Shown one piece after another: positions 1-64,000 of a stretch of DNA of 64,000 nt (position 1 is the stretch's first letter; each line of letters starts with the position of its first letter). Location of the stretch: NCBI GenBank assembly GCA_963815045.1, contig CAWFET010000001.1:124072-188071 (forward strand). Reading direction: 5' to 3'. Both the position numbers and the translations under genes were made by a program. The notes beneath the pieces are model-generated. The model did not search any database. It was not told where the DNA came from and saw only the letters and a program-made list of their open reading frames with translations. The DNA is from an uncultured Solirubrobacterales bacterium. GTDB taxonomy: Bacteria; Actinomycetota; Thermoleophilia; Solirubrobacterales; 70-9.

Positions 1-1555
1 CGGGATACGAGCGGCTGGGCGCCAGCAGGTTGATCGGAGGCGTTGGGCTCGCCGGGCGGACGAGGTTGAGCCCGGCGATGTTGGCCACCGTGAAGGGGTC
101 GGTGCAGCCGGTGGTCGGCGGCGTGCAGTCCGTCTCGGGATTGAGGCCCTGGAAGAAGTTGACGTCGTCGGACTGTCCCGTCCCGTCGATCGTTCCCGAG
201 GCCATCAGCTGGCGGACCTCGTTCGGGGTGATCACGCACGGATCGCCGTCGACGCGCGTGCAGTCCCCGCTCGGGTCGAGCTTGCCACGGTCCTGGGCGT
301 CGAGCGCGGCCGAGTAGATCAGGCCGGCAATCCCCGCACCCTTGCCCGTCGCCTCGGAGGAGCAGCTGCTCGAGGGGATGGACACGGTGACCTTGGCGCT
401 GAAGTTGGTGCAGCCGTTGAAGTCGAGATATGACTGCGGCGTCGAGCCGCTGTCGTACTTGGTGACGGAGTTGACCAGGATCACGTGGGGGAGGCTCGAC
501 GGCCAGTTGTTGTGCTGAGCCGCTTCGTCCGCGGCAGAGGCGATCACCGTGGTCCCGTGGTCGTAGGCGTAGTTGACGGCTTCCCGCGCGAGGCGGCTGT
601 TGTTGAGCGTCCCGAGCGCCTCCTGGATCACGAGGGCCCCGTTGTCGGTGGCGTAGAGGGCGGCCTGGGCGAAGTTGTTGACGTCGGCGACGAAGCTGTC
701 CCCGACGCGCAGCGGCATCACCACGCAGTTCGGGCAGGAGCCGGCGTCGCCTTGTCCGTTGTCGGCCTCGGCCGTGGAGTCCTGGACCTCACCGGTGCCG
801 TGCCCGTACTGGACGTCGTCGAAGGGGTCGTTGTCGTTGTCGAGGAAGTCCCAGCCCGCGATGTCGTCGACGAAGCCGTTGCCGTCCGCGTCGTCTCCAT
901 TGGAGAAGGCGATGATCAGGTCCTCGGGAGTGAGGTAGCCGGCGGGCCCTGAGCGACGTGGATCGGTGAGGTCGACCCGGTCGTCGCAGGCGTAGTCGCG
1001 CAGGTTGAAGACGCCGTCGCCATTGGCGTCGTACTGGCCGGCCGTGTAGGAGGCGCAGTCGGTGCCGAGCAGCGACTCCGTGGTCGAGCCGGCGTCGTCC
1101 AGCCCGGAGTTGGGAGTCGGCAGCTCTCCCTTGTTGAGCCAGACCTTGAAGCGCTCATTGTTCATCGCCCCCTGGTTGTTCCACTCGATGCCCGAGTCGA
1201 GCACCGCGATCTGGACGTCGGGGCGGCCCGTCGTCGTCTCCCAGGCGGTCGCCGGCGTTGTGCTCGAGTCGACGATGTGGGCTCCGCGAACGCCGCCGAG
1301 ATCGATGTTGTTCGGGTCGCCCGGATACCCCGCCTCGGGGGTCGCCGCGTACTTCCAGTCGTCGCCGCCCAGATCGCTGGGAACCTGACCGGCGTCCGTG
1401 TGGAGATCCTTGAAGTCGGTCGGATCGCCGCCGGGGTGTGTATACGGAAAGTCGCCCAGTGCGGAGTCCGCCGCCGTCATCGCGATGGCGCCGGCAAGCA
1501 GCCCCGCGGCCAGCACGAGGCGGGCTCCCAACCGAACAGTCCTCTCCTTCCTCAC
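1..1555 (-). CDS. S8 family subtilisin-like secreted serine protease (C-terminus runs off the window start)
   Basis: Absent from the ORF track because it is open at the window edge. My own reverse translation from GTG at 1555 (alternative TTG near 1531, after AGGAAGGAGAGG) gives a signal-like N-terminus VRKERTVRLGARLVLAAGLLAGAIAMTAADSA. Triad-like motifs follow: VLDSGIEW (Asp), QYGHGTGE (His) and SSEATGKGAGIAGLI (Ser). Confidence 0.8.
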   Translation of the reverse strand, partial: MRKERTVRLGARLVLAAGLLAGAIAMTAADSALGDFPYTHPGGDPTDFKDLHTDAGQVPSDLGGDDWKYAATPEAGYPGDPNNIDLGGVRGAHIVDSSTTPATAWETTTGRPDVQIAVLDSGIEWNNQGAMNNERFKVWLNKGELPTPNSGLDDAGSTTESLLGTDCASYTAGQYDANGDGVFNLRDYACDDRVDLTDPRRSGPAGYLTPEDLIIAFSNGDDADGNGFVDDIAGWDFLDNDNDPFDDVQYGHGTGEVQDSTAEADNGQGDAGSCPNCVVMPLRVGDSFVADVNNFAQAALYATDNGALVIQEALGTLNNSRLAREAVNYAYDHGTTVIASAADEAAQHNNWPSSLPHVILVNSVTKYDSGSTPQSYLDFNGCTNFSAKVTVSIPSSSCSSEATGKGAGIAGLIYSAALDAQDRGKLDPSGDCTRVDGDPCVITPNEVRQLMASGTIDGTGQSDDVNFFQGLNPETDCTPPTTGCTDPFTVANIAGLNLVRPASPTPPINLLAPSRSYP

Positions 1556-1597
1556 CTGCACGGCGATTCTATGCCTCGGCGCCGCGAGTGGGGCGCG

Positions 1598-2434
1598 TCA
1601 GGGAATTCCCGCCGCCCGGTGGATGAACCCGAGCCGGTCGGCGACCCGCGCGTAGATGCTCGCCCCACCCAGCCCGCACGGGAAAACCCCTGAGCTGACG
1701 GCGCCGATCAGCCGCGGGCCGCCGGGCGTGTCGGCCACCAGCGGGCCGCCGCTGTCGCCCTCGCACGAGGTGGCCCGGAAGGGGAGGCGGCTGTGGGCCC
1801 GGCGGATCCGCTTCCCGAGGGCGCAGATCATCGAGGCCTGCTGAAAGCCGCGCGACTTCCCGTATTCGCGGTCGCATTTCCTGGCGGGATAGATGCGCTC
1901 CTTGGTCGTCTTCAGCCGGCGAGCGACATTGAAGCCCCAGGCGCTGCGGGTGCCCCATCCGGCCGAGCGGACGATGCGCCCCCGCCTGGTCGCCGCCTTC
2001 GACTCGGCCTTGGTGGCGAGAGCGATCGGCTGCACATCGGGGGCGCTCGCCAGGGTCAGGACGGAGAAGTCGTGGGCGCCCTTGTGCCCGTTGTAGGCGG
2101 GGTCGATCGCGACGGCGGTCAACTTGATCCGGGGCCTGCGCCTCGGGGGCGTGATCCAGGCGCTGCCCGCAAGCACCGACAGCTCCCGGTGTTTGCCACC
2201 TTTCACGCAGTGCGCCGCCGTCAGCACCTTTGTCGGCGCGATCAGCGAGCCGCTGCAGATGAAGCGGCGCTTCTGGGTGAGAGCGACGGCGAACTGCCAG
2301 CCGGCTGGGTTGGCCTTGCCGCCGCCGACGATCCGCGGCGAGGACCCGGCGGCGGCTCCGCTCCCCGGAGCGAGTGCGAGCAGCAGGACAGACAGTCCCA
2401 GGGCGGCGCCCCCCAAGCGCCGGTGCGGCCTCAT
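1598..2434 (-). CDS. S1 family trypsin/chymotrypsin-like secreted serine protease
   Basis: 278 aa ORF with signal peptide MRPHRRLGGAALGLSVLLLALAPGSGAAAG, then IVGG, TAAHC (His) and GDSGGP (Ser) motifs. Same strand as the S8 gene, 43 nt upstream of it. Confidence 0.9.
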   Translation of the reverse strand: MRPHRRLGGAALGLSVLLLALAPGSGAAAGSSPRIVGGGKANPAGWQFAVALTQKRRFICSGSLIAPTKVLTAAHCVKGGKHRELSVLAGSAWITPPRRRPRIKLTAVAIDPAYNGHKGAHDFSVLTLASAPDVQPIALATKAESKAATRRGRIVRSAGWGTRSAWGFNVARRLKTTKERIYPARKCDREYGKSRGFQQASMICALGKRIRRAHSRLPFRATSCEGDSGGPLVADTPGGPRLIGAVSSGVFPCGLGGASIYARVADRLGFIHRAAGIP

Positions 2435-2516
2435 TCCTCGTTATTCCCCCGGCAATGCGCGGCAGCGCTCGGTCATCGGATGCGAACCCTAGCCCGCCGC
2501 CCCTAGACTCGCGGCG

Positions 2517-3623
2517 GTGTTCCGCCGCGAGCCGCTCAGCATGCCGTTCGCAGACCAGCTGGGCGATCTTCGGCGCGTGATCCTCTCCGAGGGGCGGGTC
2601 GAGCCGGCGACGCCGGCCCGCTTCGCGGCCGCCGCGGTGGCTCATCGGGTGATCGGCGCGTGCGTTCAGGCCATGAACGACGAGCGGGTGATCCTGGGCG
2701 AGCGGGATGCGGGAGCGCTGCGGGACGCGCACGCAGTCGCCGCACTGAGCACGGCTCTCGCCGCCCGCGAGCTCCCTGCAGTAGCCGTGGCGATCGACTC
2801 AGCCACCTCCGCTCCCGCGATCGTGCTCAAGGGCCCCGCGATCAGCGATCGCCTCTATCCAGATCCCGCGCTTCGGCCCTACGGCGATCTCGACCTGATG
2901 GTTGCCCGCGAGTCGCTCGGGGACGCGAAGACGGCGCTCTCCGCGATCGGCTACGAGGAGCAGATCCAGCTCCGCCCCGGCTGGGAGGTCGCACACGGCC
3001 ACACCATCGACCTGGTCCGCGCGGTGGGGCGGAAGTCCGTCCACGTCGAGGTTCACTGGCGGGTGAGCGATGACCGGGTCGGGGAGGCGATGTCCCACGC
3101 CGCACTCTCGGAGGCCGCCGAGCGCGTCCCCGGGACCCCGGGCGCCGCGTTCCCCTCCCTGCCCGACCAGCTGCTGATCTGCGCTCTGCATCTGATGAGC
3201 CATCGCGAGAAGCGGCTCGCCTGGCTCGAGGACATCAGGCGGATCAACCTCCTGGCAACGGAGGAGGAGTGGGAGGCGGGTTTCCTGAGGGCGCAGGAGC
3301 TTGGCCTGCTCTGGGTGCTGAACCGGGCCCTCGACTACGTGGAGCGATATCTCGGACTGACTGCGGACCGCCCGATCGGCCCGGGCGAGCCGCCGGCCTT
3401 CGGGCCGGTCCGCGCAGTCGAGGAGCTCGACCTGCAGGCGTCGGTCAACATCGGCCGCCTCGCTGCGCTGCCCTGGCGGCAGCGGCCCGCCCTGGTTCGC
3501 GACATCCTGGTCCCGAGTCGCGACGGGTTGGATGGACTCGTCGGTGGAGACGGCGCCGGCCGGTTCCGGATGATGGCGAGGCACGTCCGGCTGATCGCCC
3601 GCGGCATCGCCCTGCGCCGCTAA
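2517..3623 (+). CDS. Nucleotidyltransferase family protein (Pfam NTP_transf_5 / PF14907-like)
   Basis: 368 aa. The layout YGDLDLMV ... HVEVHW ... is typical of the uncharacterised nucleotidyltransferase family found beside HPrK-like kinases and PqqD proteins. The stop overlaps the stop of the convergent kinase gene by 4 nt. Confidence 0.7.
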   Translation: MFRREPLSMPFADQLGDLRRVILSEGRVEPATPARFAAAAVAHRVIGACVQAMNDERVILGERDAGALRDAHAVAALSTALAARELPAVAVAIDSATSAPAIVLKGPAISDRLYPDPALRPYGDLDLMVARESLGDAKTALSAIGYEEQIQLRPGWEVAHGHTIDLVRAVGRKSVHVEVHWRVSDDRVGEAMSHAALSEAAERVPGTPGAAFPSLPDQLLICALHLMSHREKRLAWLEDIRRINLLATEEEWEAGFLRAQELGLLWVLNRALDYVERYLGLTADRPIGPGEPPAFGPVRAVEELDLQASVNIGRLAALPWRQRPALVRDILVPSRDGLDGLVGGDGAGRFRMMARHVRLIARGIALRR

Positions 3624-4534
3624 TCGTGGTCCCCGGCGGCGAGCACCGCCAGCCGCTCCGCGGCATCCGTGACCGCCTCGAGCGAATCGGGTACGCGGAG
3701 AAGAACTCCATCGACCGATTCCGCCACCCGCGCCGATCCGGCGAAGTCCCTCGTCCCGACCCGCCCGGTCGTGAGCAGATGGTCGAGGAGCTCTCGGTGG
3801 GTCTTCGCAGGATCGGTCCTCTCGACGGCGACGGCCGATCCGGCGCGCTCCCTCAGAAAGGCGACCAGCGCCACCCGGCCGGGGCGATCGGCGGCGCGAA
3901 GCCCGTCGTGCAGACGCCGCCCACGCGGGTCCGCCGGGCCGTTCGCCGAGGCGGCGCCCACCAGGGCAGCGGCTGGCTCGGTGAGCAGAGACCCGCGGGC
4001 ACCCGGCCAGGCCATGTGGCCCGCGTCAGACGGGCGGAGGACGACCCCGTCCTCTCCCAGAGAGGGGTGCCCGGCAGCCGCCAGCGCGGCCGAGAGAGTC
4101 GACTTTCCGCGTCCGGTCACGCCGCAGATCACCACGGCTCTGTCCCCGACCAGGTTCGCGGAAGCGTGCAGGGAGAGACCGCCGAGCTCACCGAGGAGCA
4201 GAGGGATCGCGTTCGAGGCCAGCCTGTCCTCCCAGCGCTCTGCGCCGAGCTCGAGGACGGTGTCCGCGGCCCGGTGGGAGATCGCCATCGAGGCGGGGTC
4301 GATCACGAAGCTGCCGGCATCGGAATGCCAGGCCACGACCCGGTCGCCGAGCCGGGCAGCGGCGTAGTGCGGGCTCAAGTCAGCGTCGACGACCAGGCGA
4401 ACGAGCTCGGCAGGTGCCTCGAGCGGCCGATCATGGTCGGCTCTCACCGTGATCCGGCCGAGCTCTCCAGGAGCCTCGCTGGCCCGGGTCAGCGGCACAT
4501 CCGAGTCGATCTCGTATCCGTGGAGGCTGCTCAC
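3620..4534 (-). CDS. HPr kinase/phosphorylase C-terminal-domain-like P-loop kinase (HprK-related kinase)
   Basis: 304 aa with Walker A motif GVTGRGKST in the middle of the protein, followed by LGEDGVV, as in the HPrK C-terminal fold. Diverges from the PqqD gene across a 45-nt spacer. Confidence 0.75.
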   Translation of the reverse strand: MSSLHGYEIDSDVPLTRASEAPGELGRITVRADHDRPLEAPAELVRLVVDADLSPHYAAARLGDRVVAWHSDAGSFVIDPASMAISHRAADTVLELGAERWEDRLASNAIPLLLGELGGLSLHASANLVGDRAVVICGVTGRGKSTLSAALAAAGHPSLGEDGVVLRPSDAGHMAWPGARGSLLTEPAAALVGAASANGPADPRGRRLHDGLRAADRPGRVALVAFLRERAGSAVAVERTDPAKTHRELLDHLLTTGRVGTRDFAGSARVAESVDGVLLRVPDSLEAVTDAAERLAVLAAGDHD

Positions 4535-4579
4535 AGGAAGGGCGCCGATCGCAGAAGCGCAAGGCTAACCTCCGGCGCC

Positions 4580-4864
4580 ATGCCGGAGAAGCTCACCGCG
4601 TCCACCCGTGTCGCCCGCAGGGAGGGATTGGTCACTGAGCCGATGGATGGCGGCATCGTGATGCTCGATCCCGAGACCGACCGCTATCTGCGCCTGAATG
4701 AGACCGGGAAATTGATCTGGGAGGTGCTCGCCGAGTCGGCGACGGTGGCGGAGCTTGCGCAGGCGCTGAGCGAGCGAACCGGGATAACCCGGGAACGGGC
4801 CGAGGCGGACGCGACCACATTCATCGAGGGCCTGATCGACTACGGCGCCGCCCGGTCCACCTAG
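4580..4864 (+). CDS. PqqD family peptide chaperone (stand-alone RRE)
   Basis: This is the last 94 aa of the spurious 531-aa ORF 3269..4864: MPEKLTASTRVARREGLVTEPMDGGIVMLDPETDRYLRLNETGKLIWEVLAESATVAELAQALSERTGITRERAEADATTFIEGLIDYG. That is the classic PqqD pattern (L..G..YxLN.tg..iW.ll.g..t..el...l). The ATG at 4580 is in frame. Confidence 0.85.
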   Translation: MPEKLTASTRVARREGLVTEPMDGGIVMLDPETDRYLRLNETGKLIWEVLAESATVAELAQALSERTGITRERAEADATTFIEGLIDYGAARST

Positions 4865-4870
4865 GCGGGC

Positions 4871-6400
4871 TCAATCCGGCAATCCGCTCAGGGAGCCCTC
4901 CTGGGCGGCCGCGGCCCCCTCATCGCGTGCGGCGAGGGCAGGAACCGCGATACCCGCTTCGACCAGCCCGGCCGTGGCGTCGAGCACGTCCCGTTCGATC
5001 CGGTCCGGGGCGACCCGGGGATTGCCGGCGAGAAGAGCGCCGATCGCGTCTCCCGGAGTACCTCCGTCGAGCGCGTCCATCACGGTCCCGGCGGTTCGGT
5101 TCAGGGCCTTGACCTGGCCGGACGCAACCACCCTGACCAGGCGCTCTCCGTCGCGGCTCCCGCCCCAGCGCAGCTTGCCCAGCCGGTAACGCCGGGTCAG
5201 TGCCAGCTCCCGAATTCGCATGGTGGCGAAGTCGATGTCCCCCCGGCCGTCGACGGGAAAGTCGGGCATCTTCGACTGCAGGACCTCCATCGCCCTGTCC
5301 AGCTCCGGCCCTCGCTTTCCTCCGGGATGGACCCCCGGCGGCAGCCCGGAGACGGGCCTCTCCTCGTCGCGGTAGGGAACGAGGTCTCGTGCGGCAGCCT
5401 GCTCGCGGTTGCGCGCTCCGTTGCGCCAATCGGAGACGCGCCGGTCGCGCCACGTCGCGCGCAGCCCCCGCCAGCATTCGCCGAGATCCTGCCGGCTGGC
5501 GTCACCGAAGGAGAAAGGATGCTGCGAATCGGCGAGGAAAGCTCCATTTGGGCGCACGAGGAACGCGCGCGGAGCCGAGTCCAGGGCAACCAAGGAGGGG
5601 GGCAGCTCGCTGCCCACGCGCAATCGCGGCCGGGGCGAGCTACCGAACCGGCCCAAGGTCGTCTGCACGCGCTCGAAGTCAACCGCCCATTTCCCTTCCC
5701 GGGCCGCCGCCCCCAGCAGGCCGACCGGAACGACCCGCACCGAGTTCGGCGAGAGCATGCGCATCTGCTCGATGAACTCGCCCAGGGTCGCCTCGTTGCG
5801 CGGGGTGACGACGTGCGCCACCTGGACCTGCCCTCCCCGGGAGAGCATCAGGTCGATCGCCTCCACGGCGCGCCTCCAGCTTCCCGGCACGCCGCGTGAA
5901 GCCTCGTGGAGCTGTGCGGACGCGCCGTCGAGCGAGACGTGTACTCGCGCGCCGGCTCCCGCGAGCCGATCGGCGGCCTCGGCGTCGAGAAACCATCCGT
6001 TCGTGTTCAGCGTCACCATCATCCCCGCGGCGGTGAGGCGCTCCACGCTCTCGAGCGTGAGCTCGCGGCGCAGCAGGGGCTCTCCTCCGGTGACCACCGC
6101 CTCGATCAGCCCGAGCTCGATCGACTGGCTGACGATTCGCCGCCACTGCTCATCGCTCATCTCCGCCGTGCGTGCGAGGGTGCGCCGGGGAGAATCCGTG
6201 TAGCAAAAGCCGCATCGCAGGTTGCAGTGATAGGTGAGCTCAAGCTTGGCCCCTACCGGGCGCTCGGGCACCTCGAGCGGGCGGACGTCGTGAAGCAGGC
6301 GACGGCCGAGCCGGCGCACGCGGTAGCTCCCGCGAATCCGCGGAGGGGCGCGTTCGATCAGATGCGCGCCGGCTCTAGCCGTCGTCGAGGCGAGGCTCAT
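4871..6400 (-). CDS. Radical SAM peptide-modifying enzyme with fused C-terminal PqqD-like RRE domain; no SPASM/twitch cysteines
   Basis: 509 aa. CX3CX2C is present at YHCNLRCGFCY and a GGEPLL glycine-rich SAM motif follows. The C-terminal ~90 aa (ERLVRVVASGQVKALNRTAGTVMDALDGGTPGDAIGALL...IERDVLDATAGLVEAGIAV) look PqqD-like. I find only 4 Cys in the whole protein: 3 in the rSAM motif plus GECW. Confidence 0.85.
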   Translation of the reverse strand: MSLASTTARAGAHLIERAPPRIRGSYRVRRLGRRLLHDVRPLEVPERPVGAKLELTYHCNLRCGFCYTDSPRRTLARTAEMSDEQWRRIVSQSIELGLIEAVVTGGEPLLRRELTLESVERLTAAGMMVTLNTNGWFLDAEAADRLAGAGARVHVSLDGASAQLHEASRGVPGSWRRAVEAIDLMLSRGGQVQVAHVVTPRNEATLGEFIEQMRMLSPNSVRVVPVGLLGAAAREGKWAVDFERVQTTLGRFGSSPRPRLRVGSELPPSLVALDSAPRAFLVRPNGAFLADSQHPFSFGDASRQDLGECWRGLRATWRDRRVSDWRNGARNREQAAARDLVPYRDEERPVSGLPPGVHPGGKRGPELDRAMEVLQSKMPDFPVDGRGDIDFATMRIRELALTRRYRLGKLRWGGSRDGERLVRVVASGQVKALNRTAGTVMDALDGGTPGDAIGALLAGNPRVAPDRIERDVLDATAGLVEAGIAVPALAARDEGAAAAQEGSLSGLPD

Positions 6401-6408
6401 CGGTGCAT

Positions 6409-6422
6409 CCCGGTTTACCGGG
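6409..6422 (-). promoter_or_regulatory. Short stem-loop between the last precursor gene and the radical SAM gene (possible attenuator)
   Basis: cccgg-ttta-ccggg, a 5-bp stem inside the 33-nt spacer between the 6434 stop and the 6400 start. There is no U-tract, so it is weak. Confidence 0.2.
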
Positions 6423-6433
6423 CGGGTCCTGGA

Positions 6434-6565
6434 TCAGGGTGGCGGAGTGGTGGTGGTGCCACTGCCCGCTGAGCCTGCGGCGGTGACGGCCGGCTCATCC
6501 TCGGTCTCGATCTGCTCCACCTTCGGAGCCTCATAGGTGTCCTTGGGTTGCTTGGAATCGGACAT
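6434..6565 (-). CDS. Putative RiPP precursor peptide, copy 3 (43 aa)
   Basis: Hand translation: MSDSKQPKDTYEAPKVEQIETEDEPAVTAAGSAGSGTTTTPPP*. SD AAGGAGAGG lies 3 nt upstream of the ATG. It is a paralog of the two ORFs upstream and sits 33 nt upstream of the rSAM gene. Confidence 0.7.
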   Translation of the reverse strand: MSDSKQPKDTYEAPKVEQIETEDEPAVTAAGSAGSGTTTTPPP

Positions 6566-6584
6566 CTGCCTCTCCTTCATTCGT

Positions 6585-6716
6585 TTACATCTGCGGCGGT
6601 GTCGTCGTGGTGCCGCTGGTGGTACCCGCGGCGGTCACCGCGGGCTGATCCTCGGTCTCGATCTGCTCCACCTTTGGCGCCTCGTAGGTGTCCTTCGGCT
6701 GATTGGAATCAGGCAT
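6585..6716 (-). CDS. Putative RiPP precursor peptide, copy 2 (43 aa)
   Basis: Hand translation: MPDSNQPKDTYEAPKVEQIETEDQPAVTAAGTTSGTTTTPPQM*. SD GGGAGAAGAG lies just upstream. Confidence 0.7.
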   Translation of the reverse strand: MPDSNQPKDTYEAPKVEQIETEDQPAVTAAGTTSGTTTTPPQM

Positions 6717-6737
6717 CTCTTCTCCCTTTCGGTTGGC

Positions 6738-6872
6738 CTAGCCGGGCGGAGTGGTCGTGGTGCCGCTGCCCTGTACGCCGGCGGCGGTCACCGCGGGCTG
6801 ATCCTCGGTCTCGATCTGCTCAACCTTCGGGGCCTCATAGCAATCGTCCTTGGGTTGCCTGGAGTCGGGCAT
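6738..6872 (-). CDS. Putative RiPP precursor peptide, copy 1 (44 aa)
   Basis: This is the C-terminal 44 aa of track ORF 6738..7313: MPDSRQPKDDCYEAPKVEQIETEDQPAVTAAGVQGSGTTTTPPG*. GGAAGG lies upstream. The rest of the 191-aa ORF is antisense to the GT2 gene and is not credible. Confidence 0.7.
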   Translation of the reverse strand: MPDSRQPKDDCYEAPKVEQIETEDQPAVTAAGVQGSGTTTTPPG

Positions 6873-6905
6873 CCGTGCCGCCTTCCGCTGTCGGGTTCGC
6901 GCCAA

Positions 6906-6934
6906 CCCTATAGCGACCGAGGCGCTCTCAACAA
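6906..6934 (-). promoter_or_regulatory. Candidate sigma-70-type promoter for the precursor/rSAM operon
   Basis: On the minus strand: TTGTTG (6934..6929), a 17-nt spacer, then TATAGG (6911..6906). It sits ~35 nt upstream of the first precursor ATG, in the 106-nt divergent spacer shared with the GT2 gene. Motif match only. Confidence 0.25.
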
Positions 6935-6978
6935 GTAAATGGCTCGGCCGCAGCTTCGCGAGTAGGCTCGATCGCGAA

Positions 6979-8283
6979 ATGAGTGCCAGCGTCGTCATCC
7001 CGACGACAATGCGGCGGGCGACCGCCACCGAGGCGGTTGCGTCGGCGCTGGCCGCCGCGGGCCGCCTCGACGGCGGCGAGGTGATCGTCGTCGTGAACGG
7101 GCCGCGGGAGGGACGGCGGCAGCTGGAGCTTCGCTCGTCCCTCCTCAGAGTCCTCGAGTCGCCGGAGGGTCGCGTGGCGAGCGCGCGCAATGTCGGACTG
7201 CGCGAGGCTGCCAACGACGTCGTCCTCTTCACGGACGACGACTGCCTGATGCCCGCGGCGTGGCCGGAGCGGCTCGCCAGGCGGCTACGGACCGACGCCG
7301 CGGCGGTCGCCACGCCTGTCGAGGTGAGACGCGAGGGGCCGGTGACGACGTTCCTCGACTACCAGCGGATCTTCGATCCGCAGCCGGCTGACGCCTCGAC
7401 GGTCGAATTCCCCATTGGCGCGAGTCTCGGCTTCAGGCGGGATCTGGTCGATGTCTCCTTCGACGAGCGAATGACGTTCGGCGACGACGTCGAGTTCGGC
7501 TGTTCCCTTCGCGACCGGGGGATTCCCACCCTCTATGACGCCGAAGCCGGCCCGCTCGTCCACCTGCTCCCCGAGTCGCTTGAGACGATCACGGAGCGCT
7601 TCATCAGATACGGGCGGACCAGCGCCACCCTGTTCCTGCGGGGCGGCCGCGTGGCTTGGTCGATCCCGCGAGCCGCTCCCCTCTATGCGTCCCTCTGCGA
7701 GAACCGGGTTCTCGCGCCCCGTCGCTTCGAGGAGCTGGCGAACCGGGAAGTCAGGACGTTGTTTGCCACCTATGACCTGATCCAGCTCGGCAGCTTCCTC
7801 GTCGGCTACCTCTCGAGGGCAACCGAGATCCTGGGCCGCGAGATCATCGACGTCGACTGGGACGCTCTGGAGCGGGGCTGGGAGGAGATCGAGGCGGCGC
7901 TGCCCGCTCTTCCGGATCGCGACTGGCGAAGCCTGCGGGTCGACTTCGGGCGCTTGGCAACGACCCGCCAGGGGAGACGTCCACCGCTCGCCGCCGAGGT
8001 CGGCAGGCACCTTTTCCGGACCGCCGGTCTCGTCGCGGACCTGGCTGTGGATCACGAGCTCGACGTGGCCGCCGATGAGATCGCGCAGCGTGGGGAGCGA
8101 ATCCAGCGGCGCTCGAACGCGATCTGGACGGAGCTCCGCCGGGGGGCACTTCAGCCGGAGGCGGATGCCCTCGCCAGGCGGCTGAGGGACGTGGGCGTCA
8201 CCTTCCGCGAGGGGATGCAGATGATCGAGGTGAGCACTCAGGGCCCGATCGAGCCGGCGAGGCTGAGGGCCGCTACAGCCTGA
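6979..8283 (+). CDS. Glycosyltransferase family 2 with long C-terminal extension
   Basis: Internal ATG of ORF 6850..8283: MSASVVIPTTMRR..., VIVVVNGP, FTDDDC (DxD-like). The upstream part of the ORF overlaps precursor copy 1 in antisense. Confidence 0.8.
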   Translation: MSASVVIPTTMRRATATEAVASALAAAGRLDGGEVIVVVNGPREGRRQLELRSSLLRVLESPEGRVASARNVGLREAANDVVLFTDDDCLMPAAWPERLARRLRTDAAAVATPVEVRREGPVTTFLDYQRIFDPQPADASTVEFPIGASLGFRRDLVDVSFDERMTFGDDVEFGCSLRDRGIPTLYDAEAGPLVHLLPESLETITERFIRYGRTSATLFLRGGRVAWSIPRAAPLYASLCENRVLAPRRFEELANREVRTLFATYDLIQLGSFLVGYLSRATEILGREIIDVDWDALERGWEEIEAALPALPDRDWRSLRVDFGRLATTRQGRRPPLAAEVGRHLFRTAGLVADLAVDHELDVAADEIAQRGERIQRRSNAIWTELRRGALQPEADALARRLRDVGVTFREGMQMIEVSTQGPIEPARLRAATA

Positions 8284-9529
8284 CCAGGTTCTTGGCCTCG
8301 ATGCCGCGGGTGACTCCGCGGAAGTCGAGGACGAGCGATGAGTCGTCGACCACGCGCTGGTAGTCGATCGTCGGATGGGCGGTGACGATGCAGACCAGGT
8401 CGGCGGACGACAGGGACTCGTCGAGGTCCGCCGAGGACAGCTCGAGGTCCAGGAGCTCGGGGACGTGGGGGTCGTGGTAGGAGACCTCCGCGCCGAGGTC
8501 CCGCAGCAGGCGGATGATCTTGAGCGAGGGCGATTCGCGGATGTCGCCGACGCCGGCCTTGTAGGACACGCCGAGCAGCACCACCCTCGCGCCCTTGGTC
8601 GACTTGCCGACGTCGTTCAGCGCGCGCTCGATCCGGCGGACGCACCAGTGCGGCTGGTTCTGGTTGATCTTCCCGGCGAGCTCGATGAACTCGGTGTAGA
8701 AGTCGTGCTCGCGCGCCTTGTAGGACAGGTAGAAGGGGTCGACCGGCAGGCAGTGGCCCCCCATGCCGGGGCCCGGGTCGAAGCGCATGAAGCCGAAGGG
8801 CTTGGAGGCCGCGGCGTCGATCACCTCCCAGACGTCGATGCCGAGGCGCTCGCAGAGCATCGCCATCTCGTTGACCAGGGCGATGTTGACCGAGCGGAAG
8901 ATGTTCTCGAGCAGCTTGCTGAGCTCGGCGGCATCCGGGCTGCTCACCTCGATGACCTCGTCACAGACGAGGGAGTAGAGCTCGACGGCGCGCTTCGTCG
9001 AATCGTCATTGATTCCGCCGACCACCTTGGGCGTCGTCCGGATGGTGAAGTCGGTGCGGCCCGGGTCGATCCGCTCGGGGGAGAAGGCCAGGTGGAAGTC
9101 CGTGCCGGCCGAGAGCCCCGACTCCTCGAGGATCGGGCGCAGGCGCTCGCGCGTCGTCCCCGGATAGGTCGTGGACTCCAGCACGACCAGCTGGTCCCTC
9201 CGGAGGATCGCGGCGAGCGAAGTGGCCGCGTCCACCATGTAGCTCAGGTCCGGCTCACGCGAGTTGGTGAGCGGGGTCGGGACGCAGATGATCACGGCGT
9301 CGCAGGAGCTCAGGTCGGGGTAGCGGCTCGTCGCGGTCAGACGGTCGCTGAGGGCGGCCAGGCGCTCCGAGGGCACGTCCTCGATGTAGCTGCGGCCCTC
9401 CGCGAGGGCGTCGATCTTGCGCGGGTCGGCGTCGAGGCCCACCACGTCGTGGCCCTCCTCGGCGAAGGCGACGGCAAGCGGCAACCCGACGTATCCGAGC
9501 CCGATGACTCCGACTCTCATGCGCGCCAT
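8273..9529 (-). CDS. Nucleotide-sugar dehydrogenase (UDP-glucose/GDP-mannose dehydrogenase family; WecC/TviB-like)
   Basis: 418 aa with MRVGVIGLGYVGLPLAVAF Rossmann motif, GGHCLPVDP catalytic Cys motif and the C-terminal UDP-binding domain. Confidence 0.9.
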   Translation of the reverse strand: MARMRVGVIGLGYVGLPLAVAFAEEGHDVVGLDADPRKIDALAEGRSYIEDVPSERLAALSDRLTATSRYPDLSSCDAVIICVPTPLTNSREPDLSYMVDAATSLAAILRRDQLVVLESTTYPGTTRERLRPILEESGLSAGTDFHLAFSPERIDPGRTDFTIRTTPKVVGGINDDSTKRAVELYSLVCDEVIEVSSPDAAELSKLLENIFRSVNIALVNEMAMLCERLGIDVWEVIDAAASKPFGFMRFDPGPGMGGHCLPVDPFYLSYKAREHDFYTEFIELAGKINQNQPHWCVRRIERALNDVGKSTKGARVVLLGVSYKAGVGDIRESPSLKIIRLLRDLGAEVSYHDPHVPELLDLELSSADLDESLSSADLVCIVTAHPTIDYQRVVDDSSLVLDFRGVTRGIEAKNLVRL

Positions 9530-9542
9530 GTTAGGGAGGGGG

Positions 9543-11957
9543 TTACTTGGCGCTGGACTTCTTCTTGCCTTGCTGCGCGGCCTGGGCGGCCGGCTGGACG
9601 CCGATCAGGTGGTCGACGAACAGGCCGCAGGCCGCGGCCGTCGGCAGCACCTTGAAGCCATCGGGATTGACGGCCGTCAGGTTGCCGATCACGGCGGGCG
9701 CGTCCACGCCGATCAGTGACTGGAACCAGTTGACGTCGTCGGCGGTGACGGTGACGGTGACCGGCCCGCCCTTGCTGGTGATGGTGCCGACCGGCCAGTA
9801 GGGGCCCTGATCGGGCCGGTAGGGGATCGCGGCGTCGACTCCCGCGGGCAGGTGTGCGTCGAGGCCGGGCGCCCTGACCGTCACGCCCGTGACCGGGCTG
9901 ACGTACTGCAGCGACAGCTCCCAGCGGCCGGCGGGCAGGCTGATTCGCTGGCTCGCGGTCTGGCCGGGCGCCAGGTTGTTGTCGATCGGCGCCCGCTTGG
10001 CGGCCGCTACCCCGCCCTCGCCCAGCGCGCCGCTGGCGCCGCCGGCCTTCCAGTAGAGCCTCTTCGCGATCACGGTGCGCGGCTGCCAGGTGAGCGCCTC
10101 GCCGCCCTGGGTGACGTAGTTGCGGAACTTCGGCTTCTTGCAGCGGAAGATGCGGCCGGGCCGGGCCTCCTCGGCGAGCTGCTGGATCGGCGGCGTCTTG
10201 CCCGTCCGCTTCCAGAGCCGGTAGGACTCGGTCGAATCGACGAGCCTCCATCCGGGCGGCGCCTGGCTCTGGTAGATCGCGCTCGTCGTGACGGCGTAGG
10301 GGAAGTCGTTGAGGACGGAGGTGGGCACCGTGTCGAAGTCGATCGGGAGCCGCTGCGACTTCGATCCCACTGAGTCGACGCGGATCTCCGCGTTGAAGGC
10401 GGGGCTCGAGACCTCGGCGGTGCGGAGGCCGTAGTCGCTGAACCGGTCGCCGGTCAGGGCGAGGACCCTCTGCCCCGCGACAGTGTCCTGGAACTCGGCG
10501 AGCTGCTCGAGGCGGTCGTGCGGCGCGATCACCGTGTCACGCAGGGCCAGGAAGGTCGAGTAGCCGGCCAGCGCGATGAAGACGACCGCGAAGATCCGCT
10601 TCGGCCAGCCGCCCCCTGGCGCCAGCAGCGCAGCGAGCACCAGCAGCATGACCACCGAGGCCGGCACCACCACCGCCTTGGCGAGGATGTAGAGGCCGCC
10701 GGTCTCGATGTACTTCGTCGCGAGCCAGATCAGGATGCCGGAGATCACCGCGGCGGGAACGGCATAGTCGATGCGCCCGATCCACCAGACGAGGCCGATG
10801 ACGAGGCCGACCAGGCCGATCGCGCCGAAGATCCAGAAGTGCGCCACATCGTGCGTACCCAGGAGCCAGTTGCCACTGGGCCAGATGCCGAGCGTCTCCA
10901 GTGGCGAGACGACGTATCGGAGCTTGCTGTCGGTGCCGGCGACGTTCCCGATCGAGCCCGACTGGATGAAGTCGATGATCTTCGGGAGCTGCGTGAGCGC
11001 GGCCAGCACGAGCAGGATCAGCGCCGGGATGACGATTCGCAGCGAGCCGCGGACAACGTCCCGGACTCCCTGGGACCCCTTCTCCGCCCGGATCTGGAGG
11101 AGCTCGGCGAGGGCCCAGAGCCCGGCGGTGACGACCAGCCACGCCACGCCCGGGAGGCTGTAGACGGGGATCATCGCCGCCGCGATCAGCGCGAGGCCGA
11201 TCACGATCGCGACCCGCCCCTCGGGCTGGCGTTTGATCTCCCTGAGCCCGAGGGCGAAGGCGATCAGGAACATCCCGGCGATCAGCTCCTTGAAGCCGGC
11301 GATGCCCAGCACCGAGGCCGTCAGGAAGGCGAGCGAGACGAGGACCGCACCGAGCAGGCGGCGCGCGCCGGGCAGCTCACGCAGGCCGCCGAGGGCGGTG
11401 ATGCCGGTGAGCGCGGGGGCCGCGACCAGCAGCCCGAGCCAGCCCCAGAGCGGCTGCGTGCCGAGCACGCTGACCACCGTCCCCACGAGGCTGTGCGGTC
11501 CCAGGGGGTAGCCGTTGATCACGCTCTGCGGCGTCGGCCTGCTCGGATCGACGAGGTAGTCGACGTCGACCAGGTGCATGGCCATGTCGTTGTTGAGCCC
11601 CACTCCGGGAATGCCGATGTGGCCGCTCGCGATGAACGGGAACGAGGCGAGCAGCAGGCACACCAGCGCGACCGGCGTCGCGATGCCCGCGGCGGGGCCG
11701 AACACCGACTCGGGCCGGACGATCAGGAAGACGATCGACGCGACGACCAGGATCGCGCAGCAGACGATCGAGGTGGCCTCGTTGCCGGGCAGCTTGATGG
11801 CGACCGTGCAGACGAGGATCAGCGTCGCCAGGCCGACCGCGCCCTCGAGAAAGGATGCCTCCCGCCGGCCGAGCGCGAGCAACAGCGCCCGGCCGACCAG
11901 CAGGGACGCGAGCAGGATGATCCCTGCGGAGACGTAGGTTCCGGCGAAGGCGCCCAC
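9543..11957 (-). CDS. Large polytopic membrane protein (804 aa) with C-terminal extracytoplasmic domain; possible GT-C-type transferase or polymerase
   Basis: More than 12 hydrophobic segments over the first ~480 aa, then a soluble beta-rich tail. I recognise no motif. Confidence 0.6.
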   Translation of the reverse strand: MGAFAGTYVSAGIILLASLLVGRALLLALGRREASFLEGAVGLATLILVCTVAIKLPGNEATSIVCCAILVVASIVFLIVRPESVFGPAAGIATPVALVCLLLASFPFIASGHIGIPGVGLNNDMAMHLVDVDYLVDPSRPTPQSVINGYPLGPHSLVGTVVSVLGTQPLWGWLGLLVAAPALTGITALGGLRELPGARRLLGAVLVSLAFLTASVLGIAGFKELIAGMFLIAFALGLREIKRQPEGRVAIVIGLALIAAAMIPVYSLPGVAWLVVTAGLWALAELLQIRAEKGSQGVRDVVRGSLRIVIPALILLVLAALTQLPKIIDFIQSGSIGNVAGTDSKLRYVVSPLETLGIWPSGNWLLGTHDVAHFWIFGAIGLVGLVIGLVWWIGRIDYAVPAAVISGILIWLATKYIETGGLYILAKAVVVPASVVMLLVLAALLAPGGGWPKRIFAVVFIALAGYSTFLALRDTVIAPHDRLEQLAEFQDTVAGQRVLALTGDRFSDYGLRTAEVSSPAFNAEIRVDSVGSKSQRLPIDFDTVPTSVLNDFPYAVTTSAIYQSQAPPGWRLVDSTESYRLWKRTGKTPPIQQLAEEARPGRIFRCKKPKFRNYVTQGGEALTWQPRTVIAKRLYWKAGGASGALGEGGVAAAKRAPIDNNLAPGQTASQRISLPAGRWELSLQYVSPVTGVTVRAPGLDAHLPAGVDAAIPYRPDQGPYWPVGTITSKGGPVTVTVTADDVNWFQSLIGVDAPAVIGNLTAVNPDGFKVLPTAAACGLFVDHLIGVQPAAQAAQQGKKKSSAK

Positions 11958-12011
11958 GGAGGCGGACAGGATATTGGGGCCGGGGAAAAGCGGGGCTGAG
12001 CGTCAGATGAT

Positions 12012-13025
12012 CTAGGCCCCGATGCGGTCCCTGGTCGATTCCCCGCGCTCGCGCCCGAGGGTCAGGAACTGGTCGAGCGGATATCCCCAGCGCAGCCCGC
12101 GGAGGACCTCCCAGTCGGACCGCCTCCTCACGGAGTCGACCTGGTCGCGGCGCCCGCGCATCTGCGACCGGTTCGCGCGGACCCAGCCGTAGCTCCGCCA
12201 CTTGGCGCGCAGGAACTTCGGCCCGCGCAGCAGGCAGTAGCCCCACATCATCAGCTCGCTGAGGGCGAGCAGCGGGGAGATCGCCAGGCGCGTCCGCCCG
12301 CGCAGGTCACAGACCAGCATCTTCCAGCGGTTGCGCTCGAGCAGGAACAGCTTGTGGGGGAACATCGAGAGGTGGTAGTCGTGGGCGACCGTGGAGCCGG
12401 GCTCGCACCAGATCTCGTTGCCGGAGATGCGCAGGAGCCAGGAGAGCTCGACGTCCTCGAAGTAGAGGAAGCCGCTCTCGTCCCAGCCACCGAGCTGCTC
12501 GAGCAGGTCCCTGCGGATGAGGAAGGCCGCGCCGTGGAGCCCAGTCACCTGGAACGCCTCGCTCCCGGCGACGTCGCGCGGCTTCCCCAGCCAGCGGTTG
12601 AAGCCGAGCCCGGTCTTGTTGAGGTTCTGCCCCGCGGCCATGATCCGGCCCGGGTCGGAATCGAGCAGGATCAGCGGGCAGGCGACGCCGGCGGCCGGGT
12701 TCGCCTCCAGGAGCGCGACCAGCGGATCGAGCCAGCCGGCGCCGACCACGACGTCCATGTTGAGGACGGCGATGTGGGCGCCCTCGGCCTCCCCCGATGC
12801 GAAGTTGACCGCCCCCGCGTAGCCGCGATTCGTGGGGGACCGGAGCAGGCGGACCTCGTCACGCTCGTCGGCCAGCCGCTCGGCGATCGCGGCGCTGCCG
12901 TCCGAGGAGGCGTTGTCCACCACCAGCACCTCGATCCGCTGCTCGCCGGAGTGCTCGAGCACGGCGCGAACGCACCCCTCCAGGGAGTCGGCGCCGTTGT
13001 AGTTGACGACTACGACCGAGACCAG
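12012..13025 (-). CDS. Glycosyltransferase family 2 (rhamnosyltransferase-like)
   Basis: VSVVVVNYNGADSLEGCV...VLVVDNASSDGS...NRGYAGAVN. The GT2 domain starts right at the stop of the upstream gene (13010). The only start-like codon there is CTG at 13025, preceded by GGAAGG. The ATG of the track ORF (13280) would overlap the upstream gene by 270 nt. Confidence 0.75.
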   Translation of the reverse strand: MVSVVVVNYNGADSLEGCVRAVLEHSGEQRIEVLVVDNASSDGSAAIAERLADERDEVRLLRSPTNRGYAGAVNFASGEAEGAHIAVLNMDVVVGAGWLDPLVALLEANPAAGVACPLILLDSDPGRIMAAGQNLNKTGLGFNRWLGKPRDVAGSEAFQVTGLHGAAFLIRRDLLEQLGGWDESGFLYFEDVELSWLLRISGNEIWCEPGSTVAHDYHLSMFPHKLFLLERNRWKMLVCDLRGRTRLAISPLLALSELMMWGYCLLRGPKFLRAKWRSYGWVRANRSQMRGRRDQVDSVRRRSDWEVLRGLRWGYPLDQFLTLGRERGESTRDRIGA

Positions 13026-14224
13026 TGGGAGGAGCCTTCCTCGGCGAGACGGCTGATCCGGCCGCTGAAGATCGAGATGAAGAGCGCGGCCGAGAGCATC
13101 TGCAGGCCGAGGACCAGGAAGCTGGTGGAGAGGACCAGCGCCCGCGTGTCGGTGAAGACGTTGTTGCCGGCCCACTGGACGGTGAGCTGGACCAGCTTGG
13201 CGAACGAGCCCAGCATCAGCACCAGCCCGAGGGCCGCCACGCCGAGCCGGAAGCGAACCGAGATCACGCGCAGCAGCCACCGCGGCGGCTCCTTGCCGGC
13301 CTCGACGCCGTAGAGGGCGGCGGCGACGCCGAAGATCACCAGCTGGAAGGAGGCCAGCACGCCGAGCGTCACGACGATGAAGCTGTTGATGTCGAGGCCG
13401 AGGAAGAAGGTCTTCACCGGCCCGGCGATGGCGAGCGCGATCGCCCCGGTGATCGTCACTCCCAGCAGGGCGAGGCCCGGCACGATGAAGCTGAGCGTCG
13501 GGTTGTAGATCAGCAGCAGCACGATCACCCGGCCGAGGATCCGCAGCCCGTCCTTCCAGGGGCTGAGCTTCTTCTCGCCGACCCGCGGCAGGTAGGAAAT
13601 GGGTATCTCCGCCTCGCGCAGTCCACGCGCCTTCGCCTTGATGCCGATCTCGGTCTCGATGTCGAAGCCGCGAGCCTCGGTGCCGAGCCGCACCGCCTCA
13701 GAGCGCCGGATCGCGTAGAGGCCGGTGAGCTGGTCGGCTCCCTCGAGCCCGTGGCTGATCGCGAGCAGCTTGTTGAAGAGCCAGTTCCCGATGCGGTTCA
13801 CTGCCGGCATCGACTCGGGCTCTGACTCGCGGATGCCGCGGACGAGGTCGTTCTCGTCGAGCAGGTCGACCATCTCCTTGATGGCCGGAACCGGGTAGGT
13901 CGCGTCCGCGTCCATGATCACGACGTTCTCGCCCTGCGCCTCGGCGATCCCCGTGCGGATCGCGACGCCCTTGCCGCGGTTGTCCTTGTGCTGGATGAGG
14001 CGGACCGGGTAGCGCTCCGCAACCTCGGCGGTGTCGTCGGTCGAGCCGTCGTCGATCACCAGCACCTCGTAGGAGCTGTCCAGGTACTCGCCGAGCTCCG
14101 TGAGGACGTGCGGGAGCGCCGCGCCCTCGTTGTACGCGGGAAGCAAGACGGTCGTGCGGATGGCGTCGGCGCCTGCGGCGCTCTCGCCCCCCGCCTTCTG
14201 CGAAGCGGTAACCGCCATGGGCAC
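13010..14224 (-). CDS. GT2 polyprenyl-phosphate glycosyltransferase (DPM1/GtrB-like) with C-terminal TM helices
   Basis: TTVLLPAYNEG...VLVIDDGSTDDT...NRGKGVAIRTG...VIMDADATY, then 4 hydrophobic helices. Confidence 0.85.
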   Translation of the reverse strand: MPMAVTASQKAGGESAAGADAIRTTVLLPAYNEGAALPHVLTELGEYLDSSYEVLVIDDGSTDDTAEVAERYPVRLIQHKDNRGKGVAIRTGIAEAQGENVVIMDADATYPVPAIKEMVDLLDENDLVRGIRESEPESMPAVNRIGNWLFNKLLAISHGLEGADQLTGLYAIRRSEAVRLGTEARGFDIETEIGIKAKARGLREAEIPISYLPRVGEKKLSPWKDGLRILGRVIVLLLIYNPTLSFIVPGLALLGVTITGAIALAIAGPVKTFFLGLDINSFIVVTLGVLASFQLVIFGVAAALYGVEAGKEPPRWLLRVISVRFRLGVAALGLVLMLGSFAKLVQLTVQWAGNNVFTDTRALVLSTSFLVLGLQMLSAALFISIFSGRISRLAEEGSSHWSRS

Positions 14225-14272
14225 GCGAAAGATAGGGGTGCGGGGACGAGGGTGTGGGCGGGTTCCGCCCGC

Positions 14273-14797
14273 CTATTCGCCGGCGGCCCGGCGCGCCTTC
14301 ATGATCTCCTCGCGCTCGGTCAGGCGGTTGCGCCTCCGGGTTTCGGCCTCCCGCTGGCGCCGCTCCTCGGTCGGCCCCTCGACCTGCAGCGGGGGCACGG
14401 GCAGGGGGTTGCCGTGCTCGTCGACGGCGACCATCGTCAGGTAGGCCGTGCTCGTGTGGCGCACCGCCCGCGTGACGGCGTTCTCAGCCTCGACCCGGAC
14501 GCCGACCTCCATCGAGGTTCGCCAGGCGGCGTTGACGCTCGCGATGCAGCGCAGCAGCTCGCCGACGTAGAGCGGCAGGGCGAAGGTCATCCGATCCATG
14601 CCGGCGGTCACCACCCGGCAGCCGCTGTGGCGGATCGCAGCGATCCCGGCGACCTCGTCGCACATCCTCATCACCACGCCGCCGTGGATGAACCCGGCGG
14701 AGTTCGCGTCCTGGATGCTCATCCAGCGGATCAGCTCGGACTTCGACGCCTCGACGGTGCGCGGCGCATCGCGTGACTGCTCCCTTGCGTCGGCCAT
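14273..14797 (-). CDS. Acyl-CoA thioesterase (hotdog fold, YciA/BFIT-like)
   Basis: 174 aa: ANSAGFIHGGVVMRMCDEVAGIAA...VTAGMDRMTFALPLYVGELL...VRVEAEN. Confidence 0.8.
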   Translation of the reverse strand: MADAREQSRDAPRTVEASKSELIRWMSIQDANSAGFIHGGVVMRMCDEVAGIAAIRHSGCRVVTAGMDRMTFALPLYVGELLRCIASVNAAWRTSMEVGVRVEAENAVTRAVRHTSTAYLTMVAVDEHGNPLPVPPLQVEGPTEERRQREAETRRRNRLTEREEIMKARRAAGE

Positions 14798-14833
14798 CTG
14801 GCGCGATCCTAGTGGGGGCTACTCTGCGCCGGA

Positions 14834-15667
14834 ATGTCCCGCCACGGCGACATCACGGTCGTGATCCCCTGCTTCAACCACGGGCGCTTCCTGCTCGAGT
14901 CGGTCGACCGCGCCCTGGGCCAGGACGGCGGCCCGCCCCGCGTGATCGTGGTCGACGATGGCTCCACCGATGCCGAGACGGAGCGGGCGCTCGCCGAGCT
15001 GCCCGAGGAGGTCGAGTTGATCCGCCAGCAGAACGCCGGCGTCGCGGCCGCCCGGAACGCGGGCTTCGAGGCGTCGGACTCCGAGCTGCTCCTGATGGTC
15101 GACGCCGATGACCGCCTCACCGCCGATGCCCTCGACACGCTCCGCCCGCCTCTCGAGGCCAATCCGGACGTGGGCTACTGCTACGGGCTGATGAAGCTGA
15201 TCGGGGCCTGGTCCGGCGTCCTGCGCTTCCCCGACTTCGACCCCTACATCCTCCTGCACCGCTCGATCGCCGGCGCTCAGCTCGGACTGGTCCGGCGACG
15301 GTGCTGGGAGGACGCGGGCGGCTTCGACCCGGCGATCGACGGCTACGAGGACTGGGACTTCTGCCTGAGCGCGCTGGAGAAGGGCTGGCGCGGCCTCCAG
15401 ATCGACCAGGTGACGCACGAGTACCGCAAGCACGAGCGCTCCGGAGAGGAGGGCCATCGCCGCCAGTACCGGCACATCTACCGCCAGCTGCGCGCCAAGC
15501 ACGCGGAGCTGTTCGCCCGGCGCCCGGAGTTTGCCCGCGAGACACCGCTCGGGCCGCTCCACCGTCTCGTCTACCGGACGTACTTCGCCTGGCGCCCCGT
15601 GCCGGCGAAGCTCGAGAAGGCCCTCTACCGCAACGTCGTCTTCCGGAGGCGAACCGCCGCCCAGTAG
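14834..15667 (+). CDS. Glycosyltransferase family 2
   Basis: ITVVIPCFNHGRFLLESV...VIVVDDGSTD...MVDADD. Confidence 0.85.
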   Translation: MSRHGDITVVIPCFNHGRFLLESVDRALGQDGGPPRVIVVDDGSTDAETERALAELPEEVELIRQQNAGVAAARNAGFEASDSELLLMVDADDRLTADALDTLRPPLEANPDVGYCYGLMKLIGAWSGVLRFPDFDPYILLHRSIAGAQLGLVRRRCWEDAGGFDPAIDGYEDWDFCLSALEKGWRGLQIDQVTHEYRKHERSGEEGHRRQYRHIYRQLRAKHAELFARRPEFARETPLGPLHRLVYRTYFAWRPVPAKLEKALYRNVVFRRRTAAQ

Positions 15668-15722
15668 TCACAGACGAGCCCTCCATTTCGTCCCCTGAGT
15701 GAGAGCGACGAAAGGAGCCGTC

Positions 15723-16037
15723 ATGAACATCGACCCGAAGGCACGCGAGCGGGCGGAGATCGTCGAGGAGTACTCCAAGTGGGGCGTGGGCGCCGGGATC
15801 CTCGTGGTGGCGCTCGCACCGCTCGCGATCCCGATCCTGGTCCTCACCCTCGCCACCCTGGTCCTCCTGGCGGTGCCGGCGATCCCACTCGTGCTGATCG
15901 CCGGGCTCGTCTACCTGCCCGTCAGGGCCGTTCGCGGCCTGCGTGCGCGCCGCAGGGCCCTACGCGGCGGCGCGGCAGAGGAAGAGGTGCTCGTCGGGGT
16001 CGAGCTCGCACCGGCTCACCACCGTCTCGTCGAATAG
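15723..16037 (+). CDS. Small membrane protein, hypothetical
   Basis: ATG at 15723 is preceded by AAAGGAG. Sequence MNIDPKARERAEIVEEYSKWGVGAGILVVALAPLAIPILVLTLATLVLLAVPAIPLVLIAGLVYLP gives 2 TM helices. The last 78 nt overlap the convergent methyltransferase gene, so the true stop region is uncertain. Confidence 0.45.
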   Translation: MNIDPKARERAEIVEEYSKWGVGAGILVVALAPLAIPILVLTLATLVLLAVPAIPLVLIAGLVYLPVRAVRGLRARRRALRGGAAEEEVLVGVELAPAHHRLVE

Positions 16038-16781
16038 CTCCGCCGACGTACGGTCCTCGACCTCGAAGCCGGCCTCTCGGAGGCGGTCGGCCAGATCCGC
16101 GCCGTAGATGCGGACGTGATCCTGCTGGCCGAAGGCGACCATCCGGCCGAGCGGAGAGGTGACCCGGGGGTCCTCGTAGGTGGCGACCGCCGGGCGATAC
16201 GGCGTCAGCACCAGGGTCAGGCCGCCGGGAACCAGAACCCGGTGGAGCTCCGACATCGCCGCATGGTCATCGGGGACGTGCTCGAGCACGTGGCTGCAGA
16301 GGATCAGGTCGAAGGAGTCGTCCGGGAGGTCCATCCGCGTGATGTCCAGCGCGAGGTCCGCGGGGGCGTAGAGGTCGGCGGTCGTCCGCTCGATCTCGGG
16401 CAGCCGGGCGAAGACGGGGTCGAACAGCGGCTCGGGGGCGAAGTGGAGGAGCCGCCGCCCGGTCAGCCGGCCGCGGGCGAGCAGCAGGGCGATCGCGCGA
16501 TGGCGCGGATGGGAGCGGCAGCGCGGGCAGATGCCGCCGAAGCCGGCGAGCCGGCGCTGCGACATCCGCTTGAAGTGACCGCCGCAGCAGGGGCACTCGC
16601 TGCCCTCGCCGCGAAGCAGCCGCGCGCTGATCCGGCCGTTCAGCTCCGCGGCGCCGTACATCACGCGAGCGAGCCGGTGGTGACGCAGGACCCACTCGAT
16701 CCCCTCAGCGAGCCAGACGGCGATCCGCAGCCGCAGCGACGGACCTTCGAACACAGGCCCCCCTCGGGGAGCGTCAGCCAC
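15960..16781 (-). CDS. Class I SAM-dependent methyltransferase with N-terminal Cys4 zinc-ribbon
   Basis: CPCCGG...CPRCRS, then LLHFAPEP...FDLILCSHVLEHVPDD...LVPGG. Confidence 0.8.
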   Translation of the reverse strand: MADAPRGGPVFEGPSLRLRIAVWLAEGIEWVLRHHRLARVMYGAAELNGRISARLLRGEGSECPCCGGHFKRMSQRRLAGFGGICPRCRSHPRHRAIALLLARGRLTGRRLLHFAPEPLFDPVFARLPEIERTTADLYAPADLALDITRMDLPDDSFDLILCSHVLEHVPDDHAAMSELHRVLVPGGLTLVLTPYRPAVATYEDPRVTSPLGRMVAFGQQDHVRIYGADLADRLREAGFEVEDRTSAELFDETVVSRCELDPDEHLFLCRAAA

Positions 16782-17574
16782 GCGCGCCGATCTTCCGCAG
16801 CAGCTTGACGACGCCGCGCGGCTCGGGGTGAGGCCAGGAGGAGATCCGCGGCAGAATCGCCCGTCGCGCCCCCTCGTACCCGCGCATGATCCCCCGCTGC
16901 ACCGGGTTCCGCGCCCACTTCAGGCGGATCGCCTTCGCCTCGTTGAGCTGGACCCAGACGTCGGTGGTCGTCTTGCTGGTCGGGTGGTAGCGGAAGTTGA
17001 GGACCGGCTCGTCGATCCTCTCCACGCGAGCCCCGCGCAGCAGCCGCAGGTAGAAGTCGTAGTCGGCGGCGTCGACGTAGGCCTCGTTCAGCGACGGGGC
17101 CTGCTCCATCAGCTCCCGGCGCCAGATGATCGTCGGGGTGGTCACGAACTGGCCGAAGTAGAGGTAGCGGCGCCAGCTGAACTTCGGCGGCACGAGGGTG
17201 CGAAAGGTCTCGCCGTGCTCATCGACGTAGTTGACCGCGCCGAAGATCGCGCCGAGCCCGGGGTCGCGCTCGAAGCGCTCGAGAGCCCGGTCGACCACCG
17301 CGGGGATGTAGGCGTCGTCCGCGTTGACCCAGGCCAGCAGATCGCCCCGCGCCATCGCGAGCCCCTTGTTGACGGCGTTGGTCTGCCCCGAGTCCGGCTC
17401 GGAGATCCAGCTCAGATGCGGATCCTCGCGCCCCTCCAGCAGCTCGACCGTCCCGTCGCTCGAGCTCCCGTCGACGACGATGTGCTCGTGGGGGGTACGC
17501 AGTGCCGCCACGCTGTCGAGCGTCTCGGGCAGGTAGCGGGCCATGTTGTAGGTGGGTGTGACTACGGAGAGCAT
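16774..17574 (-). CDS. Glycosyltransferase family 2
   Basis: Internal ATG: MLSVVTPTYNMARYLPETLDSV...HIVVDGSSSDGT...WVNADD. Confidence 0.85.
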   Translation of the reverse strand: MLSVVTPTYNMARYLPETLDSVAALRTPHEHIVVDGSSSDGTVELLEGREDPHLSWISEPDSGQTNAVNKGLAMARGDLLAWVNADDAYIPAVVDRALERFERDPGLGAIFGAVNYVDEHGETFRTLVPPKFSWRRYLYFGQFVTTPTIIWRRELMEQAPSLNEAYVDAADYDFYLRLLRGARVERIDEPVLNFRYHPTSKTTTDVWVQLNEAKAIRLKWARNPVQRGIMRGYEGARRAILPRISSWPHPEPRGVVKLLRKIGARG

Positions 17575-17623
17575 CGGGCGGCCGCAGGTTAGCCGCCACC
17601 GAGATGGCATCATTCCCGCCCCC

Positions 17624-18175
17624 ATGGAGGTGCTGCCGACACGGCTCGAGGGCCCGATCCTGCTGCAACCGAAGGTCTTTCGCGACGAGCGAGGGTTCTT
17701 CCACGAGACCTACCGCCGCAACGCCTTCGAGGAGCTCGGCATCGCCGACGAATGGGTGCAGGACAACCACTCGCGCTCTGGGCGAGGGATCGTCCGAGGG
17801 ATGCACTTCCAACCCGGGATGGCCAAGCACGTCCGCTGCGGCCGCGGCGAGATCGTCGACGTCCTCGTGGACATCAGGAGGGGCTCGCCGACCTTCGGGG
17901 AGTGGGAGGCGTTCACCCTCAACGACGAGAACCTCCGACAGCTCTATTGCCCGAACGGCTTCGCGCACGGCTTCTGCGTCACGAGCGAGGTCGCGGACGT
18001 GATCTACATGTGCTCGGACTACTACGACCCGTCGACCGAGGCCGGCATCTCCTACCGGGACCCCGACATCGGCATCGAGTGGCCGGACCTTGAGCTGACT
18101 CCGTCGGAGAGGGACGCGGGGGCTCCGCTCCTCAAGGATGTGGAGAGTCAGCTCCCCTTCGCCTACGAGGGCTAG
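17624..18175 (+). CDS. rmlC: dTDP-4-dehydrorhamnose 3,5-epimerase
   Basis: MEVLPTRLEGPILLQPKVFRDERGFFHETY...QDNHSRS..GIVRGMHFQ...GFAHGF...YYDP. Confidence 0.9.
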   Translation: MEVLPTRLEGPILLQPKVFRDERGFFHETYRRNAFEELGIADEWVQDNHSRSGRGIVRGMHFQPGMAKHVRCGRGEIVDVLVDIRRGSPTFGEWEAFTLNDENLRQLYCPNGFAHGFCVTSEVADVIYMCSDYYDPSTEAGISYRDPDIGIEWPDLELTPSERDAGAPLLKDVESQLPFAYEG

Positions 18176-18986
18176 AGCCGTTCGCCTGCTCGCCGCGGCT
18201 GCGCAGCCCGGGCCGCAGGCGGCCGACGTGCCGGCGTGAGCCCGAATCGGCGCCCGGCCGCATGTAGTCCCCGCGGCTCATGTACCGCTCGAGGAACACG
18301 TAGAGCACGATGAACAGGTAGCGGCTGCCCATCTCCCGCAGGTCGAGCTTCGAGGTGCCCTCGCTTCTTCCGTGCCATGAGATCGCGACGACGCCGTAGC
18401 TGTGGCCCCGGACGATCGCCTTCAGGGGCATCTCCACCGTCAGGTTGAACTGGTTGGCCAACAGCGGCTGGATGGTCTCGATCACCTCGCGCCGATAGGC
18501 CTTGAAGGCGTTGGTGGTGTCGTCGTAGCCGTGACGAAAGAGCGCCCGGATCCCCCAGTTGAAGAGCCGGTTGAGGATCAGCTTGAAGCCCGGGTAGTCG
18601 CTGACCCGGCCGCGGCCACCCATGAACCGCGATCCGAAGGCGCAGTCGAAGCCGTCCTCCAGGACCTCGTGGTAGCGGACGAGGTCCGCGGGGTCATCGG
18701 AGCCGTCGGCCATCATGATCGCGACGGCGTCCCCCTTGTAGAGGTCGAGGCCGGCCCGCACCGTGAGCCCGAAGCCGCGGCTGTAGTGCGAGCGGTGGCA
18801 GTGGACCCGATCGTTCGACTCGGCGATCTGGTCCACCACGGCGCTGGTGCCGTCGACGCTGGCGTCGTCGATGACCAGGATCTCGTGATCGATTCCGGCC
18901 TCTGAGAGCGCCTCCGTCGTGGTCCGCACGCAGGCGGCGATCGAGCCGGCCTCGTTGCGGGCTGGGATCACGACCGAGAGCTTCAT
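18132..18986 (-). CDS. GT2 polyprenyl-phosphate glycosyltransferase-like
   Basis: MKLSVVIPARNEAGSI...ILVIDDASVDGT...IMMADGSDDP. The low-complexity tail overlaps the rmlC 3' end by 44 nt. Confidence 0.8.
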   Translation of the reverse strand: MKLSVVIPARNEAGSIAACVRTTTEALSEAGIDHEILVIDDASVDGTSAVVDQIAESNDRVHCHRSHYSRGFGLTVRAGLDLYKGDAVAIMMADGSDDPADLVRYHEVLEDGFDCAFGSRFMGGRGRVSDYPGFKLILNRLFNWGIRALFRHGYDDTTNAFKAYRREVIETIQPLLANQFNLTVEMPLKAIVRGHSYGVVAISWHGRSEGTSKLDLREMGSRYLFIVLYVFLERYMSRGDYMRPGADSGSRRHVGRLRPGLRSRGEQANGSSPRRRRGADSPHP

Positions 18987-20056
18987 ACCGGTGCGCTCGC
19001 CCAGCGCTCGGCGTTGACGTCGTGGATCTGCTGGAGGATCGACTCGATCCCCTGGGTCAGCTTCCAGCCGGGGTAGTCGCGGCGGAACTCCTCCAGGTCG
19101 CTGATCCACCAGCGGTGGTCGCCGATCCGGGCGTCCGGGCTGAGCTCCCAGTCGAGCTCGCGGCCGGCGATCCGCTCGCAGGCCTCGATGGCCTCGAGCA
19201 TCGAGCAGTTCGATTCCCGGCCCCCGCCCATGTTGTAGACCGCGGCCGCCCGCGGTGATCGATGGAACTCGAGAAAGGCCTCGGCCAGGTCCGAGGCGGC
19301 GATGTTGTCCCTCACCTGCTTGCCCTCGTAGCCGTAGACCGTATAGCGCATGCCGGTGACCACGCACTTCATCAGGTAGGCGAGGAAGCCATGCAGCCGC
19401 GCCCCGGCGTGCGAGGGCCCGGTGATGCAGCCGCAGCGCAGGCAGACGGTCGGCATGTCGAAGTAGCGCCCATATTCCTGGACGAGCAGGTCCGCCGCCG
19501 CCTTGGAGACGCCGAAGAGGGAATGGGTGGAGCGGTCGATCGACATCGAGGTGTCGATCCCGCCGTAGTAGCGATGGTCCTCGGGCAGCTCCAGTCGGGA
19601 ACCCAGGTCCTCGAGGGGCAGATCGTTGGGGGTGTCGCCGTAGACCTTGTTCGTCGACATGAAGACGAAGGTCGCGTCGGGCTTGGCCGTGCGGGTCGCC
19701 TCGAGGACATTGAGGGTCCCGATGGCGTTGACGCCGAAGTCGGTGTGCGGCTCGCGGGCGGCCCAGTCATGGGAAGGCTGGGCGGCGGCGTGGATCACCA
19801 GCTCGAGGCCGGAGGCGTTCTCCTCGAAGACCCGGAGCACGGCATCGCGGTCCCGGACGTCGGCATCGATCCCCCTGAACTCCGGATATGAGCGCACGAG
19901 CTCCTCTGTCACGTGCGCGGTCGAGGCCTCCGCTCCGAAGAACTGGGCCCGCATGTCGTTCTCCAGGCCGATCACCTCCCAGCCGCTCTCGACCAGGCGC
20001 CGGACCGAGTCCGATCCGACGAGGCCGCCGGATCCGGTGACGATCGCGAGCGGCAT
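18983..20056 (-). CDS. NAD-dependent epimerase/dehydratase (extended SDR; CDP-paratose-2-epimerase-like)
   Basis: MPLAIVTGSGGLVGS..., YGVSKAAADLL (YxxxK). ATGA overlap with the upstream gene at 20056. Confidence 0.8.
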   Translation of the reverse strand: MPLAIVTGSGGLVGSDSVRRLVESGWEVIGLENDMRAQFFGAEASTAHVTEELVRSYPEFRGIDADVRDRDAVLRVFEENASGLELVIHAAAQPSHDWAAREPHTDFGVNAIGTLNVLEATRTAKPDATFVFMSTNKVYGDTPNDLPLEDLGSRLELPEDHRYYGGIDTSMSIDRSTHSLFGVSKAAADLLVQEYGRYFDMPTVCLRCGCITGPSHAGARLHGFLAYLMKCVVTGMRYTVYGYEGKQVRDNIAASDLAEAFLEFHRSPRAAAVYNMGGGRESNCSMLEAIEACERIAGRELDWELSPDARIGDHRWWISDLEEFRRDYPGWKLTQGIESILQQIHDVNAERWASAPV

Positions 20057-21138
20057 CAGCTCACCCGCGCCGCGTCCAGCCCGAGGGCGCCCGACAGGCT
20101 CGCCTCGTTCTCGGCGGTCCAGCGATGGATGTCGGACAGGATCTGCCGGGGATCGCGACCGGGCCGCCAGGCCGTGCGCTCGAAGAGCCGCGCGCAGTCG
20201 GCGAGGAAGATTGGGACGTCCCCCGGCCGGGTCTCGGGCACGCTCTCGATGGGGACCTCGTTCCCGGTCAGCTCGCGGCAGATCTCTGTCGTCTCGACGA
20301 GCGAGAGGCTGTGCTCCCGCCCGCCGCCGACGTTGCCGACGAAGCCGGCCCAGCCGTCCGGATCCAACAGCTGCTCGTCGATCAGGTCGACCAGGTCGTC
20401 GACGTGGAGGAGGTCGCGGACCTGCTTGCCGGTGCCCCCGAACCCGATGTAGCTGAGGGGCAGCCCGAAGTGATGGTGGAAGAGCCAGAAGGCGAAGACG
20501 CCCTGATCGACCTTCCCCATCTGCCAGGGGCCCGCGATCACGCCGCAGCGGTTGACGACCGCCGGCAGGCCGAACCCGTCGGCGTACTCGGCGATCAGCA
20601 GCTCCGCGGCGAGCTTCGTGGCGCCGTAGAGAGTGCGGGCGCCCTCGAGGGGAAAGTCCTCCGAGATCCCGGCGGGGGAGGCGCCGCGGATCCTCTGCTC
20701 GCCGGAGAGCTCGAACCGGGTCGGCTCCTCGTCGAGGGCGAGGTCGCGCTGCGCCTGGATCGGGTAGACGCGGCTGGTCGAGAGAAAGACGAGCTGGGCG
20801 TCGTCGCGCCGGGCGAGCTCGAGGCAGTTGTAGGCGCCCGTCAGGTTCGTGTGGACGGTGTAGGCGGTCTCGCCGTCCGTGCCGGCGAGCGCCGAGGGCT
20901 CCGCCGAGCATTCGATCAGGGCGTCGATCGGCTTGGTCTTCATCAGCTCGTCCGGGTCGCGGACGTCGCCCCTGGCGAAGCGGATCCCGGCGCCCTCGAG
21001 GCGCGGGACGTTGAGCTCGGATCCCCGCCGGTGCAGGTTGTCGTAGGCGACGATCTCCCAGTCGGGATGGCGGTCGTGCAGGGAGAGGGCGAGGCTGGCG
21101 CCTACGAAGCCCGCGCCGCCTGTGATCAGGACGCGCAT
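20056..21138 (-). CDS. NAD-dependent epimerase/dehydratase (extended SDR)
   Basis: MRVLITGGAGFVGASL..., YGATKLAAELL (YxxxK). Confidence 0.8.
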   Translation of the reverse strand: MRVLITGGAGFVGASLALSLHDRHPDWEIVAYDNLHRRGSELNVPRLEGAGIRFARGDVRDPDELMKTKPIDALIECSAEPSALAGTDGETAYTVHTNLTGAYNCLELARRDDAQLVFLSTSRVYPIQAQRDLALDEEPTRFELSGEQRIRGASPAGISEDFPLEGARTLYGATKLAAELLIAEYADGFGLPAVVNRCGVIAGPWQMGKVDQGVFAFWLFHHHFGLPLSYIGFGGTGKQVRDLLHVDDLVDLIDEQLLDPDGWAGFVGNVGGGREHSLSLVETTEICRELTGNEVPIESVPETRPGDVPIFLADCARLFERTAWRPGRDPRQILSDIHRWTAENEASLSGALGLDAARVS

Positions 21139-21178
21139 TCTCGGGGCGAGGTTAACCCCTGCTCTGGCGCGGAGGTGA

Positions 21179-22246
21179 ATGGCCTTCTTCTGCGACCATT
21201 CCGCGCCGGACGTGAATCCGAAGAAAGACAAGCGCGCCCTGATCACAGGGATCTCCGGCCAGGACGGCTCCTATCTCGCCGAGCTCCTGCTGGAGAAGGA
21301 CTACGAGGTCCACGGCATCGTGCGGCGCTCCTCGAGCTTCAACACCCACCGCATCGATCACCTCTACCACGACCCCCATGAACAGGGGGTCAGGTTGTTC
21401 ACCCACTACGGCGACCTGACCGACTCGAGCGCGCTGGTCAAGCTGCTCTACGAGCTCCAGCCCGACGAGATCTACCACCTCGGGGCGCAGAGCCACGTCC
21501 GCGTCTCCTTCGACATCCCGGAGTACACCTTCGACGTCACCGGGGCGGGCACCATTCGCCTGCTCGAGGCCGTCCGCGAGTCCGGGGCCAGCCCGCGCTT
21601 CTATCAGGCGTCCTCCTCCGAGATGTTCGGCGCCGCGCCGCCGCCGCAGAACGAGTCGACGCCCTTCCACCCGCGCAGCCCCTACGGCGTGGCCAAGGTC
21701 GCGTCCTACTGGGCGACGGTCAACTACCGCGAGGCGTACGACATGTTCGCCGTCAACGGGATCCTCTTCAACCATGAGTCCCCGCGACGGGGCGAGACCT
21801 TCGTCACCCGCAAGATCACCCGGGCGGTCGCCAGGATCAAGGCCGGCCTGCAGGAGAAGCTCTTCCTCGGCAACCTCGACGCCCAGCGCGACTGGGGGTA
21901 CGCGAAGGAGTACGTCGAGGCGATGTGGCTGATGCTCCAGGCCGACGAGCCCGACGACTTCGTGATCGCCACCGGCGAGACGCACACCGTCCGGGAGGCC
22001 GTCGACATCGCCTTCGCCCGTGCCGGACTCAACGCCGACGACCACGTCGAGATCGACCCGAAGTACTACCGGCCCTCCGAGGTCGACGTGCTGCTCGGGG
22101 ACGCCTCCAAGGCGAAGGAGAGGCTCGGCTGGGAGCCGAAGGTCCGCTTCCGGGAGCTGGTCGAGCTGATGGTGGACGCCGACGTCGCCGAGCTCGAGGA
22201 TCAGATGGCCGGCAAGGTCACTCGCTACTCACACGAAGGCGCCTAG
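21179..22246 (+). CDS. gmd: GDP-mannose 4,6-dehydratase (long form)
   Basis: [46 protein letters not shown]...YGVAKV...[23 protein letters not shown] lies upstream of the ATG at 21179; an alternative GTG start is at 21211. Confidence 0.9.
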
Positions 22247-22269
22247 TTCCGGCGAATCACCGCCGCCCG

Positions 22270-23298
22270 ATGATCCACGTCGATCAGCTGGCGGCAGGTT
22301 GGGAGGGGGAGTGGGACGACTTTCTGCGCCGCCGGCCGGACGGGGTCTTCGGCCACTCGATCGCGTACCGCAACCTGTTGGTCTCGGCGCTCGATTGCGA
22401 GCCCGAGTACCTGGTCGCCCGCGAGGGCGACCAGGTCCGCGGCGTCCTGCCGGTCATGTGGTCGGTGGGCGAGGGCGGTCGGATCTGCAACTCGCTGCCG
22501 TACTACGGCAGCCCGGGCGGGCCGGTGAGCGCGGATCCGCGAGCCGCTCGCGCCCTGATCGATGCCTGGGACGAGCGCGCGTCGGATCCCGGCACCCTCG
22601 CCGCAACGATGATCGAGAACCCATTCGCGGAGGAAATCGGGCGGGAGCCGCTCCACGAGCTGACCGACGAGCGCATCAGCCAGTTCACCGTTCTGCCGCG
22701 AGGTGGCGGCGAGGAGGAGGTGAGTGCGCTGATCTCCCCCGAGGCCAGGTTCAACCTGCGCCGGGCGGCCCGGAGGGGGGTGATCATCGAGCACGACAAC
22801 GACGCGCTCCCGGAGGTTCGCCGGATCCACGAGGAGGTCATGGAGACCCATTCGACGCCCGCGAAGTCCCGGCGCTTCTTCGAGGCGATCCCGACCGAGC
22901 TCCGCGCCGGCGAGGATTTTGACATCTGGATCGCCCGGGTCGCCGGAGAGGTGGCCGCCGCAATGCTGGTGATCCGCTTCAACGGGGTGAGCGAGTACTT
23001 CACCTCGGGCACGCGGGCGGGCTTCCGGTCGCATGACCCCCATGCCGCGCTCGTCTTCACCGCCCTGGTGCACGAGACGCGAAACGGGGCGCGGATCTGG
23101 AACTGGGGCGGCACCAGGCTGGGAATGGCCGGCGTCTTTCATTTCAAGAGGAAGTGGGGATCGCGGGAGCGCCGCTACCGCTACTTCGTCCGCCTCAACG
23201 ATCAGTCGCTGCGCGAGTCTCCTGCGGAGACGCTCCTGGCGCGGTTTCCCAACTTCTACGTGCTGCCCTTCTCGGCGCTCACCCCCGCTGTCTTCTGA
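22270..23298 (+). CDS. FemAB-family / GNAT-fold acyltransferase (EPS-locus-associated type)
   Basis: Internal ATG of ORF 21925..23298. The layout ...ICNSLPYYGSPGG...YFTSGT...WNWGGT...GVFHFKRKWG resembles FemAB-related proteins of exopolysaccharide loci. Confidence 0.6.
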   Translation: MIHVDQLAAGWEGEWDDFLRRRPDGVFGHSIAYRNLLVSALDCEPEYLVAREGDQVRGVLPVMWSVGEGGRICNSLPYYGSPGGPVSADPRAARALIDAWDERASDPGTLAATMIENPFAEEIGREPLHELTDERISQFTVLPRGGGEEEVSALISPEARFNLRRAARRGVIIEHDNDALPEVRRIHEEVMETHSTPAKSRRFFEAIPTELRAGEDFDIWIARVAGEVAAAMLVIRFNGVSEYFTSGTRAGFRSHDPHAALVFTALVHETRNGARIWNWGGTRLGMAGVFHFKRKWGSRERRYRYFVRLNDQSLRESPAETLLARFPNFYVLPFSALTPAVF

Positions 23299-23316
23299 GG
23301 ACCGCGATCGGGCATC

Positions 23317-24150
23317 ATGCGCGCCGTGGGGCAGATCGCGATACGGCCCGAGAACGGGGCGGTGGCCGGGCCGCGGGTTTCCGTCGTGGTTCCGGTCTTC
23401 AATTCGGCGCCCTCGCTGGGTGAGCTTCATCGACGGATCGCCGCGACGCTCAACCGGATGGAGGAGCTTGGCTCCTGGGAGCTGATCCTCGTCAACGATG
23501 GGAGCGAGGACCGGAGCTGGGAGACGATCGTCGGGTTGAGTCGCGAGCACCCGGAGGTGAGCGGTGTGGACCTCACTCGCAACTGGGGCCAGCACAACGC
23601 GCTCCTGGCGGGAGTCCATTCGGCTTCAGCACAGGTCGTCGTCACCCTCGACGACGACCTGCAGAACCCGCCGGAGGAGATCCCGCGGCTGCTCGATGCG
23701 CTCACGGCTGACGTCGACCTCGTCTACGGAAAGCCGATCTCCAAGCGCCAGGTCCTGCCCCGGCGAATCGCCACGACGATCGTCCGGCGCTCGGTCCACG
23801 TGATGACCGGCGGCGGCGTCCCGGCCGACATCGGGGGGTTCCGTGCATTCCGCAGCTCGCTCCTCGCCGGGCTGGACTCGGATCAGGGCGCCGGCTTCGC
23901 GATCGACATTCCGCTGACCGGCAAGGCGAGGAGAATCGTCGCGGTCAGCGTCAGGCACGACCCGCGGCGCTACGGCCGCTCCAACTACACCTTCGCCAGG
24001 CTGACGAAGCACGCTCTCGTCGAGTTCGACAGCCTCTGGCGGCGCCGCGCACGGCCGGGGCGGCGCTCTCCGACCTACGCCGTCAGGACCACGACGGGCG
24101 CGACGACACCGGAGACTGCGGATGTGGCCGGCAGGGGCGCAGCGCACTAG
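23317..24150 (+). CDS. GT2 polyprenyl-phosphate aminosugar transferase (ArnC-like)
   Basis: VSVVVPVFNSAPSL...LILVNDGSEDRSW...LTRNWGQHNALLAG...VTLDDDLQNPPEEIP. Confidence 0.8.
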   Translation: MRAVGQIAIRPENGAVAGPRVSVVVPVFNSAPSLGELHRRIAATLNRMEELGSWELILVNDGSEDRSWETIVGLSREHPEVSGVDLTRNWGQHNALLAGVHSASAQVVVTLDDDLQNPPEEIPRLLDALTADVDLVYGKPISKRQVLPRRIATTIVRRSVHVMTGGGVPADIGGFRAFRSSLLAGLDSDQGAGFAIDIPLTGKARRIVAVSVRHDPRRYGRSNYTFARLTKHALVEFDSLWRRRARPGRRSPTYAVRTTTGATTPETADVAGRGAAH

Positions 24151-24883
24151 CGGCCCCACATCCGAGCCCTGCGACCTGCTCGAGTGGGACAGCGGCTTCT
24201 TCGGCTTCCCGGTCGCACGCGTCCGTGCGCAGGGGCTCGATCGCGATGGAGCCGAGGAGGTCGATGCTTGGTGCGCTGACCGGGACGTCCGCTGCCTCTA
24301 TCTGCTTCTGGACATGGACGATCGAGAGAGCGCCGGTGTCGCCGCCGAGCAGGGCTTCCGGCTGGTCGACGTCAGGCTGACCCTCCGGCACGGCCTCGAA
24401 GGGATCCCCGAGGCTGACCCTCTGGTCCCCATCACCGACGCGGCGTCTCGGCACGTTCCCGCCCTGCGGAGGTTGGCCGCCCGCAGCCATCGCGACAGCC
24501 GCTTCTACCACGATGGCGGGTTTCCCCGCGAGCGCTGCGACGAGCTCTACGCGACCTGGGTCGCCGATGCGGTCGGTGATCCCGGCCGCTGGGTGTTCAT
24601 CCGCGAGGTGGCCGGGGAGGCGGTCGGCTACGAGGTCGTGAGTCCCCATGGCGACGACGGGATCGCGCACATGGAGATCCTCGCGGTGGACGAAGCTCAC
24701 CGGCGAGAGGGGATCGGCCGGAATCTCCTCTTCGCCGGCCTGAGGGGACCGCGATCGGCCGGGGCGACCGCCGTGGAGACGGCCACGCAGGAGCGAAACC
24801 GCGTCTCGCTCGACACCCACCTCGCCCTTGGGTTCGAGTGCACGAGGCGCGAGGCGTGGCATCACAAGTGGTTCGACCGATGA
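24122..24883 (+). CDS. wecD: dTDP-4-amino-4,6-dideoxygalactose N-acetyltransferase-like GNAT
   Basis: LEWDSGFFGFPVARV at the N-terminus, as in WecD/RffC. C-terminal GNAT core: EILAVDEAHRREGIGRNLL. Confidence 0.7.
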   Translation: MWPAGAQRTSGPTSEPCDLLEWDSGFFGFPVARVRAQGLDRDGAEEVDAWCADRDVRCLYLLLDMDDRESAGVAAEQGFRLVDVRLTLRHGLEGIPEADPLVPITDAASRHVPALRRLAARSHRDSRFYHDGGFPRERCDELYATWVADAVGDPGRWVFIREVAGEAVGYEVVSPHGDDGIAHMEILAVDEAHRREGIGRNLLFAGLRGPRSAGATAVETATQERNRVSLDTHLALGFECTRREAWHHKWFDR

Positions 24884-26031
24884 GCGCCAACCCGGTGCGG
24901 ACGCGAATTCCCTTCAACCGCCCCACCCCGGCGGGGGGCGAGCTCGACTACATCGCCGAGGTCGTCGAGTCCGGGCGGCTCTCCGGCGGTGGGGCGATGA
25001 CGCGGCACTGCGAGCAGCTGCTGAGCGCGGAGCTCGGAGGAGCGACGGTGCTGCTCACGCCTTCCTGCACGCACGCGCTGGAGATGGCGGCGCTGCTCCT
25101 CGACATCGAGCCGGGGGACGAGGTCGTCTGCCCGGCGTTCACCCATCCGTCGACCGTGAACGCCTTCGCGATGCGGGGCGCGCGCCCCCGCTTCTGCGAC
25201 GTCCGCGCCGACACGCTCAACATCGACGAGGAAGGCGTGGAGAGCCTGATCGGCGAGCGGACCGCGGCGATCGCCTGCACTCACTACGCGGGCGTCTCCT
25301 GCGAGCTCGACCGGTTGCTCGCGACCTCGGAGCGCCACGGGGCCGAGCTCGTCGAGGACAACGCCCACGGGCTCTTCGGCAGCTACCGCGGCGATCCGCT
25401 CGGAACCTTCGGCCGCTTCGCCGCCCTCAGCTTCCACGAGACGAAGAACGTGACCTCCGGCGAGGGCGGAGCCCTGGTGCTGAATCGCGAAGAGGACGTC
25501 GCGCGGGCGGAGGTGATCCGCGACAAGGGGACGAATCGCGGCGCCTTCTTCCGGGGCCAGGTCGACGCCTACGAGTGGAGCGATCTCGGCTCGAGCTATC
25601 TGCCGTCCGAGCTGCAGGCCGCCTTCCTCCGCGCACAGCTCGAGCGCCGCGACGAGATCCAGTCATGCAGGCTGCGGATCTGGGATCGGTATTCGGCCGA
25701 GCTGTCGGAGTGGGCGGCGCGGTCCGGCGTGACGCTTCCGGTCGCTCCGGATGACCGCCGGCATCCCGCCCACCTCTACTGGCTGCGGATGCCCGGCAGA
25801 GGGGAGCGGGACGCGTTCATCGAGCACCTCTCCTCCCGCGAGGTCATGGCGGTCTTCCACTACCTGCCGCTGCATCGGTCGGCGATGGGACGGCGCCTCG
25901 ATCCCGAGTGCGGCTCGCTGCCGGTCACCGAGGCCGTCGCGGACGGCCTCGTCCGGCTCCCGCTCTTCGCGGGGCTCTCCGACGACGAGCAGTCGAGGGT
26001 GATCGAGGCGGTCACGGAGTTCTCGCCATAG
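24880..26031 (+). CDS. wecE: DegT/DnrJ/EryC1-family aminotransferase (dTDP-4-amino-4,6-dideoxygalactose transaminase-like)
   Basis: MSANPVRTRIPFNRPTPAGGELDYIAEVV...SFHETKNVTSGEGGAL (PLP Lys). ATGA overlap with wecD. Confidence 0.9.
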   Translation: MSANPVRTRIPFNRPTPAGGELDYIAEVVESGRLSGGGAMTRHCEQLLSAELGGATVLLTPSCTHALEMAALLLDIEPGDEVVCPAFTHPSTVNAFAMRGARPRFCDVRADTLNIDEEGVESLIGERTAAIACTHYAGVSCELDRLLATSERHGAELVEDNAHGLFGSYRGDPLGTFGRFAALSFHETKNVTSGEGGALVLNREEDVARAEVIRDKGTNRGAFFRGQVDAYEWSDLGSSYLPSELQAAFLRAQLERRDEIQSCRLRIWDRYSAELSEWAARSGVTLPVAPDDRRHPAHLYWLRMPGRGERDAFIEHLSSREVMAVFHYLPLHRSAMGRRLDPECGSLPVTEAVADGLVRLPLFAGLSDDEQSRVIEAVTEFSP

Positions 26032-28298
26032 CGGTCGCGATCGTCGCCGTCGCGGCCGTCGCCCTCTGGCTGATCGCAGGGGTGGAGCCGGGGGAGCTGG
26101 CTCGGTACCTCGGCTATGAGGCCCTCTTCGTGGTCGGCCCGGGTTGGCTCGCGCTCCGCGCCGTCGCCCCCGGCATCCGCAGCCGGGCCTGGCAGCTGGC
26201 GCTCGGCTGGCCGATGGGTCTGACTCTCGAGATCCTCGCCTTCAGCCTCACCGCGGCGATCGGCGCACGCGGTCTCTTCCTGGCGTACCCGGTGCTGATC
26301 GGAGTCGCGGCGGTGGCGGTCATTCGCCGGCGGGGTTCCACCCCCTGGGCGCCGGGCGGCGGGGCGTCCGTCTTCGCCCGGCCCGAGCGCCTGACCCTCG
26401 CCGGCCTCTGCCTGGTGGCCTTCTGCTTCATCGGGGTCGGCTATTTCGCGCCGCTGCCGCTGCCCGGGCACGTCCCGGACGCGCTCTACCCGGGCGACCC
26501 GGAGTTCCACATCGCCGTGGCGGCCTCGGCGCTCCACGGCTGGCCGCCGGCGAACTACCTCGTATCAGGCGAGCCGTTCAACTACCACTTCTTCATCCAT
26601 CTGCACATGGCGGCGACGTCCCAGGTGACGGGAGTCGGCCTGCCCGTCGTCGTCCTCCGGCTCTACCTGCTGCCGCTCACCGCCCTCCTCGTCCTCCAGC
26701 TTGCCCTGGCTGGGAGGCTGGTCGGGGCCGGGCGGTGGGCCGGCGTGGTGACGGTCGCGCTCTTCCTTCTCGTCAGGGGCGTCGACCTCAGCGTCGATGA
26801 CATCACGCCGTTCGGGGATACCGACGTCTACCGGCTCTGGTCGAGCCCCAGTCAGCTGCTCGGCATGGTCATGTTCGTCGCCGTCCTCATGGTGCTCTGG
26901 CTGCTGTTCGACCCCGGGCTTCGCGCTCGAGCGGGGGCGTTCATCGAGGAGAGCCCGCGACGGCTGTGGTGGGTCCTGGGCCTGCTCCTGATCGGAGCGG
27001 GAGGGTCCAAGTCGGTGATCCTGCCGGCGCTGATCGGCGCCCTTTGCCTGTATCTCGCCTGGGCCCGCCTTCGGGAGAAGCGGGTGGATCGAACCGCGCT
27101 CGCGGCGCTCGGGCTCTGCGCGGGGCTGTTCGTCGTCTTCTACTTCCTCATGTACCGGGGAGGCTCGCTCGGCCTGGGGATCGATCCCCCGGCCACGATC
27201 AAGCAGATGCCGCCGCTCGCGCGGCTGCACGACGCCTGGCCCTCCGGAGCCCTCGCCGATGCCGCCTTCTGGGCCCTGGCGGTCCCGGCCGGCCTGTTGA
27301 TGTACTTCGCCGCACCCCTGCTCGGGGTCGCGTTGTGGCTCCGCAGAGTCCGCACTCCGTCCCCGGCCGGGGTCCTCTCACTCTCGCTGCTGGTGGTCGG
27401 TGTCGGAGCCTTCCTCTTCGTCTCCGACGAGTACCTCGAGCAGACCTACATCACCGCCTATGGGCTGATCGCGGTCATGCCGTTCGCCGCCCTCGGTCTG
27501 ATCGGGTTCTTCGAGCCGAGGGTTCGCGGAGTGGGCCGGAATTGGATCCGCCCGGTGGGTCTCGCGGCCGGCTGGCTTGCCCTCTTGGTCCTGCTCGCCT
27601 ACGTGGCCCACCGAATCTGGGGGAATGGCCACTACCTGCGTGCCGACCTCGTCTCCTATCTCCCGGCCGTTGCCGCGATCGGGGCGCTCGCACTGCTGGC
27701 AGTCGCCGCGGGGCCTGGACGGCGCGGGCTGTTCGCGGCTCTCGCGGCCGGAGCGCTGCTCCTCACCGCCTCACTGGACGCGCCGCTCGACCTGTTCCCG
27801 AACCCCGCCAGCAGGTTCGTGGAGGGCAAGCCGCAGTATCAGACCTCCCGCGCGGCTCTCCGACCGCGGGAGCTGCGTGCGATGGAGTGGATTCGCGACC
27901 ATCTCCCCGACGACGCCCTCCTGGCGGTCAGCAACGACCGGACGCCGCGAACCAGGGACCGGGGACCGAGCGACGCGGCCTTCCCGGCGTTCACCGAGCA
28001 CCGCACCTTCCGTGAGGCATGGGGATACACGGCACGGGCCAATGAGATCGGAGAGATCGACGTGTTCGCGGGCCGATTGGACCCGTTTCCGCAGCGCACC
28101 TCGCTGGAGCGCGCCGTCTACGGCCGTGCCGATCCGGCCGCCCTGCGCACGATGGCCGACCGCTACGGCGTCACGCACATCGTCGTTTTCAAGAAGACGG
28201 GTGCCGTCAATCCTCGCCTCTACCGGCTCGGCCGCCTCGTCTACTCGAACGGCGCGGTCGACGTGATCCAGCTGCCCAGCGGGAGGCAGTTCGGATGA
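25908..28298 (+). CDS. Large polytopic membrane protein (~750-796 aa), possible GT-C-type transferase
   Basis: Many TM helices starting at LAIAVAIVAVAAVALWLIAG (about 26025). The start is uncertain. No ATG/GTG/TTG lies between ATG 25908 (124-nt overlap with wecE) and GTG 26091 (which would delete the first TM helix). Confidence 0.6.
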   Translation: MRLAAGHRGRRGRPRPAPALRGALRRRAVEGDRGGHGVLAIAVAIVAVAAVALWLIAGVEPGELARYLGYEALFVVGPGWLALRAVAPGIRSRAWQLALGWPMGLTLEILAFSLTAAIGARGLFLAYPVLIGVAAVAVIRRRGSTPWAPGGGASVFARPERLTLAGLCLVAFCFIGVGYFAPLPLPGHVPDALYPGDPEFHIAVAASALHGWPPANYLVSGEPFNYHFFIHLHMAATSQVTGVGLPVVVLRLYLLPLTALLVLQLALAGRLVGAGRWAGVVTVALFLLVRGVDLSVDDITPFGDTDVYRLWSSPSQLLGMVMFVAVLMVLWLLFDPGLRARAGAFIEESPRRLWWVLGLLLIGAGGSKSVILPALIGALCLYLAWARLREKRVDRTALAALGLCAGLFVVFYFLMYRGGSLGLGIDPPATIKQMPPLARLHDAWPSGALADAAFWALAVPAGLLMYFAAPLLGVALWLRRVRTPSPAGVLSLSLLVVGVGAFLFVSDEYLEQTYITAYGLIAVMPFAALGLIGFFEPRVRGVGRNWIRPVGLAAGWLALLVLLAYVAHRIWGNGHYLRADLVSYLPAVAAIGALALLAVAAGPGRRGLFAALAAGALLLTASLDAPLDLFPNPASRFVEGKPQYQTSRAALRPRELRAMEWIRDHLPDDALLAVSNDRTPRTRDRGPSDAAFPAFTEHRTFREAWGYTARANEIGEIDVFAGRLDPFPQRTSLERAVYGRADPAALRTMADRYGVTHIVVFKKTGAVNPRLYRLGRLVYSNGAVDVIQLPSGRQFG

Positions 28299-28300
28299 AG

Positions 28301-28702
28301 CTAGTCAGCCCACCAGTCGCGCCGGCCCTCGACGTCATCGCGCGGATTCTCGCCGAGGTTGGGCGCGCCGATGACGAGGATCTCGAGGCCCTTCGGCCCG
28401 GCCTCGTAGCCTCGCCACGTACCGGGCGGGATTCGCACCACGTCCCACTCCCTGAGCTCGACGATCTCGTCGTCGAGCTTCATGCGCCCGCTCCCGCGCA
28501 CGACCACGTACACCTCCTCCTGCGTCCTGTGCGTGTGGCCGTACGGAAATCGATAGCCGGGTGGCACGCGCTGGTAGCCCAGGCCGGATTGCTCGAGCTC
28601 GAGCGGCTCGGTCGCCAGGCGGAACTCCAGGTCCGGCGCCCCGTCGAAGTTCGACCCGACGTCCGCCACGTCCTCCTTGATGTTCCTGTGCGTGAACGGC
28701 AC
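28301..28702 (-). CDS. Cupin domain protein
   Basis: 133 aa: GHTHRTQEEVYVVVRGSG...VRIPPGTWRGYEAG, a two-motif cupin signature. Confidence 0.75.
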   Translation of the reverse strand: MPFTHRNIKEDVADVGSNFDGAPDLEFRLATEPLELEQSGLGYQRVPPGYRFPYGHTHRTQEEVYVVVRGSGRMKLDDEIVELREWDVVRIPPGTWRGYEAGPKGLEILVIGAPNLGENPRDDVEGRRDWWAD

Positions 28703-28730
28703 GCCGCAATCCTATGTACCGTCGCGCCGG

Positions 28731-29906
28731 ATGAAGATCGCGCTCGTCTACGACTGCCTCTTTCCCAACACCGTCGGGGGAGCGGAGCGCTGGTATCGCA
28801 ATCTCGCCGAGCGGCTCGGCGTACGCCATTCGGTCACCTACCTGACCCGGCGGCAGTGGGGGGAGGAGGGACCGTGCACCTCGTTCGAGACGCTGGCGGT
28901 CTCGCCGGCGACCGATCTCTACACGCGCTCGGGCCGCCGCCGCATCTGGCCGCCGATTCGGTTCGGCCTCGGCGTCTTCTGGCACCTGCTCCGCAACGGC
29001 CGGAGCTACGACGCGGTCCACTCGGCCTCCTTTCCCTACTTCCAGCTGGTCGGCGCGCGGCTGGCGCTCCGGCTCTCGCGCTCCCCCGCCCAGCTGATCG
29101 TCGATTGGCACGAGGTCTGGGGCCGTGACTACTGGCGCTCGTACCTCGGGCCCGTGGCGGGGCGGATCGGCTTCGCCGTCGAGCGGCTCTGCCTGCGCAT
29201 GCCCGACCGGAGCTTCACGTTCTCGCGGCTCGCTGAGGAGCGGCTGCGCGGGTACGGCCATCGTGCCCCGATCACGAGGCTGACGGGCGAGTACGCCGGC
29301 GATCCCTGGTCCGAGTCCCGCACGCGCGACGATGCGGTAGCCGTGCCCGAGCCCCCCCTGGTCGTCTCGGCCGGCCGGCACATCCCGGAGAAGCGGGTGC
29401 CGGCGATCCCCGCGGCGATCGCCGCCGCCCGGCAGCGCGTGCCCGGCCTGCATGGGGTGATCCTCGGCGATGGCCCCGAGTTCGAGGCGACCAGGGAGCG
29501 CATCCGCGAGCTCGGCCTGGAGGGCGAGATCGAGATGGCCGGGCGGGTCGACCACGCGGAGCTGATGCGCAGGATCGCCTCGGCCTCCTGTCTGCTCCAC
29601 CCGTCCGAGCGGGAGGGCTACGGGATGGTGGTCGTCGAGGCGGTCTCGCTGGGCACGCCGGCGATCGTCGTCCGCGGCTCGGAGAACGCGGCCACCGAGC
29701 TGGTCGACGAGGGCGTGAACGGCTTCGTCGTCGATTCGGCCGAGACGCGGGAGATGGCCGACGCGATCGTCCGGGCGGTGGAGGGCGGCCCGGGCCTCCG
29801 CGGTTCCTCGTTCGACTGGTACCGGGCCCACCGCGAGGAGCTCTCGATCGAGAGGTCGCTGGCGGAGGTCGAGGCCTCGTACTCCCGGGCTCCTGAGCTC
29901 CCGTGA
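28731..29906 (+). CDS. Glycosyltransferase family 4 (GT-B)
   Basis: MKIALVYDCLFPNTVGGAERWY...SEREGYGMVVVEA...G.P (EX7E-type motif). Confidence 0.85.
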   Translation: MKIALVYDCLFPNTVGGAERWYRNLAERLGVRHSVTYLTRRQWGEEGPCTSFETLAVSPATDLYTRSGRRRIWPPIRFGLGVFWHLLRNGRSYDAVHSASFPYFQLVGARLALRLSRSPAQLIVDWHEVWGRDYWRSYLGPVAGRIGFAVERLCLRMPDRSFTFSRLAEERLRGYGHRAPITRLTGEYAGDPWSESRTRDDAVAVPEPPLVVSAGRHIPEKRVPAIPAAIAAARQRVPGLHGVILGDGPEFEATRERIRELGLEGEIEMAGRVDHAELMRRIASASCLLHPSEREGYGMVVVEAVSLGTPAIVVRGSENAATELVDEGVNGFVVDSAETREMADAIVRAVEGGPGLRGSSFDWYRAHREELSIERSLAEVEASYSRAPELP

Positions 29907-30688
29907 GCCCGCTCGGGGACCGGCCGCTCGGCTTCATCGCCCGGGAGGCGGTCCGACCGTCCAACTGGGTCGCGCTGGCGCGGATGCCCCGGCGCTACGT
30001 GCATCCCCTCGACGGGGCGCGCCGGTACTTCACCCCCCGCGGCGCGTATCCCCATCGGTGCGAGGTGCGCACGCCCGTCGGTCCCGTCGCCCCGAACCTG
30101 CACAGCCACCACGACATGATCACGGTCAACGAGATCTTCTGCCGTGAGGACTACCGGGTCGGGGCGGAGGCCGAGGTCATCGTCGACATCGGCTCGAACA
30201 TCGGGATCTCCGCGCTCTATTTCCTGACCCGCTCGGAGCGGGCGACGGTCCGGCTCTTCGAGCCGGTGCCGCGGAACATCGAGCGCCTTCGCGAGAACCT
30301 CGCCGGCTTCCAGGGGCGATGGCGGCTGGAGGAGACCGCCGTCGCCGATCGCGACGGCGAGGAGACGTTCTCGATCGAGCCGACCGGCCGCTACGGCGGG
30401 CTTGGGCCCGGGCATGCCGAATCGATCACGGTGCGCGTCCGGCACATCGACGGCGTCCTGCGAGAGGTGTTCGACGAGGAGGGCAGGATCGACGTCCTCA
30501 AGCTGGACACCGAGGGCGTCGAGGCGCGCACCATCGTGGCAGCCTCACCCGAGCTGCTCTCCCGGGTGGGCGTGATCTTCGCCGAGGACATCGCGGGGGA
30601 GATAGAGCCTCCTCCCGGCTTCGATGCGTCGCGCCGCGCGTCCGTGCTCAGGCTGGCTCAGCCGGACGCGGCGGCCGCGCGCTCGTAG
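29903..30688 (+). CDS. FkbM family methyltransferase
   Basis: VIVDIGSNIGISALYF...LFEPVPRNIERLRENL...D.LKLDTEG. Confidence 0.8.
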   Translation: MSPLGDRPLGFIAREAVRPSNWVALARMPRRYVHPLDGARRYFTPRGAYPHRCEVRTPVGPVAPNLHSHHDMITVNEIFCREDYRVGAEAEVIVDIGSNIGISALYFLTRSERATVRLFEPVPRNIERLRENLAGFQGRWRLEETAVADRDGEETFSIEPTGRYGGLGPGHAESITVRVRHIDGVLREVFDEEGRIDVLKLDTEGVEARTIVAASPELLSRVGVIFAEDIAGEIEPPPGFDASRRASVLRLAQPDAAAARS

Positions 30689-31836
30689 ACGGCCTCGTAG
30701 CGCTCGGCGATCCGGTCCCAGGTGAACTCCTCGAGCCACCGCGAGCGCCCGCTCTCCGCGAGCCGCGATCGCTCCGCCTCGTCGACCCAGAGACGCTCGA
30801 CCTCTGCCGCGACGGCGTCCGGGCTGGCATCGACCAGGCCGTCCCGCCTCCTCGAGGGGACGACCACGCCGCCCCCGGTCCACTCCGCGATCTCCTCGGC
30901 GTTGCCGGCCGCGGTGCTCACGAACGGCGTCCCGGAGGCGACGGCCTCGAAGAGCACGAGCGGCGAGCACTCGACCTGGGAGCCGAAGACGAAGAGGTCC
31001 GCCGCGGCGTAGGCGGCGAGGACCTCGGCTCGGGGCACGTCGAGCACGATCACCCGCTTGCGGCCGGCCGTCCCGATCCGGGTGGCGAGCGCGCGGCGGA
31101 GGCAATCCCACTGACAGCCGGCGCGGAGCGGCCGGTTTCCGATCACCACGAGCGTTCCGCCACCGGTGTCGGCGCGCCGAAAGCCCTGGATGGAGAGCGC
31201 ATGACCCTTGCGCCAGTTGTGCGGCCCGACCGTCAGCAGCAGCGGCTCGCCCGGGTCGATCCCGTGCCGCTCGCGGAAGCCCGAATCCTCGGGGACCTCG
31301 AACTCCTCCCGGCCGGCTCCGTTGGGGACCACGTTGAGGTTGTCGAGGCCGGCGCGGCGGGCGAATTCGATGTCCTGGTAGGCGCCGGAGTGAAAGATCA
31401 GCTCGCTGAAGCGCTCGAGCGCCGCGGGCAGGCTCGCGAAGTAGTCCCGGTACGCCGGGTCGGCCAGGCCGGAGAACCCACAGGGAGCGAGGACGGTGCC
31501 CGCCGGGATCCGGTCGAGCACGTCGAGCAGGGCGTCGGTCGTCCACTGCTGCGCGGCATAGGTCATGACGACGTCGAAGCCTCCGTCGGCGACGAAGGAG
31601 CGGTAGCGGTCGACCTCTCCCGTCATCCCCGAGACGGCGTTCCCCGAGATCTCGAACTCCTCGATCCGCGCCCCGTCCAGCTCGGTCTCCTCCCGGTGTG
31701 ACAGCCGTGTGGTGGCCACGGTGACCTCGTGGCCGCGCCGGACGAGCTCCCGCGAGACGTGCCGGACCACAGCCTGGGCCCCTCCGGGGCTCGGGTGATA
31801 GAACTCGACGCAGTGCAGGATTCGTAGTGCCATCAA
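30658..31836 (-). CDS. Glycosyltransferase family 4
   Basis: LRILHCVEFYHPSPGGAQAVV...GSQVECSPLVLFEAVASGTPFV. Confidence 0.85.
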   Translation of the reverse strand: MMALRILHCVEFYHPSPGGAQAVVRHVSRELVRRGHEVTVATTRLSHREETELDGARIEEFEISGNAVSGMTGEVDRYRSFVADGGFDVVMTYAAQQWTTDALLDVLDRIPAGTVLAPCGFSGLADPAYRDYFASLPAALERFSELIFHSGAYQDIEFARRAGLDNLNVVPNGAGREEFEVPEDSGFRERHGIDPGEPLLLTVGPHNWRKGHALSIQGFRRADTGGGTLVVIGNRPLRAGCQWDCLRRALATRIGTAGRKRVIVLDVPRAEVLAAYAAADLFVFGSQVECSPLVLFEAVASGTPFVSTAAGNAEEIAEWTGGGVVVPSRRRDGLVDASPDAVAAEVERLWVDEAERSRLAESGRSRWLEEFTWDRIAERYEAVYERAAAASG

Positions 31837-31897
31837 GGGAGCCGCGGCATTCGGGGCCGGGGTGAGGGCAGAGTAGTCACAGGCCTGCGCCTGAACG

Positions 31898-33175
31898 ATG
31901 CGCGTCCTCCTCAGCTACAGCGCCGAGCATTTCGACCCCAGCCTCCCGAAGGAGGAGCAGGCTCACTGGGGCACCTCGGCGAACGTGATCTCTCGGACGC
32001 TCTATGCGGCACTCGCGAAGCGAGGCGACGTTACCTTCGTGGACGCGGCCGAGCCCGACCGCGTGGCCGGTCGGTCATTCGATGCGTTCGTCGGGATCCA
32101 GCGCAACTTCGGAGCGATCCTCGAGCGCTGCGACATCGGCCGCAGCACCCTCGTCGCGGTCAACATGCACCCGGCGGAGCACAACGAGCTGCTGCTCGAT
32201 TTCGTCATCCGCGAGGAGCTGCCGACGGCCTCACTTCACGCCCTCGACTTCCACGATGTCCCCCGCCGAGTCCGCGCCCTGGAGGCCGCGGACTCGATCC
32301 TCCTCTTCGGCAACTCGCGCACCCTGGAGAGCTACACCCGCCACGGCATCCCGGGCGGAAAGATCAGGCTGGCCAGCTACGGAGTGGACATCGAGGCCGA
32401 GCGGTCACGGGATCGATCCCCCCAGGACGTTCCGCACACCCAGATCCTCTACAGCGCGTCGGAGATCGGCCTTCGAAAGGGCTTCGACATCGTGTCCGCG
32501 CTGGTGGAGGAGATCGACCTCGGCCGCCTGAGCGGCCACCTGCACATCGTGGGCAGGCCCTCCTATCCCCATTACCGGGCCAAGCTCGACGACCTCGTGG
32601 GCGGGCTGCAGCCTCATGTCACGAACCACGGATGGATGGCGGCGGCGAGCCCTCACTACCGGGCCCTGCTCGAGAGCTGCGACTACCTGCTCTTTCCCTC
32701 CCTCGAGGAGGGCCAGGCTGGGACGGTGCTGGACGCAATGGCGTGCGGCGTGGTTCCGCTGATCAGCCCCAACTGCGGAGTGGATTTCGCTCCGCTCGGC
32801 TTCTGCCGGCTCGAGCTGGGTTCGGCGCACAACCGGGCGCTGTTGATGGAGGCCTTCGCGCTTCCCGCCACCGAGCGCAGCCGCCTGGCGGAGAAGACAA
32901 TCGACCACTACGTCGATGCTCACGGGGACTTCGCGGGCAGGCTCGAGGGCACCATCGACGACCTGCTCTCAGGATCGACGGCGGATGCCGGCCGGCAGCC
33001 GAGCATGGCCGCCGTGCGATCCGTGGCGGCACCAAGGCCGAATGGCCGCGCCGAGGGCGCCCCGGGTCTGCGACAGCGGGCCCGGCGGAGCTACCTCGTG
33101 GCGAGACTGCGCTGGTTCAACTCGTGGAAGTTCCACCAGGTTCTCGGCGGCATGCGGCAACGGCTGCCAGTCTGA
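31898..33175 (+). CDS. Glycosyltransferase, GT-B fold (GT4-like)
   Basis: PSLEEGQAGTVLDAMACGVVPLISPNCG, an EX7E-like motif in the C-terminal half. Confidence 0.65.
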   Translation: MRVLLSYSAEHFDPSLPKEEQAHWGTSANVISRTLYAALAKRGDVTFVDAAEPDRVAGRSFDAFVGIQRNFGAILERCDIGRSTLVAVNMHPAEHNELLLDFVIREELPTASLHALDFHDVPRRVRALEAADSILLFGNSRTLESYTRHGIPGGKIRLASYGVDIEAERSRDRSPQDVPHTQILYSASEIGLRKGFDIVSALVEEIDLGRLSGHLHIVGRPSYPHYRAKLDDLVGGLQPHVTNHGWMAAASPHYRALLESCDYLLFPSLEEGQAGTVLDAMACGVVPLISPNCGVDFAPLGFCRLELGSAHNRALLMEAFALPATERSRLAEKTIDHYVDAHGDFAGRLEGTIDDLLSGSTADAGRQPSMAAVRSVAAPRPNGRAEGAPGLRQRARRSYLVARLRWFNSWKFHQVLGGMRQRLPV

Positions 33176-33197
33176 GGACAGCGCGTATGTTCTCGCC

Positions 33198-33980
33198 GTG
33201 AGCGCAGAGCCACCGCGCATCAGCGTCGTCATCCCGACCTATCAGCGAATCGAGTCCTGTAGGCGGGCGGTCTCGTCCGTGCTCGAGCAGGAGCCCCCGG
33301 CGCTCGAGGTGCTGGTCTGCGACGACGGTTCGACCGACGGAACCCAGGATGCCTTCGAGATCTGGGCACGCGAGGAGCCGCGCCTTCGGTACCTGCGATT
33401 GCCGCGCAACTTCGGCGCGCCGGCCGCTGGCCGGAACCTCGGCACGAAGAGCGCCCAGGGGGACTGGGTGGCGTTCCTGGACGACGACGACCGCTGGCTG
33501 CCGGGGAAGCTGCGCATCCAGTCCGAGGCGATCTCGTCCGGGCGCTACGACGTGGTCGCGTCGGATGCGACCCGCAGCAGCGGCGGCCCCTACTTCGGGC
33601 TCGATCGAGCGGTGGAGCCCGACCGCGCCGAGCTCCTGCGCCACAACCCGATCATCACCTCGACGGCGGTGGTGCGCCGGTCCGCGCTCGTCGAGTCCGG
33701 CGGCTTCACCGACTCGGCCGTCGGAATGTCGATCACCGGAGTCGAGGACTACGCCGCCTGGCTCAACCTGGCCTACGGGGGCGCCCGCTTCGTCGTCCTG
33801 CCGGAGGCGCTGGCCGTCTACGACGACGCCGGCGAGGACCGGGTGAGCGCCGCCGCCTCCCGCCAGGAGGCCGAGGTCGCGGCGGTCCGCTGGCGGCTCT
33901 GGCTGCGGCGGCCGTACGACCTCGCCGTGCTCGGGTCGGCCCTGCGCGGCACTCTCGACGCCTGGCGGGTGCGGAGTTGA
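33198..33980 (+). CDS. Glycosyltransferase family 2
   Basis: In-frame GTG at 33198: VSAEPPRISVVIPTYQRIESC...VLVCDDGSTDGT...FLDDDD. Confidence 0.85.
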   Translation: MSAEPPRISVVIPTYQRIESCRRAVSSVLEQEPPALEVLVCDDGSTDGTQDAFEIWAREEPRLRYLRLPRNFGAPAAGRNLGTKSAQGDWVAFLDDDDRWLPGKLRIQSEAISSGRYDVVASDATRSSGGPYFGLDRAVEPDRAELLRHNPIITSTAVVRRSALVESGGFTDSAVGMSITGVEDYAAWLNLAYGGARFVVLPEALAVYDDAGEDRVSAAASRQEAEVAAVRWRLWLRRPYDLAVLGSALRGTLDAWRVRS

Positions 33981-34924
33981 CTCAGCGCGTGCTCATGGGC
34001 GGGCTCCTCCGCAACGGAGAGGAGACGATCGAGCAAATCCTCGGGTTCATCGACGAGGCTGAGCGGCGGATCCCGGGCCTCGAGGTCTACGTCTTCGAGA
34101 ACAACAGCTCCGACCGGACGCCGGAGCTGCTCGAGCAGGGCGCGCGGGAGCGCCCACACCTGCGGGTTCGCAGCGAGGCCTGGGATCTCGACGAGTTCCG
34201 CGAGGCATCGAGGGCGAGGACCTGGGACAACAAGCCCTGCCGTATCGAGCTGATCTCCGAAGCCCGGAACCGGCTGCTGGACTGGATGCGCGAGGACGGC
34301 CTCGCCGCCGGCGACCGCGTCGTGATCGTGGACTGGGACTTCCTGCGCCCGCCGCCGCTGGAGCCCCTCGTGAGGGCCATCTCGGAGCTGCCCGATGAGG
34401 CGGCCGCCGTGTTCGCGAACGGAGTCGGGAGCACCGGCCGCTACTACGACCTCTACGAGCTGCGAACCGAGGAGCACCCGCTGGGCCCGGAGCTGATGGG
34501 CGACCGGTTCTGGACGTCGAGGCGCCGCCGGCACTCGCTGGGGCGGGTGATCGATCCGGCCGAGCCTCCCATTGAGGTCTATTCCGCCTTTGCGGGGCTG
34601 GGGATCTACCGCGCCGAGGCGCTGGAGGGCTGCCGCTACTCGCCCTACCCGACGCCCGAGCTGCACGCCTTCTACAGGGAGCGCTTCAGCGAGGATCCGA
34701 GCAACCCGGATGTCCGGCGGGTCCGCCGCAACAAGCCGGAGAAGGTCCGCAGGGGCGCGCTGCTCGGCGCGTACCTGTTCGACGACGAGCTCTTCTACGT
34801 CAACAACTCGGGCTTCAACTTCCCGATCGCGGCCGAGCACGTCAACCTGCACCTCTCGATGCGCGCCAGGGGCCGCGGGAAGCTGTTCATCCTCCCTGAG
34901 CTGCCCTACCTCTCCCATCACTGA
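33977..34924 (+). CDS. Hypothetical protein, possibly GT-A-fold glycosyltransferase
   Basis: 315 aa with coding-like composition. VYVFENNSSDRTPELL and VIVDWD resemble GT-A nucleotide-binding/DxD elements, but I do not recognise the family. Confidence 0.45.
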   Translation: MTQRVLMGGLLRNGEETIEQILGFIDEAERRIPGLEVYVFENNSSDRTPELLEQGARERPHLRVRSEAWDLDEFREASRARTWDNKPCRIELISEARNRLLDWMREDGLAAGDRVVIVDWDFLRPPPLEPLVRAISELPDEAAAVFANGVGSTGRYYDLYELRTEEHPLGPELMGDRFWTSRRRRHSLGRVIDPAEPPIEVYSAFAGLGIYRAEALEGCRYSPYPTPELHAFYRERFSEDPSNPDVRRVRRNKPEKVRRGALLGAYLFDDELFYVNNSGFNFPIAAEHVNLHLSMRARGRGKLFILPELPYLSHH

Positions 34925-35667
34925 TGAGCTTTTCGGTCAGGCCGCTGCTCCGGCCGCTGGTGCGGCGTCTGCCGGCGCCCATGCAGCCCGTGGCCATCCG
35001 GAGGCTGGAGGCGATTCGCGAGGGCCTCATCTGGCCGATGCCCCTTGGGATGTACATGCGCTGCGCACTGGACGGCTCGGGAAGCAGCTTCGTACTCGGC
35101 GAGAGGCGCTACCGGTATCTCTGGCATCCGTACATGGCTACCTGGAGGACCGAGCGCGCGGTCGAGGTGCCGGTGGCGTGGGACCGGGTTCGAAGGGCCG
35201 ATCCGGCGAGCACGCTGGAGCTCGGCAACGTCCTCTCCCACTACTTCCCCGCCGGCCACACGGTCGTCGACAAGTACGAGCAGGCCCCCGGGGTGATCAA
35301 CGAGGACGTGGTCAGCTTCTCGCCGCAGCGCTCCTACGACCTGATCGTCTCCGTATCGACCCTCGAGCACGTTGGCTGGGACGAGCAGCCGAAGGACCCG
35401 GAGAAGGTCCTGCGCGCGATCGATCGCCTGCGCAGCCTGCTGACCGACGCCGGCGAGCTCCTCTTCACCGTCCCGAAGGGCTGGCATCCGGAGCTGGACC
35501 GTTACCTCGCGGAGGGTCGCATCCCCCTGGCCGAGCGCCGGTGCCTGAAGCGGATCTCCGCCGACGGCCGCTGGGCGGAGGTGGGTTGTGATGAGCTGGA
35601 GGAGGTTCGCTACGACGCCCCGTTCCCTTACGCGAACGCGGTCACCTTCGGCGTGGCCCGCAACTAG
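34924..35667 (+). CDS. Methyltransferase-fold-like protein, tandem paralog 1
   Basis: 247 aa: ...STLELGNVLSHYF...DLIVSVSTLEHVGWD...LLTDAGELLFTVP. Confidence 0.6.
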   Translation: MSFSVRPLLRPLVRRLPAPMQPVAIRRLEAIREGLIWPMPLGMYMRCALDGSGSSFVLGERRYRYLWHPYMATWRTERAVEVPVAWDRVRRADPASTLELGNVLSHYFPAGHTVVDKYEQAPGVINEDVVSFSPQRSYDLIVSVSTLEHVGWDEQPKDPEKVLRAIDRLRSLLTDAGELLFTVPKGWHPELDRYLAEGRIPLAERRCLKRISADGRWAEVGCDELEEVRYDAPFPYANAVTFGVARN

Positions 35668-35680
35668 ACTCGCGCGCTCG

Positions 35681-36406
35681 ATGAGGCCCCGCGTGAAGCA
35701 CCTGCCGCGTCCGCTCCAGCCGTTCGCGACCCGGCGCCTCGACATGGCCCGCGAGGGGCTCAACTGGTACCGGCCGCTCGCGATCTACGGCCAGAGCGTC
35801 CTCGCCGGCCGCCCCACGACCTTCGAGCTCGGCGGGGTTCGCCACCGCTATCTGTGGCACCCCTACATGACCACCTGGAGGAGCGAGCGGGCGGTGGAGC
35901 TGCCGGTCGCGTGGTCGCGGGTCCGCAGGGTGGACCCCGCGAGCACGCTCGAGGTGGGCAACGTCCTCTCCAACTACTTTCGCGCTCGGCACGCGGTGGT
36001 CGACAAGTACGAGCAGACCCCGGGAGTGATCAACGAGGACATCGTCGACTTCGATCCCGGGCGCCGCTACGAGCTGATCGTCTCGGTCTCGACGCTGGAG
36101 CACGTCGGCTGGGACGAGGACGAGCCACGCGATCCGGAGAAGGTCCTGCGCGCGATCGAGCGGCTGCGCGAGCTGCTCACGCCGAGCGGCGAGCTGCTCT
36201 TCACCGTGCCGCACGGCTGGCACACCGAGCTCGACGCCTACATCGCGGACGGCCGCGTCCCACTCGCCCGATGCTGGTGCCTGAAGCGCATCTCGGCGGA
36301 CGGCCGGTGGGCCGAGGTGGACTACGCGGAGCTCGAGGACGTCGCCTACGACTCCCCGTTCAGATACGCGAACGGCGTCACCGTCGGCGTCGTCCGCGGA
36401 TCCTGA
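35681..36406 (+). CDS. Methyltransferase-fold-like protein, tandem paralog 2
   Basis: Internal ATG of ORF 35588..36406. It aligns end to end with the preceding gene (YLWHPYM.TWR.ERAVE.PVAW.RVRR.DPASTLE.GNVLS.YF...). Confidence 0.6.
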   Translation: MRPRVKHLPRPLQPFATRRLDMAREGLNWYRPLAIYGQSVLAGRPTTFELGGVRHRYLWHPYMTTWRSERAVELPVAWSRVRRVDPASTLEVGNVLSNYFRARHAVVDKYEQTPGVINEDIVDFDPGRRYELIVSVSTLEHVGWDEDEPRDPEKVLRAIERLRELLTPSGELLFTVPHGWHTELDAYIADGRVPLARCWCLKRISADGRWAEVDYAELEDVAYDSPFRYANGVTVGVVRGS

Positions 36407-36409
36407 AGT

Positions 36410-37429
36410 TCAGGCCGCCACGAGGCTGCCGCTGCCGGCGAGGAGCTCCTCCCGCAACGCGATGAAGTCGGCGGCGCGGTGGGCGTAGGTTCCCCGGCGG
36501 CGGGCGAACTCCAGGCCGCGTGAGCGGAGCTCCCTGCGCTCCGCGTCATGGCTGAGGTAGTGGTCGGCTAGCCGCCTGGCGTCGTCGAGCGTTTCGGCGT
36601 ATTGCCCGATGCCCTCGGTGGCGTCCACGGCCCAGGGGTTGTCCGTGATCAGCACGGCGCCGAAGGCGAGGGCGTCATAGACGCGCTCGATGGGCAGGCA
36701 GTCGGCGACGTTCTCGGGCTGGTGGAGCCCGAGCACGATCTTCGAGTTCCGCAGGATGTCCCGTCGCTCGGCCTCGTCGATGTACGGAGGCGTGCCGACG
36801 ATGCGGTTTCGCGGATCCCGACGGAAGTGCGCCTGCCAATCCGGCTCATAGCCCTGGTAGCCGACGTAGGAGCAGTCGATCGCCTCGTTCTCGCAGCCCT
36901 CGCCGACATGCTGCGGGTCCACCGGCGCCCCGAACTCGATCGGGAGCGCATTGGGGTGGCGCTTGCTGAACTCCCGCCATCCGCGCCGGCCCGCCGACTT
37001 AGGCTCGCCCCAGCAGCACTCGCCGGCGAAGATCACCCGGATCCCCGGGTCCTCGCGGAGGGATTTCAGCTCGTATCCGCGCCAGGCGAGCAGGATGGTC
37101 TCCGGGCGATCTCGCAGCCTTCGCACCAGCCGCCGCACCACGAGCTGCTTGCCCCTTCTGCCCGGGCGCGTGGTCAGTTTCTTCGATGGGCGGATCGCGG
37201 GGATCCTGCCGAAGAGCGGCTGCAGGCGGCCGGTCTCCCAGCCGTGAAAGCAATCGTGATTGCCGATCATCACCAGGCCGGGCTCGTCGATGTCCGAGAT
37301 CCGCCTGACGACCCGCACGTCCCAGCCGTGGAGCCCAAAGCCCTGGCCGAACTTCTCCACGAAGAAGCGGTGGTTGTACGGCGTGGGCAGAAACGGGTGG
37401 TCCAGGATGTAGAAGGTCGGGCCGGCCAC
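36410..37429 (-). CDS. CgeB-family / Glyco_trans_1_2-like glycosyltransferase
   Basis: 339 aa. C-terminal half: IVLGLHQPEN...ERVYDALAFGAVLITDN...YAETLDDARRLADHYLSHDAERRELRSRG. Confidence 0.55.
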   Translation of the reverse strand: MAGPTFYILDHPFLPTPYNHRFFVEKFGQGFGLHGWDVRVVRRISDIDEPGLVMIGNHDCFHGWETGRLQPLFGRIPAIRPSKKLTTRPGRRGKQLVVRRLVRRLRDRPETILLAWRGYELKSLREDPGIRVIFAGECCWGEPKSAGRRGWREFSKRHPNALPIEFGAPVDPQHVGEGCENEAIDCSYVGYQGYEPDWQAHFRRDPRNRIVGTPPYIDEAERRDILRNSKIVLGLHQPENVADCLPIERVYDALAFGAVLITDNPWAVDATEGIGQYAETLDDARRLADHYLSHDAERRELRSRGLEFARRRGTYAHRAADFIALREELLAGSGSLVAA

Positions 37430-37432
37430 GAT

Positions 37433-38080
37433 CTACTCGCGAGGCCCGGACAGGGAGTCCACCCAGACGGCCAGCAGCCTCAGTTCCGTGGATGAGCCGT
37501 CGACGAGGCTGCCCGAGAGGATCCCGGTCGCCCGCTCGATCTGCTCGTCTCGGGTGAGCGGCACCGCCTCCGGCTTGCGGGCTTCGACCGTGATGTTGTC
37601 GGTTCCCCGCCAGGTCGCCCTCCGGACCTTGCTGACCTGGAAGCCGAGAGCGCCCAGCACCTCCCGGAACTTGCCCTCGTACCACCCGTCGGCGTGCACG
37701 CCCCATGCAGCCTCGTGCGAGCCGAAGACGTGGCGCAGCACGAGATCTCTCTGCGATCGCCGCCAGGGTCTGCGAAACCTGCGCACGGCGGCCTCGAAGT
37801 CAGGTGTCTCGATCATCAGGCGCCCGCCCGGCTCCAGCCACTCATACCAGTCGATCAGGACCCGAAGTGCGGTGGGACGGTCGAAGTGCTCGAAGACGTG
37901 GTGGAGCCTGACCTCGGCCACGCTCGCGGGCTCGTACCGGAGCCTGGTGATGTCCGCGTGCACGTCGGCCGGCGAGGTGGTCTGGACCGGATGATCGGCG
38001 GGCGGAAAGTCGACATTGACGTAGCCGTCGAGGTAGGTCTCACCGCATCCAAGGTGTAGGCGAATGGGCGCCGCGGGCAT
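37433..38080 (-). CDS. Class I SAM-dependent methyltransferase
   Basis: Internal ATG: MPAAPIRLHLGCGETYLDGYVNVD...VRLHHVFEHFDR...LEPGGRLMIETP. Confidence 0.8.
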   Translation of the reverse strand: MPAAPIRLHLGCGETYLDGYVNVDFPPADHPVQTTSPADVHADITRLRYEPASVAEVRLHHVFEHFDRPTALRVLIDWYEWLEPGGRLMIETPDFEAAVRRFRRPWRRSQRDLVLRHVFGSHEAAWGVHADGWYEGKFREVLGALGFQVSKVRRATWRGTDNITVEARKPEAVPLTRDEQIERATGILSGSLVDGSSTELRLLAVWVDSLSGPRE

Positions 38081-38094
38081 CCGTCCGCGGCCGC

Positions 38095-38868
38095 TCAGGC
38101 CTCGGCTGTGACTGCGGTGTACTTCGCGGCAACGTCGCCGATCGCGCCCCTCATCTGGATCTCGCCGTGATCGAGCCACATCCCCGTCCTGCACACCGAC
38201 TGGACCAGGTCGAGGTCGTGGCTCATGAAGATGATCGTCCGGCCTTCGTCGTTGAGGCGCTTGAGCGCCTTGGCGCACTGGTCGCGGAAGGAGTCGTCCA
38301 CCACGGCGAGGACCTCGTCGAAGACATAGGTGTCGGCCGGGAAGCAGGTGGCCGTGGCGAAGGAGAGCCTCGCCGCCATGCCGCTCGAATACCGCTTCAA
38401 GGGGGTGTCCATGTAGCGGTGGATCCCCGCGAAGTCCGTGATCGCCTCCATCTGGTCTCGGATCGCCTTGCGCTCCAGTCCGAGGATGGTGCCGAGGAGC
38501 TCGACGTTCTCGCGGCCCGTGAGCTCGGGATGGAACCCCGCGCCCACCTCGAGCAGGGGAATCAGACGCCCCCAGACCTCGATCTTGCCCGCGTCCTGCA
38601 TCGCGATGCCCGCCACCAGCTGCGTGAGCGTCGACTTCCCGGAGCCATTCGCCCCGACGATTCCGAAGAACTCCCCGCGCTTCACCTCGAAGCTGACGTC
38701 GGTCAGGGCCCAGAAGCGATCCCTGTCGTAGTCGCGGCGGACGAGCGTGCTCAGGGTGTGCTGGAGGCTGAGCTCCTCGCCGAGGCCGTAGCTCTTGCCG
38801 ACCCCCTGGCAGCGAACGGCGAGGTCGGTGCGAGTCTCCCCGCCGTTGAGGTCAGACGTAGTCGGCAA
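38095..38868 (-). CDS. wzt: Polysaccharide ABC exporter ATP-binding protein (Wzt/TagH-like)
   Basis: GIVGANGSGKSTL (Walker A), YSSGMAARLSFA (signature), YVFDEVLAVVD (Walker B). Confidence 0.9.
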   Translation of the reverse strand: MPTTSDLNGGETRTDLAVRCQGVGKSYGLGEELSLQHTLSTLVRRDYDRDRFWALTDVSFEVKRGEFFGIVGANGSGKSTLTQLVAGIAMQDAGKIEVWGRLIPLLEVGAGFHPELTGRENVELLGTILGLERKAIRDQMEAITDFAGIHRYMDTPLKRYSSGMAARLSFATATCFPADTYVFDEVLAVVDDSFRDQCAKALKRLNDEGRTIIFMSHDLDLVQSVCRTGMWLDHGEIQMRGAIGDVAAKYTAVTAEA

Positions 38869-39730
38869 AGCGGGTCTCCATGCGGCCGAACACGTACCAG
38901 CCCATCACCAGCATCGCGACCATCTCGGCGAGGCCGATGGCGATCGCGAACATGTCCGGCGAGCTCCCGAGCAGCGACCAGCGCCAAGCCTCGATGATCC
39001 CGGACGCCGGGTTGAAGGCCAGCACCTTGGCGAAACTGCCGGCCGCGCTCAGGGGATAGCCGACGGGGGTCAGGAAGATCCCCGCCTGGACGACGAGCGG
39101 TGCCAGCGCGACCGCATCGCGGAAGCGACCCCCGAGGGCGGTGACGAGCAGCGTGAAGCCGAAGGTGCTGAGGAGCAGCCAGGCGATGAGGATCGGCATC
39201 GCAAGGGCCTGAACCGAAAGGGTGCCGCTGATGCCTGCCGCAACGACGCTCGCGGTCAGCACCACGGCGAGCGGCGGGAGCACCGAGATCAGCGTGCCGG
39301 TGACGAAGGCGAGGCGAGGACAGGGGCTGCGGCGCACGACCTGGTAGTTGGCCTGCAGGACCTGCGGGGCCACCGTGATCGCCATCTGCGCATAGGTCCA
39401 GACCGCGAGCCCCACCAGCGCGAAGGTGACGTACGGCACGCTCCCCGTGTTGACGGAGGTCACCTTCGAGAACGCGATCGTGACGGCGGCCAGCATGCCA
39501 AGTGGCTGCAGCCCGAGCCACAGCGGGCCCAGCGCCGACTGCTTGTACTTGGCCTTGACGTCCCGGAGGCCCAGCATGAAGCCGACGTGGCGGCTGGTCC
39601 AGAGGTCGGACAGGCTGATGCGGCGCTTCTTCGGGACCGCCACGCGGACGGAGTCGTGGACGAGACCGAGGGACGCGCCGCCGAGATCGGCCGCCGCGGT
39701 GGCCCCCGTCTGTGTGGAGCTCGGGCTCAT
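38852..39730 (-). CDS. wzm: Polysaccharide ABC exporter permease (ABC-2 type, Wzm-like)
   Basis: 292 aa with 6 hydrophobic segments and RDVKAKYKQSALGPLW near the N-terminus, typical of Wzm/TagG. Overlaps wzt by 17 nt. Confidence 0.85.
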   Translation of the reverse strand: MSPSSTQTGATAAADLGGASLGLVHDSVRVAVPKKRRISLSDLWTSRHVGFMLGLRDVKAKYKQSALGPLWLGLQPLGMLAAVTIAFSKVTSVNTGSVPYVTFALVGLAVWTYAQMAITVAPQVLQANYQVVRRSPCPRLAFVTGTLISVLPPLAVVLTASVVAAGISGTLSVQALAMPILIAWLLLSTFGFTLLVTALGGRFRDAVALAPLVVQAGIFLTPVGYPLSAAGSFAKVLAFNPASGIIEAWRWSLLGSSPDMFAIAIGLAEMVAMLVMGWYVFGRMETRFADYV

Positions 39731-40518
39731 GGGACCGGAAGTCTAGGAGGACGGGGCATCACGACGACGGTGGCATAGCTCCAGCGCGCGTCGAGGGGCG
39801 TTCCGCGCTCTCGCCGCCGCCTGGTCTTCTCGGGCCGGCCGCGGGCTCTGCGCATGAACGCCAGCGGATTGACGAATTGGAGGGAGTAGGCGAATGAGTC
39901 GCCGAAGAACTCCGGATCCGTGACTCCCAGCCGCCTGCAGATCGCCTCGAGCTCGGCCCTGGTGAACGGCACCTCGACCCCGAGCTTCCAGCGCCCCGTC
40001 CTCTCGGCCGCCCACTTGGAGAGCCGGTACGGGGCGTTGCGGGCGTTCGGCACGGAGACGATCACGATCCCATCCGTCCGCAGCGCGTCGAGATGGGCCC
40101 GGAAGATGCCGTCGCGCTCGGCCCCGGTGAAGTGCTCGTTCAGGCCGAAGGACATCGCGATGTCGAACTGGCCCCGAACCTCGTCGGGGAGCTCCAGCGC
40201 GTTCGCCTCGACGAAGTCAGCCTCCAGGCCGTTGGCCGCGAACAGCTCGCGTGCCTTGCCCAGCGCCTCGGGCGAGTAGTCGAGCAGCGTCACGGACGCG
40301 CCGCGCTTCGCCATCGCCGCGGCGTTCGTGCCCGCTCCCGCGCCGATCTCGATCACCCGCAGCCCCTCGAAGCCGCCGAAGCGAGCGCGCACGCGCTCCT
40401 CGATCCGCCGCCACCGGATCGACAGCTCCTCCCGTGCGACGTTCGCGCGGTGCTCCTCGGCGCTGGTGCCGGCCCGCCAGATCTCGTCCCAGAGCTCGGG
40501 TGTGTTCGGATCGGTCAT
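39727..40518 (-). CDS. Class I SAM-dependent methyltransferase
   Basis: RVIEIGAGAGTNAAAMAKRGASVTLLDYSPEAL...FDIAMSFGLNEHF. Confidence 0.85.
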   Translation of the reverse strand: MTDPNTPELWDEIWRAGTSAEEHRANVAREELSIRWRRIEERVRARFGGFEGLRVIEIGAGAGTNAAAMAKRGASVTLLDYSPEALGKARELFAANGLEADFVEANALELPDEVRGQFDIAMSFGLNEHFTGAERDGIFRAHLDALRTDGIVIVSVPNARNAPYRLSKWAAERTGRWKLGVEVPFTRAELEAICRRLGVTDPEFFGDSFAYSLQFVNPLAFMRRARGRPEKTRRRRERGTPLDARWSYATVVVMPRPPRLPVP

Positions 40519-41507
40519 CCCACGCCGATCCTCTTGAAGATCTCCGCGAAGCGGTGGTCATAGGTGTGCTCCTCCCTCACCCGTTTGTAGCCGGCCTCGG
40601 CCGCGCGGGCCCGCTCGTCCTCGTGCTCGAGCCACCAGCCCACCTGCGCGACGAGGTCGTCGGTGGATCCGAACGTGCCGATCTCCTCGCCGGGTGTCAG
40701 GTAGTCCTCTAGGTGGGCGACCCGGTCGGTGAGCAGGAAGCCGCCGCTGCCCGGCACCTCGAAGGTCCGGCCCTTGATCTGGCTCCTGCGCACCTCCTTC
40801 TTCCCTCGGAAGGGACGCAGGAGGCGCATCGGCAGCCGCTCCGGCGGATCGAACGCGCTCGAGAGGTTGAGGTTGATCCGGCTCGCCCCGAAAACGCGCA
40901 CCATCTCGTCCTGCTCGATCCGCCCCTCGGGCCAGCCGAATCCCCAGCAGCGGACGTCGAATCCCTCGGCCCGCAGGCGCTCCACCGTCGCCGGCCGCTC
41001 GCCGTAGGACTGGCCGATGAACGTCACGTCGTAGGAGAGGCCCTCGGCGGTCTTCTCGTAGGCGTAGCGGTTGCACGCCCACTGGGAGAGGATCACGGGC
41101 TCGTAGCCGATCGCCTCGTACTTGGGGAGGGAGTCGCGATCAGTCGTCACCGACCAGTCGAGGGCGGGCGCGAAATGCCTGCTGAACCGCTCGAAGCGCC
41201 AGTGGTCGTCGGCAAACCAGTTGACGGTCGGGCCGCCGGCGCGGCTGACGCCCCTGATCGTCTCCTGGTCGATCTCGTCCTCGAAGAGCGCGAAGAAGGA
41301 GAGGTCCGGGGTGGCCTCCTCGGCGGCGGCGAGCAGCCGCCGGTTCATCTCCGCCTTGCCGTGAGCCTTCTTCTCGGCCATGAAGTCGAAGGTGACGAGC
41401 TCGTGCCCCATCCCCTCCAGCGCGCTCCGGAAGTTCGTCTCCTCGAAGCTGGGCCCTCGGCTGGGGTCGCCGTAGTCGTCCGCCATCGCGACGTAGAGGA
41501 TCTTCAT
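40515..41507 (-). CDS. CgeB-family / Glyco_trans_1_2-like glycosyltransferase
   Basis: 330 aa: ...DVTFIGQSYGERP...RTFEVPGSGGFLLTD...GYKRVREEHTYDHRF. Confidence 0.6.
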   Translation of the reverse strand: MKILYVAMADDYGDPSRGPSFEETNFRSALEGMGHELVTFDFMAEKKAHGKAEMNRRLLAAAEEATPDLSFFALFEDEIDQETIRGVSRAGGPTVNWFADDHWRFERFSRHFAPALDWSVTTDRDSLPKYEAIGYEPVILSQWACNRYAYEKTAEGLSYDVTFIGQSYGERPATVERLRAEGFDVRCWGFGWPEGRIEQDEMVRVFGASRINLNLSSAFDPPERLPMRLLRPFRGKKEVRRSQIKGRTFEVPGSGGFLLTDRVAHLEDYLTPGEEIGTFGSTDDLVAQVGWWLEHEDERARAAEAGYKRVREEHTYDHRFAEIFKRIGVG

Positions 41508-41511
41508 CGCG

Positions 41512-42447
41512 TCAGCCGCCGATTCCGGTCGAGACCCGGCGGAGGCGGGGGGCGACGCTGCTGACCGCCCTGGCCACGCCGGGCACCGTCATCGCCATCG
41601 CGGCGGCGAGGGAGAGCGGGCTGAGCCTCGTCTCGAGTGACGCCCGGAACGAGCGGCGTGCGTCGCCGGAGCGGCCGAGCGCGGCCCTGCAGTAGCCGAT
41701 CATCAGCAGGTCGTGAGCGAGGGTGCGGCGGACCAGCTCGGGATCGCCGGCCAGGTCCGCGTAGCGCTCGTGGATCAGATGCTTCGTCTCCCAGATCTCC
41801 AGGCCGCGATAGGAGAGGTTGCCGCCGTGTTCGCGCAGCCGGACGACGAGGCGGGGCTCGAAGTAGAAGGTCGCGCCCGCCGAGAGGGCGCGCATCCAGA
41901 ACTCGTAGTCCTCCCCCACGAGCGGCTCGTACCCGCCGAGCTCGAGGTAGAGCGAGCGCCGCACTACGGCGCTCGGATCGGCGATCAGGTTCTCCGGGAA
42001 CATCTCGCGAGCGAACGCCCTGGTGTCGAGGACGCCCGTATTCCGTGGGCGGAGGTGGTCGCCGCTCGCGAGCCCGAAGCGCTCCGCGGCGCCGAAGGCG
42101 ACGTCCACCTCGGGGTGCCGCACCAGTGCCTCCCGCTGCCACTCGAGCTTCCTCGGCTCCCAGACGTCGTCGGCCGGGCAGAGGGCGACGAAGTCGCCGG
42201 CCGCCTCCCGGAAGCCGGTGTCGAACGCCCCGGGGCAGCCGCGGTTCTCCTGCGCGATCAGGCGGACGCGATTCCCGTATCGGCCGACGACCTCCGCCGT
42301 CCCGTCCGTGGAGCCGTCGTCGACCACGATGATCTCGAGCGGCGGGGCGGTCTGGGCGAGCGTCGCGTCGAGCGCCTCCGCGATGTAGCGCTCCTCGTTG
42401 TAGGCGGGGACGACGACGCTGATCGTCGGCCCGTCGGCGGCGGTCAT
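41512..42447 (-). CDS. Glycosyltransferase family 2
   Basis: Internal ATG: MTAADGPTISVVVPAYNEERYI...IIVVDDGSTDGT. Confidence 0.85.
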   Translation of the reverse strand: MTAADGPTISVVVPAYNEERYIAEALDATLAQTAPPLEIIVVDDGSTDGTAEVVGRYGNRVRLIAQENRGCPGAFDTGFREAAGDFVALCPADDVWEPRKLEWQREALVRHPEVDVAFGAAERFGLASGDHLRPRNTGVLDTRAFAREMFPENLIADPSAVVRRSLYLELGGYEPLVGEDYEFWMRALSAGATFYFEPRLVVRLREHGGNLSYRGLEIWETKHLIHERYADLAGDPELVRRTLAHDLLMIGYCRAALGRSGDARRSFRASLETRLSPLSLAAAMAMTVPGVARAVSSVAPRLRRVSTGIGG

Positions 42448-42485
42448 CCGCGGCAGGATAGGAGCGCGCCGGATCCCGCACATCC

Positions 42486-43625
42486 ATGCGAACCTGCGAC
42501 CCCTTGAAGGTCGGCCTCAACCTGCTGCACCTCGTGCCCGGTCAGACCGGGGGATCCGAGGTCTACGCGAGAGCGCTCGTCCCCGCCCTGCTCGAGGCGG
42601 GCGGTCACGACCTGGTCGTCTTCGCCTCCCGGGAGGGGGCGCCCGCGCTCCGATCCGAGCCCTGGGCAACCGAGCTCGAGCTGGTGGAGATCCCGGTGAC
42701 GGCCACCAGCCGCGCAAGGCGGGTGCTGGCCGAGCAGACGTCCCTTCCCCGCGCCGCCCGTCGCGCGCGCATCGACCTCCTGCACAACCTGTTCACGACC
42801 GCGCCCGCGGCGCCCGGCGTCCCACAGGTGACCACGATCCTCGACCTGATCTACAGGCGCTTCCCGGAGGCGCACGCGGGGATCCGCTCGCTCGGGATGC
42901 GGATGCTGGTCCCGCTCGCCGCTCGCCGCTCGGCGCGGATCATCGCGATCTCCGAGGCGACCAAGTCCGACGTGGTCTCGTTTCTCGGTGTCGATCCCGC
43001 ACGGGTGGACGTCACCCATCTCGCCCCCGGCCTGGGCGAGGTCACCGACCCCGTCCCGGAGGCGGAGCTCCGCGAGCGCTATTCCCTCGGCGACGCGCCG
43101 ATCGTGCTCAGCGTCTCGGCGCACCGGCCCCACAAGAACATCGAGCGCCTGGTCGACGCGGTGGCGGCGCTCGAGCCCCCGGCGGTCCTGGTCGTGCCCG
43201 GATACGGGACCGAGTGGGAGGAGGAGCTCGCCGCGCACGTGCGGGGGCGCGGGGCGGAGGAGCGGGTGCGCCTGATCGGCTGGCTGGGGGACGAGGAGCT
43301 GGAGGGGTTCTACGAGGCGGCGACGTGCCTCGCGTTCCCCTCCATCGCGGAGGGCTTCGGTCTGCCGGTGCTGGAGGCGATGGCGCGTGGCCTGCCCGTC
43401 GCCTGCTCGGACGCGACCTCCCTGCCCGAGGTGGCCGGTGACGCCGCTCTCTATTTCGACCCGCTCGACGTCCCCGCGATGACGATCGCGATCGGCCGGC
43501 TGCTCACCGACGACGAGCTCCGGGAGCAGCTCGCGTCGGCGGGGCGGACGCAGGCCGCCGGCTTCACCTGGCGGAGTACCGCCGAGGGGACGCTGCGCTC
43601 CTACGAGCGCGCCCTGGCGAGCTGA
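42486..43625 (+). CDS. Glycosyltransferase family 4
   Basis: LKVGLNLLHLVPGQTGGSEVY...PSIAEGFGLPVLEAMARGLPV. Confidence 0.85.
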   Translation: MRTCDPLKVGLNLLHLVPGQTGGSEVYARALVPALLEAGGHDLVVFASREGAPALRSEPWATELELVEIPVTATSRARRVLAEQTSLPRAARRARIDLLHNLFTTAPAAPGVPQVTTILDLIYRRFPEAHAGIRSLGMRMLVPLAARRSARIIAISEATKSDVVSFLGVDPARVDVTHLAPGLGEVTDPVPEAELRERYSLGDAPIVLSVSAHRPHKNIERLVDAVAALEPPAVLVVPGYGTEWEEELAAHVRGRGAEERVRLIGWLGDEELEGFYEAATCLAFPSIAEGFGLPVLEAMARGLPVACSDATSLPEVAGDAALYFDPLDVPAMTIAIGRLLTDDELREQLASAGRTQAAGFTWRSTAEGTLRSYERALAS

Positions 43626-44629
43626 GCGGCGGCGTCGATCCCCGCGATCGCCTGATCCGGGCCGAAGCGCGAGATCAGCTCGCCCATCGGGGCCGCCGCC
43701 GGGCGAGGTGAGGCGAGCGCGGCCGCCAGCTCCGTGGCGGATCCGTAGCCGGTGACGGGCAGGCCATCGAAGTCCAGCGAATAGATGGCGTCGCGGACCA
43801 CCACCGGGACGCCGAACGCGAGCGCCTCGATGATCGCCGTAGGCTGCGCCTCCTTCCCGACCGACGGAACGACCAGGGTGTCGATCGAGCCGAGAAAGCC
43901 GGGCACGTCGTGGGTCTCGCCGATCAGCCGGACGCGGTCCGCCAGGCCGAGGTCCGCGATACGCCGCTCCACCAGATCCGCGTACGAGGCGTCCTGGCGG
44001 CCCCCCGCTACCAGGAGGTTCAACCAGGACGAGCGGGCGACGGGTTCGGCGAGCTCCTCGACCAGCTCCGCGACGCCCTTCTCCGGGATCAGCCTGGCCA
44101 TCACCCCGATCGTGAGCTCGTCGTGGGGCGGGGAGAGCACCCGCTCGCCGCGCGCGCGCTCGAAGTCCTCTGCGGCCAGGAAGTTGTTGATCTTCGTGAT
44201 CTCGACCGCGGGGAGCCGCTCCTCGTATTCGCGGGCGGCGTTGGCGCCGATCACCACGAGCGCCCCGAAGCGGCGATAGGCGAAGCGCGCGATCCCGCGT
44301 CCCGCGCTCTCGCGCTCGTGCGCGATGTGCACGATCGCCGGCCCGCCGGACCGGGGGGTGGCGGCGTAGAGGTACGCGTGAACCCGCGGGTGATTCCCGA
44401 TCACGATCGCCTCCGGGTCGAGGCCCTCCAGAAAGCGGCGGGTCCGGCGAATGGCCAGAGGGACGTTCGGATTCCAGGGAGCCGGTGTCGGGAAGCTCAG
44501 GTCGTCGACCAGCTCGGCCCTCCGGCCCGCCGCACGCAGAGCCTCCACCAGCCGCAGCCCGAAGCGCTGCCCACCGCCGAGGATCTCGCCGTGGTCGAGC
44601 AGCCAGACGTCGCCGGTCGCGCGCGGCAA
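43601..44629 (-). CDS. Glycosyltransferase family 4
   Basis: PSVGKEAQPTAIIEALAFGVPVV (EX7E-like); GT-B layout. Confidence 0.75.
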   Translation of the reverse strand: MPRATGDVWLLDHGEILGGGQRFGLRLVEALRAAGRRAELVDDLSFPTPAPWNPNVPLAIRRTRRFLEGLDPEAIVIGNHPRVHAYLYAATPRSGGPAIVHIAHERESAGRGIARFAYRRFGALVVIGANAAREYEERLPAVEITKINNFLAAEDFERARGERVLSPPHDELTIGVMARLIPEKGVAELVEELAEPVARSSWLNLLVAGGRQDASYADLVERRIADLGLADRVRLIGETHDVPGFLGSIDTLVVPSVGKEAQPTAIIEALAFGVPVVVRDAIYSLDFDGLPVTGYGSATELAAALASPRPAAAPMGELISRFGPDQAIAGIDAAAQLARARS

Positions 44630-44631
44630 GG

Positions 44632-46188
44632 TCAGCCGTAGAACCGGGTGAGCGTCAGGAGCATCGCCGCCGCAGAGTGTGCGATGGCGAGGCAGACGAA
44701 GAGCACGCCGACGGCGGGGCCGTAGCGCCGGCCGGCGCCTCTGGCGGCGATTGCGATCAACGCGCCGTAGAGGGCCATCAGCGGGAAGAGGTAGCGGGGC
44801 TGCTCGTAGCCGGTGGCCCCACCGATTCGGGCGATGTAGCTCACCGCGCCGATCAGGACCAGGAGCCCCGCGATCAGCGTGAGATAGGTGATCAGCTCAC
44901 CCAGCCGCGAGCGGATCACGCCCCTGACCCGGTACAGCTCCCGGCCGGCGAGGACCAGGATCCCGATTGCGATCACCAGCGCCAGGTCGTAGACCCAGTT
45001 GGCGAACTTCGTGTCGAGCCAGCCGAACTCGCCGATGAATCCGTTGAACCAGATCTCGCGCAGCGGATAGAAGACGAACATCGAGTGCATCGAGGGCAGG
45101 CGGGGGAGATAGAACTGCCACATGTAGTTGAACGCGTCGGAGAGCGTCGCTGAGGCCGTCTCCGTCGCGCCCGGCACCGGGATGCCCGTCGGTCCCTGGA
45201 CACCCCCGTTGCCGAAGTAGAGGCCGCGGTCCCAGACGGTCGAGTTCAGGAGCATGTAGGCCCCGAGGGGCACGAGCACGACCGCGAGCGCCGCCAGCGC
45301 CCCGTCGAAGCTCTCCCAGCGGCGCTGCCGCACCTCGCGGCCGACCAGGAAGGCGAGCCCGACCGCGATGCCGGGTGCGAGGCCGATCATGTTCATCTTC
45401 GAGAGGATCCCGAGGGCGCTGAACGCGCCGATGGCGAGGCCGCGAGGAACCGTCAGCCCCCGCCGGAAGGCGAGCGCCAGCGTGTAGAAGACCCCCGCTG
45501 ACGCCAGGTATAGGACGGTGTCGCTCGTCACGCCGCTCGCCGTGAAGGCGAACATGGGCTGGAAGGCGACCGCCAGCGCGCCGACCGTCCACGCCCACGG
45601 AGTGCCGGGGAGGAGCTCCCTGAGGAAGAGGAAGATCAGGAGCACGGTGCAACCGGCGAGCAGTGCGGAGAAGAGCCGGAGGAAGTGCACCCGGTCGGGC
45701 AGAGCCGTCCAGGGAGAGAGGTGGTACACGCCGGCGGCCGTGAAGTAGTAGAGCGGCGGGTTGTTGGTGTCGGTCGTGTATCCGCCTCCGTTCGAGCGGT
45801 GGTAGCGGGTGCTGACGTCTCGCTGGAGGCGCTTCTGGTACGAGGCGGTCCCGGGCACCCGGACGTCCTTGCGCCGTTGAACGGCCTTCCAGCGGATCGC
45901 GTCGATCAGCCGGCGCTCCTCCTGCGAGAAGTGCTGGATGTTGAACTTCCCCGTCGGGGGCTTGCCCGTCTCGGCGATGCGCTGCACGTATGCGAAGTGG
46001 CCGGGCTCGTCGGGCACCTGGAACAGAGGCGTGATCACGCCCCAGGCGATCGCGTTCAGGACGGCGATGCCGAAGCACACCCAGGCCGCCGTCGGCAGGC
46101 GAAGACGCCGGCGCGGCGGATTCGATCCGGCGACCGGCCTGCGCTCGCGCGTCTCCTGCGTGCGGCGCAGCAGGTCCTTGGTCGCCAT
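44632..46188 (-). CDS. DUF2142-like polytopic membrane protein (possible GT-C glycosyltransferase)
   Basis: Internal ATG (ATGA overlap with the upstream gene). VPDEPGHFAYVQRIAETGKPP lies in the first loop, then NNPPLYYF and ~10 further TM helices, as in the DUF2142/ArnT-like proteins I recall. Confidence 0.6.
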   Translation of the reverse strand: MATKDLLRRTQETRERRPVAGSNPPRRRLRLPTAAWVCFGIAVLNAIAWGVITPLFQVPDEPGHFAYVQRIAETGKPPTGKFNIQHFSQEERRLIDAIRWKAVQRRKDVRVPGTASYQKRLQRDVSTRYHRSNGGGYTTDTNNPPLYYFTAAGVYHLSPWTALPDRVHFLRLFSALLAGCTVLLIFLFLRELLPGTPWAWTVGALAVAFQPMFAFTASGVTSDTVLYLASAGVFYTLALAFRRGLTVPRGLAIGAFSALGILSKMNMIGLAPGIAVGLAFLVGREVRQRRWESFDGALAALAVVLVPLGAYMLLNSTVWDRGLYFGNGGVQGPTGIPVPGATETASATLSDAFNYMWQFYLPRLPSMHSMFVFYPLREIWFNGFIGEFGWLDTKFANWVYDLALVIAIGILVLAGRELYRVRGVIRSRLGELITYLTLIAGLLVLIGAVSYIARIGGATGYEQPRYLFPLMALYGALIAIAARGAGRRYGPAVGVLFVCLAIAHSAAAMLLTLTRFYG

Positions 46189-46829
46189 CACGAGGACCGG
46201 CCCGGAAGGAAGACGACGGCAAAGATCGCGAGCCCGCCGGCGCAGATGGCGAGCAGGGCAGCGGCCCAGATGGACCACCCGCCCAGGGGGCCGGTCTGCG
46301 CGTTCGCGTAGCGGTCGGTGATCGCCCCGGTCTGGGAGACCCAGCTGGCCGAGCCGTGACGGAGGAAGATCACGCTCGCGAGGGGCCGCCTCTCACCGGT
46401 CTTCCCGCGCGCGCCGGGGAGCCGCTTCGGGGCGCCCGAGATGGCGATCCGCCCCTTGCCCGGGTTCGAGACGCAGAGTCGTGCTCGATGGGCGGCCGAC
46501 GTGTGCGGATGCAGCCGAATGCGGTTGATGACCGGGGTCACCTGCTCAGTCCCGCTCGAGACCACGCGACCCGAGTCGATGATCTCCAACCGCAGGCGTC
46601 GCGCTCCCTCGATCAGCCGGGTGACGATCATCTGCGCCCGGGTCGCGCCGGCGGGGACGCGGGAGATCCGCTGGCAGTGCTGGGCGTGAGGCCCGAGAAA
46701 CACGCTCGGGTAGACGGGCTCGACGGTGTTCGTCCCGGCCCTGACCGGGTTGGAGCCCAGGGCGAATGCGATTACCGCCGCCGCGATCAGGATCACTCCC
46801 GCGGCCCCGGCGACCAGGCGGCGCCTCAT
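46188..46829 (-). CDS. Hypothetical bitopic membrane protein
   Basis: 213 aa with N- and C-terminal hydrophobic helices. Translationally coupled between the GT2 and DUF2142-like genes. Confidence 0.5.
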   Translation of the reverse strand: MRRRLVAGAAGVILIAAAVIAFALGSNPVRAGTNTVEPVYPSVFLGPHAQHCQRISRVPAGATRAQMIVTRLIEGARRLRLEIIDSGRVVSSGTEQVTPVINRIRLHPHTSAAHRARLCVSNPGKGRIAISGAPKRLPGARGKTGERRPLASVIFLRHGSASWVSQTGAITDRYANAQTGPLGGWSIWAAALLAICAGGLAIFAVVFLPGRSS

Positions 46830-46832
46830 CGT

Positions 46833-48008
46833 CTACTCGGGTCGCCGCAGGCCAATTATCGAGAGCAGGAACGAGGTGAAGAACACCTGGGCACCGACCG
46901 TGACGAGGGTGGCCGCGAGGACGGCGAGCTGTCCCTCCGCGAGGCTGCCGAAGCCGTTGTCGATCCACATGCCGAGCAGGACACTGCCCGAGATGAGCCC
47001 CGCGAGCGCGATCCCTCCGCCGATCAGCAGCCCGTGCTCGAGCCTGTAGCGCTCCCGCATTCGCCCGAACCAGTCGTCCTGCTCCCCCATGAAGTAGACG
47101 CCGTACGCCCGCGCGCACAGTCCCAGCGCGAGCAGCTGCACCCCGAGGACGACGAGAAGCGAGCCCCCGATCTCCGCATGGATGCCCCAGTCCCGGCCGA
47201 GGATCGAGACGCCGGTCAGGACGATCGCCATGATCAGCGCCCCGGCGGCCACCATGACCGTGCCGGGGATCAGGAAGAGATGCCGGGGGCTGTGGATCAG
47301 CAGGAAGCGGAGATGCCGCCACCCGTCGCTCCAGGTCGAGAGCTTCGACTCGCCCTGGCGCGGGTGGTACTCGATCGGGAACTGGCGGATGTCGAGGCCG
47401 GCCTTGGCGGCCTTGATCACCATCTCCGAGGCGAGCTCCATCCCGGTGGTCCGCAGGTCGAGTCGCGGCAGGACATCGCGGCGCACCGCTCGCATCCCGC
47501 AGTGCGCGTCCTTCACGTCGGTGTCGAAGAGGCGATTGAGCAGCCCCGTCAGGACCGGGTTTCCGACGTGACGGTGCAGCCAGGGCATCGCGCCGGGCTG
47601 GATGCTCTGCATGCGGTCGCCCAGGACCATGTCGCCGCCGTCCTCGAGCGCGGCGACGAAGCGGGGCAGCTCGTTGGCGTCGTAGGTCATATCGGCGTCG
47701 AGCATCACGATGTAGCGGCCCCGCGCGGCGGCGAGGCCGGCGAGATAGGCGTTGCCGTAGCCGCGCTGCGGCTGGACCACGACTCGCGCGCCGGCGCCGG
47801 CGGCGAGGTCACCGCTGCCGTCGGTGGAGCCGTTGTCGACCACCAGGACCTCGCCCCGGTAGCCGCCCTCGTCGAGCGCCGTGCGCGCTGCCCGCACGCA
47901 CTCCTCGATCGACTCGGCCTCGTTCAGGCAGGGGATGACGACCGACACTTCAAGAGTCGAGGAATCCGCCTGCCGCTCGGCGATTTCAGGTACTGAGATG
48001 CCGCTCAT
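46833..48008 (-). CDS. GT2 polyprenyl-phosphate glycosyltransferase with C-terminal TM helices
   Basis: VSVVIPCLNEAESI...VLVVDNGSTDGS...RGYGNAYLAG...VMLDADMTY, then 4 TM helices. Confidence 0.85.
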   Translation of the reverse strand: MSGISVPEIAERQADSSTLEVSVVIPCLNEAESIEECVRAARTALDEGGYRGEVLVVDNGSTDGSGDLAAGAGARVVVQPQRGYGNAYLAGLAAARGRYIVMLDADMTYDANELPRFVAALEDGGDMVLGDRMQSIQPGAMPWLHRHVGNPVLTGLLNRLFDTDVKDAHCGMRAVRRDVLPRLDLRTTGMELASEMVIKAAKAGLDIRQFPIEYHPRQGESKLSTWSDGWRHLRFLLIHSPRHLFLIPGTVMVAAGALIMAIVLTGVSILGRDWGIHAEIGGSLLVVLGVQLLALGLCARAYGVYFMGEQDDWFGRMRERYRLEHGLLIGGGIALAGLISGSVLLGMWIDNGFGSLAEGQLAVLAATLVTVGAQVFFTSFLLSIIGLRRPE

Positions 48009-48068
48009 CGCTGCCTCCGCCGGGAGTCTAGGGCGCTGATTCGGCTATGGCACGGATAGATTGGCCCG

Positions 48069-49031
48069 ATGACCGACCGGTCGCCAAGCCACTGCAAGCT
48101 CTGCGAGCTCGAGGACTTCGCCGACCCCGAGCTACGGGAGCTGATTCGCGACGTCTACTCCTCGGATCGCGAGCACTTCGGCGATCCGGAGTTCCCGTCG
48201 GGGCGCGAATACCGCAAGTACTGGGAGGTCGCCATGACCCTCCGGGCGTTCCGCTCGCTCGGTGTGCTCCGCGATGACGCCAGGGTTCTCGGCGTCGGCG
48301 CCGGCCGCGAGGCGACGGTCTACTGGCTCACCCGGCACGTCGGCGAGGTCGTCGCAACCGACCTCTACCGGACCGAGGACAACTGGTCCGGCAGCGACTC
48401 GAGCGCCGACATGCTCACGGACCCCGGGCGCTACTGGGACGAGGAGTGGAATCCGGAGCGCCTCACCGTCAAGCACATGGACGCGCTCGACCTCTCCTTC
48501 GAGGACGAGTCATTCGACGCGATCTTCTCGTCGAGCTCGATTGAGCACTTCGGCGACTTCCCGGATGTCCGCCGCGCCGTGGAGGAGATGCACCGCGTCC
48601 TGCGGCCGGGCGGGATCCTCGCGCTGGCGACCGAGTTCCGGCTCGAGGGCGATCACATCGGCTATCCGGGATTGCTTCGCTTCGACGAGCCGGAGCTGCG
48701 CGCGCTGCTGCTCGACGGTCTCTGGTGGGATCCCGCCACGCCGATGAGCCTGCGGATCTCCGACGAGACGCGGGCGATGGCCGTCGAGATGAGCGATGCG
48801 ATCGCGGATCAGGAGGCGGGCATCCGGGGCTGGAGCCGCTATCCGCACCTGGTCCTCCGGCACGAGCAGTTCCTCTGGACCAGCGTCCACGTCGCCCTGG
48901 TCAAATCCGGGCTGAGCTCGGCGGAGTGGCGGCAGCGCTCGCCGGAGCTGCCGCCGACGGTCTCGGTGGGCGAGAAGATGAAGAGGCGGGCGTATCCGCT
49001 GGTGGAGAGAGCCCGGAGGCTTCGCCGTTAG
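48069..49031 (+). CDS. Class I SAM-dependent methyltransferase
   Basis: RVLGVGAGREATVYWL...FDAIFSSSSIEHFGD...LRPGGILALATE. Confidence 0.8.
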   Translation: MTDRSPSHCKLCELEDFADPELRELIRDVYSSDREHFGDPEFPSGREYRKYWEVAMTLRAFRSLGVLRDDARVLGVGAGREATVYWLTRHVGEVVATDLYRTEDNWSGSDSSADMLTDPGRYWDEEWNPERLTVKHMDALDLSFEDESFDAIFSSSSIEHFGDFPDVRRAVEEMHRVLRPGGILALATEFRLEGDHIGYPGLLRFDEPELRALLLDGLWWDPATPMSLRISDETRAMAVEMSDAIADQEAGIRGWSRYPHLVLRHEQFLWTSVHVALVKSGLSSAEWRQRSPELPPTVSVGEKMKRRAYPLVERARRLRR

Positions 49032-49035
49032 CGCG

Positions 49036-49437
49036 ATGTCGGACGAAAACCTCAGGTTCGTGCTCGACGGCTATGCCCGCTTCAACGCCGGGGAGAAGGT
49101 GGCGGAGCTGTGGTTCTTCACTCCCGATGCCGAGTACCACGCCGCCCGCGAGGATCCGGACGCCGCCGTCCATCGCGGAATCGACGCGGTCAGGCGACAG
49201 TACGCCCGTTGGGTCGACGCGTATCCGGATCTCACCGTCGAGCCGCTGGAGGCGAAGGGAAACGGCGACAAGGTGTTCCTCTGGGTGCGCTTCAGCGGCC
49301 ATGGAGAGGAGAGTCGGGCTCCGGCGGAGATGGAGCTGGCGCACGTGATCACGATGCGGGATGGCAGGGCCGCCCGCGTCGAGGAGTACTTCGATAGGGC
49401 CGAGGCCCTGGAAGCTGCCGGCCTCGGATCAGGCTGA
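49036..49437 (+). CDS. SnoaL/NTF2-like fold protein
   Basis: 133 aa: LRFVLDGYARFNAGE...GDKVFLWVRFSGHG...HVITMRDGRAARVEEYFD. Confidence 0.65.
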   Translation: MSDENLRFVLDGYARFNAGEKVAELWFFTPDAEYHAAREDPDAAVHRGIDAVRRQYARWVDAYPDLTVEPLEAKGNGDKVFLWVRFSGHGEESRAPAEMELAHVITMRDGRAARVEEYFDRAEALEAAGLGSG

Positions 49438-50394
49438 GGCGCCGAGCGCGTCCAGCTCTGCCCTGACCATCAGCTCGACCACCTCCTCGAAGGAGACCTT
49501 GGCCTCCCAGCCGAGCACCTCCCTCGCCTTGGTCGGGTCGGCGACGACCTCCTCGATGTCCGCCGGCCGGACGAGGTCCTGGTCGATTCGCACGTGGTCC
49601 TCGCGCCGCAGGTCGACGCAGGCGAACGCCGCCTCGACGAAGTCATCGACCGAGTGGGCGGTGCCGGTCCCGATCACGAAGTCCGTGGGCTGCTCCTGCT
49701 GGAGCATCAGCCACATCGCCTCGACGTACTCTTTGGCGTAGCCCCAGTCGCGGCGCGCCTCGAGATTGCCGAGGACGAGCTCGTCCGCGAGCCCGAGCTT
49801 GATCCGCGCGACGCCCTGGCTGATCCGGCGGGTGACGAAGGACTCGCCCCGCCGGGGGCTCTCGTGGTTGAAGAGGATCCCGGAGCTCGTGTAGAGCCCG
49901 AAGCTCTCGCGGTAGTTGATGGTGATGAAGTGGCCGTACACCTTGGCGACCCCGTACGGGCTGCGGGGGTAGAACGGCGTGCTCTCGCTCTGCGGGGTCT
50001 CGCGGGCGCGGCCGAACATCTCCGAGGAGGAGGCCTGGTAGAAGCGCGCCTCCGGGCAGACCTCGCGGATGCCCTCGAGCAGCCTGGTCACCCCGACCGC
50101 GGTGTACTCGGCGGTCGCGACGGCCAGCCGCCACGACTCCGCCACCGAGGACATGGCGGCCAGGTTGTAGACCTCGTCCGGCTGCGATTGCCGCAGCACG
50201 TCGACGAGGGAGGACTCGTCGAGGAGATCGCCGGAGTGGAGGCTGAGCCGCTCGACGATCGCCTCGAGCCGCTCGAAGCGGCGGTCGGTGGAGCCATGGA
50301 CAAGGCCGTGAACCTCGTAGCCCTTCTCGAGCAGCAGCTCCGCCAGGTAGCTCCCGTCCTGCCCGCTGATGCCCGTGATCAGCGCGCGCTTCAC
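49429..50394 (-). CDS. gmd: GDP-mannose 4,6-dehydratase (short form, second copy)
   Basis: GTG at 50394 (GTGA overlap with the upstream GT4 stop): [32 protein letters not shown]...YGVAKVYGH...[18 protein letters not shown]. It lacks the SSSFNTxRIDHLY insert of the first copy. Confidence 0.9.
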   Translation of the reverse strand: MKRALITGISGQDGSYLAELLLEKGYEVHGLVHGSTDRRFERLEAIVERLSLHSGDLLDESSLVDVLRQSQPDEVYNLAAMSSVAESWRLAVATAEYTAVGVTRLLEGIREVCPEARFYQASSSEMFGRARETPQSESTPFYPRSPYGVAKVYGHFITINYRESFGLYTSSGILFNHESPRRGESFVTRRISQGVARIKLGLADELVLGNLEARRDWGYAKEYVEAMWLMLQQEQPTDFVIGTGTAHSVDDFVEAAFACVDLRREDHVRIDQDLVRPADIEEVVADPTKAREVLGWEAKVSFEEVVELMVRAELDALGASA

Positions 50395-51584
50395 GGGACC
50401 GCGAGCTCCACGCGCTCGAAGGGCATCTCGAGCGCCCGCTCGTAGCCGTCGAGCGTCCGCTCCGCCACCCGCTTCCAGGTGTGGAGGGCGACCCGCCGGC
50501 GGGAGCGCTCGCGCAGGGCGTCGAGCTTCCCGGGCGTCTGGAGTGCGTCGAGGATGCAGCGGGCGATGTCGCCCGGGTCGGTCGGATCGAAGGTCGCGTC
50601 GAGGTCGCCGAGGAGCTCCGGCATCGCGGAGGTGTTGCTCGACGCGACCGGGGCGTCGCAGGTCATCGCCTCGAGGATGGGCAGGCCCGCGCCCTCGTAC
50701 AGGGAGGGGAAGACGAAGAGCTCGCAGCTGCGGTAGAGCGCGGCCAGGACGCGATCGGAGACGAAGCCGGTGAGCAGCAGGTTGCGGGACTCGATGCCGA
50801 GGCGGCGGGCGAAGATCCGCAGGGTGAAGCGCAGGTGGTGGGCGAGCTTGCAGGCGATGACGAGCTGGTGGGCGTCGCGCACCTCCTGGGGCAGCTCGGC
50901 GTAGCCGCGGATGGCGCCCTCGAGGTTCTTGCGGTAATCGACGCCGCCGACGTAGAGCAGGAAGCCGGGGCGGACCTTCGGCAGCTCCGCACGCAGGATC
51001 GAGTCCGCGTCCCCGCGCGTGGCGACCAGTGAAGAGAACCGGTCCGAGACGCCCGAGTCGATCACCGTGATCCGCTCCTCCGGCACGTTCAGGTGCTCCA
51101 TCGCGTCGTCGGCCGTCTGCTGGGAGATGGTCAGGATCTGCTGCGCGGAGCCGAGCAGGCCCAGGCGCGCGATCCAGGCCGTCGCCATGTACCCCCAATC
51201 CGCGTTGTAGCGCTCCCGCATGATCAGCGGGATCAGGTCGTACAGGGTGATCACGAGGCGCGAATCGCGGCTCCAGCGCGGCCAGATCTCCTCGAGGTCG
51301 AGCTCGGCCTCGAACGGCGACATCACGTGGTAGAGCGGCGGAACGCCGCCGGCGGGCCCGCGGTCGCGCGTCTGCCAGGCCGACTTGCCGGAGTCGCGGA
51401 GCGGCTCGGCCGTCGGGGGCACCGGCACGTCGGGGCTGAGCCCGATCCCGCCGATGGTCTCGGGAGCGAGCTCCAGCAGGGCCCGGGCGTGCTCGGTCAC
51501 ATAGCGGGCGATGCCGCGCTCGGCGTGGCCGACGCTCTGGGTCCCGCGAGCGTCGAGCCAGACGGACCCCGGATCGAGCTTCAT
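50391..51584 (-). CDS. Glycosyltransferase family 4 (mannosyltransferase-like)
   Basis: PSLYEGAGLPILEAMTCDAPV; 397 aa GT-B layout. Confidence 0.8.
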   Translation of the reverse strand: MKLDPGSVWLDARGTQSVGHAERGIARYVTEHARALLELAPETIGGIGLSPDVPVPPTAEPLRDSGKSAWQTRDRGPAGGVPPLYHVMSPFEAELDLEEIWPRWSRDSRLVITLYDLIPLIMRERYNADWGYMATAWIARLGLLGSAQQILTISQQTADDAMEHLNVPEERITVIDSGVSDRFSSLVATRGDADSILRAELPKVRPGFLLYVGGVDYRKNLEGAIRGYAELPQEVRDAHQLVIACKLAHHLRFTLRIFARRLGIESRNLLLTGFVSDRVLAALYRSCELFVFPSLYEGAGLPILEAMTCDAPVASSNTSAMPELLGDLDATFDPTDPGDIARCILDALQTPGKLDALRERSRRRVALHTWKRVAERTLDGYERALEMPFERVELAVP

Positions 51585-51585
51585 G

Positions 51586-51909
51586 TCAGCCGGCGTGGGG
51601 ACGGGCCTCGAGGGGCTCGTCGTCCTCGTCGCCGGAGCGCTCGCGGCGCTCGATCAGCTCGCGCAGGGCGACGAGCTCGCGCTCGATCGCGGCCAGGCGC
51701 GCGTCGAGCGCGCGGACCTCCCCACCCAGGTGCGTCATCGCCTCGACCGAGGCCGACCCGAGCCGCTCGGTCTGCTGGTCGATGTGCTGCAGGCGGTCCC
51801 GGAAGACGACCTGGTTGAACGTGCTGAGCATCCGGCGCAGAGCAGAGAGCAGCCCCACCAGCGCGCGCTGGAGCACGGAGACTGCGCCCTTGTCGGATCC
51901 GGTGTCCAT
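51586..51909 (-). CDS. Hypothetical coiled-coil protein
   Basis: Internal ATG of ORF 51586..52116: MDTGSDKGAVSVLQRALVGLLSALRRMLS...LDARLAAIERELVALRELIERRE, with heptad-like periodicity. The upstream part of the ORF overlaps the GT4 gene 3' end. Confidence 0.45.
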   Translation of the reverse strand: MDTGSDKGAVSVLQRALVGLLSALRRMLSTFNQVVFRDRLQHIDQQTERLGSASVEAMTHLGGEVRALDARLAAIERELVALRELIERRERSGDEDDEPLEARPHAG

Positions 51910-51928
51910 GTCGCGAAAAGGCCTGCGT

Positions 51929-53161
51929 TCAGGCGGGAGGCGGAGCCGCCAGAAGGATACGGTCTTCCTCTGCAAGGCTCCGCCCGCCGATCCGGCGGTA
52001 GTGGGCGCGGAAGAGGCGCGCGGTCTTCTCCCAGCTGAAGAGCTCGTCGCGCTGACGGCCTCGGTTGGCCAGATCCCGCCGCAGGGCCTCGTCGGTCCAG
52101 ATCCGCTGCGTCGCATCCGCGATCTGCTCAGTGCTCTCCGGGTCGAAGATCAGACCGGCGTCGCCGACCAGGTCGGGCAGGCCGGTGGCCGACGAGGAGG
52201 CGACCGGAAGTCCGGCCGAGAAGGCCTCGCAGACCGGGAGCCCCCAGCCCTCGAAGCGGCTGGGGAACACGAGTGCCGTGGCGAGCTGGTAGAGGGCGCG
52301 GAGCTCCTTCGTGCTGACGAACCCGGGGAAGATCGCCGCGGTCTCGAGGCCGAGGTCGCGGGCGCGGGCCTGGACCCGATCAAACTCGCGAGCCGCGCCC
52401 CCCGAGCAGACCAATGGGATCGCTTCGCCCGTCCGCTCACGGATCAATGCGAGCGCCTCGAGCAGCGCCTCATGGTTCTTGTGCGGCCAGGGCTTCGCCG
52501 GGTAGAGCAGGAAGTCGGGCGGCAGCTCGAGCCGCCCGCGGATCTCCTCCAGGTCCTCGGCGCTGGGCGCCGGGTACTCCGGCAGGACCGACGCTCCCGG
52601 CACGACCCAGACCTTCTCCTCCGGCAGGTCGTAGCTCTCGATGAAGTCGCGGCGGCCCCAGGAGGTCATCGCCACGACCGCCTTCGCGCGTTCGCAGTGG
52701 GTGCGGTAGATCATCTCCCTCCGCTCGTAGGCCCAGTGCGAGAAGTTCTCGGGCAGGTGGACGTGCTGGAGGTCATGCGGTTGGTAGAGGCTCGGCACGT
52801 CGGTGGCGAAGGCGTCCTGAAAGGGGAAGTGGATGACGTCGATGCCCTCCTCCTCGACGGTCCCGTCGGAGTCGCGAACCGAGTGACGGGCCCCGATCAC
52901 GGGTTGGCGCTCCCGCAGGGCCTGCCTGACGGCGCGCGCCTTCCGCCGCGTATATCCGAGCCGGGGGTGAAGCGGGCGGCACGGACCCTCCATGTACGGG
53001 AGCAGCCATTGCTCGTGCTCGGGGTAGGTCAGGAAGAGGAACTCCTCGTCGCCGTCGGGGAGCCTTGACAGGCCGGAGGCGACGCCGATCACGACCTGCT
53101 CCACACCGCCGAATCTCCCGGTGTCGATGCGGGCATCGATGCAGACTCGCAGCGCGCTCAT
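51929..53161 (-). CDS. Glycosyltransferase family 4
   Basis: MSALRVCIDARIDTGRFGGVEQVV...PSRFEGWGLPVCEAFSAGLPV. Confidence 0.85.
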   Translation of the reverse strand: MSALRVCIDARIDTGRFGGVEQVVIGVASGLSRLPDGDEEFLFLTYPEHEQWLLPYMEGPCRPLHPRLGYTRRKARAVRQALRERQPVIGARHSVRDSDGTVEEEGIDVIHFPFQDAFATDVPSLYQPHDLQHVHLPENFSHWAYERREMIYRTHCERAKAVVAMTSWGRRDFIESYDLPEEKVWVVPGASVLPEYPAPSAEDLEEIRGRLELPPDFLLYPAKPWPHKNHEALLEALALIRERTGEAIPLVCSGGAAREFDRVQARARDLGLETAAIFPGFVSTKELRALYQLATALVFPSRFEGWGLPVCEAFSAGLPVASSSATGLPDLVGDAGLIFDPESTEQIADATQRIWTDEALRRDLANRGRQRDELFSWEKTARLFRAHYRRIGGRSLAEEDRILLAAPPPA

Positions 53162-53188
53162 CCGCGCCCCGCTATACACGCCGACGAC

Positions 53189-54193
53189 ATGGCCGCCTCC
53201 GAGCCGAAGGTCTCGATCGTGATCCCGAACCGCGACGGCGCGACGCCGCGCGAAGGGCTGACGTTCCTCGACATGGTCCGGGACACCCTGGCCGAGCAGA
53301 GTTTCCGCGACTTCGAGGTGATCGTCGTGGACAACGGCTCCTCCGACGGCTCGGTCACCCAGCTGCGGGAGCGCTGGCCCGACGCCACCCTCATCGAGCT
53401 CGGCGAGAACCGCGGCTTCTCGGGCGCCGTCAACCCCGGCATCTCCGCAGCCAGGGGTCCGTACGTGGCTCTGCTCAACACCGACATCGAGCTCTCACCG
53501 GACTGGCTCGATCTGCTGGTCTCCGAGCTCGACCGCGACCCGCGACTCGGTTTCGTCACGGGCAAGATCATGCGGTTCGACGATCGGGATGTGATCGAGC
53601 AGGCGGGACATGACTTCTACACGTGCGGCCGGTTCGAGCCCCGCGGGCTCGACGAGCGCGATGAGGGACAGTACGACGAACGGCGGGCGACGCCGGTCGT
53701 CTCGGCCGCCGCGGCGCTCTACCGCCGGGCGGCACTGGAGGAGGCCGGCCGGTTCGACGAGGACTACTTCCTCTACTGCGAGGACGGAGACGTGTGCCTG
53801 AGGATGCTGCTGCTCGGCTACTCGGGCCTCTATGTGCCCGAACCGAAGGCGTTCCACGTCCGGGGCGGGACCGTCGGGCCGGCGACCGACCTGCCGCGCT
53901 TCTATCTGGTGCGGAACGGCCTGATCACGCTGCTCAAGGACATGCCGGCCTCGGTGCTGCTGCGGGCGATGCCGAAGATCGCTCTCTACAACTGGGGAGC
54001 GCTGATGGCCGGGCGACGGGAGGGCTACGCCCGCCGGGTCCTGAGCGCCTTCGCCTCGTTCGTGCGGATGATCCCCGGGACCCTGCGAAAGCGGCGGCGG
54101 GTCCAGCGCGGCAGGGCCGTGGCCCCGCCGGCCTTCTCGGAGCAACTGAGCACGGGCTATCCGTTTCCGAGCCGGATCGGGCGGCTGCTCTGA
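53189..54193 (+). CDS. Glycosyltransferase family 2 (rhamnosyltransferase-like)
   Basis: KVSIVIPNRDG...VIVVDNGSSDGS...NRGFSGAVN...CEDGDVCLR. Confidence 0.85.
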   Translation: MAASEPKVSIVIPNRDGATPREGLTFLDMVRDTLAEQSFRDFEVIVVDNGSSDGSVTQLRERWPDATLIELGENRGFSGAVNPGISAARGPYVALLNTDIELSPDWLDLLVSELDRDPRLGFVTGKIMRFDDRDVIEQAGHDFYTCGRFEPRGLDERDEGQYDERRATPVVSAAAALYRRAALEEAGRFDEDYFLYCEDGDVCLRMLLLGYSGLYVPEPKAFHVRGGTVGPATDLPRFYLVRNGLITLLKDMPASVLLRAMPKIALYNWGALMAGRREGYARRVLSAFASFVRMIPGTLRKRRRVQRGRAVAPPAFSEQLSTGYPFPSRIGRLL

Positions 54194-55114
54194 TGGACAC
54201 GGCAGTGGCCCTGCTGCTCTTTCGCCGCCCCGAGGAGACGGCGCGGGTCTTCGAGCGGATCCGCGAGGCGCGCCCGAGCCGGCTGTTCCTGATCGCCGAC
54301 GGGCCGCGGCCCGGCAACGAGGAGGATGCCCGGGGATGCGAGGAGGCCCGCGCGGTGGTGGAGCGGGTCGACTGGCCCTGCGACGTGGTGCGGGACTTCG
54401 CCGAGGAGAACCTCGGCCTGAAGAGGCGGATTCCCAGCGGGCTCGACCGGGTCTTCTCCGAGGTCGAGGAGGCGATCGTGCTCGAGGACGACTGCCTTCC
54501 CCATCCGAGCTTCTTCCCCTACTGCGCGGAGCTCCTTGACCGCTACCGCGACGACGAGCGCATCGTGCACATCACCGGGAGCCAGCTCCTGCGCATTCCC
54601 CCGGCGGAGGCCAGCTACCACTTCTCCCGCTACCCGCATGTCTGGGGATGGGCGAGCTGGCGGCGGGCCTGGGACCTCTACGACGTCGACCTGGCCGACT
54701 GGCATGCCGACGACGAGGCGGAGCGGACGGCGCGGCTGCGCCGGATGTTCGAAGAGGAGGACGAGCAGGCGCTTCTGGGGCTGGGTCTGGGACCACTCGC
54801 CGGAGATCGACAACTGGGACGCTCAGTGGAGCTACGTCGGGCTGAGCCGCGGGCTGCTCAGCGTCAATCCGAATCGCAACCTGATCTCCAACATCGGCTT
54901 CAGCGAGGACGCGACGAACGCGATCGCTGACCCGCTCGGCATCGCGGCCCGGCCGCTCGAGGGGACCGAGTTTCCGCTCGAGCATCCGGCTGAGGTGAGC
55001 CGGGACGTGGAGGCCGACGCGCTCGCCTCGAAGTTCTTTCGCCGCCCGGCGCCGCCGCTGCTCGGCCGCATCGTGGAGCGTCTGCGTGCGTTGCGAGCGG
55101 GGGTCGGCCGCTAG
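54193..55114 (+). pseudogene. Frameshifted nucleotide-diphospho-sugar transferase (HlpA-like GT-A family)
   Basis: The N-terminal 190 aa are in the frame of the ATG at 54193: MDTAVALLLFRRPEETARVFERI...LEDDCLPHPSFF...YPHVWGWASWRRAW. The homologous C-terminal part, RFWGWVWDHSPEIDNWDAQWSYV...NLISNIGF, continues in the +1 frame (track ORF 54536..55114). The junction lies at about 54765-54772. Confidence 0.7.
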
Positions 55115-55123
55115 CCTTCGCCC

Positions 55124-56095
55124 ATGGCATCCTCGTCGCCAGATCCGGGCTTCTGGTCGGGCAAGTCGGTCGCCGTCACCGGCGGCGGGGGCTTCCTCGG
55201 GCGGCCCACCGTCGGCCTGCTCGAGGAGCTGGGCGCGGAGGTGCGAACGATCCGCTCCGCCGATTTCGACCTGCGCGACCGGGCCGCCTGCTTCGAGGCG
55301 CTCGAGGGCGCCCAGGTGGTCATCCACCTCGCCGCCAACGTGGGGGGCATCGGCTACAACCGGCGCAACCCAGGCCCGCTCGCCCACGACAACCTGGCGA
55401 TGGGGTTGAACGTCTTCGAGGCCTGCCGGGAGCTCGAGACCGAGAAGCTGGTCGCGGCCTGCTCCGTCTGCGCTTATCCGAAGATCACGCCGGTCCCGTT
55501 CCGGGAGGACAACATCTGGGACGGGTATCCCGAGGAATCGAACGCGCCCTACGGGCTGGCGAAGAAGATGCTGCTGGTGCTGAGCGACTCGTACCGACGC
55601 CAGTACGGGATGGACTCGTGCGCGCCGGTGATGGCGAACCTCTACGGCCCGGGCGACAACTTCGACCTCGAGGACTCGCACGTGATCGCGGCGATGGTCC
55701 ACAAGTTCGTGCTCGCGGCGGAACGCGGTGATCCCGAGGTGGTCCTCTGGGGAACCGGGAAGCCGTCGCGCGAGTTCCTCTACGTGGACGATGCGGCGCG
55801 CGCTCTCGTGCTCTGCGCCGAGAAGCTCGATGTCTCCGAGCCGGTCAACATCGGCACGGGCAAGGAGACGAGCATCCGCGAGCTGGGCGAGACGATCGCG
55901 GAGCTCGCCGGGTTCGAGGGCAAGACGGTGTGGGACGACTCGCGGCCAGACGGCCAGCCGAAGCGGTATCTCGACGTCAGCAGGGCGCGGGAGCTGATCG
56001 GCTTCGAGGCCGAGACGCCGCTGAGCGAGGGACTGGATCGGACGATCGAGTCATTCCGCGCCGCCGGCCTGGCGACCGCCGGCTCCTCCGCCTGA
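55124..56095 (+). CDS. fcl: GDP-L-fucose synthase
   Basis: SVAVTGGGGFLG...HLAANVGGIGYN...NAPYGLAKKML...GTGKPSREFLYVDD. Confidence 0.85.
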   Translation: MASSSPDPGFWSGKSVAVTGGGGFLGRPTVGLLEELGAEVRTIRSADFDLRDRAACFEALEGAQVVIHLAANVGGIGYNRRNPGPLAHDNLAMGLNVFEACRELETEKLVAACSVCAYPKITPVPFREDNIWDGYPEESNAPYGLAKKMLLVLSDSYRRQYGMDSCAPVMANLYGPGDNFDLEDSHVIAAMVHKFVLAAERGDPEVVLWGTGKPSREFLYVDDAARALVLCAEKLDVSEPVNIGTGKETSIRELGETIAELAGFEGKTVWDDSRPDGQPKRYLDVSRARELIGFEAETPLSEGLDRTIESFRAAGLATAGSSA

Positions 56096-56098
56096 TCG

Positions 56099-56782
56099 TT
56101 GGCTGAGACGCTTCGCGACCTCGCGTCGGAGATCACTGAGTGCACGCTCTGCCCGCGCCTGGTCGAGTGGCGTGAGCGAAGCGCGGCCGAGCCGCCGCGG
56201 CGGTACCGGGGGGAGCGCTACTGGGCCCGGCCGCTCCCGGGGTTCGGCGATCCGCGAGCTCTGATCGCGATCGTCGGGTTGGCGCCGGCCGCACACGGCG
56301 GGAACCGGACGGGGCGGATCTTCACGGGGGACCGGTCGGGCGACTGGCTGTTCGCCGCTCTCCATCGAGCCGGGCTGGCGAACCAGCCGGAGTCCGTGGG
56401 CCGCGACGACGGGCTGCGGCTGCGGGGCGCTTACGTCACCGCCGTGAACCGGTGCCCGCCGCCGCAGAACCGGCCGACCACCGAGGAGCGGGACAGGTGC
56501 CTGCCGTATCTGGTCAGAGAGCTGCGGTTGCTGCGATCGGCGCGGACAATCGTCGCGCTCGGGTCCTATGCCTGGACAGGGACGCTTCTGGCGCTGGCCG
56601 AGCTGGGGGCGGAGGTGCCGAGGCCCAGGCCGCGGTTCGGGCACGGCGCGGAGGCGCGGATCGGCGAGTGGGCGCTGCTCGGCTGCTTTCACCCGAGCCA
56701 GCAGAACACCTTCACGGGGAGGCTGACCGAGCCGATGCTCGACGAAGTGTTCTCCCGGGCCGAGGCGCTCGCCTCCGGCTGA
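56099..56782 (+). CDS. Uracil-DNA glycosylase, family 5 (UdgB)-like
   Basis: TTG start. CTLCPRL...GFGDP...IVGLAPAAHGGNRTGRIFTGD...HPSQQN. Confidence 0.8.
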   Translation: MAETLRDLASEITECTLCPRLVEWRERSAAEPPRRYRGERYWARPLPGFGDPRALIAIVGLAPAAHGGNRTGRIFTGDRSGDWLFAALHRAGLANQPESVGRDDGLRLRGAYVTAVNRCPPPQNRPTTEERDRCLPYLVRELRLLRSARTIVALGSYAWTGTLLALAELGAEVPRPRPRFGHGAEARIGEWALLGCFHPSQQNTFTGRLTEPMLDEVFSRAEALASG

Positions 56783-56801
56783 GCCAGCGATACTTGGCGC
56801 C

Positions 56802-57362
56802 GTGTTCCAGCTCAATCTGCCCAACGCGCTCACGCTGATCCGGATCCTGCTCGTGCCGGTGGTCGTGGTGGCGCTGCTGGACGAGACGCCGAATGGGGAT
56901 GCGATCGCCGCCGGCGTGTTCGCGCTGGCTGCTCTCACCGACACACTCGATGGCTACATCGCGCGGAGCCGAGGCGCCATCACGACGTTCGGCAAGTTGA
57001 TGGACCCGATCGCGGACAAGCTGCTGATCGCGGCCTCGCTGATCGCGCTGGTCTCACTCAATCGCCTGGCGGCGTGGATCGCGATGGTGATCATCGCGCG
57101 GGAGTTCGCGGTCACCGGGCTGCGGATGGTGGCCGCGGAACAGGGTGTGGTGATCCAGGCCAGCTGGATGGGGAAGGTCAAGACGATCCTTCAGGTGGCG
57201 GCGATCATCTGCCTGATCGCGGTCAATCCGGCGCCGCTCGGGGTGAACCTGCTGGTCTACGCGGCGGTCGCGGCCACCGTGATCAGCGGGGTGGACTACT
57301 TCTTCGGGTTCAGGCGGATGATCGAGGAGTCGCGGTCCTCGAAGAAGCCGGCTCGGACCTAG
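56802..57362 (+). CDS. pgsA: CDP-diacylglycerol--glycerol-3-phosphate 3-phosphatidyltransferase
   Basis: PNALTLIRILLVP...LTDTLDGYIARSRGAITTFGKLMDPIADKLL (CDP-alcohol phosphatidyltransferase motif). Confidence 0.9.
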   Translation: MFQLNLPNALTLIRILLVPVVVVALLDETPNGDAIAAGVFALAALTDTLDGYIARSRGAITTFGKLMDPIADKLLIAASLIALVSLNRLAAWIAMVIIAREFAVTGLRMVAAEQGVVIQASWMGKVKTILQVAAIICLIAVNPAPLGVNLLVYAAVAATVISGVDYFFGFRRMIEESRSSKKPART

Positions 57363-58384
57363 CCGGCCGCGGGCGCTTCGAGCCACTCCCGCATGGTTGT
57401 GTGGTGGCGGGAGTGGGCGCCGTTCTCGAGCTCGCCGACGATCTCGGAGAGCAGGCCGTAGCGCTCGGCCACGACGTTGTGGCGGTGGATGGTCTCGAGG
57501 TTCTCCTGGCGGGCGTGGACGAAGGCGCCGTCGCGGAGCTGCGGGAAGGTCTCCGTGACCTGGCGGATCATCTCCCGGACGCAGTCCTCGACGAAGCGGG
57601 GGTTGGCGTGCGCCTTCTCGACCACCGCGCGCTCGTCGGCCCGCTTCATCAGCTCGTAGATCTCGCTCGACATGGAGCTCTCGACGATGCGGAGGAGGCG
57701 GCGGGCGTCGATGTCGACGCCGGAGTCCTCGGGGGTGCCGATGTAGAGGGTGCCTATGCCGCGCTGGTTATGGGTGGCGAGGGGGACCGCGTCGACGATG
57801 CGGTCGATGTCCTCGGCGCTGAAGCCCTCGTCCACCAGGCGCTCGCGCGCGCCATCCTCGACCAGGCCCTGGGCGCAGGGGCAGGCGGTCATGCCCTGGG
57901 CCTCGACTCCGATCAGTGTGCGCGTGCCGCGGTCCGACGAGACCGCGGTGCCGAAGAGGGTGTAGAGCTCCTGGGTGGGGAGGCCGGAGACGGGGGCCGG
58001 GACGGTCTCGGGGTAGCGGGCGGCGATCTTCACCTCGGCGCGGATGCCGCCCTGTCGCTCGCGGACCTGCTGGGCGATGTGGGCGGCAAGGCCCTCGGCG
58101 CGCAGGGCCTCGCCGAGCACGACGGTGTCGATGGCCTCGTTGACGACCTCCTCGAAGCGGGACATGTGGACGCCGGCCTGCTCGGGGTTGAGGTCGACGA
58201 AGCACTCGAGGTCGGCGTGGTACAGGGATTCGTCGCCGGCCTCCCCACCGTTCTGAGAGCCGCAGACGCGGATGATCTTCTCGACTCCGACCACACCGAC
58301 GCGGGACAGGCTGACTCTCGTGGCGGGTGCTTCGGCCTGGGCGTCGCGGCTCGGCACGGTGACGGTTTGGACCTGCTCGGCCAT
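57359..58384 (-). CDS. folE2: GTP cyclohydrolase FolE2/MptA family
   Basis: GVHMSRF...GMTACPCAQ...THNQRG...ENLETIHRHN. Confidence 0.85.
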   Translation of the reverse strand: MAEQVQTVTVPSRDAQAEAPATRVSLSRVGVVGVEKIIRVCGSQNGGEAGDESLYHADLECFVDLNPEQAGVHMSRFEEVVNEAIDTVVLGEALRAEGLAAHIAQQVRERQGGIRAEVKIAARYPETVPAPVSGLPTQELYTLFGTAVSSDRGTRTLIGVEAQGMTACPCAQGLVEDGARERLVDEGFSAEDIDRIVDAVPLATHNQRGIGTLYIGTPEDSGVDIDARRLLRIVESSMSSEIYELMKRADERAVVEKAHANPRFVEDCVREMIRQVTETFPQLRDGAFVHARQENLETIHRHNVVAERYGLLSEIVGELENGAHSRHHTTMREWLEAPAAG

Positions 58385-58556
58385 CAGGGGAAAGTATGGC
58401 GGGCCGTGATCCCCGGCTACCGAAATTGCCTGAAAAGTGAGTCAAATAAGGACCCGGACCGTCCCTATACTCCCGCTCGCTTTTTGGGTTCGGGTCTCTT
58501 TTAGTTAGGGGAGAGGACCGGGCAGTCCGGGAGTTTTCTCCGGGAGGAGGAGAGAG

Positions 58557-59678
58557 ATGGCGTCTGTACGCCAGGCTGTGGTGGCCGATGAGGTGTCCTT
58601 CGAGGGCAGCGATGAGCTGCGCGGACTGATCGCGACCGGGACGGAGCGGGGTTACCTGACCTTCGAGGAGATCGCTTCGACCCTTGAAGAGGTGGAGGTG
58701 ACGAAGGAGCAGGTCTCCGAGTTGCACAGTCACCTGGTTGAGCAGGGAGTGGACGTGATCGCCGCCGACGGCGTCACGGCCTACAAGGAGAGCAAGGGGG
58801 AGGGGTCTTCCTCTTCCAATGGGAAAAAGCAGGAGTTGGACCTCACCGTCGAGCCGAGCCTCGATTCGCTGCGGCTCTATCTGCGCTCGATCGGGGCCGT
58901 GGACCTGCTCACCGCCGATCAGGAGGTGGAGCTGGCGAAGCGGATCGAGCGGGGGGACATGGCCGCGAAGCGGCACATGGTCGAGGCGAACCTGCGGCTG
59001 GTGGTCTCGATCGCCAAGTCCTATCTCGGGCGTGGGCTGAGCTTCCTCGACCTGATTCAGGAGGGGTCGCTGGGGTTGATCCGCGCCGTCGAGAAGTTCG
59101 ATTACCGGCGGGGGTACAAGTTCTCCACCTACGCGACCTGGTGGATCCGCCAGGCGGTGACCAGGTCGCTGGCCGACAAGTCGAGGACGATCCGGATCCC
59201 GGTCCACATGGTGGAGAAGCTGAACCGGGTCGTGCACGTCGAGCGGAACCTGGTGCAGCGGCTGGGGCGTGAGCCGGAGCCGGCGGAGATCGGGGCCGAG
59301 CTGGGTTGGACGGCGCAGGACGTTCGCGAGGTGCTGCGGGTCAGTCAGATGCCCGTGTCGCTGGAGAAGCCGGTCGGCGATGAGGACGATTCGGAGCTCG
59401 GCGACTTCGTCGCGGACGAGCAGACCGAGTCGCCGTTCGAGACGGCCTCCGGCAACCTGCAGCGGGAGGACGTGGCTCGGGCGCTGGCCGCCCTGGGGCG
59501 CCGAGATCGGGAGGTGCTGGAGCTGCGCTACGGGCTCAACGGGCGCCAGCCGATGACGCTGGAGGAGGTCGGAGTGGCGTTCGGAGTGACCCGGGAGCGG
59601 ATCCGGCAGATCGAGAACAACACGCTGAAGCGGCTCAAGGCGATGCCCGAGTCGCAGTGCCTGCGCGGCCTCGGCTGA
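58557..59678 (+). CDS. rpoD: Primary RNA polymerase sigma factor
   Basis: [29 protein letters not shown]; region 2 [46 protein letters not shown]; [10 protein letters not shown]; region 4 [29 protein letters not shown] lies upstream of the ATG. Confidence 0.95.
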
Positions 59679-59688
59679 GGCGCATAGT

Positions 59689-60405
59689 CTGAGCGGCATC
59701 GCCGCGATCGAGATCTCCGGGCTGCGCGTCAGGCGCGGCGAGAAGATGGTCCTGCCCGGGCTGTCGCTCTCGGTCGAGCCGGGTTCGGTCACCGCCCTGC
59801 TTGGCCCGAGTGGGTGCGGCAAGACGACGCTGATGCGCTCGATCGTCGGGGTGCAGATCGTCGAGGGGGGTGAGGTGCGGGTGCTGGGGGAGGCGGCGGG
59901 CTCGCGGCGGCTGCGGTCTCGGGTCGGGTATGTGACCCAGGCGCCGTCGGTGTATTCGGATCTGACCGTGCGGGAGAACCTGTGGTTCTTCGCGCGGGTG
60001 CTCGGCGTTTCGGGGGAGAGGGTCGATGGGGCGATCGGGACGGTCAGCCTCGGAGCGTTCGAGCACCGGGTGGTGAGGGATCTGTCCGGGGGTGAGCGGG
60101 CGAGGGTCTCGTTGGCCACCGCGCTGTTGGGGGATCCCGATGTGCTGATCCTCGACGAGCCGACCGTGGGGCTGGACCCGGTGCTGCGCGAGGACCTGTG
60201 GGAGACGTTCTACTCGCTCGCCGGTGAGGGGAAGACGCTGCTCGTCTCGAGCCACGTGATGGACGAGGCGGTCAATTGCCACAGCCTGGCCCTGATGAGG
60301 GAGGGAAGATTCCTGGCCATCGCGCCGCCCGCTGAGATCCTGAAGCGGACCGGCGCGGATGATCTGACCGAGGCGTTCCTGCGGCTGATCAAGGACGAGG
60401 GGTGA
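59689..60405 (+). CDS. ABC transporter ATP-binding protein (ABC-2/DrrA-like)
   Basis: LLGPSGCGKTTL (Walker A), LSGGERARVSLA, LILDEPTVGLD. The conserved N-terminal strand AAIEISGLRVRRGEK lies upstream of the first ATG (59746). The frame is open from 59629 with no ATG/GTG/TTG; CTG at 59689 is the best candidate start. Confidence 0.8.
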   Translation: MSGIAAIEISGLRVRRGEKMVLPGLSLSVEPGSVTALLGPSGCGKTTLMRSIVGVQIVEGGEVRVLGEAAGSRRLRSRVGYVTQAPSVYSDLTVRENLWFFARVLGVSGERVDGAIGTVSLGAFEHRVVRDLSGGERARVSLATALLGDPDVLILDEPTVGLDPVLREDLWETFYSLAGEGKTLLVSSHVMDEAVNCHSLALMREGRFLAIAPPAEILKRTGADDLTEAFLRLIKDEG

Positions 60406-61139
60406 GTCCGCGCTGCACGCTCGCGGTTGCCGGGCGCGTGCTGCGGCAGTTGCGGCGGGATCCCCGGACGATCGCGATGGTGCTGGTGGTGCCGTGCGTG
60501 CTGATGACGCTCGTCAAGTACATGTTCGAGGGCCAGCCGGGGACGTTCGAGCGGATCGGGCCGCCGATGCTGGGGCTGTTCCCGCTGATCATGATGTTCC
60601 TGATCACGTCGATCACGATGCTGCGGGAGCGGACGACGGGGACGCTGGAGCGGCTGATGACGATGCCGATGTCCAAGCTGGACCTGCTGGCGGGGTACGG
60701 GATCGCGTTCGCGCTGCTGGCTGCGCTCCAGGCCGCGGTCACGACCGGGTTTGCGTATGGGGTGCTCGATTTGACCACGGTGGGCTCAGGGTTCTGGGTT
60801 GCGGCGCTGGCGATCGCGAACGCGGTGCTGGGGATGTCGCTCGGGCTCCTGGTGAGCGCGTTCGCGCGCACGGAGTTCCAGGCGGTCCAGTTCATGCCGG
60901 CATTCATCCTGCCCCAGATCCTGCTCTGCGGGCTGTTGGTGCCGAGGAGCGAGATGTCGGACTGGCTGGACACGCTCGCCGGCGCGCTGCCGTTCACCTA
61001 TGCCTATGACGCGCTGGCGCGGGTTTCGGCCGGCGAGTCGTTCTCCGGGCGGCTGGTGCTGGACGTCGGGGTGGTGATCGGCGCGACGCTGCTGGCGCTG
61101 GCGCTCGGGGCGGCGACGCTGCGACGGCGGACGGCCTAG
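60402..61139 (+). CDS. ABC-2 type transporter permease
   Basis: 245 aa with 6 hydrophobic segments; RDPRTIAMVLVVP at the N-terminus. Overlaps the ATPase stop by 4 nt. Confidence 0.85.
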   Translation: MSPRCTLAVAGRVLRQLRRDPRTIAMVLVVPCVLMTLVKYMFEGQPGTFERIGPPMLGLFPLIMMFLITSITMLRERTTGTLERLMTMPMSKLDLLAGYGIAFALLAALQAAVTTGFAYGVLDLTTVGSGFWVAALAIANAVLGMSLGLLVSAFARTEFQAVQFMPAFILPQILLCGLLVPRSEMSDWLDTLAGALPFTYAYDALARVSAGESFSGRLVLDVGVVIGATLLALALGAATLRRRTA

Positions 61140-61325
61140 GGGGATCGCGGGCGCTGGGTTTGGCGCCGGGATTGCCCGGTAATTCAGAGGGCGCACATGC
61201 AAAGCGCCCAGGCCGGCCCGGCCGGACTCCGGCAGCTTTCACCGCTCGCGCGGTTCCTGCCTGGGGTGAGACGACCAACCTCCGCAGTGTCCGGGGGAGA
61301 GGCGTCCGGCCCGCCGGCCCCGGCG

Positions 61326-61505
61326 CTAATCGGCCTCTCCGTCGGGAAGGACCAGCTGTGCGAGGTGGCGCTCAACGTATTCCTCGATCCGAGTCATGAC
61401 GAACCGTCCGGTTCCGTCGGACTCGACCCGGAAGCGATCGCCTGGAGCGATCGAGGTTGCGGTTGCCACCGCGAGCGGGACAGTCACCTGGTGATTCGCG
61501 GACAT
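61326..61505 (-). CDS. Small AbrB/SpoVT-fold-like protein (orphan antitoxin-like)
   Basis: MSANHQVTVPLAVATATSIAPGDRFRVESDGTGRFVMTRIEE..., resembling the looped-hinge SpoVT/AbrB motif (..v.iP......gi.pGd...ve.d..g.i...). It is the tail of track ORF 61326..61763, which runs through the tRNA gene, so only the part 3' of the tRNA is considered. Confidence 0.4.
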   Translation of the reverse strand: MSANHQVTVPLAVATATSIAPGDRFRVESDGTGRFVMTRIEEYVERHLAQLVLPDGEAD

Positions 61506-61544
61506 CCGCGTCCGCCCGACGGCGGGCGGTTCCACGGACTCAGA

Positions 61545-61626
61545 TGGGGGAGGCAGGATTCGAACCTGCGAAGGCAGAGCCATGGCGTTTACAGCGCCAC
61601 CCCGTTGACCGCTTGGGTACTCCCCC
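61545..61626 (-). tRNA. tRNA-Tyr (anticodon GTA), long variable arm, no encoded CCA
   Basis: Reverse complement: GGGGGAG-TA-CCCA-AGCGGTCAA-CGGG-G-TGGCG-CTGTAAA-CGCCA-TGGCTCTGCCTTC-GCAGG-TTCGAAT-CCTGC-CTCCCCC-A. It has a 7-bp acceptor stem, a TPsiC loop TTCGAAT and a type II variable arm. Confidence 0.9.
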
Positions 61627-61676
61627 GGCTCCGGCTGCGATTCTAGACCGGCTTCGTTGCCGTGCGTCGGAATAGC

Positions 61677-62077
61677 GTGTCCGCGATCCACCTCGAATTC
61701 GGAGTACTTCCTCCCGCCGACGTGGATCGCCGATCGCCCCTCCAGTTCGGCCGCCGGAATCAACCACCGCCTGCCATCCCCGACATGGACGAAGAGGTAG
61801 TCGCACCTCGCGCGGTCGAAGTACTTGACCAGTCCAGTCCAGCCCAGCTTTGGTTGCCGCCACGGGTGGATACCGTCACGGCCCAGTTCCCGATCCGCGT
61901 CCGTTGGGTGGACGTCTTCACTTCGATCCGGAGAGGCCGTCCGCCGAGGTCAGCGATCACATCGACATCAGGGCTATGGCCTACAGGGATGAAGATCCGC
62001 GCACCCTTGGCTGCGAGCCACTCCATCGCCGAGAGCTCGCCGATGTCTCCCTGCTGTCTCGGCTTCAACTTCGTCAC
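61677..62077 (-). pseudogene. PD-(D/E)XK endonuclease (group-I-intron-associated endonuclease-like family), frameshifted
   Basis: N-terminal part: MTKLKPRQQGDIGELSAMEWLAAKGARIFIPVGHSPDVDVIADLGGRPLRIEVKTS...RGGNQSWAG. The expected continuation LVKYFDRARCDYLFVHVGDGRRWLIPAAELEGRSAIHVGGRKYSEFEV is in another frame. Removing one CTGGA unit at 61829..61838 restores the frame. Confidence 0.7.
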
Positions 62078-62181
62078 TCGCCAAACCTAGGGCGAGCGGA
62101 TTTGCGGGAGCCACGACCGATGAAACAAATGGGTGGCAGGAGAGTCAGCAGAGTCATGCCCACCCGGATAGCGTCCTCGGC

Positions 62182-62892
62182 ATGACCGACCTCAACGGAC
62201 GTGTCATCGCCATCGCCGGGGCCGGCGGCGGCCTCGGGCCGATCGTCGCCCAGCGCCTCGCCGAGGCCGGCGCCAGCCTCTCCCTCGCCGACCGCAGCCA
62301 GGAGATCGCCGACGGCGTGGCCCACGACCTCGCCCTGCCCGAGGACCGCGTCCACCCCCACGCCGTCGACCTTCTCGACGAAGCAGCGGCCAACGACTGG
62401 GCATCCGAGATCGAGCGGCGCTTCGGCCACGTCGACGGCCTCATCCACCTCGTCGGCGGCTACCGCGGCGGCGACCCCATCCACAGCTTCGACCTGGCCG
62501 ACTACGAGTTCCTCCACGACCTCCTCGTCCGCACCCTCCAGCTCGCCACCCGCGCCTTCCACTCCGCCCTGACCCGAAGCGAGCACGGCCGCTTCGTCCT
62601 CGTCTCCTCCGCCGCGGCCCAGAACCCGGAGAGCACCAACGCCGCCTACGCCTCGGCCAAGGCGGCGGCCGAGGCCTGGACCCTCTCCCTCGCCGACTCC
62701 TTCGCCGACACACCGGCCACGGCGAACATCATCGTCGTCAATGCGATCGAGACTCCGGGGATGCGAGAGGACAGCCCCGAGACCGAGCGCCCCACCTTCA
62801 CCCCGGCCGAGGACATCGCCGAGGCCATCGCCTTTCTCTCCTCCGATTCGGCCGCCCGGATGAACGGCCAGCGCCTCTCCCTTCACCCCTGA
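62182..62892 (+). CDS. SDR family oxidoreductase
   Basis: RVIAIAGAGGGLGPIVAQRLAEAG..., YASAKAAAEAW (YxxxK). Confidence 0.85.
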   Translation: MTDLNGRVIAIAGAGGGLGPIVAQRLAEAGASLSLADRSQEIADGVAHDLALPEDRVHPHAVDLLDEAAANDWASEIERRFGHVDGLIHLVGGYRGGDPIHSFDLADYEFLHDLLVRTLQLATRAFHSALTRSEHGRFVLVSSAAAQNPESTNAAYASAKAAAEAWTLSLADSFADTPATANIIVVNAIETPGMREDSPETERPTFTPAEDIAEAIAFLSSDSAARMNGQRLSLHP

Positions 62893-62938
62893 GCCCCGGC
62901 TCAACCATCCGCCCGCTCTCGCTACAGTCCGCAACTTC

Positions 62939-63011
<73 letters not shown>

Positions 63012-63019
63012 TCATCACC

Positions 63020-64000
63020 TTGGTCGCCAATCGAACACCCACCACCACGGGGCGCACGCGAACGCGCCTGATCGCCCTGCTCGCGGCCTGCGCCGCCCTG
63101 ACCGCGCTCGCCCTGCCCGCGGCCGCCTCCGCCACCCGCGGACTCACCACCGGCTTCTCCGACGCAGACGAGTACCAGCTGGCCAACTCCTCGGACCGCA
63201 ACCTCTGGCTCGGCCGCACCGTGGACGCGGGAGCGGGCATCGTCCGCCTGGCCATCGAGTGGCCCGCCATCGCGCCCAACAAGCCGGTCGACCCGACCAA
63301 CCCGGACAGCGTCTCCTACGACTTCAGCTCAATCGACCCCGCCGTCACCGACGCCGAGGCCCACGGCCTCAAGGTCCTCCTCAGCATCAACCACGCCCCG
63401 ACCTGGGCCGAGGGCCCCAACCGCCCGGCAGACGCCCAGACGGGAACCTGGCAGCCCAACCCCTCCGACCTTGCGGACTTCGCGCAGGCGGTGGCCGCCC
63501 GCTACTCCGGCACCCACGCCGGCCTCCCCGCGGCCCAGGCGATCGAGGTCTGGGACGAGCCCAACTCGGGCGACTGGCTCACCCCCCAGTTCACCGGCAA
63601 GAGCTTCACCGGCGCCGACCACTACCGCGAGATGCTCAACGCCGCCTACGCGTCGATCAAGTCGGTCAACCCGAAGGTCGACGTCGTTGTCGGCGGCACC
63701 GACCCCTACGGCGACCCGCCCGGCGGCCCCTACCCGGCGAGCGGCGCCCGCTCCCGCCCGGTCCAGTTCTGGCAGCACGTTCTCTGCGTCAAGCCCGTCA
63801 AGACCAAGAAGAAGAAGAAGGGCAAGAAGCCGGCGAAGGTCAAGTACGTCCGCACCGCGGGCTGCAACGGCCCGGTCAACTTCGACGTCTTCGCCCACCA
63901 CCCGATCGACAACACCGGCGGCGGCCCCCTCAAGTCGGGCCCCAGCCAGTACGACGCCTCGACCCCCGACCTCGGCCGCGTCGTGAGCGTCCTCCGCGGC
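63020..64000 (+). CDS. Secreted glycoside hydrolase-like protein (clan GH-A TIM-barrel-like), 3' end outside the window
   Basis: Absent from the track because it is open at the window end. Own translation from TTG 63020: signal-like RTRTRLIALLAACAALTALALPAAASA, then GIVRLAIEWP...GLKVLLSINHAPTWA...AIEVWDEPN (NEP-like acid/base motif). The start is only 8 nt after tRNA-Thr, so it is uncertain. Confidence 0.6.
   Translation, partial: MVANRTPTTTGRTRTRLIALLAACAALTALALPAAASATRGLTTGFSDADEYQLANSSDRNLWLGRTVDAGAGIVRLAIEWPAIAPNKPVDPTNPDSVSYDFSSIDPAVTDAEAHGLKVLLSINHAPTWAEGPNRPADAQTGTWQPNPSDLADFAQAVAARYSGTHAGLPAAQAIEVWDEPNSGDWLTPQFTGKSFTGADHYREMLNAAYASIKSVNPKVDVVVGGTDPYGDPPGGPYPASGARSRPVQFWQHVLCVKPVKTKKKKKGKKPAKVKYVRTAGCNGPVNFDVFAHHPIDNTGGGPLKSGPSQYDASTPDLGRVVSVLRG

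Follow-up and report, generated by a model that had tools for sequence, protein, structure and literature searches.

A radical SAM enzyme with a C-terminal RRE and a cysteine-less twitch remnant, a probable single-cluster peptide maturase of soil Thermoleophilia

A stretch of 64,000 nucleotides (hereafter the window) was analyzed, in which a gene on the reverse strand at 4871–6400 encodes a protein that appears, judging from its sequence, to be an uncharacterized radical SAM (rSAM) peptide-modifying enzyme. Its rSAM domain is fused to a PqqD-like RRE, and tandem precursor peptides are encoded just upstream. The features of this region are as follows (coordinates within the window; strand; description and basis):

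2517–3623, forward: PF14907 nucleotidyltransferase, 368 aa (PF14907, E 8.2e-35)
3620–4534, reverse: HPr-kinase-related P-loop protein, 304 aa, putative peptide Ser/Thr kinase (TIGR04352, Walker A)
4580–4864, forward: standalone PqqD-family RRE, 94 aa, lasso-chaperone-like (PF05402, NF033530)
4871–6400, reverse: rSAM-RRE fusion gene, 509 aa, protein P0001 (ORF and translation, homologs)
4931–5236, reverse: C-terminal RRE module, residues 389–490 (PF05402, NF033530, TfuB1 profile, Foldseek)
5237–5410, reverse: inter-domain segment, residues 331–388 (alignment, pLDDT 66–77, composition)
5411–5695, reverse: Cys-less twitch/SPASM remnant, residues 236–330 (SkfB profile alignment, AF2, conservation)
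5474–5476, reverse: codon of Cys309 in the ECW motif, the only non-cluster Cys (conservation in loci and family)
5696–6265, reverse: rSAM partial TIM-barrel core, residues 46–235 (PF04055, conserved motifs)
6266–6400, reverse: N-terminal basic extension, residues 1–45, with 10 Arg (helices modeled at low to moderate confidence)
6434–6580, reverse: precursor peptide 3, 48 aa (ORF), leader YEAPKVEQIETEDEPAVTAAG, tail SAGSGTTTTPPP
6585–6716, reverse: precursor peptide 2, 43 aa (ORF, homologous precursors)
6738–6872, reverse: precursor peptide 1, 44 aa (starting at an ATG inside a longer ORF)

We searched for homologs and found more than 660, of which the best 120 were listed; most of these 120 contain both PF04055 and PF05402. 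Homologs are patchily spread within Thermoleophilia from soil, no family member was found by this search outside Thermoleophilia, and the gene is single-copy in the window's own genome. The fused RRE was detected in 78 of 81 loci. There is no curated model covering this family: NCBIfam models match the 509-aa protein only in the rSAM core and all far below their cut-offs, and the database names given to family members and to the outgroup are generic ("MoaA/NifB/PqqE/SkfB family", "AdoMet-dependent heme synthase").

Pfam analysis assigned Radical_SAM (PF04055) to residues 54–211 (E 2.6e-23; 83.5 bits against a gathering score of 29.5) and PqqD (PF05402) to residues 427–484. The CX3CX2C cluster motif is located at residues 59–66 (nucleotides 6203–6226, reverse strand) and the SAM-binding motif GGE at residues 105–107; these motifs, together with the Pfam score, place the protein in the radical SAM superfamily. 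C59, C63, C66, G105, G106, and E107 do not vary among 30 aligned sequences, nor do the three Cys of the cluster motif across all 74 sequences from the loci. The best PDB matches of the core were SkfB, SuiB, BlsE, and MoaA; Foldseek with the full-length model placed SkfB at the top, with SuiB, BlsE, and MoaA among the following matches. The N-terminal extension, modeled by AF2 as helices at 3–16, 20–23, and 26–36 (pLDDT 51–69), carries a moderately conserved SY.LRR.GRR motif, and the whole enzyme has a pI of 9.8.

The protein contains only four Cys residues: C59, C63, and C66 (CNLRCGFC) and C309 (GECW). A first-pass annotation of this DNA had counted the same four and concluded that no Cys set for auxiliary [4Fe-4S] clusters is present. 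The translated ORF bears out this count, and a family-wide sequence check revealed no member with a Cys set capable of holding an auxiliary cluster. The annotation had spoken of a maturase without SPASM/twitch cysteines; this is correct, but the fold of the domain is kept. Residues 236–330 are conserved and confidently modeled, and they comprise a bridging region, a beta-hairpin at 279–289 (AF2 strands 279–282 and 287–289), a PF.FG motif, and an alpha2'-like helix at 306–316. Alignment with the SkfB profile (6EFN) extends through the twitch hairpin at high posterior probability, the hairpin and following helix (approximately 276–316) match the SkfB twitch domain, and the beta-hairpin plus alpha2' fold on the C-terminal side of the barrel was recovered by AF2, the SkfB alignment, and Foldseek.

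Based on the published numbering of the SkfB Aux-I ligands (PMC6231123), the profile alignment pairs Cys333 with Ala276 and Cys351 with Asp291 in the window protein. No Cys follows alpha2', and the CXC and CX2CX5CX3C segments are wholly missing. Throughout the family the Cys ligands of both Aux I and Aux II are missing, the only extra Cys being C309, which lies off the ligand positions. A profile check for SPASM, proposed in the annotation, agreed with its expectation: PF13186 gave no match in the full-length window protein, nor with residues 222–345 alone at E ≤ 10, and TIGR04085 was absent among the NCBIfam matches listed. When residues 222–345 of six family members were scanned with PF13186 at the same threshold, the sole match was a sub-threshold one in the relative P0050 (15.4 bits vs. 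21.5), and an intact SPASM domain was ruled out on this basis.

Taken together with the structural model, these comparisons show that the SPASM/twitch domain is degenerate rather than absent, its fold having been kept with no Cys at any ligand position. None of the Aux-I ligand positions holds a Cys, and SPASM lacks its second half. The enzyme descends from the SPASM/twitch branch, with SkfB, PqqE, and MftC as its nearest characterized relatives, and we infer that it holds one cluster only. That an auxiliary Fe-S cluster is nevertheless still bound, by Asp291, Ser292, a His, and Cys309 or by ligands that a partner protein, the other subunit of a dimer, or the substrate supplies in trans, seems to us extremely improbable. 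Asp291 and Ser292 do lie at the former ligand position and are 95–97% conserved, and the Asp ligand of PqqE as well as the open coordination sites of SkfB and CteB (PMC6231123) provide a precedent for such a site. However, a single Cys is on offer in the enzyme, the partner proteins hold 0–2 Cys and the precursors essentially none, and the loss of both segments after alpha2' also argues against it. We know of no stable [4Fe-4S] or [2Fe-2S] site in the superfamily that is built on one Cys ligand.

Cys309 is present in 71 of 74 locus sequences and 124 of 131 family proteins (~95%). In the outgroup, this position is occupied by Ile, Leu, or Val, and a Cys is found instead at a post-beta2' position, suggesting that Cys309 is a family-specific, derived residue. 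It is replaced by Ser, Thr, Ala, or Val in ~5% of members; for example, it is missing in locus L079 while the close relative L078 has it. Cys309 is a candidate hydrogen atom donor.

Between the rSAM core and the PqqD-like segment, the annotation had described an Arg/Pro-rich linker of ~100 aa. Most of this stretch proved to be structured and conserved: residues 331–347 are conserved (LVPYRDEE, with Y343 invariant), and residues 389–414, a strongly basic stretch (23% Arg) that is likewise conserved, form a helix and a strand which belong to the RRE module. Only residues ~348–388 (~40 aa, 17% Pro) constitute a variable Pro-rich linker with indels, and the Arg enrichment of the supposed linker is marginal because the whole protein already contains 13% Arg.

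The RRE module is composed, in this order, of the basic helix (RRYR), beta strands within 405–433 (modeled at 410–414, 420–424, and 430–433), and three helices within 435–481 (435–444, 449–459, and 465–481), with a domain pLDDT of 83. PF05402 scored 26.4 bits against a gathering score of 23.4, and matches were also obtained with NF033530 (lasso_PqqD_Strm, E 2.5e-5) and with the TfuB1 profile (1.4e-4). A structure comparison of the C-terminal domain, which the annotation had recommended, was run by Foldseek and matched TbiB1 (TM 0.81, rmsd 1.6 Å) and TfuB1 (TM 0.77). Both the profile score and the predicted fold support a PqqD-like RRE at the C terminus, as first proposed, and the domain is a genuine lasso-B1-type winged-helix RRE.

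The standalone PqqD protein (PF05402 E 4.2e-18; NF033530 E 3.4e-15) is encoded in 71 of 80 loci, nearly always together with the HprK-like gene, which is itself found in 71 of 80. The product of the latter shows a weak match to TIGR04352 (HprK_rel_A, E 4.7e-7) and a Walker A motif, GVTGRGKST. The PF14907 nucleotidyltransferase is an accessory gene restricted to a subset of loci (22/80), and six loci contain only the rSAM-RRE gene and precursors, lacking both the kinase and PqqD genes. An HMM of the fused RRE detects the standalone PqqD at E 1.4e-7; the two are homologous, though old paralogs. Their pairwise BLASTP comparison was insignificant (23% identity, E 0.06), which ruled out a recent duplication of the standalone protein as the origin of the fused domain. 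A literature search on HprK-related kinase, SynChlorMet, and GeoRSP systems gave only unrelated "SCMC" papers.

Homologous tandem precursors were found in 75 of 81 loci and, in the loci fetched, 163 of 166 lie on the same strand as the rSAM gene. Across the family they are 32–48 aa long. The leaders are acidic (net charge −4.5) and contain a YxxPxV motif, with variants of the form Y-x-x-P-x-V/I/L in lasso-like spacing. This motif match and the charge complementarity with the basic RRE module suggest that the fused RRE is a putative leader-binding domain. The tails are short (4–12 residues) and hypervariable; Ser or Thr occurs in 166 of 169 and Cys in only 2, Gln is frequent, and the window's own tails are rich in Thr, Pro, and Gly. 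The rSAM may target the conserved T-A-A-G junction instead of the variable tail.

The window gene borders a large glycan locus, including a GT2 gene at 6850–8283, a UDP-glucose dehydrogenase-like gene, and others. Such a location, and the fact that the best single-sequence PDB match is BlsE, a nucleoside-sugar decarboxylase, would fit an enzyme acting on another substrate (e.g., a sugar nucleotide of the glycan locus) whose PqqD-like domain serves protein–protein contacts. We regard this possibility as very improbable, as a GT2 gene accompanies the rSAM gene in only 1 of 80 loci, and other glycan genes and a trypsin-like protease in only 5–6 close relatives, whereas the precursors and the fused RRE are conserved in nearly all loci. 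In addition, the RRE is most like lasso B1 proteins, which bind leaders, and the YxxPxV motif that fits such proteins is present in the precursors. The glycan locus and proteases were dropped as candidate parts of the system, since these neighbors are rarely conserved.

We consider it highly probable that the enzyme matures peptides with a single cluster, its RRE lying at the C terminus. The complete explanation, a leader-guided rSAM maturase with a single [4Fe-4S] cluster and Calpha epimerization as the leading candidate reaction, is in our opinion evenly poised between right and wrong. In this scheme, the fused RRE, placed behind the basic RRYR helix, would capture the acidic YxxPxV leader of the upstream tandem precursors, and the short Ser/Thr-containing, Cys-free tails would be fed into the barrel, the variable Pro-rich tether joining the RRE to the core. 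The 5'-deoxyadenosyl radical would then take a hydrogen atom from the peptide. A redox-neutral reaction seems most likely because no auxiliary cluster is available to accept an electron, and in Calpha epimerization Cys309 would give a hydrogen atom back, as has been proposed for Cys372 of PoyD. The standalone PqqD and HPr-kinase-like proteins, with or without the PF14907 nucleotidyltransferase, might form a separate tailoring module that uses the same leader.

The annotation's proposal of epimerization or another H-abstraction reaction fits the PoyD precedent and the lone, derived Cys309, which is ~95% conserved. Epimerization specifically is only a tentative assignment, and on the doubtful side. 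Cys309 is not invariant, being missing in ~5% of members, and the relatives nearest in sequence are oxidative SPASM/twitch enzymes rather than epimerases. Moreover, known radical SAM epimerases mostly target hydrophobic residues, whereas the tails in the window are rich in Thr, Pro, and Gly.

With the same architecture, oxidative chemistry could also be envisaged, in which the electron would pass to the rSAM cluster or to an external acceptor instead of an auxiliary cluster. Candidate reactions are an intramolecular Ser/Thr-O or C–C cross-link (in the tail or at the TAAG junction), dehydrogenation, and C-terminal decarboxylation. The nearest characterized relatives by sequence and fold, namely the peptide maturases SkfB, SuiB, PqqE, and MftC and the decarboxylase BlsE, point in this direction, as do the almost universal Ser/Thr and frequent Gln of the tails and the dispensability of Cys309 in ~5% of members. 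Nevertheless, we consider oxidative chemistry unlikely: the auxiliary cluster that would serve as an electron conduit is missing, and the hypervariable tails of 4–12 residues contain no conserved donor–acceptor pair. The precursors are also essentially Cys-free (2/169), and aromatic residues look scarce in the tails listed (an impression rather than a count); sactionine, ranthionine, and cyclophane chemistry is therefore unlikely.

A broader reading, possible but somewhat short of probable, is that the family is an offshoot of SPASM/twitch enzymes which discarded the cluster, kept the empty scaffold, acquired Cys309 as well as a lasso-type RRE at the C terminus, and now performs an undescribed modification (D-residues or a non-thioether cross-link) on ultra-short Ser/Thr-rich tails. 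If true, a new RiPP class limited to soil Thermoleophilia would have this family as its core enzyme, and nature would have run its own experiment on the need for auxiliary clusters. What these clusters do in SPASM/twitch enzymes, whether they conduct electrons, ligate the substrate, or serve a structural purpose, has long been debated. Because the twitch scaffold is kept and all ligands are lost, the rSAM-RRE family would offer a natural comparison, both for the chemistry that is left and for what substitutes for the cluster. The family would, in addition, represent a second case, evolved independently, of the PoyD-type layout (a single cluster, an RRE at the C terminus, and one conserved thiol), suggesting that cluster-independent peptide chemistry arrives at this layout repeatedly. 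Furthermore, it would be the signature enzyme of an uncharacterized RiPP pathway in poorly cultured soil Thermoleophilia, which reuses lasso-type leader recognition without the lasso machinery. Peptide engineering could benefit from a compact enzyme that brings its own RRE and works with very short, variable cores.

Among known systems, proteusin epimerases such as PoyD are reported to have the rSAM cluster only, an RRE at the C terminus, and a single conserved catalytic Cys (PMC8326336; PMC7470986), so that the rarity of this layout implied by the first-pass annotation was overstated. The combination of one cluster with an RRE at the C terminus has so far been reported only for proteusin epimerases. 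The likeness to PoyD, OspD, AvpD, and PlpD, as these are described in the literature, would lie in the single cluster (here by Cys count), the C-terminal RRE, and one conserved Cys; here, the lone C309 is conserved at ~95%, not 100%. The substrates of PoyD-type enzymes are proteusins with long NHLP/Nif11 leaders, whereas the peptides described here have 32–48 aa and a lasso-like YxxPxV leader, and no long leader of the NHLP/Nif11 type. TIGR04103 (nif11-class rSAM) matches only the core of the window protein (51–187), far below the cut-off, and no protein exceeds this cut-off in the window's genome or in the control genomes; nor is any proteusin epimerase among the best 50 PDB fold matches. Unlike PoyD, the rSAM-RRE family belongs by sequence to the SPASM/twitch branch and retains a vestigial twitch fold.

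SkfB (PDB 6EFN) is both the best profile match (E 1.1e-24) and the best fold match, and the alignment runs from the rSAM core through the bridging region and on across the beta-hairpin of the twitch domain. However, SkfB has an N-terminal RRE, the Aux-I ligands Cys333/351/385/387, and a Cys-to-Calpha thioether product, whereas here the RRE is C-terminal, the ligand positions are Ala, Asp, or missing, and the precursors lack Cys. The enzyme likewise differs from sactisynthases and ranthipeptide maturases in its C-terminal RRE and in tails of which only 2 of 169 contain Cys.

Both the fused RRE and the standalone PqqD resemble the lasso B1 chaperones TbiB1 and TfuB1, and the YxxPxL leaders of lasso peptides resemble the Y-x-x-P-x-V/I/L leaders found here, with similar spacing. 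In contrast to lasso systems, the RRE is fused to an rSAM enzyme and the tails show no Gly1...Asp/Glu7–9 ring pattern; in an unsystematic look at the ORFs in positions 1–14000 of the window, neither a lasso cyclase gene nor one for a B2 peptidase was noticed. The kinase, PqqD, and PF14907 trio beside the rSAM gene is what we take to be the accessory set of paeninodin-type phosphorylated lasso peptides, which here accompanies an rSAM-RRE enzyme instead of lasso machinery.

The 509-aa radical SAM protein, here called rSAM-RRE after its RiPP recognition element (RRE), is encoded next to the following genes (counts refer to the family loci compared):

3620-4534, minus strand, HPr-kinase-related P-loop protein (71 of 80 loci)
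4580-4864, plus strand, standalone PqqD protein (71 of 80 loci)
4871-6400, minus strand, rSAM-RRE
6434-6580, 6585-6716 and 6738-6872, minus strand, three tandem precursor genes upstream of rSAM-RRE, on its strand

Translation gives four cysteines (Cys): C59, C63 and C66 in CNLRCGFC, and C309 in GECW. In Pfam, residues 54-211 matched Radical_SAM (E-value 2.6e-23) and residues 427-484 matched PqqD (26.4 bits; gathering score 23.4). The first-pass annotation was right about this Cys count and domain layout, and also in expecting no Pfam SPASM match in this protein. NCBIfam matches, best to StsB, Rv1681, MftC, MoaA, AhbD and PqqE, were partial, restricted to the radical SAM core and all far under the curated cut-offs; no curated NCBIfam model covering the family was found.

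More than 660 homologues were detected by word-indexed search. The best 120 are mostly ~490-510 aa long with precomputed PF04055 and PF05402 assignments, and none of these 120 has an informative name. Scanning a single genome per species gave 111 coding loci, and the 80 kept all come from Thermoleophilia MAGs (Solirubrobacterales, Thermoleophilaceae, Gaiellales and Conexibacteraceae). Distribution within the class is patchy (4 of 201 sampled genomes), and the window's own genome has one copy. CX3CX2C, GGE (G105-G106-E107) and many residues of the core do not vary across a 30-sequence alignment. On this sequence evidence, the gene is a member of a conserved family and not a broken gene. No family member has enough additional Cys for a second cluster, which upholds the earlier view that a cysteine set for auxiliary clusters is lacking.

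One additional Cys occurs in a large subclade (L010-L023 and many other loci) near residue 194 of the window protein, 135 residues past the first cluster Cys, in the motif VGVCVVHVVTP, which lies in a barrel strand. This Cys is missing from the subclade of the window protein. Two paralogous members (L025:7881-9320 and L026:7905-9107) have neither C-terminal RRE nor kinase nor standalone PqqD, yet precursor-like ORFs lie upstream of them. Complete copies exist in the same genomes (L024/L057 and L043/L058), and the paralogues could either be decaying or, as RRE-less variants, be served in trans.

The SPASM/twitch domain had been described as absent, which holds for the ligand Cys and the Pfam match but not for the fold. 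The family profile matched SkfB (6EFN, E-value 1.1e-24) in an alignment that, at high posterior probability, extends from the core across the twitch beta-hairpin. Once a +2 offset in chain numbering is taken into account, the pre-hairpin SkfB residue Cys333 corresponds to Ala276 and the post-beta2' ligand Cys351 to Asp291 (SkfB cluster ligands according to PMC6231123), and no family member has a Cys beyond its counterpart of helix alpha2', the region that holds Cys385 and Cys387 in SkfB. In the AF2 model of the window protein (pLDDT 82, pTM 0.83), strands 279-282 and 287-289 and helix 306-316 are counterparts of beta1', beta2' and alpha2', and Foldseek placed SkfB at the top, followed by SuiB, BlsE and MoaA. 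A relative, P0050, has a sub-threshold Pfam SPASM match on exactly this stretch (15.4 bits; threshold 21.5). The remnant contains family-invariant residues (P277, P284, G286, P295, G299, W310, W317 and W325), and both R283 and F296 are kept in 73 of 74 locus sequences. Sequence and model comparisons thus indicate that the domain is vestigial rather than absent.

Cys occupies position 309 in 71 of the 74 locus sequences and in 124 of 131 family proteins. The outgroup comparison used the nearest representatives (E-values 1e-62 to 1e-38), 41 of which have a matchable hairpin motif. In 37 of these 41 the position, equivalent to SPASM 'eiW', is Ile, Leu or Val, and 35 retain the canonical post-beta2' Cys; among these 41, the two Cys are never found in one protein. 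The alignments indicate that Cys309 is a derived, family-specific feature. About 5% of members carry Ser, Thr, Ala or Val instead, suggesting that Cys309 is important but not absolutely required. Three otherwise intact members have Ala, Ser or Thr here (L079:1043-2845, L065:7653-9341 and L076:7884-9362); L079 has Ala, whereas its close relative L078 has Cys.

The C-terminal domain alone matched NF033530 (lasso PqqD chaperone; E-value 2.5e-5), and the family profile matched TfuB1 (6JX3_B; 1.4e-4). Foldseek superposed its model on the lasso leader-binding proteins TbiB1 (TM 0.81, rmsd 1.6 A) and TfuB1 (TM 0.77), followed by the RREs of CteB, TigE, LynD/TruD, ThcOx and PbtF. Profile and model evidence agree that the PqqD-like segment is, as it had been read, a genuine RRE, and place it with the lasso-B1 proteins. 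An HMM of the fused domain detected it in 78 of 81 loci; the exceptions are the two RRE-less paralogues and L075, which is cut by a contig end. The ~100-aa linker of the first-pass annotation shrinks to a tether between conserved segments:

Residues 331-347, conserved post-core segment (LVPYRDEE)
Residues ~348-388, variable tether, 17% Pro, with indels
Residues 389-414, conserved pre-RRE helix and strand, 23% Arg (RRYR), pLDDT 93-98

One to six precursor genes were found in 75 of 81 loci, 163 of 166 in the fetched loci lying on the rSAM strand. Their consensus, Y-E-[AP]-P-[SK]-V-E-[EQ]-I-[DE]-T-x-x-x-P-[IA]-x-T-A-[AP]-G (net charge -4.5), precedes a hypervariable tail, 4-12 residues long. Lasso leaders have the same Y-x-x-P-x-V spacing, in agreement with a lasso-type RRE. 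Tails contain Ser/Thr in 166 of 169 cases and Cys in two of 169; sactionine and ranthionine chemistry is ruled out because the tails are Cys-free, and cyclophane chemistry is unlikely since few aromatics are evident by eye in the listed tails. The ORF of precursor 1 stays open upstream of its internal ATG, giving 86 aa from an ATG at 6998 (6738-6998, minus strand) or 191 aa from a GTG at 7313, with overlap of the divergent GT2 start at 6850; the 44-aa start agrees with the family alignment. Among distant outgroup sequences, the radical SAM protein P0193 (494 aa, L082:683-2167, plus strand) has a C-terminal extension that is PqqD-like by eye and lies directly 3' of a 78-aa ORF, P0277 (L082:437-673, plus strand), which carries a leader-like YERPLV motif and a stretch rich in Val, Ala and Gly (VMVGHTVAAVGAAVGALVGAAA). 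YxxPxV leaders may therefore be paired with radical SAM enzymes of this build outside the Thermoleophilia family too.

The standalone PqqD and HPr-kinase-related genes are nearly always co-present in the 80 loci. Six loci (L057, L058, L060, L069, L072 and L077) retain rSAM-RRE without the kinase, four of them also without the standalone PqqD; hence the fused enzyme can recognise its substrate unaided, and PqqD and the kinase together look like a tailoring module of their own. Of the 80 loci, 22 have a PF14907 nucleotidyltransferase; neighbouring GT2, glycan and protease genes are not conserved across the 80. Beside the precursors are a GT2 gene (6850-8283, plus strand) and, at 8273-14224, genes for a UDP-glucose-dehydrogenase-like protein, a large membrane protein and more GT2 proteins. 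Beyond the window, these glycan genes recur only in its five or six nearest relatives (GT2: one of 80 loci), and the glycan locus seems to adjoin the peptide cluster without belonging to it.

Alignments and models together show a catalytically competent-looking radical SAM core without auxiliary ligands, a predicted leader-binding domain fused to it and apparently cognate acidic precursors. The RRE and basic helix would dock the leader, the Pro-rich tether would allow the bound peptide into the barrel, and a 5'-dA radical would take a hydrogen atom from the peptide; the modification may fall either in the variable tail or at the conserved T-A-A-G junction. Because there is no auxiliary cluster as electron sink, redox-neutral chemistry would be most economical, and the leading candidate, a tentative one drawn by analogy, is Calpha epimerisation with Cys309 as hydrogen donor. 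The main rival, oxidative cross-linking, dehydrogenation or decarboxylation, would use the radical SAM cluster as acceptor and is only slightly less likely. For radical SAM and RiPP research, the family would represent a SPASM/twitch lineage that has naturally lost its auxiliary clusters, and rSAM-RRE would be the hallmark of a Thermoleophilia RiPP pathway not yet described.

rSAM-RRE is an uncharacterised enzyme whose twitch fold survives and whose C-terminal RRE layout already has precedent. The rule that such maturases combine an N-terminal RRE with SPASM is broadly correct, but proteusins are a published exception: the RRE-Finder paper cites C-terminal RRE fusions in them (PMC7470986), the only case returned by our literature search on C-terminal RREs. 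Judged by published description, the triad of PoyD-type proteusin epimerases, a single cluster, C-terminal RRE and one conserved Cys (PMC8326336), seems to recur in the rSAM-RRE family, with a single cluster predicted from the Cys count and a Cys309 that is about 95% conserved. Unlike those epimerases, the family belongs by sequence to the SkfB/PqqE/MftC branch, keeps a vestigial twitch fold and appears to serve short peptides with a lasso-like leader.
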